This document shows positions 1 through 41,921 of a stretch of DNA of 41,921 bases, one piece after another. This DNA is from Perkinsus olseni (Eukaryota), in the NCBI GenBank assembly GCA_013115125.1, contig JABANN010000292.1:1-41921 (forward strand). Reading direction: 5' to 3'. The stretch's first letter is position 1, and every line of letters begins with the position of its first letter. The notes beneath the pieces were generated by a model. It was not told the DNA's origin, searched no databases, and worked only from the letters and a program-made list of their open reading frames with translations. A program made the position numbers and the translations under genes.

Positions 1-242
1 GGAATCGGGCAGAGACGGGAAGTTCGCCACTGAAACGGTAAGGGGTCCCCGCCCCATGTTTTGTTTAAGATATTTACAAATAAATCAATTATATTGTTCG
101 GTAGATGTTTTAAACATTGCATAGGTATATCATCACTTCCGCCGGCTTTATCAAGGGACATCGTATTCAATGCAAATCTCACTTCACTCGCCGTAAAAGG
201 ACAGTCATACTCATCTCGGTCTGACGTGTCCACATACTTCAA
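1..242 (-). mobile_element. Non-LTR (LINE-like) retrotransposon fragment, region at the start of the reverse transcriptase domain; runs off the left edge
   Basis: Minus-strand translation (absent from the ORF track) reads EYDCPFTASEVRFALNTMSLDKAGGSDDIPMQCLKHLPNNIIDLFVNILNKTWGGDPLPFQWRTSRLCPIP. This matches the PFTxxEV..KAxGxDxIP..LxxIxN..W..PxxW..IP pattern at the start of non-LTR RTs. An in-frame TAA lies just upstream (about 243-245), and the segment is more AT-rich than its neighbours. Confidence 0.85.
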
Positions 243-532
243 TTAAATTAAAATGGCTTCGCATACATGCTTTAGCCCCCCATGCTACGGCATCACAGAA
301 CGCATGAAATCCCACTGGGATCGTCACCATAACCAACATATAGTCTTGTCGCACTATTTGGAACTCCCATCTGAACAAGATACAGTTTGACACCCGATCG
401 GACCTGAGCGAGATTACTCTTCTTGAGTTGATGGTCGGGCCGATCCCACTGACGCGAGAGCGACAAATTCTAAATTAGTAATTCACGATACAACCGCAAC
501 GCGACACGAATCGCGATTCCAAATGTATCACT

Positions 533-3500
533 TCAACAGCGACGTGTCAGAGAGAGGCTAGCCAAGAGTTCTTGGCAGTCGAGCATGCAACTTCCAGTGT
601 CGGTGAGCTCATTGCTATGCATCGGCCTAAAGGGCTGGTGTAGCCATCCAGAGGCTTCCACCTCCTTTATCAGCCAGGCTGACTGGGCAGATCTGAAGTC
701 TTCAACACTCTTCTCTTGGCCCACAGAGCGCACCTACCCATATCATGAGCTAGAGCTTGCCTCGCAATGTACCATGCCTTACCTGTCCTCTTCCCAGCCT
801 CTGCCACGGCCACTGCTGCGCCTCCCTTGCGTCCCCGGTCCGTTCTATTTCGAGGTTGAAGCGAGTCCTGAAACCGCCCTCACCACCGCCCCTACCGACA
901 GCGTGTCCTCGAATCAGCCAGAATCTCAGACAGAGAGCCTGAACGATCGCAATCGGATACAAAGGAAGCTTTCCTGGGCGAAGACCTGCAGTAGACGTAG
1001 CAGAGACATGTCATCCTCTTGCTGATCTCGAGGCATCTCCTTCAGCTCTGCTCGCCATGCAGCGAGGAACTCTTGTCTCATTACGGAGTCGTCCCCGATT
1101 GCCGGGAACATCACCACTACTGGGTCAAGCAGGGAGCCTGTATATCCCGTACCTGCCCAAGAGGACCATCAATCGAGCAACGATTCGACGCAAAGCGAGA
1201 ACGAGTCGATGCAGGGTCCCCTCAGGAATCCCAAGTTGGTATGATTATCACCCCTATAATCCGATGAGAGGGACATGTAGTTCCTTGGTAGGAGTCGACC
1301 AATGGTCGACGACCATCAACTCAGAAGTATCACTTCCACGAGCCTACTCTCAGAGAAAAGTGCAGCTCCATCAACGCCCTGCTCTTGACGGTTATGAGTG
1401 ATGAGGAAGCAATAAAGCCGATACAGCTGAGCAACCTCGGCGAAGTAGAGAGAGCAGATGTAGCCGCAGTCTGGTAGTAGGCTCAGAGCCTGTAGTTGCT
1501 CCATAGAGGGCTTGCTAGCAAACTTCACGCCCATCTTAGATTCGGTAACCGGTCCCGTGAACCTACTGATGACTGTTAGAATAGCTCCCAGGAGCATTGA
1601 CCATACAGCCTCTTGAATCCCGTAACAGCCCTATTGGTGCCTTGGACATTCTCCTTCCATTCAATGCTACCACCGTGCAGCACGATCTCCCTGCTGTACC
1701 CGGTTGCTGCATGGAGTATCTCAAAGAGAGTCAACCAACCCTCGCCCCATACTGTAACCGGTGTCTAACGCGGCCTGTCAAGCCCACCACGAGCTCCTAG
1801 TCTGCTACAGACAGGTCACCCGATGTGCTACATCGTAACGATAAGAGAAGGAGTACCTCGTTAGCGGGTATGGTAGTCCAAGCTACCGAGACATCGACCG
1901 TCGGTGTTTCAGAGACCTTCCCCTCTGTTTCTCGAAGGCAGACCAGCGCATCGACAATGAGGCACAGGCCATCTCGCTCTATCGAAGAGGGCAGGTGGAG
2001 CAGGAGCGGGAACTGCGAAAGGGATGGCTCCTGAGCAAAACAGTAGCGACCTACCGAGGCTGGGTCCTCTGGTATCCAAGAGGACGGCTGCTTTGCATCA
2101 ACCACATAATCAACCTCCCAAGATGATATGCCGGGTACAAATCTCCCCAGGTGGTTGGAGTACCTTACTCGTAGCGGTAGACAGATCTCAGTTCCAATGC
2201 CGGTCTCACCATGTGAATCGGAGTCTACGATTCTCGCAGGATACAGTTGGCTCGACTCCTTGCACGGCAGAGACGGTGAGGGAAATGGAGGACTGTTTCA
2301 ACCTCTGGAACTCAGTGCCATGCATTATCGCTTTTGCCATCTCTCTTCGAAGACGCAGAGGAGACCACCGCGACACACCAACCCTCTCATTAAGTACGTT
2401 GCCACAGAGAGCGAGCCATCCTCCCGCCTGACCTCGCACTTCATCCGGAGGAAGCTCGCTTCTGTCGAGATTCAGCTCGCTAGCCCGCGGTATCCTCGAC
2501 TTCTTCCGATCCAGCAAAATCGCTGCAGCCAGCATCGGGTCGGTTGAGAGCAAGCCGCTGACAGCATCCCTCTTGGAACTGGGCAGCGGTGCAAGGAGGG
2601 TCCTAGAGGGGAGGCAGTCCGCTGGGATGATGGGAGCAAGCCGACAGGAGGACGGCAGCTTCGAGAAGGCCGCCGCAGCTTCGAGGATCCGAAGCGGACG
2701 AGTGTACCTCAATTTATACTTCGCGAGAGCCAGGTTCAAATCCCCGTCACTTCTCTCAGGCGCCTGAGCTCGATCACAAAGCCACCTCTTGAAGCCATTC
2801 AAAAATTCCTCTATGTCCACTTCCCCGTCACCGTTCTTATCTGCGTCGTTGAACAGGAGGCCGACCTCGGACTCCGTCAGCTTGATAACAGCATCCTTTG
2901 TGAACTTACTGACGAAACGTCGGAATTCGGCCAAGTCGAGGCTGCTGGTAGCATCATCATCGAAGTCATGAAAGGCGTCTTTGAGAACTCCTACCATAGG
3001 CTCAACTTGCCCCACAGCGAGCCAGTCGAGTTCCATAAGCAGCACCGGTCCCATCAGTCGGATGAACTGGTCCTTGGTGAGCCCTGTCCGCCCGCCGTTG
3101 TCGCCAAGGTTTACCCCTACTTGCCTCAGCCAAAACGGCAGCTGCGCCGGATCCAAATTGGTGGGAGAGCCCAGAGCAATCAGACAGCTACGCAGCTCCT
3201 TCGCATCGACTCTCCCAGAGTGGTCCTTGTCGTACATGTCGAAAAGGTTCTCCAATGATACACGCAGGGACCCCTCTAGCAAGGCATGGCGGGCGTGGAG
3301 GGCAGAGGCTACCTCTCGCAAAGAGCGGTCCCCCAAGCCTTCCAGGAAGGCCTCGGCCTCAGCCGAGCTCGCCCCCGCCAGAACAGACAGTTGAGCAGGC
3401 TTGATGCCTTTTCCTAGGCTCCAGAACCGAGCAGGGTCTGCCGAGATTGCCCGACCGATTGATGCAGAGACTTGGTGCTCGAGGAAGTACTCCATCTCAA

Positions 3501-5901
3501 GGTGATGCCGCCACACCCGAAGGCTGACCCGGCCAGGACCGTGGGCTGAGTCTTCCAACGCATGACATAGTAGATGCATCTAGAAGGACGGTTGGAACGA
3601 AAGCATGCAGCACGGCGCTCACTTCGTCTTGACTGAGCCCCGCAAGCTGCATCACGCCCAAAGACCGCATAACCCAAGTGAACTGGTCCACCGAGACCCA
3701 TGGGATCGTCCCCGGGAGGGAAGCGTCCTCCGGCCTAAGAGGACCCCGGGAATCGAAGTGAGCGATCCGATACGCACTGCGGTACGCGATCGTCCGGAGA
3801 AGCCCAGAAGAACCTACGCTCGCCTTCTCTCCAGCTCAGTCATGGCCCAATCGATCGACCTAATCACACGTCTATGCGCCAGTAGCAGCTTCTTCAAACA
3901 CTCGAGGCCTCTGTCAGCGTGAGGCGACGCTTGGCCGTAGGCAGTCACAGGTACACCACCAGGCTGTTGGAATGCAGGCGTCTGCTGTCCAGAGGGGAGC
4001 TCTGATGGAGCGGCCTCAACCATGAAAGTAAGAGTTTCCGAGCGAACGCTGCCCCTGCCCGTCGGGTCGAGCAGTCTCTGAAACCTCGCTAACTCTTTTG
4101 TCGAGTAGTCGAAGCCAGCGGCTGTAATAGCTGTAGGCAGTGCCTCGATGCCGACCCTCCCTGTCGAGGCCGGGTCCAATACGGCAGGGAGCGAGCTGCG
4201 GTCCTCCTCAACCAAACACTTGTGGAGGTCGAAGAGCTGCTGGCGGGCGGTGCGAGCTTGGGCTCTGCTCAAGACCCCAACGAGGCAGAACATCTCATAG
4301 ACATCCTGCATGCTCTGTCGCCGACCGATCAGCCGTCCTACGGTGTCCGCGACAAGGCGGCGGGCATCGGTAGACGCACAGTCATCCCAGTCCAGTATCC
4401 GATCCACCTCAGGCCACTTCTGTTGCATTGCGGCCGATACCAGACCGATCGACGAGGAGCCTTGGCTCTCTACAAACTGCAGTATCGCCCCGAGATCCAC
4501 CGAGGGGAGCTGATACATGAACGCCGAGCTGCGCAGGAGAGAGGACAGAAGCCAGTCACAGAGGACCTCTGTCAAGTAGTTAAGGAGTGCTTCACCTTGC
4601 ACCGGTATCGACGATTCTTCCACCTGAGTGCCCGATGACTCGTCGGTAGGCGGAGGACGAGCTCTCTCCAACAGTACGCGCAGCATGCGAGCTGATGCCA
4701 CCTCTCTTCCCCTACACGCCGCTCTGAGGTCAGCAGCAACCTCGGCAATGCGATCGATCCGCCACAGCTTGCCGTATAGGATAGAGGGGTCCGGACTCGT
4801 GTCGAGGAGCGTCAAAGCCGCCAGCAGCACCTGTCCCGGGAGCTCTCCCGAAGCCCACCGTGCGAGGGTTCCAACAGGCGACGGATCCGAGCCAGCCGCT
4901 TCCACGAGACAAAGTCGCCAGACTGCCTCGGCATCCTCAGTCGAAGTGAGTCCGAGGGCATACGCAACCTCCTCAACACGGAACTGTGAGGAAGCCAGTG
5001 CCTGCTGGATACCGGTGTCCCGAGTCGCTGTCATCAGTGCCGGATCCATGGCCCTCACGCATTGCGCCACGCCGTAGACAGGGTCCAGCCACCGGAGCTC
5101 CGACTGGGGCAAATCGATAGCCTTCACGAAATCCCCCCGAGCAATGTTCGTGGCGTAGATACCGACAACCCCATTGAGCCACTCAGCTGCGCTTGCGTGC
5201 AGACTCTCCCCCAATCTGTTTATCTCTTCGACAGCGATGTAATTCATCTCGCCACTGCCTGCGATGCTCTGCCACGCCCGGGCCCCACTACCGAACTCCG
5301 TCAACAGCGACAACCGGAACTCCTCCGAGCTGCTCCTGGGCCTCACAGCTTCCCATAGAAACTTTACCTCGGATGCTGTTAGCACTCCCACCCCCTCAAG
5401 GGACCGACTGAAGAGAGCCTCGGCAACGTTGAGGTCACTCCCGGCCCGCGGCTCCGCGGCGGCCTTCTTCGCGGCTTCCAGGATCACTAGAGACGGGTCG
5501 CCAGAGCCGACTGACTTCGTAATCCTCTTACGGAGACTGGCGAAGGCGAGGGACGGGCACCACGGCGGGAATTGATCAAGTGAGTGAACCATGACCTGTG
5601 TCAAGCGTCGCCGCTCCGAAACCTTCCCGCCACCTCAAACCCTAGGCGACGAGCTAGGAACAATTCCGGAAGATTCGTCCATCTAAGGTTGGCCATCGGA
5701 GGCATCGAGGGGTACCCTTCAAGATTTAGCAGAATACCACACAAGTCGGCTCGGAAACAGGATACGCATTCACCTCAGTGCAGGGGACTGTGAAGGGAGC
5801 TCATTCTGCCCTTTGTACTCAACGACTAGCTCCTTTCGCTTCAGCTTGATCGGTATCATGGATATACCAGCCAAGGAAAACATCACCCGACCAGCCTCCA
5901 T
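533..5901 (-). CDS. Large multi-exon EF-hand calcium-binding protein with a C-terminal NPHP1 (nephrocystin-1)-like C2 and helical region
   Basis: Exons in ORFs 3814-5604, 3497-3691, 2206-3579, 1797-2105, 1316-1597 and 926-1117 are mostly joinable through GT-AG introns. EF loops DKDHSGRVDAKE, DDDATSSLDLAE and DKNGDGEVDIEE, plus degenerate DPASTGRVGIEA and DPTGRGSVRSET. Likely start MEAGRVMF at 5901, after a pyrimidine-AG site. The 3' end (533 versus 926) is uncertain. Confidence 0.75.
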
Positions 5902-6393
5902 GGATGGCGACTGACAAAAATTAGTCCGGCGACCGAAGCCTTAGCTTGTGAAGTTGTGAATTTTTTCAGCGGATAAACGAGTAGTTTATCTAGGTTAAAA
6001 CCGGCGCGGAGAGATGCCGTGTTATATTGTGTGCACAGCGGGACACCTAGTGTCCCGACTGTGCCTCCCACGCTAGCAAGCTAGTACTCTGACTACCGGC
6101 TTGGGTTATCAGGTGCTTGCTAACGGCTCGGAGGTCGAGCGTCGTTCCCCTGACGCTCTCTTCCTTTTTTTTTAACCGAGGTCTTCGAGAGGCAACTTGT
6201 GCCTGCCGGACCGCGATCGCCACTTGCAGCATCGCCTTCGGCCTCGGCACAGTTTGCCTTCGCGTTACCCTCGCTGCCGTCGTGAGGTCCTGTCGACCTT
6301 TCCGACGCTAGCTTGGTACCGCGCCTTGCCCCATCTCGGAGACCAGAGGTTTTACGACGACCCAAAGTCCGACGTTATCCTCTTTGAACAAAG

Positions 6394-7170
6394 ATGACGG
6401 TTCAGCGACAGGAAGACCCGTCTCTGTTCAGTACGGGAACCCCCACGCGTGGCCCTCTAAGATTCCGATAATACACCCCCTCCCGCCCTCCCCCACTACT
6501 TCCTCAAGGGCACCATCCTCTTGTTCATCAGCTACGTATGCTATCCGTCTGATACCACTCTGGACCTGCAAAAAGAACTCACCCGGTAAGCTAGAGGGCG
6601 GCAAGTACAATGAATTTGGCGCACTCGCAACACGGGAAGGCCGTGGCGTAGATCCGGCAGTCACGGACTGAGTGCTGATTCTTGTTCATGATCGCGTTGA
6701 TCGTTGCATGACAAATGTACATGTGCCTGCAAGGAATTGAACCCGACTGCCACTATCAAGCCGAAATAGAAGGACTGCATGAAGGAACCCCTAGGGAAAA
6801 ACGCAGGCGGCCTCAACTGACTTTTCCTGCGCTTCATCCTCGTGATGAGAAGCCCATGGCAGGTCCCTATCCGATATCCCTCGGGGCATGCCGTTGTATC
6901 TGAAATCGTGGCTATGCCGTCCGGGAGCGTCAGGCGCCGTATGTAGGTGTCGCCACGTATTCCGTTGCAAGGTATGAGGGTTCTCGAGCCCAGCGGAACA
7001 AAGGGTATGTACGGTGGTTGCGGGGATAGCGCCGTCCGACTCCCCATCCTACCCCAGGGCAACTATCCGATTCTGATCATTCACAATGACCACTCCTCCT
7101 CTACTCTCCCGGTCCTTACTCCGCATAGCTGTCAGAAAGGCCACAGACATGAAGTAACTAACAATTGAAA
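6394..7170 (+). other. Possible small multi-exon hypothetical gene (unresolved)
   Basis: A polypyrimidine-AG site near 6180, an ATG at 6394 and several GTAAG/GTATG donor-like sites. I could not assemble a consistent reading frame or recognise a domain. Confidence 0.2.
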
Positions 7171-7506
7171 CGCCCGAACAGCGGACTACCATTACGAGTT
7201 GAACTGTTCGCGCCACAACCCAATCCCGACCATATTACTCATCCCATTTTAGGTAGTCGGAGCGAGGGGCGCTGCCTTGAGGGTCACTGGACATTGAAGC
7301 CGGCCCGTCAACAGAATTGTAAAAAACTGCTCCGAGGCAACGTGAGCTCGCTACCCCATCACATCCTCTCCAGAGTGACAACAAGACACGTTAAGCATAG
7401 ACTGGTGAATATCGGGAAGGGCGGTAGTGGTAATATAACAGTAGGATCCACAATCAGCTATCGGAGGTGTTTCAATGATCACAAGATGCTGCCTTCAGTA
7501 GGCGGC

Positions 7507-8433
7507 TCAGTCGGAAGTGCTCTTCAGGTTATACCTACAACGATCCCATGGATTAACGGGCATCCACCACAGATCTATGCACTACCAAGTCCTGTGGACA
7601 TTCTTTTTCTTCAATGTTACGGATACCCGCTTCCCCCTAGAGACCCTGTGCTTGCATTCCTCCGGTACTATCTCAGCATTGAGGGTGGGCACCGAGAGGA
7701 TCACACGCCAGCCATCGGCAGTGTCCGCCCATCTGACGACAGAATTGTCTACCCGCTGGACCGCAGTGGACGGAGCGATTATATTACAGGTCGAATCCGG
7801 TGGCTGTGAATCTGCTATGTGCTTCTACTGAGTCATCCTCAAGCGCTGTGAGCAACTGGGGATCCTCTGATGGGACACCATTCTGTTCGGATCAGTAACA
7901 GCAGCGTATCGTAAACACTTACCAGTGTACACCTTAACCTTCTCTTCATCGTCGAACCAGCTGTACTGCTTCACCGGACGCTACACAGGACAGCTCCAGA
8001 AGTGAACACCGCCTCCGCTAGCAATTACCTTCTTCATAACATTCCTAGGCTCAGGAGAGGGGGACCGTGCGATTAACTCGGGTTGGCCGCCGGTGATCAG
8101 ACCCGGGCCGGTAACCTGTGATGCAACGCCATCAGCACCTCCTCCAAGGACCGCAGAGCACCTACCACTTTCGCATCAGGAGGGACATAGAAGTCTCTAG
8201 AGTGCGCGTAGTAGTACCTGAAGGATGCAGGAGCTACAGGGAAAACTGGCAGAAGGGCACCTTGGGACTTACGACTTATCACCCTTCTCAGTCAAGGACT
8301 TCCTCAGCTTGCTATCTGACCGTTTCATCTCGTCACTTTCCTCCCCACTAGTACTGCTGCTCCCCACTGGAACAGCCTTGAAAGGCGACTCGGCCTTTTG
8401 ACTCTCACTCGTCGAAGTAGCTGATGACGACAT
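7507..8433 (-). CDS. CS (p23/HSP20-like) domain co-chaperone-type protein
   Basis: Spliced product MSSSATST...KGDKSYYYAHSRDF...RPVKQYSWFDDEEKVKVY...LSVPTLNAEIVPEECKHRVSRGKRVSVTLKKKNVHRTWYNLKSTSD*. The YSW.D..VKVY, L..EIVPEEC and VTLKK..W..L patterns are typical of CS domains. Six canonical introns. Confidence 0.85.
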
Positions 8434-9209
8434 TACTCTACTACTGTTGCCTTGATAATAGCCCAGAAGCGCAGACCAGAACCCACTTGCACGAGAGAAC
8501 AGAGACGAAACGAGAGTGGACACAGTCGAGCCCACGATGAACAGAGAAGGGCAATAACACAAACTACCATCGGAGCCGCGTATCCAGCAGTTGCTTCGCG
8601 GCAGGCCCGCTCGATCACACACACAAGAGAAACGGTTACAGAAACTCTTATTGTTATAGAGGTTTTTTACTCTTTTTCAAATACACGTCCTTCCTGTACT
8701 CCTACCACCCGAGCAATCGATAAATCATAGCCCAATAGAGCAATTACTGCCCAAAAAAGCAACGGAATGATGATGATGATGTTGTTGTTACTGCTATTAC
8801 TACTACTAATGAGAATATCTAGCACCAAGTAGCGATACAACTACTTCTACCTACTACTACTAAAACTACCACTGCGCAAAAATAAGCAGAGACACTGAGC
8901 TTTACTCATGCCTATCACATAAGCCCATAGCAAGCACATCGTAGTCGAGGCTGTGGAGGGACTCTCGATGGTGGAGTAATGGGACGCAGCCTCGTCACCA
9001 CACACTGTGACTTCAATGACACTGATAGGACAGATAACAAAGATGTGCTGCTGCCGCAACTTTCAATACTGCGGCTTACAAGAGGAAGTGATTACCAATA
9101 CATAGCATATGATAGAAGAGTGTGAGAAACAGATCATGGTTGTGAAAATTCAAGAACAGGAGCCGAAATAAGCAAGAGAAGAGTACTCCTCCACTACAAG
9201 ACGAGGGGG

Positions 9210-11609
9210 TTACTGTAGCGGACTGTTGCCGTTAGTAACTGAAAAAAGCATACCACTTCTTCCAATGGCCGAGTCGCCCTAGCAACTTACCGCTGGAGTA
9301 CATGTCGCTGGTACCATTGGTACCCGTCATAGAATCCGCTCCGGAAGAGCCTGAAATATTACTACGGGATGTACGCATGGTGCGGTATGAGGATGGAGAG
9401 GTCCTTACCGGCAGCCTGAGGCGTGTAGAGCTGCGGCGCGGGATTCTGTTGATGCTGTTGATGATGATGGTGATAGGCAGGAGCCGGAGCAACTGTTCGC
9501 TGCTGCTGCTGCTGCTGCTGTAGTAAATGATAACCATGCGCTGGCGACATCACACCACCAGGCGGGCCGTATCTACTAACGAAAGATCAGTGAACTAGTT
9601 TCCAACTGGACCTCCATACCCGTTATTCTGTTGTTGCTGCTGCTGTGCACCCGGTCTGTCGTTGGCGTATCCGTTGCTAGGCGTCGCTCCGCTACCATTT
9701 CCTGGATTCAGCCCATTGCTCGAGCCACCAAATCTACTCAATACAGCCCATCACAAGATGCCCTTCCGATCCCGTTAGTACCCCGTAGCAGCAGATTGAT
9801 GGTGATGGGGATGACCGGCAGCAGCGGCAGGGTTCTGATGCATACCATAGCCGCTGCCATAGTGAGCAGGCTGCGGGCTGGCGGCCATGTAGTGCTGCGG
9901 TGGAGGTGGCGCCATGCCCCAACCTCCTGTACCTGATGAATCGATATCCACAGTAAACCCAGTCGGTTGGTGCTGCTACTCACCTCCTCGCCCACCTCCT
10001 CCCATGTTGTTGTACCTCGCCACTCCCCCCTGCATGAACTTGCTCGGACCGGTACCCTCACGAGTGGAAGGCTTCACCTCGACCTGCACGAAGGAGACAG
10101 AACTCTCCTAAGAACGTGTCGAATCAGAGACAGTCGCACCCATTTGCCGTCGATAGTGTTGCCTTGACCGTCCACACCACCCTGAATGGCAGCCTGGGCC
10201 TCCGCAGGCGTCTGGAAGGTGACATAACCGAAGCCACGGGAGCGGCCACTGGTGCGATCAACTCTGAGGAGAAACCATCAAACGCTGCACAATGAGAAGC
10301 GGCTAGTACTACTTGACGATACAGTCGGTGATGACTCCGTACCTCACGAAGTGCTGTCGGAGCCTCTCTGAAGGGAGCAAACAATCTACAGTAAAATCCT
10401 CCAGGCATCGCGTACCTCGATCGACCGTAGCAGGTAGTCCTCCACAGAATACCTTACACGGGTTGTCCTGTGGCAGCAGTCCGTTGTTGCTGTTTCCGGT
10501 GGCCCCAGTCGGACCGAAGTTATTGATATGAGTTTGGCCACCACCACCAGCCATCATGTGGTGCATCACACCCATAACCGAATTGACACCGCCCGGGGGC
10601 GCACCAGCGGGGTTGACCGGCTGACGCAGGGCAGCCTGCGCTCTGATCTCCTCCTGGGAGACGGCTCGCTTAACGTCGACCGTCTTGTCTAATAATACGT
10701 GGGAGTTCGGGTATGACAGGCACGACTGAGGGAGACAACGATGCTGACTACGGCTAGTGATAGACGACCGCCCTCTTACTTCTAAGTCTTTGACATTAAC
10801 AAAAGTGATAAAACCAAAACCTCGACTGCGACCAGTGAGCTTGTCCATCATCACAACAGCCTCTTCCAGCTGGCCAAACTGGCTGAAGTAGTTCCAGAGA
10901 GTCTGCCGGTCCACCAGGCTCGGCAAACCGCCGATAAAAAGCTACGACAAAGACGAGCATGGGAGGCGAAAATTGGCGTACTGCTTACTTTCCGCTCAGT
11001 GACATTAGGATTGAGCGCATTGCTGGTGTTGTTCATGACGGGGCGACCGCCATTGTCGCCAGGGGCGTAGTCTCTTATTCCCACCATAAAATTCTGCATG
11101 CCAGCTTGCTGGGCCAAGACCCCCAAATCTTGTTGTTGTAGATGCTTACCGTTGCCTCCACCACCAACTAGAACAACAGACAGCTGGCTCAACGCGCAGT
11201 CACGCCGCTAACTTACGAGATGCCGCGACAGCTGCTGCCTGATGCATGGCCATGGCAGCCTGCTGTCGCTGATGGTGCTGCTGTGGCTGCTGTTGCAACA
11301 TAGTGTTAGACGGGGGATGACCAGCGCCCATCGTCGTAGCGAACTCGGGTATGCTCGTTATACTCGGAGCTGCTGCAGGGCCCATCATGCTGTTGCCACT
11401 GGCCGCTAAAGGTGTCGCCCTGGAGCTAGTCGAGGACATCTCGGGGGTGTTGGCGGCGGTACTCGAGCCCGTAGTAGAGTAGTAGCCCTGAGGGCCCTTC
11501 TGCAAGCGAGACGCCGCTAGTTCAGGAGTAGGGGGGTTATAACTGCCAGAGGGTCGCCATGGATGGCGAAGAGAGAAGCGGGGACTTACTCGTTCCTAGG
11601 GGTAGCCAT
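9210..11609 (-). CDS. Two-RRM RNA-binding protein (hnRNP A/D, Musashi, DAZAP1-like), paralog 1, with Q/H/P-rich low-complexity tails
   Basis: RRM1: LFIGGLP...DKLTGRSRGFGFITF. RRM2: KVFCGGLP...DRTSGRSRGFGYVTF. Spliced from MATPRND (11609) to ...VTNGNSPLQ* (9210). Confidence 0.88.
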
Positions 11610-11757
11610 ACTGATATTGGATGTCAACTGCTGCTTCTGCTGATGATACTCGATACTGTTGCTCTCAATACTAGAGTCGGCCTTGTCAGTTTACTTATGT
11701 AACTTGGACAGCGACTTCAACGATCAATACAGACGAGAAGGACGACGATGTAATAAC

Positions 11758-11780
11758 TGCTGCTGCTGCTGCTGCTGCTG
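11758..11780. repeat. (CTG/CAG)n trinucleotide microsatellite upstream of RRM paralog 1
   Basis: Uninterrupted tgc/ctg run of about seven units, seen directly in the sequence. Confidence 0.9.
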
Positions 11781-12757
11781 TCTACGAGATTGCCTAGGGC
11801 TGGACTAACCTAAGGAGGTAAGCCGAGACGGCTAAGCGCAATCAAACTGAAACAGGGAGGAGAATCAAGAACGACCACTCAGAACGCCCATTGCGTATTG
11901 AAGCACTCAACGCAAGCCTAGCACCGACCATGGCGGGGATGGACAGAAGTCCTGCAACACGCGAATGGCGCCAGGGGGAGTTGATTGGGCTTGCACGATG
12001 AGGAACCAGAGAAAGTGACGAGCGATGAGGAACCTAAAAGTTGGCAATAAAAGCGTGGATTGGGCGAACTATCGAAAAGAGGAGCGAGTACTGAAACCTG
12101 CGCTGTGGTCTTACGCTCCGTCGAGGACTACTACGTCAGGAGGCTGCTGATCATAACTGGGCAGCTGCCAACTAAGGCATCGCGTTAGCATCATAACTCG
12201 AGGACGACGATGGGAGCAGCCGATAACGGCGATGAATTAACTACTTATACGCTGGCATGCACTACCCTACTCGAGTAGATACAGCGTTGAGGAAATGCAA
12301 GATCGCAAGATTACATCTCTATCCCCTACATTATTGATAAAATGTTCTTTCACTTAACACTAATACTCGACTATTCTACGTAAAATAACCCCAACGACGG
12401 TGACTCGTACAACAAGGCCTCTGTCACCGTCGGAGGGACACAACAAGGGCAATGCCACCATACACTGTCCGTAGCAGACGTGCTACTGTCGATGACCAAC
12501 GACCAGACGTAGGCGGAGCTATCAGCCACTAACAAGGTTATATTCATACTTCTACTTTCACTAACGTTACTGGGCTGACGACCACCACGACCACGACGAC
12601 GATCATCATAACTCCTCAAAAGCATCATCCTAAAACAGGTTCGGGTGGAATGCCGTCAACGATCACCAGGAAGGGGTACGAGAGAGCGAAGTTGTGCGGT
12701 CCTACCGTCGAGCCGTCACCACTTACCGCTAGTAATATACATAGCCTCTTGGACCGT

Positions 12758-14309
12758 CTAATAGGGACTGGCCCTGTATTGGGATGGCTGGCCGTATCCT
12801 TGAGGTTGCATGTTGCCATACCCTTGCTGTTGAGGATAACCCCCGTAGGCAGCAGGCTGCTGCTGCGGCGGCGGTGGGGCACCTCCATAACCACCACCAC
12901 CTTGCTGTTGGCGAGCCCCACCATAAGGGGAAGCACCATAACCACCGTACTGGGCGGGTGACTGCTGCTGCATCATCATAGGCTGCTGTTGCTGCTGATA
13001 GCCACTACCGTTGTACATGGGCCTGGCACAGAAAGAGACCTCAAAGCACGATGATAAGCTCGCCGCTCCCTAGCGTACTGCTGTGGCTGGCGATAGCCTC
13101 CAGACTGATACGAGGGAGATCGCTGACCGTAGCCACCTCCACTTCCACCACCAAACGACCTACGACACCGACAGTGAGAAAGTCGGCTACGAGAAGAAGC
13201 TCACTACCCCATAGGACGGCCCTTGCCCTTACCACGAGATCCCTCACGCCGAGCATGCTTGACCTCAACCTGATCCAGCATAACGATTGGTGATACTACA
13301 ACCGTCACTGCGCCACGAAATTACATGCTTGTCATCAATCATATTTGCATCACCACCAGCAATAGCAGCATCAGCATCAGCAGGTGATGAGAAAATAACG
13401 TAGCCGAAACCTCGGTGGCGTCCCGTCTCGCGGTCGTACATTACCAGAGCCTCGGCCACGGTTCCATACCGAGAGAAGTGCTCGGTTAGTCGAGCTGAAT
13501 GGAGATGTACTTCGACGAAAGGCCACAAACTTTCCCAGGCGCTCACGTTTATCACAGCTGTTAGGCAGGCCACCGACGAAGATCTTGCAAGGGTTGTCAC
13601 CACCATCACTAGGCACTCCATCTCCTCTACCAAATCTATCAGTAGAAGAATGCCACCGCGGTCGGTAGAGGGCAACTTACCCAAAGTCCCCACTTCCCTT
13701 GCCTCCACCATAGCCTCCCTTGCCACCATAGCCGCCCTTACCCCCACTGAAACCCTTACCGCCTGAGAGACCTCGCATTGTCTTGCACGAACACCAGCCA
13801 ACAACACACTACCTCCTTTCCCACTGTGGGGAGGGTCCTGCGAAGCCCTCTTGACATCCACGGTCTTCTCCAAAAGAACATGCGGACCACTCGCCAGACA
13901 AGTCTAAGAGGGAAACCGTAGGCAACGCCAGCAGGAGGCGAAGTGCTCGTACCTCCATGTCAGTGAGCTGACCATAAACCACGAAGCCGAAGCCTCGAGA
14001 CCGACCGGTGTTCCGGTCGTACATGACCACCGCATGCTCCACCGGGCCGAACTGCGCGAAGTAGCTCTCCATATGCTGCTTCTCACAGGCACCCGGCAGA
14101 CCTCCGATGAATAACTACGAAAAATACAACTGTTTTAGCAGAGCGAAGCAGCAAGACAAAGCACTCACCTTCCGGTCGTCCGACTCTCTAGACCTGGCGG
14201 GGCCTCCACCACTACCCATAAAATTGGAAGCCTGTGGAGGCGGGGCGGTAGGGGGTGCCTGGTCCGCGTAAGGGTAGGCGGAGCCCACAGGAGCGCCAGT
14301 CGTATTCAT
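12758..14309 (-). CDS. Two-RRM RNA-binding protein, paralog 2, with a Gly/Tyr/Gln-rich tail and C-terminal PY-NLS-like end
   Basis: RRM1: LFIGGLP...DRNTGRSRGFGFVVY. RRM2: KIFVGGLP...DRETGRHRGFGYVIF. GGYGG repeats; ends ...QYRASPY*. Confidence 0.9.
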
Positions 14310-14917
14310 AAGAACAGGAGAGAGCGCCTTAGTGAGGACAGCCAACCTTGATCGAGCCCGCCTTGGACGACCCTCGAAGAGAGGCTAGGGAGACAGCGCA
14401 GAACACAACAGTCAAAGTCGAGTCGCGAGAAGGATGGTGGTGCAATCAATTACATGCAAGGCATAACAAGCGACAGTCCGAGATGACCGGATACCGACTA
14501 CCGCTGCTGTTACCTCGAACTCAGCGACGCTACTGGTGGCTAGGGAAGGCAGCATCGAATCATGAGACACCAACGGGAGGAGCTATTCAAAGGGCTGTCC
14601 AGCGCACGAGCGTGTAAGGCTTTCCTCTCAAAACCACAACACAACCAAATCCAGTTTATTCTTCTCCGAAGAACTATGACGATCCGAGCGAGAGAAGTTG
14701 TGGGGAAATGAGGACATAGCAATAAGAAGGGGCCACCATAGGGCGGCAATAATGGCGATCTCCCCGACAGTAATAATGACGGCAACTTGGCAGCCCACGA
14801 GGCCGCTAGCCACAGCAGCAGCAGCTACTTGACACCCTTATCGAGAGAAAGTGTCACTGTGAAGTCGGGAACTTCATTGTTATTTTACGTCAGCTGCTGC
14901 TGCCGGTCGTCCCGAGT

Positions 14918-17089
14918 TTAGTAGGGGCTGGCTCGAGAAGGGCCGCCGTATTGGCCTCCATAACGAGGTGGAGGGGCGTTATCTGAGCAAGGGGCACATC
15001 GACCGACTCCTTCTTGAAGCTTGCCTACATCCTCCCATTGGTGGTCGTCGAGGCTCCTGCCGTTGGTAGCCCATACCGCCATAGCCGCCCTGCTGCTGCA
15101 TACCACCATACCTGGCCACCGACGACGAAGATACGGCGGAAACTTCCCCTGCCAACCTACCCCTGTTGTGGCGGAGGCATCCCATACTGAGGCTGCTGCT
15201 GCTGATACATGCCCATCGGGGGAGGCCGGTTTTGCTGCTGCTGAAAGTAGGCATTAGACGCCGCCTTGCTAGCTCGCATCGTAGCTTGATAACTACCAAG
15301 GAGTCAAAGCTGCAACAGGAACCATGCCTCACTGGGGCCTACTCGTCAGGGCCTCTGTAGCGGCCATGGTCCCCATACCCTCCACTGCCATACTCATTAT
15401 AGCCACCAAAGGACCGTCGTGGAGCTTCCCTCGTCGTGTGCTTCACATCAACCTTGAACGACAGCCATATTTCTTCCACCCTTCCCTGTCGACTACTACC
15501 CATTTCCCATCGATGACATTATTGGCCGAGTTGCTGATTGCAGCTTCAGCCGCGGACAAATCCTCATAGGTGATGTATCCGAAGCCTCTGGACTGGCCCG
15601 TCATCCTATCAGTACTGACAACAACAGCAACCATCCTCATCACCCAAGCACAGTGCCACCGCTCCTACATCACTGTGCAGTCCACCAAGTTGCCATACTG
15701 GATGAAGAAATCTCTGAGAACATCTGAAAAACAGGCAGCCGGTACCGATAAAGACGGCAGTAATTGAACCGTGACAGTGCCAACAATTAATCCGTAAGGA
15801 AATGAAGATAAAATAAAGTACAACACCATATACGAGCATATCATTATGACGGTAGACAGAACCCAAAGATATTGATTAAAATATCAACGCTGATTGCTTA
15901 CCACTGGTCACTTCCCTTGGCAAGCCCCCGACGAAGAGCTTGTTAGGGTTCTGGTCTCGATGACCTCCCTTGCCCTTCCTGACAGTGATCACCTATGCAA
16001 CCCCTCACCGGTCATCAACACTAACCCTGAGCTGTAGTCATCGTAGCTTCTCGGTGCTCCTGCTCCCTTCCCTGAAACACTACAACCATCCAACAGCCTC
16101 AACTGCGTTACGGATACCCACCTGATGACCGCCTCTCGTTGGCCGTAGAAGTGCCATCGTCGTTGACGGAGCGTCGCACTTCGACAGACTTCCCCATGAT
16201 CACATGCGGCGCCGCAGCCACACAACCCTGATCAGAAAAAATTCCACCCAAAGGCCCATCCCAACTGAGTAGGCTTACGAGCATCTGCTCTTTGGTTTGG
16301 AAAGTAACGAAGCCGAACCCCCGACTCCGTCCTGTGTACCGGTCCATCATCACCACTGAGTCCTCCACAGGGCCGAACTGGCTGAAGTACTCATCCAAGG
16401 CTGGCTTGTCGGCTTCCCGCGGAAGACCACCGACAAAAACCTGCGCGGCTCCACCTCAAAAAAAGTGAGGCAAGTTGTGTTGGGCCACCTTTTTGGTATC
16501 ATCTCCCCTCTTAGGAGGCCCATCATATCGTGGGGCCGGTGCCGGGCTCTGACCAACGGAACCCGCTTGAACAGGAGGCGACGTGGTGAACTCCTGCTGG
16601 ATGGCTGCTGCCGATGCAACGGCAGTAGCAGCCGCGACGTCCATAGGGGAGGCCGGAGGCTCCTGCTGAGATGCAGGCGTTGCAGGCAAAGGAACAGGGA
16701 TGGCCTGCCGGACGAAGACCTCAACCGACGCTCTATGGTGTTCCTCCCAACTCACCTCAGGCTCCTCATGCACAGCGGTCTCCGTAGCATTTCCAGCAAC
16801 AGCAGTGGTATCCACCGACGTCGGGGCGGCATCCTGGGCAGCGGCAGGAGCGGGTGAGGGCACCTCCGAGGGTGATGCTTCCGTGGCCGGGTCAGCAGGG
16901 GAAGCCTCAGTCGACATCTCTGCAGGAGTCGCCTCCGTGGTCGCGGTGGGCTCCGAGCTAGCCTCGGCGGCTGGGACGCTCTCTGCCTCCGGAGCTGCAG
17001 CCGCTGCTGGTGCCCTGAATATAACGGGCATCTTCATAGACGCAGTGCGAATGGCCCTACTCGTTGGTGCTGGCCGGTTGTTGTTCCAT
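14918..17089 (-). CDS. Two-RRM RNA-binding protein, paralog 3, with a long Ala/Glu/Pro/Thr-rich N-terminal extension and C-terminal PY-NLS-like end
   Basis: Starts MEQQPASTNE/APAAAAAPEAES. RRM1: VFVGGLP...DRYTGRSRGFGFVTF. RRM2: KLFVGGLP...DRMTGQSRGFGYITY. Ends ...GPSRASPY*. Confidence 0.9.
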
Positions 17090-17191
17090 GACGGATGGAC
17101 AGAAAAGTGGGTTGGTAGCCGACAGGATGAACTACAAAAAGAATTCTCCCTCAGGCCCTCGTCAACACAAAGACCATGTAGTAGACGACAA

Positions 17192-18421
17192 CTATGACAA
17201 GGGAGGCAACGGCGACATCCCCATGCGTGGTAAGTAGCGGTGAGAGTGCAACAACTCATCCAAATACCGGGCTCCCGCGAGTCCCTTCGCGCCTGAAGGC
17301 AGCAGTCCCGATCGAGGCGACCCGGTGGGCATCCAAACCTACTGTCCTCGTCCACCTTGCACGATCCCGTGGTCTCCAACTTGACCAGTTTTGTATCTTC
17401 CACGGTGAGCTCGTCGATATCCTGTCGTACACCAGCGGCTGTGACGAGCTCCTCCGCAGACAAGCTCAAAAGATACGTCCTAAAGGCTGCCAAAGTCCCC
17501 TCAGCCATCCATCAAGCACCTCACTTCCGCTTTCCCTTGGCTTGTTTTTTACAGACGAAGGGGCCTGGGTCGCTGCCATCCCAACCGTACCACTGCTCCT
17601 GGGCCTTCTGCGGGGCGCAGTCCGGATCATCAGCATATGCTGGATCTGTAACACGGGCAATAAGGTCTCCATGTTGACCTCAAGATACTACTACCAGTGC
17701 AGTTATTGGCCCACTTGTTAAACTCATTTTCCGAGCCATCAGTCCAGTCGTAATCCTCATCCTGGTCGGTATCACTGTACCCTATCCAAGTCGAGCGTCC
17801 ACCAGTGAGGGTCCGAACCTGCGCCCTGAGTTTAACCATGATCAACCTAAGATACCTTCTACGAATTCGTTCTCAGCCTCAGAGTGAATGCTGGCCAGAT
17901 TCGCCCCCATGGCGTTGCAGCGGGCCTCCGCCTCGAAGAAGTCTACCAAGGAATCGACGAATCTGCAAGTGATATCAACTCACTGGTACCGCCTCGGCGA
18001 CCACTGACCGGTAGCAGGCTGAGCCGTAGAGGACCCAGCCGTCATCGCAAGCATCCGGGCTATATAGTTGCGTACGAGCGTTGAAGCTGGCGGCAACCGT
18101 CACTGAACTCTGCAGAAGGGAGCTCAACGACGACGTGGGGATGGTGTGGTACTCACCTGAGACGACGGGTTACCACACCAGTCGTGGAACTGCTGAGCTC
18201 TCCTAAGGCACATAGGCTCGTTATCGGCCGTCCCAAGGTACCTGGCACGGCGATGGCCCCGGCGAGGGGTCGAAGGACCGCTGAAAGGCCTACCGCTCCC
18301 CCAGCACATCTTCGAACTGCTTATTTGTCAAGTGCAGGAAGTGCTCACACACAGAGCTTGTTATTATACACTTACCCTCGGCTGCAGCGGCTGTTACAGT
18401 AGCCAGGAGTAGTACCTTCAT
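17192..18421 (-). CDS. Secreted C-type lectin domain protein
   Basis: Signal-peptide-like MKVLLLATVTAAAAE, followed by the C-type lectin signature CDDGWVLYGSACYRF...FFEAEARCNAMGANLASIHSEAENEFV...WIGYSD...YDWTDGS...W...C...FVCKK, assembled over short canonical introns. Confidence 0.88.
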
Positions 18422-18713
18422 CACCAATCGATATTAGATACCATCAAGTTGAAGGTGCTGTAAGCATCGCTCCGCTCAAAAAAATGCACGAAAATTGCAT
18501 GAAAGGCCCGTACTAATTTTTCGATGAGCGCGTCTCCTTCGGAATCGACTTGGTCAAGGTAGGGGAAAAACGGTCCCGTCGCTTGGAAGGCTCTTCACAG
18601 ATCCGCCAGCAAATTTTGAGAGGGCGCAGGGTAGTAATGGTAACCGATGCTGGTGATGCAGTTGTTGTCTCTTTTCGTGACTACTTAACTTTTCGAAGAT
18701 TGCACAATCATCG

Positions 18714-21070
18714 ATGTCAGCAACGACGACACCGGCTGCAGCGGCAACGTCGTCGTCAGGAGAGGATGCTACTACCCCGCCAGCCCTACCTAGGATAGCA
18801 GAGATCTCCGAGGCCTCAGCGTTGGCTGCTCAGTTCGTTATACAACATCAGCAGCAGCGGCAGGAGGCCGCTAAGAAAGCAGCTGCTCAGTCCACTACTA
18901 TCGATACAACAGCAGCAGCAGAAGCGAGCCCTACTGAGACCAACGGGACATCCACGACCACTGCTGCTATCGGGAGTGAAGCCAAGGACAACAGCCCGGT
19001 CGGAGCGGCTTCCCCCGCGGCCGAGGTACCTTCCTCGGCCACTGTCAACCCAGCTGAGTTGGTCGATAGCGAGCTCTCGTCCTTCGTCGAACGGGTGGCA
19101 TTGACGGATGAGGACCATCATGTCCATAACCACATACTGGGATCGATACTGTCCGTTGCTCGGAGCAACCTGGATATCGAGGCCACGATAGAGACCTTCG
19201 GTTCCGCCGCCAGCGGTCTATCGGAAAAAAGCAGTGACATTGATGCAACGATAATATGCCGGTTTTCGGCGTTAAAGAAACGCTTCGGCGCTGCGGGAGA
19301 CGAGAAGAGCTTATGTTCAGCCGCCGTTATGGGTTTGGGTAAAGCAATCAGCAAATTTGAGAAGGAGGCGCCGGGTGTCGGCCTGAGGGTGGTGCAGGTG
19401 ACGAGGGCGTAGTGATCTCAACATTCCGGTCACCACCGCCGCTGACAGGTTATCCCATCTGCGAAGGTCCCGATCGTGGTGCTGTCCTGGATCGGGCCCA
19501 ATGGTAACGTACAAATCGTGGATGTCAGTATCAATAATCAACTTCCTCTGCACAACACCGCGGTGAGCCTAAGATACCATCCCCTGGCCAGCGAGGATAT
19601 CTTTCTGGTAGTTACTGCGGAACTATGTGGAGATGGACAAGCGAGTCCAGATACTGGCACTTTGCGTGAAGGTAAGCTGCCATCAGTCATTCCGACGGTG
19701 AGTAGTCTGATCTCCTGCCCTTCAGCGATGGGCAAAACTGTGCGGAATTAGTGACGCTAAGCAGGGTAACCTCAGTAGCTACAGCTGGACCTTGCTCTGC
19801 ATATATTTTCTACAAGTACTACTACTACTTCCATCGAGGCACTAGCCCAAGCTTCGTGTAGGTGCGTTCAAAGGGCGCCATTCTGCCGTCTTTACAGTCA
19901 ATGGCGGCGAAGAGACGAAAGGGCGAGCAAGTGAAGCATTACTCATGCCCAATCAGTGGCCGCGTTTTTAATGTCGACTTTGTAGACAGGTTCGGTAAGT
20001 CATACAGTGCCGTAGCCTCATACCGTAACTTTCCCAACTTTCCTCAGAGGCTACTACGGGAGAGGATGCTTTCAAACCAGCGGACACCCCACCGTCAGAG
20101 CTTCTGCGCGATTTTTTCGTGTTCTATGATAGAGACTATAAGTGGGGCTCTGAGGTAGTAAGGGCGACGGGAGCAGCGGCGATGGTGATACTCATGGGCT
20201 CATCACCATTATCAGGTGGTGTCCATTCGAACAGGGGAGAGGCGCAGCACAGACGAATATCTTCACTTGCCAAGGCGGGACACTGAGAGCAACATTCTTA
20301 TTGAGGATCCACTAGACCTCAACAGGAACCTCAACTGTGTGCTGGACTACGAAGGCCGTATAAGGCTTCGCCGAGCATTTGCTCTCTTCGCTGCAAAGGT
20401 GGCTGATGCTTCTATGGAGGAGTTGTTGACCCAGGCTAAGACTTTGACGAGGATGCGAACAGGGCCGACAGCAGCAGCAATGGCGGCCAAGCATGCTCAG
20501 AACGCTACTATGGGCGTTGGAGGCCCCCACGCTCCTGGCCTTACTGCGCCCACGCTGCAGCAGCATACGGCCATGTCGCAGGCATCGCACCAACAACAGC
20601 AGGCTTCACAGCAGCAGGGTCGTCCACGGAATATGGAATATATGCGGCAAGACACTAGCCCAGAATACCAGCCGCGGGGACCGGTCCCGGGCTCCATGCG
20701 ACCAGGGCAAGTTGGCGGAGGACCGGGTGGTGGGTATAATATGATGGGGGTTGGGCATAGTGATATCAGGGCGCCGTCGAACTTGGTGTTGAGCCCTGTG
20801 AAAGACGGACCGGGCGCCGCCACGGTGGTTGAGGGAATTAGAGGCGTGCGAGTACAGCAGCAGCAACCGGTTAACAGTGGTGGTGTAGCATATAATGGGG
20901 CGGGGATGAAGAAGGCTGCTGCTCCCTACTACCAATATGGCCAGCAACAACAGCAGAAGGAGACAGCCGCCGCCGCCACTGCTGTCCAGAGTTATGTGAT
21001 GCCACCCCTTGGTTACTATCTAGAGCTGCAAACTGACGGTCATAGTTGGGATATCGTGGACCGGTGGTGA
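18714..21070 (+). CDS. Cid1/TUTase/GLD-2 family terminal nucleotidyltransferase (non-canonical poly(A)/poly(U) polymerase)
   Basis: Catalytic FGS..SGL....SDID motif and third Asp in VDVSINN. Also HNTALLRNY, VKRWAKLCGI, GNLSSYSWTLLCIYFLQ, and a PAP-associated region FFVFY..W...VVSIRTG...IEDPLDLNRN. Q-rich C-terminus. Confidence 0.93.
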
Positions 21071-21092
21071 CGACAAGGGAAGTGGCAGTGAA

Positions 21093-21137
21093 GATGATGG
21101 TGATGATGATCACCGTCATCATCATCATCATCATCAT
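21093..21137. repeat. (GAT)n followed by (ATC)n microsatellite, self-complementary
   Basis: Sequence gatgatggtgatgatgat-caccg-tcatcatcatc..., just after the nucleotidyltransferase stop codon. Confidence 0.8.
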
Positions 21138-21980
21138 CGGCAGTTATCGGCAGTCGAGTGATGAAGTAAAATAATAATAATTCTATTATGGTTGATGAAT
21201 GTGAGCATTATTATTACAACCAAACCACCATCAGCAACATGGCCTCTCAACCAGGTTGTCCGATCCCCTCTTTCACTATAGTCGTCAAAGCTGAGGGCCC
21301 TTACGACGTGGTTATGGTTTCTAAGCCTAGTACTTATTATCACAAACTACTGATGCTGCAGCTGCTGCTGCTGCAACCTATGCGAATTTGATGGTTGTTG
21401 GTCGTCATCGTCGTCACCACCCGCTGTTGTTCTCGTCCTCGTCATCGTGGTCGTCTTCTCATCTTTTTCTTCTGCTATTGTGTCCTCCTCCTTCTGCTTC
21501 GTCTGTTGTTGCCGTCTTGTTTGTGGTCCTTCGCAGGGCCCTTCGCTCGACAGTAGTCCCACTTTGGTGTTGTTCATGTTTGGCAAGGATCTTTGGCAAT
21601 CATCGCCATCGTCGTCCGTCATCACTCTTGTGCAACAACTGGCCGCCGCCGCCCTGTCGGTATCTCTATCATCCCTCCCCGATAGCGTCAAGACTACTAC
21701 CACACACAGCAGCATCACCATCGTCATCATCAGCAGCCGTCACAGTAGACGACGACGGTTACGGCGGCGAAAGGGGACGTGGCGTCATCCATCCGTTCAA
21801 TGGTCTCGGTGGCTTCACTCTCACGATCTCTATACAGTACAGGTTGCGTTGTACGAATAAGTGGGGTTAGCGGCAAGAGGAAACAAGGAACTCGTCCCAG
21901 CACACTTTTCCCGTGCTTTCTCATCACCTTGTGTCATCCTCTCGTCAACCTAAGATCGAATTGGAAAACTGTCCTAGCGC

Positions 21981-24900
21981 ATGGTGAGTGACGCTACTGC
22001 CAGCAGCAGCGACCTCTAGCTGAACAGTCGAGTCCTTAGGCTCTACGGTCGACCAACTTCAAACGAAGCCGGGCGAAAACCAACATCTGCGACATCTGCT
22101 GGGGAGATGAGGACGAGTGTTTATGCCACAAGTCAGCTGCAGAACGACAGGCTCATGTCGAGAGCTTCCACGCCCCAACAACAGTGAGCGACAGGACCTC
22201 GAAAAAGACGAGAGGTGGCGTGTCCAGCAAGGGTTCGGCCGGAGTCGATGTTGCTGAGGAACCCGACGACGTTGGTGCCATCCGCTGCATCACCCATGAC
22301 CGGGATTCTGCCAATGTGACCTGGAGTAACTTCATAAGGACCTCCAAGTACACCCCCCTCACTTTCCTGCCACTCAACCTGTGGTACCAATTTCATCTTT
22401 TCGCCAACATCTACTTCCTGGTAGCAGCGGCCCTGCAGTGCATACCGTCAATAAGTGACTCTGGTGGGCAACCCCTGCTGCTGTTGCCCCTCATCTTCGT
22501 CTTGGCTGTGGCGGCGATGCGCGACCTCGCCGAGGACATACAACGACACAAGAGTGACAATCGAGAGAATGGCCGGAAGGTCACCCGCGTGCTGCCGCGG
22601 CCTGACGAGCACGGCAGCTGCACCGAGGAGGTCACTTGGGCCGACCTCGGGCTTGGTGACATTGTTAAAGTCAAACGCGGCGAGGGCTTCCCCGCTGACC
22701 TGGTCATGCTGAGCTCTGAGGACGAGTCCGGTATGGCGTATGTGGAGACTATGAACCTTGACGGTGAGACCAACCTCAAACCCAAGATGTGTAATGTTGA
22801 CATCATGAACGACATCAACGACGAAAAGGATGCTTCCAGCTTCATAGCGGCTCTCACCTATGAGAGGCCTAATACTAACCTCTACAAGTTCGACGGCGAG
22901 ATGACGACCAAGGGCAGGGCATACCCCCTCACGGTCGACCAATTCCTTCTTAGAGGTTCGACCCTCCAGACGACAGCGTATATATACGGCATAGTAGTGT
23001 ACTGTGGTGACCAGACCAGGATCTTCAGGAACTCAGCTGATACGGGTGAGGAGGGGTCGCAGGGCTTTTGCTTTTCCCTATGCTGCCACTACTCAGCGTG
23101 CTCGGTTGCAGGCACTGGCCGTGACAAGCTAACCAAGCTCATGGCAACCTACAACCATCACGTCATCACCCTCTTCGTCTTACAGGCTCTCATCTGCATA
23201 GTATCCGCAGTAGTTAACGCTGTCTATACTACCACCAGTGACGACTGGTACTACCAATCCCCCTCCCTCTGGCGAGCCCTTCCCAATAGCCCCTCCCTAG
23301 GTACCTTGACGTCAACGCTAGTGACAGCGTTGATGGTGGGGAGGTGTTCCTTGATGCCTTGAAGGTTGTTGGCACTTTACTACTCCAGTTCACCTACTTC
23401 GTCCCCATATCCCTACTGGTAGGCCCAGTGCTAGCGCTCGCAGTTTTCTTTCATTGATGAGGGCTAAGCGCTGCGCAACATGTCCTCACTGAGTCATTAT
23501 GGTTAATAGCCTCGCGCTCCTAGAAGTGCCGAGTCCGGAAATACCCGGCTCGTCTCACTGAAGAAGTTGACGACGCTCGAGGGGGAGGCTCTGTCGGTCC
23601 TCAGGTGACGCTGGAGATAGTAAAGTTCTTCCAAGCCAAGTTCATCAATGAAGACAAGAACATGGTCTCCGGAGGCAAGCCTTTGTACTCTAGACGACGC
23701 ACCTCCATTGATTTCGCTCAGGTCTGGGGGCGACGGCCAACAGCTCGACACTTGGTGAAGAGCTGGGCTCGGTGACGCACATCTTCAGCGACAAAACCGG
23801 CACTCTGACGCAGAACCTTATGCTCTTCACCAGTATGAGCATTAACGACTGCACCTAGGCATCTGTACTGACTTAGGTGCGTGTGCTATTGGCACCGGAG
23901 GCTCGGAATCGCCACTGCTGGTGCGTAAGTCACAGCAGCAGGGAGAGGCGACGGACCAGTCGCGATCACGTGAGCCTGTCGTCCTCCTCGGTCGCTGTGA
24001 ATTCATCTCTGTTAGTGCGGTCGGACGCCACGGTGCGTGACCACCATGTGGGCTCGGACTTCGACATAGAACTCTTCAAGAAGATCGCCAGGTCCAGCTC
24101 CGGTGTGGTGCGGCAGAGGTAGTAGTAGGAGGGCACAGTACATCAGGAATCCATCATTACCTTCTCTGCATTAACCAGGTTCGTAGACTTCCTCATCTGC
24201 CTCGCCGTATGCCACTCGGTCCTTATCAAAGCTGATGATGAGGACGACGAAGAAGCGGCCGAAGGGAGCTCTCCATCACAGACCGGTCGTGTCCACTCCG
24301 ATAAGCTGTAGGCCGGGTCACATCGCCGATAACCCTATGAGAGCTGCAAAGGTACGATGCCTCCTCCCCGGACGAGCTTGCCCTGGTAGCCGGCGCGCGC
24401 GAGCTCGGCATGGAGTTTGCCGAACGTCCAACCGTCAACAGCGTCCGGGTCAATCTGAGGACAGACTTTGCCAAAGAGGTAGCAGCCCCTGGCTTTCCCT
24501 ATGCTCGGGAGTAGCCTCACCTCAGTTGATGGGGCTCGACGTCAACTACTTGGACTTCGAGCTCCTCGATGTCATTGAGTTCGACAACGATCGGAAGCGG
24601 ATGAGCGTGCTTGTGAAGGAGAAGCTGCCGGCCACCACGTACCATCACCTACCGCTACTCCCTTCTCATTGTACACCCTCCTTCAGTACCGCCTCTCCGG
24701 ACCGTCGCCATGTCCAGGACCGAGTGGCAGCGAAGCCACTGGGGCAGAAAGTCCGAGAGGTTGGTGTGTAGCAGTTGTTCTCGCGTGACCAGTCCGTTCC
24801 CAGAGTTGCCCGCACCCACGGACGCTACTTCTAATCAAGGGCGCCGACTCTTCCATGCTCGACGTAGCCGTACCGCTCTCAGACCACGAAGGTGCCCTCC

Positions 24901-27752
24901 GCCGCGGGGTGGCCATCCTTGACGTACCCGATTCAGCAGATACTGAGCTCTCCGAGACGCTGGCGACTCTGGCGGCAAACGGCTTGCGGACGTTGGTCTA
25001 CGGCGCGAGGGATCTCACAGATGACTTGGACTTCGTTAAAGAGTCGGCCCCGACTGTGGTGTGCTCGATCAGGGAAGCTTCATCCTTCGTAGATGGCGAG
25101 AAGCTTACTCGGCAGCCCGGGGTAAAATTGGGGATGAGAAGAAGAATGCCATGCATGAGTGCATGACGAGAATGGAGTCTCGAGTGGACCTGCTGGGTAG
25201 TACTGGCATAGAGGACAAACTGCAGGTGAGGCCCTTCAACAGGGGTTGATGAACGCGCTATCGCCTTCGTTAGGACCAAGTGCCCGAGGTCATCAAGGAG
25301 CTCCACTCAGCCGGCATTAAGCTGTGGGTGCTGACCGGTGACAAAATTGAGACCGCCATCAACATCGGGTACGCCGGTCTGGCAGGGGGAGGGGTCCTCG
25401 GTGGGAGTGGGTTAGTTCAGATACAGTAGTAATCTATTAACCACCGAGGTCTACAACCAGATCATCGACTCTACCTGTACTCGGGAAATCAGCGCGGCCC
25501 TCGCCGCCCTTAGTAACCTCATCGAGTCCAAGTTGACCACCCGGGCAGCTACTCTAGACTGGGACAACGATGCTGAGGAGAAGCTCGAGAAGGAGGGGTA
25601 CATAGCTCATTCCGAAGTGGACCCCGATGAGGTTGCCTTGGACGACGATCTCGGCGGCCCGGACGCTGAGCTTCCTCGTGCTAATGATGGGCCGGAGATG
25701 GCAAGCTTCCGCCAAGTGGCCATCACGGTATCCGGGGACGCCTTGGCCGTCATATTGAGACACAAGTAAGCCGTATCGTTAGCAACAGTGCAAGCCCATA
25801 GTCATCTCGTCAGGGTCCTGCGGCTCAAGTTCTTCCGTCTCTCGCTGGCGCACTGCGTGACGGTGATAGCCTGCCGAGTGTCACCCAAGCAGAAGGCTGA
25901 TGTTGTGAAGTAAGTCCTTTCAAGGTGTAAAGTCTATGCGGTATCACAACGCGAGAGGGAAGGGTAGAGTATCGGACGTATCTCTGAGAAACCGCGAACC
26001 AACCGTGGGCCGATGGGGGAAGGAGGAGAAAGAACATTGGGACTAGCATGAATCGATCAAGCTAAAATGGTGTGAAAGCAGACACAAAGTTATGGGAATT
26101 CGGGACTGATTCTGGGACTTGGATACTGCAGCCATGCGGATGATGCCCTCAGGTGGAGCGGTAGCTACCTCCCGGCCAACACTATGCTGTCGATTGGTGA
26201 TGGCGCCAATGATGTTGGTATGATTGTCGTAGCAGACGTTGGAGTAAGTCAGCGGGAATCTTTGTAGTGAGTAGCATGATATCTTTATCAGGTCGGCCTG
26301 AATGGCAAGGAGGGTGCGCAAGCGGCCCGCTCAGCCGACTACGCCATACCCGAGTTCCGCTTCCTCCGCCGTCTTCTCTTTCTTCACGGTCGCGAGGCGG
26401 TACGGAAGAACTCTATCTTCGTCTACTACACGGTGTACAAGAACGTCGCCTTCTCTCTGCCCACCTTCCTGCTCGGCTTCTACTCCCACTTCTCGGGCAC
26501 CAACCTCTACGACCCCATCCTCAAGCAGGTCTACAACGTCCTCTACACGGTCTTCCCTATACTATTTCACGGAGTCTTCGACCGGGACATGCCCGTCTCT
26601 GTCCTGGCTCGATGTGCCTTCCTCTATAAGTTCGGTCACCGTACCTTCGGCAACTTCGTCCTCGCCCGCTGGATTTTCGGTGCCATCTGGACCGCCCTCT
26701 GGTGCCTCATCCCTCCCCTGTGGGTGCTCTACCCTGAGTCCTACCACTGGGACGGCAACACAAGCCCGTCGGACCACCAGATTGGACTTCTGGTCTTCTT
26801 CGGTATGGTCCTAGTCTGCAACATAACAATGTATAAGTTCACTAACGTGTGGTTCTGGTTCATCCATGCTGGTATATGGGTTGGCATCTTGCTCTTCCTC
26901 ATCTGCTGGGCGGCAGGCACCGTAAGTCCCGACCACCCACTCCTAGTGCAACCAGTTTCGTCCTCGCATTCCTCGTTAACAGCTCTACTGATTCAGTCGG
27001 GCGTCGCCGCAAAACTGTGATCGCTGTGGAGCCTCGCTGTTTTCCTCAGATTTTCGGAGATCATTTCGAGGACTCCTTCGTCAACACCCTGCTCACCCCG
27101 CCAGCCATCGGCTCTCTCATTCTCAGTTGTGGTGAGTCACTGCTGGGCCTAGCATGACCCCTCCACGATGCTTCGTGCCCAGGCATGAGCCTGATGCCGC
27201 TGGTACTGCAACACCAGTACTACGGCCTCTTCTACCCGTCCAACTCTCGGGTGGTCAAGGAGCGCTTGCAGCTTGGGGTAGGTTCCATCCCTAGCGACAG
27301 CCCTCGATGATTTGTGGCGTTTGTAGGCGCGAAAGTTGGTGGTGGTGAAGAGAGACGAGGAGAAGCCAGGGCCGAAACTAGGCCAACCCGCTGCTCCTAT
27401 GGTCCGCGAGGAGGCGAGTCGCAGTGGTCTGCTTGGCAAAAGCCGAACGAGGAGGTCGCTTATGTACACCTCAATACAGGGGGCGCCGACACCCAAGGCC
27501 GTGCAATCGATAGGAGGAGGCTTTGGCTTCACCGAGAACAGCAGTGTTGATAGGATCGGGAGGTAGGGCACGTCCTGATGGGGCTCGTACAGGTCGTGTT
27601 GTTCGATCAGGTATTCCGTGGTGGGCAGCGGCAGCACTCGGCCTTTGGCTTCACAGCGGACTAACCGAGCGTCCAAGCGTAACAGTCACCTCGCGACGGT
27701 CCAGTTCGGCGGTACTCAGAATATCAGCATCAATAAACCCCAGGATTGCTAG
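21981..27752 (+). CDS. P4-type ATPase (phospholipid flippase)
   Basis: Motifs [110 protein letters not shown] and IGDGANDV, plus a C-terminal transmembrane bundle. Many short introns. Confidence 0.96.
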
Positions 27753-27874
27753 GGCTACTCACGGCCGCAGCGCTTCTGCGCAAACTTCTCTGTGTATCAC
27801 ATGCTCCCACCGACGCTGTTCTCACGATGTTGAAAAATGTCAAGGCGTTCTGAGTTCAGTGACGGGAGTTGGTA

Positions 27875-29426
27875 ATGGCCAACGGCAGTGCTTCGCTTCT
27901 GATGCCCGATAATGAGGAGCCATCGAGCTACAGTTTGCCCCGAAGGTGGGCTCATCGGATACTGGCGATGCTCCCACCGGGTGTGAAGTGGGAACGCCTC
28001 TCACCGAAGACTCGGCGGTTCATCCTGATGGCCGTAGCACTTGGAGCCGTGGCGGTCGTTGCGAGGGCGCGAAGGAAGCGGGTGGGGGCCTTGGCCGCCG
28101 AACTCAGGCCCGAGCACATCAGCTTGTCTGCTTTCCTGAGGGCGTGCGAGGGCGGTTTGGTACCCTCCGTGAAGGTGTCCCCAGGAGGCCTCATCGAAGC
28201 CATAGGGTCCAATGGTGTCGTCCAGCTTACTCGTTTGGTGCCGGGCTCACAGAACTACGTTTTCAACACAATCGCCGAGTACTGCAAAGACTACAGTTAC
28301 TTCACGCCTTCTCCCACAGGGAAGTCTGTCTTCTTGCGAGCGCTGCAGCAGGTAGGCATTCCGCTGGCCTTGGTGTACCTTTGGTATCGGCTACTTATGA
28401 AAATCCTGCACAAGGACGAGTCTCACGACTTCGGTGGGGATCGCCGCTCCCGAATACCCAAGACAACCTTCAATGACGTTGTCAGTCCTGTAGCTTCGAC
28501 TGAGCTGAAGGAAGTGGTCGAGTACTTGAACAACCCCCGGGCCTTCTCCCGCCACGGCGCCCGTCCGATCAGAGGCGTCCTCCTTTACGGCCCGAGCGGC
28601 ACGGGGAAGACACTGCTCGCCAGGGCAGTGGCGGGAACGGCTAGGGCGGCCTTCCTTTCAACTAGCGGGAGTGAATTCATAGACACCTACGTTGGCCGGG
28701 GAAGTGCGCGAGTCCGTGCCCTCTTCAACCAAGCCAGAGCCTTGGCTCCTTGTGTGGTGTTCATCGACGAGGTAGATGCCTTGGGTTCCCGAGGCGCCGG
28801 CGAGTCTCGGTTTGGAGGAGGCCACGAGGAGTACGTGCAGGTGGGCGACTAAATTACGTCAGTCCCACCAGCACATGTTTCTCGTCAGACGTTGAACCAG
28901 CTGCTGGTGGAGCTGGACGGGGTCTGTGGTCACGAGGGAATAGTAGTGCTAGCAGCAAGCAACCGGCATGCAGCGATCGACAGAGCTCTCCTGAGGCCCG
29001 GTCGCTTCGACAGGTACCCACACGGTAAACAGGCTGCTCATAACGGTATCACATGCAGGCACGTCTTCCTAAATCTGCCGACGACGGCAGAGCGATTGGA
29101 GATAATTCGCATACATTCACGTCAAGTGCGGTTCGGGCCGAACGTGGACCTCCGAGTGCTTGCACAGGCCACCGAGGGCTTCACGGGAGCCGACCTCGCC
29201 AACTTGGTCAACGAGTCCATATACCTGTCACTGAGGTAGGTCACACCAGTATGATTCGATTCCGGTAGTGTTCGTGGCTCCTAATGTCAGGACTGGCGGC
29301 AACGGCCTCGTTCGAGAATGCGACCTGCGGTCGGCCTTGATGAAGTGCAGGCGGCTTGTCCAAGACCGAGAGGAGCGCCCCTCGGGTAACCCGACGCCCG
29401 ATTCTCCGGTCGCATCGATCGATTGA
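27875..29426 (+). CDS. FtsH-like membrane AAA+ ATPase lacking the M41 zinc-protease domain
   Basis: Two transmembrane segments flank an FtsH extracellular-like segment (ISLSAFLRACEGGLVPSVKV). Walker A GPSGTGKT, pore loop GSEFIDTYVG, Walker B VFIDEVD, TLNQLLVELDG, second region of homology ALLRPGRFDR, and GFTGADLANLVNE. Stops about 45 aa later with no HExxH. Confidence 0.9.
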
Positions 29427-29678
29427 ACGCGTTGCCTCTCAGCTTCACCGACTAGAGCACGCAACTTATACCCTATGAACTTTTACTCAGTCACTGCGTA
29501 GTGTGCTGTACAGTTTCTGTTATCATCCTAGTTGAGTACTGGTAGTTGTGACAGATGAGAAGACTGTCTAAGGTACGTTGGTCACCGACGGTCGGTGGTG
29601 GACTTCACTGTATCACACACACTGTCTAACAGAACTCCTCACAGTGTTCCAGAAACACAGTATCACACGTACGTGTAC

Positions 29679-30985
29679 TCATCGGAAATAGCCCGAGCTC
29701 GACGGCATCATGTTTTCTGTCTCGATATGTATTCTAGGGACATTAGGGCAGCTGATCGATGCAGCTTTGAAATACGGCAAGTCCAGGACTCGTGCTCCTG
29801 CCAGAAAAGTACTTTCCGGAAGGCTTTTGGCTGCAAGTCACTCACTTTCGTCGCCACCGCCTGACAAGGAAGATATCCCTCCCATCAGCTTCGGTAGCAT
29901 AGTCGTGAGCTTGGCTAGCTCCCCCGTCTTCCGGACCGCGGCCGCGTTGTCACCCGCCTCCTTTGGCCTGTTCCGCAAAAGCTCTTTCACCTACCAAAGA
30001 GCACTACTCACGAGAGACCGTTGTTCAGGACGTACGAAGAAACGCATGTTCTCCAGGATCTGATCGTTGGTCATATTCGTCTTCCCGAGATCGACTCGAA
30101 TGTGCCCTTCCCCCTCCGCCCGATACTCCAACTGGCTGCCTGACTTCGCGTCAATCACTGCCTGCTTCAAGTTCTGTACGACAGTCCCATTGCGTGCATT
30201 TGGCATCAACCTCTTCGGACCCAGGATCTGAGATAAACGGGATCCCGAAGCTGCTCGAGGAGACCCATTCTACCTTGGCTAGCTTGACGACTTGCGGGAT
30301 GACCTGAGGAAGGGCGATGACCTTGTCGAACGGCAGCCAGCCACGCTCGATCTTGTTCAGCGGTTCACTCAGCCCGGCGTAGTCGGCTCCTGCTTCCAGC
30401 ATCTCCTAAATGGAGCGCTCCGGGAAGCGAGGGAAAAGCAGCCCTTACACTGGCCATGTAGTCCGGACAGAGAGCCAGGACTCTTATCTCTGTTTGAAGT
30501 CCGTAAGGCAACTGCACCACTCCTCGAACAGACTGCCTTGTCAGATCCACACGAATGCTGAGGGAAGCTGATGGCTCCTTTGAGCGCAAGAAGGAAGCAT
30601 CACTCGACATCGAAGGTTATTCGGCTGGCAGTGTCAGTATTGTAGAAAGCCCTGAGGAGCCGCAGCGCCTGATAGGGAGTGTTCTTCAGGATGATCTCCT
30701 CCGCGTCGCCGCCCGCAGACGTGGTGTCCTTGCTCGACCCAGGTGTCTGATGAACATCACTCTCAGTAGTCATCCCGTGGCTTCTGGGCACTCAACTCCG
30801 TATCGCCGCCGCCGTTTGAGCCAGTTCTCCTGGGCCAATGCCCGTTGGCTCGGAGTTGGTGTCCTCACGAAAGGACGGTATCTTTTGTACCGAACAGACT
30901 GGCCGAGGAATTTCGGAGTCTCGAGTGCGGCACCGTCGAGCGAGGCCCCGAGGACCACTGCCAGGGCTCGCCGTCGGCCCAACAT
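29679..30985 (-). CDS. MRPL1: Organellar (probably mitochondrial) ribosomal protein uL1
   Basis: VRGVVQLPYG, EAGADYAG, GWLPFDKVIALP, ILGPKRLMPNARNGTV and GKTNMTNDQILENMRFF match bacterial-type L1. The Arg-rich N-terminus resembles a targeting peptide. Confidence 0.88.
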
Positions 30986-31081
30986 CCGCTAAAGCTGACA
31001 GCATCGCCTCTTAGTAGACAACGCAAGGCCCTAGCGTGCAGGAGAAGTATAAAAAAACCAGACACACAGCAGTCACAGCAG

Positions 31082-33315
31082 TCAGTCCTCCTTTCTCTCC
31101 GCTGAGCTCAATAGGTGGTCGGTGGAGAACCAGTAGCAGGCCAGGAGAGATATCGTTACTCCAAAGGCGCAATAGACGCTCATTAGCATGAGCGGAGCGA
31201 AGGGCATCGAGGGAAGGACCGAGGGCAGCACCTGGGAGAGACGAGCGCTACGGTAGGTGGGCCCCAAAGGGTTCGCCGTACCCATTGATAGGTGACGCAG
31301 ACGGCTGCTGTTATCGCCACCACGAAGCGGTGGAATCTCCCGCCATCGGAGGTCATGGATGCAAGGCAGCAATCGATCAACCAGGAAAACAGCTGAGAAG
31401 GACGGGGTGCGACTACCGGGGATGATGAGACGGAGGCTACCATGAGGGCCCACTTAAGGCCGAGTTCTGGGAGTGAGTCAGGGAGCAGCGGCAGCAGGGA
31501 AGCCATCATCAACGTTGACAACGACGCCACTGCCGTCACATAGCGGGAGGAGCCGTGAAGATCTCTCTTGAGGATGATCTGAGCACAACGAAGGTTTTTG
31601 CCACGTCCGCGGCCGCGGCAGGGTGTCGGCACATCACCTCCAGCACGAGGGGAGCCACTACAGTGACCAGAGCCTTTTCGTGCACATGCCACCCACACAG
31701 GAATGATGCACTGGTGCCTGATGCGGAGGTCTCACGGTAGTACTGCCGGCTATAGCCTACCCATGGTGGCCCAGAAGAGCAGGCTCCTTTGACTGCCGTG
31801 AGGACGACCAGACTCCCGGACGATGCCGGTGAGTATCGGTAAGGAGACAACGACTGAGGACACAAGACGACATCCTGTAGAAGACATCAGACCGCCACCT
31901 ATTACCAGTAGCCAGCAAGGCGTGGATCGGTCGGACAGGAGGGAGTACCGTTGGGTCCATCACTTGGACCAGGCCGTGAGTGAAGGCCGAGCCTGGAAGG
32001 CCTTTCAACTTCGCCAAAACCACATCAGCTCCGTAGTAGAGCGCCCTACCGGAAGGACACTGGCCGCGATCTTTCCGTCCCGGAGACTCACCACAGGTTG
32101 GGTGCCCAGTAGGCATGTGTCAGGCCTCGGCCGAAAGGGAACATGCGTGTGAGCATCGACTGCAGTTCACCATTGTAACTGAGCTACAGCATAGCGAGGG
32201 GTCGCCCTGACCATCACGGAATACATTATTGGTAGAAGCGCCAGGGTGGTGGTGGCGAGTACCACCACTACCAGTCCGAAGAAGCGGCGGAAGCTGAAGT
32301 TCCTTTCGGTGCCTGGCTGATAGGGCCTTGTGACCATACAGTAGTTGCAAAGCAGCCACACGCCGATGGCCGGAGCGGCGTAGGCGAATATGTGCTTCGA
32401 TAACACCTATGGAAATGACGTGGGGGGGGAGGGGGGGGAGGTGCAGTAGCAGTACAAGCAACGTGAACGTCACCGCACCAGCAAGCACTCGCCCGCGCTG
32501 CATCAGGCCGATGGCTGCGAAGTACACACCGAGGAGCATACCTGTGGGAAGATGTCGCGCGCCACGAAATTCACTAGGATGTTACCGTTGTACTGGAAGT
32601 GGACATGATCGATGAGCAGCAAGGCGGGCATTGCCAACATGTAGAGGAGACCGAGATACCGCAGAGTCTTCATGGGAGCTGATCGAAGACTCTAGCGGAG
32701 CCGGCGGCGGGGACGGGGCTTACTGAAGACACCGGAGGGAGGGCAGAGCAGCAGGACGGCCGGTATGAGAGTAAGGCCCGACAGTATCACTGTGATGCGG
32801 TGGAAAACAACTACCGACTGAGGAGCTGTAGCGTCCTGGGCCTGAGGATGAGCTGAAGTAGAAGGCGATGGTTCCTGCAGAGCCGTACAAGGGGGTCTAG
32901 CATCTTCCACAGGTTGTCACTGTTGGTTGAATAGGCCACGCATGCCGCTACTGTTGCTAGAAATTTCTCGAAGTACCTGGGGACAGTGAGCTGAGGGGAC
33001 GCGCAATACACGACGCCTACGCGAAGACAGGAGGGTAGTCGAGCGTCCACTGCGAGGGGGCCCAGGGGCCGTCTCGATACCACTGGGAGACGGGCAGGGA
33101 GTAGGTGACAGCCAGCCAGTTGCGATGTACCTAACGCGAACACACTAAGACTGAATACGCGCCCTGAGGAGGAACCAGGCTACATCGAAATCGGTACTCC
33201 TGTAGAAGGGTATGAGAAAGGACTTTAGTATGGCTGTAAGCAAGTAAATAGAGGCGACGCCAGCAACGGTAGCATAGGGAAAACTCCTCTGGATTGAGGA
33301 CGCGGAGGAGGGCAT
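31082..33315 (-). CDS. ALG8: Dolichyl-PP-Glc1Man9GlcNAc2 alpha-1,3-glucosyltransferase (ALG6/ALG8 family, ALG8-like)
   Basis: Motifs [66 protein letters not shown] and GWHVHEKA. Polytopic membrane protein. Confidence 0.93.
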
Positions 33316-33582
33316 AACGATAGGAGTCAAACTATTGACGGTGAGCCAAGCTCGTTCTGCATCAGTCACCCCGCGGAGAAGGTCATTGATTAGCACGCCG
33401 TGCTGATGCCGGACCGGCAGAGATGTACACGAGGAATGAAGAATGCCGATAGCAAGATGAGGAATGAGGGGATGACTAAGGCCCAACAGTAGAGGGTAGG
33501 GAGGAAACTATCATGTAACTATCACTGCTGATGGCATGTACAGGAGAAGGAGAGCAGGAATTGAGAAGACACTTAAGTAACT

Positions 33583-35392
33583 TCATGAGCCTTCCTCGAT
33601 CCTCTTGGCTACACACAGGCGTTCTTCCGACTGGTACCTAGTAGAAGGACGGTCGAAGGTGTGCGTGCTAGACGTTGCCTACTTCCTGGTAACGGCATTG
33701 AGGTTGTTTGCGTCGGGGCGGTGGTGGCGGATTATGGTCGTGATGAAATGGGCCGCACTGGTAACTGTTCGAGTGGTGAATGGGAAGCCGCTGGCCGGGA
33801 CGCTATTACGCTCCTTGGCCGATATCCCCAGCTCATCGAGAACGCCATCCTGCAACTGAGGAGGGAGGGGGGCTCCAGCGAGGGACCGGCGGCGGCGGAG
33901 CTCACCAGAGTCATCGTCGCTTGCTGCTTCTTCCGATCCTTCTTCATGCAAAGAGCGACCCAGGCGCAGGCCAACGCAAGCACAGCGGGCCGGTACCTGA
34001 CAGCACGCGCTGACGCACCGGGAAGACACAGAGTGATGCCACTTGAGGGCTTCGTATTCCAGCAGCGTAAGCTCGAGGAAGTAGGCGGATATAAAATAGT
34101 AGGGCTTGCGTAGCCCGAAAACCTGCGGGGACGCTCGAGACAAATAGTTTAACCGCTCGAGAGTGAACCTGATTCCACCGCCGGAGGTACGTCCACGCAG
34201 TTGGCAGGTCTATTCGGTAATCCAGGGTCCTGATGATGGTGTGCTCCATCTGCTCGACCTGCGAAACGTCGTACCTGAGGGCGAGCCTTGAAGATGCTCG
34301 GCGGGTCGACACTTACGCTCCGTCACAGATTCTCATGAGGGACTCTATCTCCGGACTGAAGGAGTTTTGCATCTTGCCTGAGGCCGCCGCCGAGGCTGCC
34401 GAGTACCCGAGGTTGAAGCGTGCTTACTAGCGATCATAGCACAGCAAACCCCGACGAGCTGCAACTTCCCAACGTCCACTACACCCTCAGACTTGTACAG
34501 GAACCTGTTAGCGATGCTACGGCCAGGCGGCCCCTGAGGGAACCCACCGGTCCACAAGGGAGATGCACAGATGGAGAGCCTCGTCCCTTATCTCCCACTT
34601 CAACAGCACGTCGACTAGCCAGTCCACCAGCATGGCCCGCATCCTGGGGGTTATCCTATACCCCCTATTCTCGAGGTAACTGCAGTGGCGTAGTAACCAA
34701 CGCAGCGAAGTGATGGTAGACCGACTTAGGATCGAGAAGATCGGCCTCTGGAGACAAGTACGCCGCGTCAAACTCGAAGAGGCGGTGGTACATTCTCTCA
34801 GCAATCTCCGCACAGTACCTGCGTTCGCAGACGCTATCGGCCACCGGTAGAGAGCTGCCATATGCCTACTGTGCGTCCCTCACGACCTTCCTGTCCCAAG
34901 ACTTGAGTTCGGCCGTCCAGTCGCGCTCTCTGAACTCCTTTATGGCATCAGTCAAACCCTCATACGACGCTCCACAAGGACGCCCCAGGGGGCTGCTCAG
35001 GCCGGTCTCTGGTCGTCGCTCGGGGGTCACGACATCGCTGTCATCCTCTGAGTCACTGCCAGTCCCCTCAGCGTTGGCTTCCCCCAGCTATTACCGGTCC
35101 TGTACCCGACTGCAGGAGGAAGCCCTCCACCAAACACTCCGCCGGGATAGGACCCTCCCGTACTGACGGTATCCTCCCTACCATGCGGCACTCAAGGGAC
35201 TTGCGCTAGCCCTACCCACCTATTCTTAGACACCCTGCCCGTCACAGTCCGGCGTCTCTTCAGAGGAGGCTGCGTGCCGTATCGATTGGCGGCTAATCTG
35301 GAGACGAAAGGATACCATCGAAAGATACTCATCAGGCCCGACCTCGAATTCTCGTCCCCAGGAAGATACCGCCTCGGTGCCGTGCTTGACAT
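33583..35392 (-). CDS. A/B-type cyclin
   Basis: Cyclin box ITPRMRAMLVDWLVDV...LHLCISLVDRFL...KLQLVGVCCAMIASK...ICDGAY...QMEHTIIRTLDYRIDLPT, followed by cyclin C-terminal fold AYFLELTLLEY. Ends ...KYQSEERLCVAKRIEEGS*. Confidence 0.93.
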
Positions 35393-35763
35393 TTTGCTAA
35401 AGACCATGACCGACCTAAGATACGCCCCCGTAGTACTTACACAACTCGACAACAGATAGATTTAATCCACCGTTCATACTCAGCTACCGCAAGAGAAGAA
35501 ACAGGGTATTGCCGGACCGGCAAGGATGTATACAAGGAATAAGTAATGCCGAAAGCAAGATGAGGAATAACCCTCCTCGCCGAGGAAGCGATGACCGAGA
35601 ATGAGCTGCTGGAGGGAGTGCTGCACCATAGCTACCGCTCAAGGCACAATACCGCTCCTTTCGCACAACGTGCTGCACAACACCATCGACAATCAGAGCT
35701 GCCTGCCGGGAGAAGGGGCGTGGCGTAACAGCCGAGCTTTTTGGAAGTTTTTGACGGGCCGCC

Positions 35764-37005
35764 TTAGTTCGCCTTCACGAGCTTGGGGATCTCCAGCTTT
35801 TTGCCTTTCAACGTCATCACCGCCGCCGCTACAGCTGCTCCTACGGCCGCACCCCCAATGACGATCTTCACGCGTTGTTGCCGCTTCTTAGACGCCGCGT
35901 ACTCAATGCACTCCTGCTTGGACATGCCAGTACGACCACGCCAATGAGATTGGTACACCTGGAAGGGCATATCCTTGACAGCAGCCGAAGAACTATGCTT
36001 ACCCCAGAGGTGAAGCACTTCCTTACGCTATGAGCGAGAATCTTCTTCAAATTTTCTGGAGTGACGTAGCCGTACCAGTCACCAGTATCCGCAACTTGCA
36101 TGTCGTAAACGATGAGCTGAAAAGGAAATTATAATGAGGGCCCCAGCAGCCTTCCCCGCAGTACATTGCCAGCAAACTTGTGGCCTCCAATATGGCTACA
36201 CTTCCGCACGTGAGTTCTTGGGTCTCCGAGGGCTTCGATGCAGGAGGCCAGCTCGGGTCCACAGCGGCCGCAGCGCTTGTCACGGTTGTTGTGGGCGCAG
36301 ACGAAAATGTGCCTGCCGAAGAACTTCGACGGGAGGAACTACCCCGTTAGGCCCTACCTTGACTTGGCTGGGACGGGTATGGCGTCGGGATGGCTGACCG
36401 TGGCCGGCGACTTCGACTTGTCGACTTCGACTTTGGAAAGATCAGAGCCAGCGGGAATGCGGAGACCGCTAGGGAATAGCAACTGCGGCAAGGAGAGGAA
36501 CGCGTTGATATTGATTTGACAGGCTCTTGTGTATTACCACATCACCCTCTTTGTCCTCGCCGGGAATGCCTTCAGCGACTACGACGGGGAAGTTCTTAGG
36601 CAAAGGTTTCCTCAGCATATCCACCATTTCCTAACAAGCCAGAGTCAACCTAAGATACCCGACCCAGGAAGGTACCTTGAGCTTATCGTCCATGGTATTA
36701 GCATCCTTAGGCCAGGTCGTGTGAGTGCCGTAGATAATGTAAGCTTGTCCTGCCAGTTTCTTCATAGCTCCCACGACAGTTTCGGTATCTACGTCGCGCA
36801 GCCGAGTACAATCCCCTCCCCCACAGACAGCGGGCTTACTCATCTCAGGACGATCGAATCCACAGCAGTCGCAGTTCTCTCCGCAGCACTCGCCGGTGGG
36901 CTCGGCAGGAGCTGCCTCTGGCTTGGCGGCGGCCTTGTTACCGCAGCACTGTTGCTTGTTACCGCAGGAGTTCGAGCAGCAGGAAGACGATGATCTACAG
37001 GGCAT
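35764..37005 (-). CDS. Sucrase/ferredoxin-like (Aim32/Apd1-type thioredoxin-like 2Fe-2S) protein with a Cys-rich N-terminus and hydrophobic C-terminal tail
   Basis: Motifs IFVCAHNNRDKRCGRCGP (C-x8-C), CSHIGGHKFAGNV (H-x3-H), WYGYVTP and WRGRTGMS. Confidence 0.92.
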
Positions 37006-37369
37006 GGTAGAGCTCAGTGTCTTAGAAACGTCAAAAACTGCCAAGTATGGCGAGAAAGGTATCAGTATCACCATTAAGCGCAGTATGAGAATACTGAAGC
37101 CAGGGCGAGCGCTTTTTGCAGCGCATTTTCAGAGGGAGTACAACGTCCGCTGTGCTGGACCATAAGCGAGGCCTTGGGAGCGCGTGATACCGGCTTTGGT
37201 ACTGCTCTACAAGCCCCTCTCGTATGTCCCTTTCATACGCTAGCTCTTGACTGCCAACCTGGTATGCTATCTGCGGTAACGTCAGCCTCGTTAGGTGTAT
37301 GTGAGTTTATAGTCAAACGGCGGTTTATAGTCCTCCTAGTGTTACTCGCAGGACTCATTTTTCTGCCGG

Positions 37370-38533
37370 ATGGAGACCTCCCATCACCCTGAGGACACTA
37401 CTCTTACCGAGTCGTGCCCAAAACAAGTATGAGTTCCCGCGAGAATATGTGAAAGTTGTGGACAATCAGGTTCGCACGCCGACCGGTGCATCCGAGGAAG
37501 CAACTTCTGCTACGGACACAGTCGACATCGATTATGCTGGGCGCAAAACGTTCCCTTCTCAAAAATCGCAAAAGGGTATTGAGAAGGCCTCGACGAGCAC
37601 CTCCGCTCAAGCAGGTGCCATTTCTAACGCCACCGATGTATCGCCGGATGCCTTAACTTCGGAGAAGCGGCAGAGTAAGCTCGACAGCGGCGCTGGGGAA
37701 GTCAGGGTTTAATTTGCAAGATCCGGCTTCCATCGCTGCTGATGTGGACATGTTGCTGGCGCCGCCGCTCACACCCTTCAAACTTAAGCTGATCAACAGG
37801 AAGTTGAACTACGTCATGACCATGATGGCGAAACTTGAGGTGACGGCTCAGTTGACTACTTGTTTTACGCACTCCTCAGTCCCGTGCGCGGGAGGGCGCA
37901 AGGCTAGAAAAGGAAGTGGCATCCCTGCAGAGGAGCTTGGGGACTGAGAGGTCTCGTCGGGTGCGCCTCCAGCGGGCCAATGATGAGCTGCAGGAGGAGG
38001 TGAACCGAGTGGAGGGATGCGGAAAACTACGGGAGAGTCCATCAGGTGCACGAGCTCGGCAGGGCGTTGTCAGAAAGGGTGGCCAACCTGGAGCAGTACG
38101 AGGAGGCTGCTCGCCTTGCGTTGAAGACGAAGGATGACTTTGAGGGGCAGCTTGATGAGAGGCGACAGACCCAGAACGCGCTGGAAGGAAAGGTGAGCGA
38201 TTGAGCGAGATCAATCTGTAATGGTTCGACTTCTCCCAGCTGCGAGTATGGGCCCGGCTAGTGGCGCAGCTGGAGAGCGAGCTCGAGGAACTGCGAAAGG
38301 AGACTGGCGGCTCGGTGGAGGCGCCCAAATTCGACAAGAGAAAGCGGACGAGTGTGGCAATTCGTTTGAAGTGGGTGGAAAATTTTCATGACGGAGCTTC
38401 GAAAACCCGTTATCGCTTGGAGTTCAGAGAGGAGAAGGAGCGCCGTGAGCGGATATCTCTGTCGGACGACGAAGTTGCTGGCACGAGTGATCTGGCACCA
38501 ACAGAGGCTGTGGACTCGCCGGTACCATCCTGA
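37370..38533 (+). CDS. Hypothetical coiled-coil protein
   Basis: Fragments join over canonical short introns, starting METSHHPE...KQ/VRTPTG. Heptad-like stretches ASLQRSLGTERSRRVRLQRANDELQEE and AQLESELEELRKE. No recognised domain. Confidence 0.6.
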
Positions 38534-38805
38534 ATCCACGCGGTGAGTGGATCCCCTGTCTAACAAGGTTATCCCTATCACGTCAGACCTTGATGTTTTC
38601 GTCAGTTTTCTTGCCGAGCGACTCGTGACCATGCCTCGCCGTTTTTCACGCTCTCATGCCCGCCCTTCGAGGGCTTGTTCATGCACTGGTGTTCCAAGCA
38701 TTTGTTCACGGGTAACGTGTACCTTGATAAGCATGGCTTGTTGCCACTCTTCGTTCAACGAATTCGTTGCGGATCAGGCGCTATTGAGCGCCGCGGCTTG
38801 AGTTA

Positions 38806-39281
38806 GTAAGTTCCGCGGTGACGAGGAATCGCAGCATATCGTTCTATACTCGGACTCGATTGGCCGGGGAGCCATTCCGATAACAGCAACGCGACAACTC
38901 GACTCTCACGGCTCTGCTGTCGAAACAGAGTCCACCTCGCTCAAGTATGCCGCTATGTATATCACTGACGTGGTCCGCGCGAGTTGCAATATGTAGCGCA
39001 TGGGATGCCGAAGGGAGAACCTTGAATCACATGCGTTTGGCCAACGAATCACGAAAAAGGTTTCCGTGGAGACCGATTGCGATGGGGAGACGTCCCCACA
39101 CTCCCGATTGCCACTTGCCCTCGAAAGTGTCATCGGAAGACGTATGGTACACAGCGTGAAGGTGAGCTTTGCAGCGCAGGACATGAGCACTGACGAGTAT
39201 GAGGTCGTCGAGCTCTCGGCGAGTGAAAGGGAGCGGGATGACAATGGTGATGATGCGAAGGTTGTCGGGCATCAGTATTAG
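38806..39281 (+). CDS. Possible small hypothetical gene (partial, unresolved)
   Basis: Open frames separated by GTATG...TAG intron-like segments. No start codon or domain established. Confidence 0.25.
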
Positions 39282-39712
39282 CATTGCTTGGTCGTAGATT
39301 GCCCTGAGGGCAATGCTCTCGGATTACCAATGGGAGTTGCTGCACATACTTCCACCAAACACTGTCAATGAGAACTTCTAGTCTTTCGATGCAGTTGCTG
39401 TTCAGGGTAGGGCTCGAGGGGGGACTCTGATGGACCTGATTCGGTTCCCCCGCGGCGGCAGGGTGTTTTTGGGTGTTTTATCGTGGTTATGAAGTAGAAC
39501 CGCTGGAATGCAGCGGCTGAATGTCAACCGTTGTCACCGTCAATTTTCACTGAGCCACGATGGCCCAGCCATTCCCCGCGGTTGATGAGCACTAGCCAAT
39601 TGAGCATGACGTGATGGCGGGCAAAGCTCTATCGGGTTGCTCACGGCATACACTCTATTCGACCCAGCGAAACGCCAAGTTACTCTCCAGACCGATTGTG
39701 CCGAACTCAGGC

Positions 39713-39765
39713 CGCACACGTGCGCGCACGTGTGCGTAGCTCGGGGAATCGGTCAAAATTTGACC
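39713..39765. promoter_or_regulatory. Two palindromes upstream of the intronless gene, including a 24-bp perfect palindrome with two CACGTG boxes
   Basis: cgcacacgtgcg|cgcacgtgtgcg (39713-39736) and ggtcaaa-a-tttgacc (39751-39765). A regulatory role is inferred from position only. Confidence 0.4.
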
Positions 39766-39796
39766 ACTCGTCTCGTTGTCATCTGTGTATCGTGAA

Positions 39797-40843
39797 ATGG
39801 AATTCCAACTTCCTCATCATCTTGAGACCCTCCGCTGTATGATCATCGAGAAGCTGTGGGATAGTCAGCAGGATAGAGAGCCGATGAATGACCTCATGGG
39901 TGATATCATGGAGCATTGTAAGAAACCAGAGCTGAGACTGGATTGCCCCCGAGAAGAGATACTTACTGGCATAGGGCTCTCGGATAAACTGGCCTTCATC
40001 GACTGCGAGAATCTTTATGAGGTTTACTTCGAAGATACCATCACGCTAGGTCGTGTGTGTATCGATGTAGACGCAGAGCCATCGTTCACAGTGGTGTCAA
40101 CTCTCTGTGATGATGCAGACGGAGACAAGTCTTGGGCGTGTTGCTTCGATGAGGTGACCCGAAAAGTTCATGTATTGTACAATGACGGCCGTGAGTACTT
40201 GGAGCACGACATGGCGACCGGAAAGACGAGGGACCCTGTCTCAGTCCAGCGCCTACCACCGGAGGGTCAGTGGCCTCGCTCCAGCCTTGCTGGCATTGCT
40301 GCTTTTGGTGATTTCCTCTATGTCGCGATCGACGAGCTGTCACGTAAAGGTCGGGTTATGGCACTCAGCGTGTACATGGTACGTCTGCCTATGTTAAAAG
40401 AGGTTAGGCCAGTTACCACTATGCTTCGACATGGTGACGACAGCTTCTCGTTCATCGGCTTCGCCTCAGTACCTGACTGCCATGCTGTCGACATTCGGTT
40501 CATGTCCGAGAGAGGGGAGTGGCAAATAACCAGAGTGAATATGATCAGCTCAAGCAGGCCCGTGCTGTTCGACGTGGTAGAGGACGAAGTTGCGGAAGGG
40601 CTTCGACTGCGAGGCACTCTTATCAAGAACACGCCCGGGTTGAAACTATTACTAGTGGAAGAAGGTGGACGTTGTGTGCTGAGGCACCCCGAAACCCTGA
40701 GAGAAGTAGCTACCATTGATAAATGTGGCATTGATTTGCCGGGAGACTCCCCTGTAGTCTTTGATCGTTGGAGCTTCTGCTATTTCGGCCGGTGCACTGC
40801 AGGAGGCTATGGCATGATACGCTACTATCCCTACCTATCTTGA
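39797..40843 (+). CDS. Intronless hypothetical protein of about 348 aa, probably from a lineage-specific family
   Basis: Single uninterrupted ORF from MEFQLPHH. The N-terminus looks helical and is followed by many short beta-strand-like segments. No recognised motif. Confidence 0.75.
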   Translation: MEFQLPHHLETLRCMIIEKLWDSQQDREPMNDLMGDIMEHCKKPELRLDCPREEILTGIGLSDKLAFIDCENLYEVYFEDTITLGRVCIDVDAEPSFTVVSTLCDDADGDKSWACCFDEVTRKVHVLYNDGREYLEHDMATGKTRDPVSVQRLPPEGQWPRSSLAGIAAFGDFLYVAIDELSRKGRVMALSVYMVRLPMLKEVRPVTTMLRHGDDSFSFIGFASVPDCHAVDIRFMSERGEWQITRVNMISSSRPVLFDVVEDEVAEGLRLRGTLIKNTPGLKLLLVEEGGRCVLRHPETLREVATIDKCGIDLPGDSPVVFDRWSFCYFGRCTAGGYGMIRYYPYLS

Positions 40844-41921
40844 CTCAAGATTCTTGAGTATTCAGACTGACTCGAAGTTGATACTATTCTTCTACGGCCG
40901 AGTAGTAATAAGCTGTGATAACTAGAGTTATTTATCATCGACTATGTCATCGGAGTAACGTGGCAAGTAATATCAGTGTTAGAGTTGTTAGTAGAGCCGT
41001 CCAGGTTCGGCGCGCCAATGTATATGCGTACACATATGAAGTTGATCGATCTTTACGAGTTAGCTATTCTCGTAGTTGCCCCTTTTCATATATTGGCTCT
41101 TTCCGGCCTATCGTGTTCGTCAATCGCGGACTGGTCCTACTATCGTTAGTGCTCCTACGACTCCCATAACATATTGCCATCAAAGTGCATTTTGGTCGTT
41201 GCATCTTCTAAACTGATTATTCAATAGCTTCCTTGATGCAATCTCGGTTCGCCGGACCGCGAAAACTGGAAGTTCATAATTTCTATCATGCTTTCCAACG
41301 AAGTCTTCACTGTCCATCGTTGTGCGAGCCATGCCGTTCTGTGCGGAGCCCTGCTGTAACCGGTCTTCCGCGCAGGCATGCCGCCCAATTCAGGGCTTGC
41401 TCTTCGACCAGGAATGCATCAGACACTACCCCTTGTTCCGTGGCGGGCAAGGCATTGGCTCTTCGGCCCTCTCTTTAACATTAATTGGCGATCACGATGA
41501 TGACTCAGCCATCACTGATGACTTGTTAGAGACGGACGATTTGTATCGTCAACTTCGTGCACTACTCCCAGTGTGCGAGCCGCAGTGCCCTAGAAACTGT
41601 GTCCCAGGGGCACCGCCCCTACCTCGGACACGCCTATCATCCGGCCATTACTTTGCCTCAGAGGAATATCTGAACGGCCTGACTGGGAGGCCCTGAGGTA
41701 TGCTCTGCTGGATGGCATTACCGAGGAACGCCGAATTCCCTGCCGTGGTGGCCCGGTAGCCTCCTCAGTCACCGCGAGATGCATTAATCCATATGCTCAG
41801 TGATGTTCATAACCTATGAGCAACCCGATGAAGTTGGTCGAACCAACCTCACCATTATTCGTCGCTTGGTTTGTGCTACAATAGTCACGTAGTAAGGTCC
41901 ATACTTGGTGATGTACGAGTT

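Follow-up and report, generated by a model that had tools for sequence, protein, structure and literature searches.

A calmodulin-like EF-hand module joined to a probable nephrocystin-1-type C-terminus in a spliced gene of Perkinsus olseni

Introduction

The role of nephrocystin-1 (NPHP1) at the transition zone of animal cilia is documented (PMC2265406, PMC3495828). According to Zhang & Aravind 2012 (PMC3495828), the NPHP1 of some eukaryotic clades carries N-terminal EF-hands and not an SH3 domain, and a response to Ca2+ was suggested for this form. The NPHP1-C2 alignment of that study includes vertebrates, Phytophthora, Ectocarpus, Ichthyophthirius, Paramecium and Tetrahymena, with Naegleria noted, and has no Perkinsus row. 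Rows of Perkinsus marinus are present in the NPHP4N-C2 and RPGRIP1N-C2 alignments of the same supplement, so that the partner proteins probably exist in the genus. Published views on the age of the family diverge: PMC3495828 follows NPHP1 back to early eukaryotes, while in PMC4092220 and PMC5850483 it is confined to opisthokonts or metazoans.

In Paramecium, the NPHP module has been tied to Ca2+-induced ciliary shedding, and an RPGRIP1L protein deleted of its EF-hands still rescued deciliation (PMC7093003). This rescue indicates that EF-hands at the transition zone need not be the Ca2+ sensor of shedding.

Perkinsus olseni is a shellfish parasite, belonging to a genus with a motile zoospore. 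An earlier note, made from the sequence of one P. olseni contig, had proposed that an NPHP1-like C-terminal region is fused there to an N-terminus with several EF-hands. Here, we report the structure of this gene, the transcript evidence for it and the evidence bearing on the family assignment of its product.

Results

Gene structure and transcripts

The stretch of DNA that was analysed (the window) comprises the 41,921 nucleotides of contig JABANN010000292.1, and its minus strand carries one spliced, expressed P. olseni gene. A scripted ten-exon model, in window coordinates, gives a coding sequence of 4,374 nt without internal stop and with nine GT..AG introns, organised as follows.

533..5592, minus strand: complete coding sequence in ten exons (1,457 aa); ATG at 5592-5590, TGA at 535-533
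3818..5592, minus strand: exon 1, N-terminal region, whose sole known family is a degenerate EF-hand pair
3623..3734, minus strand: exon 2, with RNA joints at both ends (contig record 3)
2210..3579, minus strand: exon 3, encoding four EF-hands as one module (loops at about 3231-2806), then a linker and, from about 2286, the first C2-like strands
2163-2055, 2012-1857 and 1719-1607, minus strand: exons 4-6, remainder of the C2-like beta-rich domain
1562-1348, 1152-986, 938-783 and 733-533, minus strand: exons 7-10, C-terminal region, probably alpha-helical

The six peptide blocks on which the NPHP1 proposal had been built were seen on the minus strand, in the order given for them, both in the reading frames and in the ten-exon model. 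Specifically, they are visible in the stop-to-stop ORFs 1797..2297, 1576..1764, 1316..1630, 926..1168 and 533..733, and the DVSVAWTTIP and VLHGGSIEW blocks are encoded within exons 4-6 (1607..2163, minus strand).

The cDNA contigs of run X1, labelled RNA by guess only but found to be spliced, contain eight joints with CT..AC ends on the plus strand, which cover seven of the nine model introns plus one alternative donor. The introns and the 5' boundary of the gene are listed below.

3735-3817, minus strand: intron of 83 nt, RNA joint
3580-3622, minus strand: intron, RNA joint (contig record 3)
2164-2209, minus strand: intron, RNA joint
2013-2054, minus strand: intron, RNA joint
1720-1856, minus strand: intron, RNA joint
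1563-1606, minus strand: intron of 44 nt, predicted only, no joint listed for the X1 contigs
1153-1347, minus strand: intron, RNA joint 1149->1345 (cut +3)
1153..1251, minus strand: alternative intron of 99 nt, from a second donor (1251-1250) to the shared acceptor, joint 1150->1250 (cut +2)
939-985, minus strand: intron of 47 nt, predicted only, no joint listed for the X1 contigs
734-782, minus strand: intron, RNA joint
5593..5597, minus strand: acceptor site of the spliced leader, directly before the ATG, and 5' end of the mature mRNA

Intron 939-985 is retained in contig record 1, which is colinear with the genome over 814-1152, and its retention would cut the protein short (frame 926..1168). 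This retained frame ends the public model P0001, while the spliced frame is used by P0002, P0004 and P0005. In the case of the alternative donor at 1251-1250, translation continuing from exon 7 meets a stop in no more than 11 codons (frame 1316..1630).

At the other end of the gene, contig record 6 (4868-5597) extends by 9 loose letters beyond its genomic match. Read on the minus strand, these 9 letters together with the genomic AG (5597-5596) equal the final 11 nt of PmaSL1, the Perkinsus spliced leader whose sequence is given in PMC3101222. The mRNA is thus trans-spliced, with a spliced-leader remnant 5' of the ATG.

Comparison with the public proteins gave an identity of 89.7% between the entire model and P0002, the 1,459-aa P. 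olseni 'calcium binding protein 4', and of 98.6% with P0001, for which 1,346 residues could be aligned; a tblastn search with P0001 gave 100% identity on two exons. For the P. chesapeaki protein P0005, amino-acid conservation extends to model residue 1435, with a value of 47.4% over residues 967-1435. When an exon piece was compared with longer proteins in the homologue search, 4 P. olseni proteins emerged out of 179 candidates. Correction is needed for the public gene models of this region: one of them fuses the upstream dCMP deaminase and ends in the retained intron, and the name 'calcium binding protein 4' masks the C-terminal module. A scan of the neighbouring genes found no flagellar context among them.

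The EF-hand N-terminal part

The beta-rich module is preceded by 1,060 residues, in good agreement with the N-terminus of about 1000 aa announced by the earlier note, and about 700 aa without a known family come before the EF-hand module. Pfam scans of the window frames placed the EF-hands clearly above the family cut-offs: EF-hand_7 scored 66.7 bits (cut-off 30; 2.4e-18), EF-hand_1 scored 56.0 bits in three stretches (cut-off 25.4; 1.4e-15) and EF-hand_6 scored 55.7 bits (cut-off 25; 1.6e-15). No SH3 or coiled-coil family appeared in the Pfam scans of the window frames and of P0001-P0004.

The paired helix-loop-helix motifs, with 12-residue loops and ligands at positions 1, 3, 5 and 12, are present. 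Canonical loops start at model residues 746, 836 and 876, with the ligand patterns D/D/S..E, D/D/T..E and D/N/D..E, respectively, and these correspond to the three good hands originally counted. The number of degenerate hands had instead been set too low, at two, since three were found: the partner of the first canonical hand and an upstream pair matching EF-hand_9 only. This pair lies at residues 485-534 of the exon 1 frame and scored 17.9 bits for EF-hand_9 in the window, while on P0002 the same Pfam family reached 37.7 bits (cut-off 37); a search of exon 1 against PDB sequences gave weak centrin matches only (E 0.33). In the case of exon 3, residues 108-265 of the translation, a stretch of about 155 residues, matched CaBP1 (2.9e-13), caltractin/centrin (4e-10) and calmodulins, with 276 PDB sequences at E<=0.01. 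In conclusion, by its sequence matches the EF-hand module is a calmodulin/centrin-like four-hand unit with three canonical, putative Ca2+-binding loops.

One transcript for the EF-hands and the C-terminal module

One exon (3579-2210) encodes both the EF-hands and, from about 2286, the first C2-like strands, within the ORF 2206..3579. Since these parts share an exon and an open frame, they belong to one gene and not to two, and the fusion is real. In addition, contig record 2 consists of 2208-3363 spliced to 2055-2161, thereby joining the EF-hand exon in frame with the next C2 exon. The common exon, the open frame and this cDNA joint dispose of the possibility, raised from the outset, that the EF-hand and C-terminal parts are separate genes. 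An N-terminus of the Ca-binding type, a beta-rich module and a probably helical module are arranged in one transcript. The encoded protein would consist, in order, of about 700 aa without a known family, the four-EF-hand module, about 170 aa of linker, a beta-sandwich that appears to be a diverged form of the NPHP1-C2 type and a putatively helical tail of about 230 aa.

Database searches with the C-terminal region

A phmmer search with residues 1001-1459 of P0002 against 1.84 billion representatives returned no NPHP1-like relative outside Perkinsus; its 35 matches comprise the query itself, 3 Perkinsus-type proteins and 31 proteins with acyl carrier protein (ACP) repeats. Profile searches with the Perkinsus alignment A1 likewise failed to reach NPHP1 at E<=10, retrieving one protein out of 8,000 of similar length (Perkinsus only) and 4 out of 7,999 longer proteins, all from Perkinsus. 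No Pfam family matched the C-terminal 459 aa at E<=10, and none was found for the C-terminal pieces, the A1 members or exon 8; the entry PF23564, precomputed for Perkinsus proteins, was not reproduced by the local Pfam scan. Among PDB sequences, A1 gave chance Fab matches only, and exon 8 had no relevant match.

AlphaFold2, run on the five-row A1 alignment, produced an unusable model (mean pLDDT 29.8), in which strands appear in the part encoded by exons 4-6 and helices (pLDDT 25-55) in the tail of about 230 aa that follows the C2-like domain.

Resemblance to NPHP1

A feature search of the ESM Atlas was carried out with residues 1041-1459 of P0002 against 7.7 million clusters. Three chordate clusters with nephrocystin or SH3 names came first: an 'SH3 domain-containing protein (Fragment)' with a score of 0.95 (203 of 256 features shared), followed by 'putative Nephrocystin 4' at 0.93 (185 of 256) and 'nephrocystin-1-like' at 0.92 (188 of 256). 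The best matches thus mix NPHP1-like and NPHP4 names, the latter at ranks 2 and 5. These scores are to be read against shuffled proteins, which reach 0.95 about once in 100 cases and give a first match of at least 0.9 in 4 to 10 out of 100, a calibration measured on whole proteins, whereas the query used here is a part of a protein. The helical tail alone (residues 1228-1459) gave no usable Atlas match.

Starting from the supplementary alignment of PMC3495828, which includes ciliates, we compared the beta-rich part by eye with the NPHP1-C2 rows and found it to be colinear with them strand by strand. About 7 of the 9 conserved blocks compared match, in a comparison made by eye and with the hypothesis already known. 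Among the matching blocks are a first strand ending in G-V-x-P, a second strand of the form R-x-x-x-hydrophobic-x-aromatic, a strand with [DE]-[ILV]-S-V/C-small-aromatic followed by I-P, an x-L-x-G-G strand and a closing V-K strand. The human C2-region motifs ELSCGW and YELFLNGGTP, which the earlier note had cited, are present in the human rows of the same alignment. In addition, the domain order, with a variable N-terminus, a C2 domain and a helical domain, equals the NPHP1 architecture described in PMC3495828. In that description the SH3/coiled-coil part varies among the members of the family, with EF-hands in its place in some clades, so that it is no defining trait of NPHP1 in general.

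All together, the proposed architecture was borne out, and the assignment of the C-terminal module to NPHP1 is plausible but not proven, no significant sequence, profile or structural match having been obtained. Judged by resemblance, the C2 domain is a probable member of the NPHP1 family.

Discussion

We consider it somewhat better than an even chance that the gene encodes a cytosolic protein, about 1,457 aa long, which represents the nephrocystin-1 family in Perkinsus, in the form with EF-hands instead of SH3; of the readings weighed here, this is the most likely one.

The product could instead be a Perkinsus-specific Ca-binding protein whose C-terminal beta and helical region has no homology to NPHP1; the similarity would then be a false positive of the language model compounded by by-eye matching of two beta-sandwich-like sequences. 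Exhaustive and profile searches returning Perkinsus relatives only, the lack of Pfam, PDB or structural support for NPHP1 and the blank Atlas result for the tail alone all fit such a protein, as does the frequency with which shuffled proteins attain at least 0.9 (4 to 10 in 100, with parts of proteins uncalibrated), and the two phylogenomic papers that confine NPHP1 to opisthokonts/metazoans (PMC4092220, PMC5850483) also speak against an NPHP1 here. On the other hand, a first Atlas match of 0.95 arises in only about 1 of 100 shuffles, several top matches agree on one small group among the 7.7 million clusters, most of the published strands are colinear in the right order and spacing, and the domain order and the EF-hand variant fit the architecture published in PMC3495828. 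We therefore hold this explanation to be unlikely, though of appreciable weight.

A different ciliary C2 domain, of the NPHP4 or RPGRIP1 type or another of about 12 kinds, would make the product a transition-zone or basal-body C2 protein and not an NPHP1 orthologue. The ciliary C2 families are mutually related, NPHP4-named clusters stand at Atlas ranks 2 and 5, and EF-hands occur both on the NPHP4 of some eukaryotes (PMC3495828) and on the Paramecium RPGRIP1L (PMC7093003). However, EF-hands followed by a single C2 and then a helical tail is the order of NPHP1, while NPHP4 has two C2 domains and then Ig domains, or C-terminal EF-hands (PMC3495828). Moreover, P. marinus already has distinct NPHP4N-C2 and RPGRIP1N-C2 proteins, and its NPHP4N-C2 row differs from the present protein, which is thus not the NPHP4 orthologue; the motifs fit the NPHP1-C2 rows best, and the NPHP4C-C2 rows viewed look different. 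Such an origin for the beta-rich domain appears quite improbable. Far less credible still is the reading of tail residues 1279-1345 or thereabouts (mostly exon 8) as an ACP-like four-helix domain, kin of the tandem ACPs of PUFA/polyketide synthases. In its favour, 31 of the 35 phmmer matches carry PP-binding repeats, aligned to query residues of about 277-345; hhalign gave 94.1% over 71 columns between A1 and 121 ACP segments from those matches, and an HMM of the segments scored 27.9-31.7 bits on P. olseni and 10.9 on P. chesapeaki, compared with at most 8.4 in 3,000 shuffles. The phmmer E-values are, however, inflated because near-identical tandem repeats were summed, and the segments were picked by their match to the same query, so that the hhalign and HMM scores are biased. 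Single repeats scored 1.4-17.0 bits with independent E-values of at least 150 (among the 40 listed of 121 segments), PP-binding and other carrier families gave no Pfam match at E<=10 on the C-terminal pieces and exon 8, no ACP in the PDB matched exon 8 or the A1 profile, and the attachment serine of the G-x-D-S motif is replaced in P. chesapeaki. We discounted the ACP-like domain as a probable product of the selection and of the tandem repeats.

Returning to the assignment to NPHP1, and by extension from animals, nematodes and ciliates, the protein would be located at the flagellar transition zone of the zoospore with NPHP4 and RPGRIP1L. Its C2 domain would face the membrane, and the EF-hand module would make binding or conformation dependent on Ca2+, for example during gating or Ca2+-triggered flagellar shedding. 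The 'calcium-sensing flagellar gate component' of the earlier note is in this sense a role that we infer by analogy. A bolder version, which we regard as doubtful, is that of a true NPHP1 orthologue in which the calmodulin-like module takes the place of SH3 and provides a built-in transition-zone Ca2+ switch in a myzozoan parasite. A rise of Ca2+ in the zoospore would then alter the engagement of the C2 domain and the tail with the membrane or with NPHP4/RPGRIP1L, and the gate would open, or flagellar shedding would be licensed, as the zoospore settles on host tissue. If true, this version would date NPHP1 back to the ancestor that alveolates and opisthokonts share, contrary to the two 'opisthokont-only' surveys.

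Should the family assignment hold, Perkinsus would possess the complete three-protein core of the NPHP1-4-8 module, and a myzozoan lineage would join the evidence for an NPHP1 predating opisthokonts. The protein would also be a further alveolate NPHP-module protein with EF-hands, beside the Paramecium RPGRIP1L (PMC7093003), and a Ca2+ input to the flagellar base would become a testable idea in a parasite with motile zoospores.

Comparison with known systems

The EF-hand module resembles calmodulin, centrin and CaBP1, each of which can be aligned from end to end with residues 108-265 of the translated exon 3. It differs from them in being embedded in a protein of 1,457 aa, in having a long insert between its lobes and in the degeneration of its second loop.

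In animal NPHP1 (human, mouse and C. elegans NPHP-1), a C2 domain is followed by a helical C-terminal region, an order that the Perkinsus protein probably shares, but a coiled coil and an SH3 domain lie upstream, neither of which families was found here. The Paramecium RPGRIP1L (PMC7093003) is, like the present protein, an alveolate NPHP-module protein with gained EF-hands, but it belongs to another family and its EF-hands are C-terminal.

The closest counterpart is the protist EF-hand NPHP1 of PMC3495828, which has a variable N-terminus, in which EF-hands replace SH3, one divergent C2 and a helical tail, the order probably present here too. Similarly to the NPHP1-C2 domains in that description, the probable C2 of Perkinsus is divergent and has no Ca2+-binding residues, while its eighth strand, in contrast to the G-G-x-P of the aligned rows, lacks the proline. 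The Perkinsus protein stands apart from its protist counterparts in the great length of its N-terminus (1,060 aa) and in its sequence, too far diverged for any of the sequence or profile searches to reach NPHP1. The fusion is not the novelty that it first seemed, as NPHP1 with N-terminal EF-hands had already been described by Zhang & Aravind 2012 (PMC3495828), and this gene is a probable further member of that known EF-hand NPHP1 kind.

A single spliced and trans-spliced mRNA

Among 179 candidates, four Perkinsus olseni proteins matched the 102-aa exon translation (79-86% identity), and tblastn places the exons of one of the four, the public model P0001, on the window at 100% identity. From the window coordinates, a ten-exon model was assembled by script on the minus strand.

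Exons of the script model
5592-3818, minus: exon 1
3734-3623, minus: exon 2
3579-2210, minus: exon 3, with the EF-hand module
2163-2055, minus: exon 4
2012-1857, minus: exon 5
1719-1607, minus: exon 6
1562-1348, minus: exon 7
1152-986, minus: exon 8
938-783, minus: exon 9
733-533, minus: exon 10

The frame of the model is open over 1,457 aa, and all nine introns (83, 43, 46, 42, 137, 44, 195, 47 and 49 nt) are GT..AG. Its product is 89.7% identical over the full length to the public P. olseni model P0002 ('calcium binding protein 4', 1,459 aa) and 47.4% identical, over residues 967-1435, to the Perkinsus chesapeaki relative P0005.

Splice joints came from the assembled contigs of X1, the sole run containing the stretch, for which the label of RNA is a guess. 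Eight skipped segments were found, all CT..AC on the plus strand, as GT..AG introns of a minus-strand gene would appear. These joints account for seven of the nine model introns plus one alternative donor at 1251, which gives a 99-nt intron (1153-1251, minus) with the acceptor of the 195-nt intron. Two findings speak against the model: the joint of the 44-nt intron 1563-1606 is absent among those listed, and in one contig (814-1152) the 47-nt intron 939-985 (minus) is unspliced, and its retention leads to a predicted stop about 20 codons on, the same as the end of P0001. The form with 939-985 removed is probably the functional one, since in the frame past its junction the amino acids are conserved in P. 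chesapeaki as far as residue 1435. Both the retained form and the 1251-donor form are predicted to truncate the protein, either in the helical tail or directly behind the putative C2.

The earlier note's observation that EF-hands and the C-terminal module belong to a single gene is confirmed. Specifically, one exon and one open frame (ORF 2206..3579) contain both the EF-hands and the module's first strands, which excludes two separate genes, and a 1,263-nt X1 contig spans 2208-3363 with all EF-hand loops, joined by splicing to 2055-2161.

At the 5' end, an X1 contig departs from the genome at 5597 with nine non-genomic letters (site 5593-5597, minus). Together with the genomic AG, these reproduce the 3'-terminal 11 nt of PmaSL1, the Perkinsus spliced leader given in PMC3101222, so that the mature mRNA starts three to five bases 5' of the ATG (5592). 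Two public models, P0001 and P0004, join a dCMP deaminase to the EF-hand gene.

Upstream gene
about 5776-7294, minus: dCMP/cytidine deaminase (tblastn of P0001 residues 1-186; Pfam dCMP_cyt_deam_1 in P0001 and P0004)

The spliced-leader site argues that the two genes are separate mRNAs, and with the mature mRNA starting so near the ATG, the fused 5' end of P0001 is wrong. A loose contig end at 5910, extended by letters that lie near 6501, looks like the deaminase gene's own intron. In conclusion, the EF-hand gene gives a single mRNA, both spliced and trans-spliced a few bases upstream of its ATG.

Calmodulin-like module, three of its four loops intact

Exon 3 scored well over the Pfam cut-offs for EF-hand_7 (66.7 bits, cut-off 30), EF-hand_1 (56.0 bits in three stretches, cut-off 25.4) and EF-hand_6 (55.7 bits, cut-off 25). 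In the PDB sequence search, its residues 108-265 align with the whole of CaBP1 (2.9e-13), caltractin/centrin (4e-10) and calmodulins, and 276 distinct PDB sequences match the exon at E<=0.01. As read from the sequence, canonical ligands are present in the loops that begin at model residues 746, 836 and 876, while the module's second loop is degenerate. An upstream pair matches EF-hand_9 only and is without ligands (17.9 bits in the window, 37.7 in P0002, cut-off 37). Of the three good and two degenerate EF-hands previously counted, the good ones stand and the degenerate ones number three. The first approximately 460 aa gave zero matches in Pfam or PDB.

Searches with the C-terminal module

The C-terminus is beta-rich, then helix-rich, and is conserved within Perkinsus. 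It matched no Pfam family and no PDB entry, a five-row Perkinsus alignment used for profile searches brought up Perkinsus proteins only, and the mean pLDDT of its AlphaFold2 model was 29.8. PF23564, which is in the precomputed domain lists of the public models P0001-P0004 and did not appear in our local Pfam scan even at E<=10, could be relevant to this module.

When 1.84 billion representatives were searched by phmmer with P0002 residues 1001-1459, there were 35 matches: the query, the Perkinsus-type relatives P0005, P0006 and P0007, and 31 others. Pfam scanning of 33 of the 35 (the self-match and the 75-aa P0007 were omitted) identified all 31 as polyketide/PUFA-synthase proteins with tandem phosphopantetheine-binding repeats. 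They cover query residues about 277-345, that is, model residues about 1279-1345 (window 986-1150, minus; exon 8 and the end of exon 7), where a G-x-D-S-like motif occurs. An hhalign comparison with 121 segments cut from these matches gave 94.1% probability, and with an HMM of the segments the P. olseni sequences reached 27.9-31.7 bits and P. chesapeaki 10.9, where 3,000 shuffles gave no more than 8.4; both results are biased, because it was resemblance to the present query that selected the segments. The listed E-values arise from summing near-identical repeats, single ones reaching only 1.4-17.0 bits, none with an independent E-value below 150 (among the 40 domain rows listed of 121 segments). 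The unbiased tests, Pfam PP-binding at E<=10 and PDB carrier proteins, were blank, and the attachment serine is not retained in P. chesapeaki. An acyl-carrier domain in the tail was therefore set aside, and the resemblance is probably spurious, though without a full explanation.

Resemblance to nephrocystin-1

The earlier note had read the C-terminus as NPHP1-like. All statistics-based sequence tests failed to support this, whereas an ESM Atlas feature search and colinearity judged by eye speak for it. With residues 1041-1459 as query, the top Atlas match was a chordate cluster, 'SH3 domain-containing protein (Fragment)' (0.95, 203 of 256 features common), a score that shuffled proteins attain about once in 100 in a calibration on whole proteins, not parts. 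Further top matches were 'putative Nephrocystin 4' (0.93), 'nephrocystin-1-like' (0.92) and 'Nephrocystin-4' (0.90). For the tail (1228-1459) by itself the Atlas yielded nothing usable; the nephrocystin signal is therefore due either to the beta-rich part or to the two combined.

Zhang & Aravind 2012 (PMC3495828, supplement) print an NPHP1-C2 alignment, whose human rows contain the two C2 motifs named in the earlier note. By eye, the Perkinsus sequence overlays it strand by strand, the ciliate rows fitting best. Specifically, the first strand ends G-V-x-P (G-I-P-I-P in ciliates); the second, R-R-L-R-F-T-W-Y, parallels R/K-x-hydrophobic-x-hydrophobic-x-aromatic; a W-x-P/F block is common to both; L-C-L-L-V-D-A-L-V corresponds to I-x-I/F-E-L, and D-V-S-V-A-W-T-T-I-P to E-I/L-S-V/C-small-aromatic ... 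I-P; V-L-H-G-G corresponds to L-x-G-G, the next proline being absent in Perkinsus; and the closing V-K-F strand aligns. About seven of nine blocks match, a count made by eye with the hypothesis already known and not a statistic. On balance, this resemblance inclines us to regard the C-terminus as an NPHP1-type C2 followed by the helical domain; the NPHP1 interpretation overall is plausible but unproven.

Proposed function and known systems

If the family's known biology applies, the protein would lie at the transition zone of zoospore flagella alongside NPHP4 and RPGRIP1L, with its C2 toward the membrane. The EF-hand module, on binding Ca2+, would alter these contacts. Among the genes Pfam-scanned in the window, none is a flagellar neighbour.

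Pfam-assigned neighbours
10309-10941, minus: RRM_1 protein
13265-13903, minus: RRM_1 protein
18681-19412, plus: MTPAP-like nucleotidyltransferase palm
22040-27020, plus: P4-type flippase (PhoLip_ATPase_N, PhoLip_ATPase_C)
27863-28852, plus: AAA ATPase

At the window edge, an 80-aa open frame (3-242, minus) resembles by eye a reverse-transcriptase-type protein start, as a candidate only, and matches no Pfam family at E<=0.001.

The EF-hand plus NPHP1 architecture was already in print in 2012 (PMC3495828), where NPHP1 is given as 'SH3 + NPHP1-C2 + alpha-helical domain', with N-terminal EF-hands taking the place of SH3 in some eukaryotic clades. PMC4092220 limits NPHP1 to opisthokonts and PMC5850483 calls it metazoan-specific, both at odds with an early origin. 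According to PMC7093003, Paramecium RPGRIP1L has extra C-terminal EF-hands, and Ca2+/ethanol deciliation is blocked when NPHP4, RPGRIP1L or CEP290 is depleted; RPGRIP1L with its EF-hands deleted still rescued, so that a role of such EF-hands as the sensor for shedding should not be taken for granted. A literature search combining Perkinsus with transition-zone/NPHP terms found no paper naming this gene. Perkinsus marinus is absent from the NPHP1-C2 alignment of PMC3495828 but stands six times in the same supplement: twice in CEP76-CC2D2A-TGL and once each in C2CD3N-C2, CCDC135-TGL, NPHP4N-C2 and RPGRIP1N-C2. Its NPHP4N-C2 row differs from the present P. olseni protein. An NPHP1 from Perkinsus, if true, would thus add a member to the family and give the genus the full NPHP1-4-8 set.
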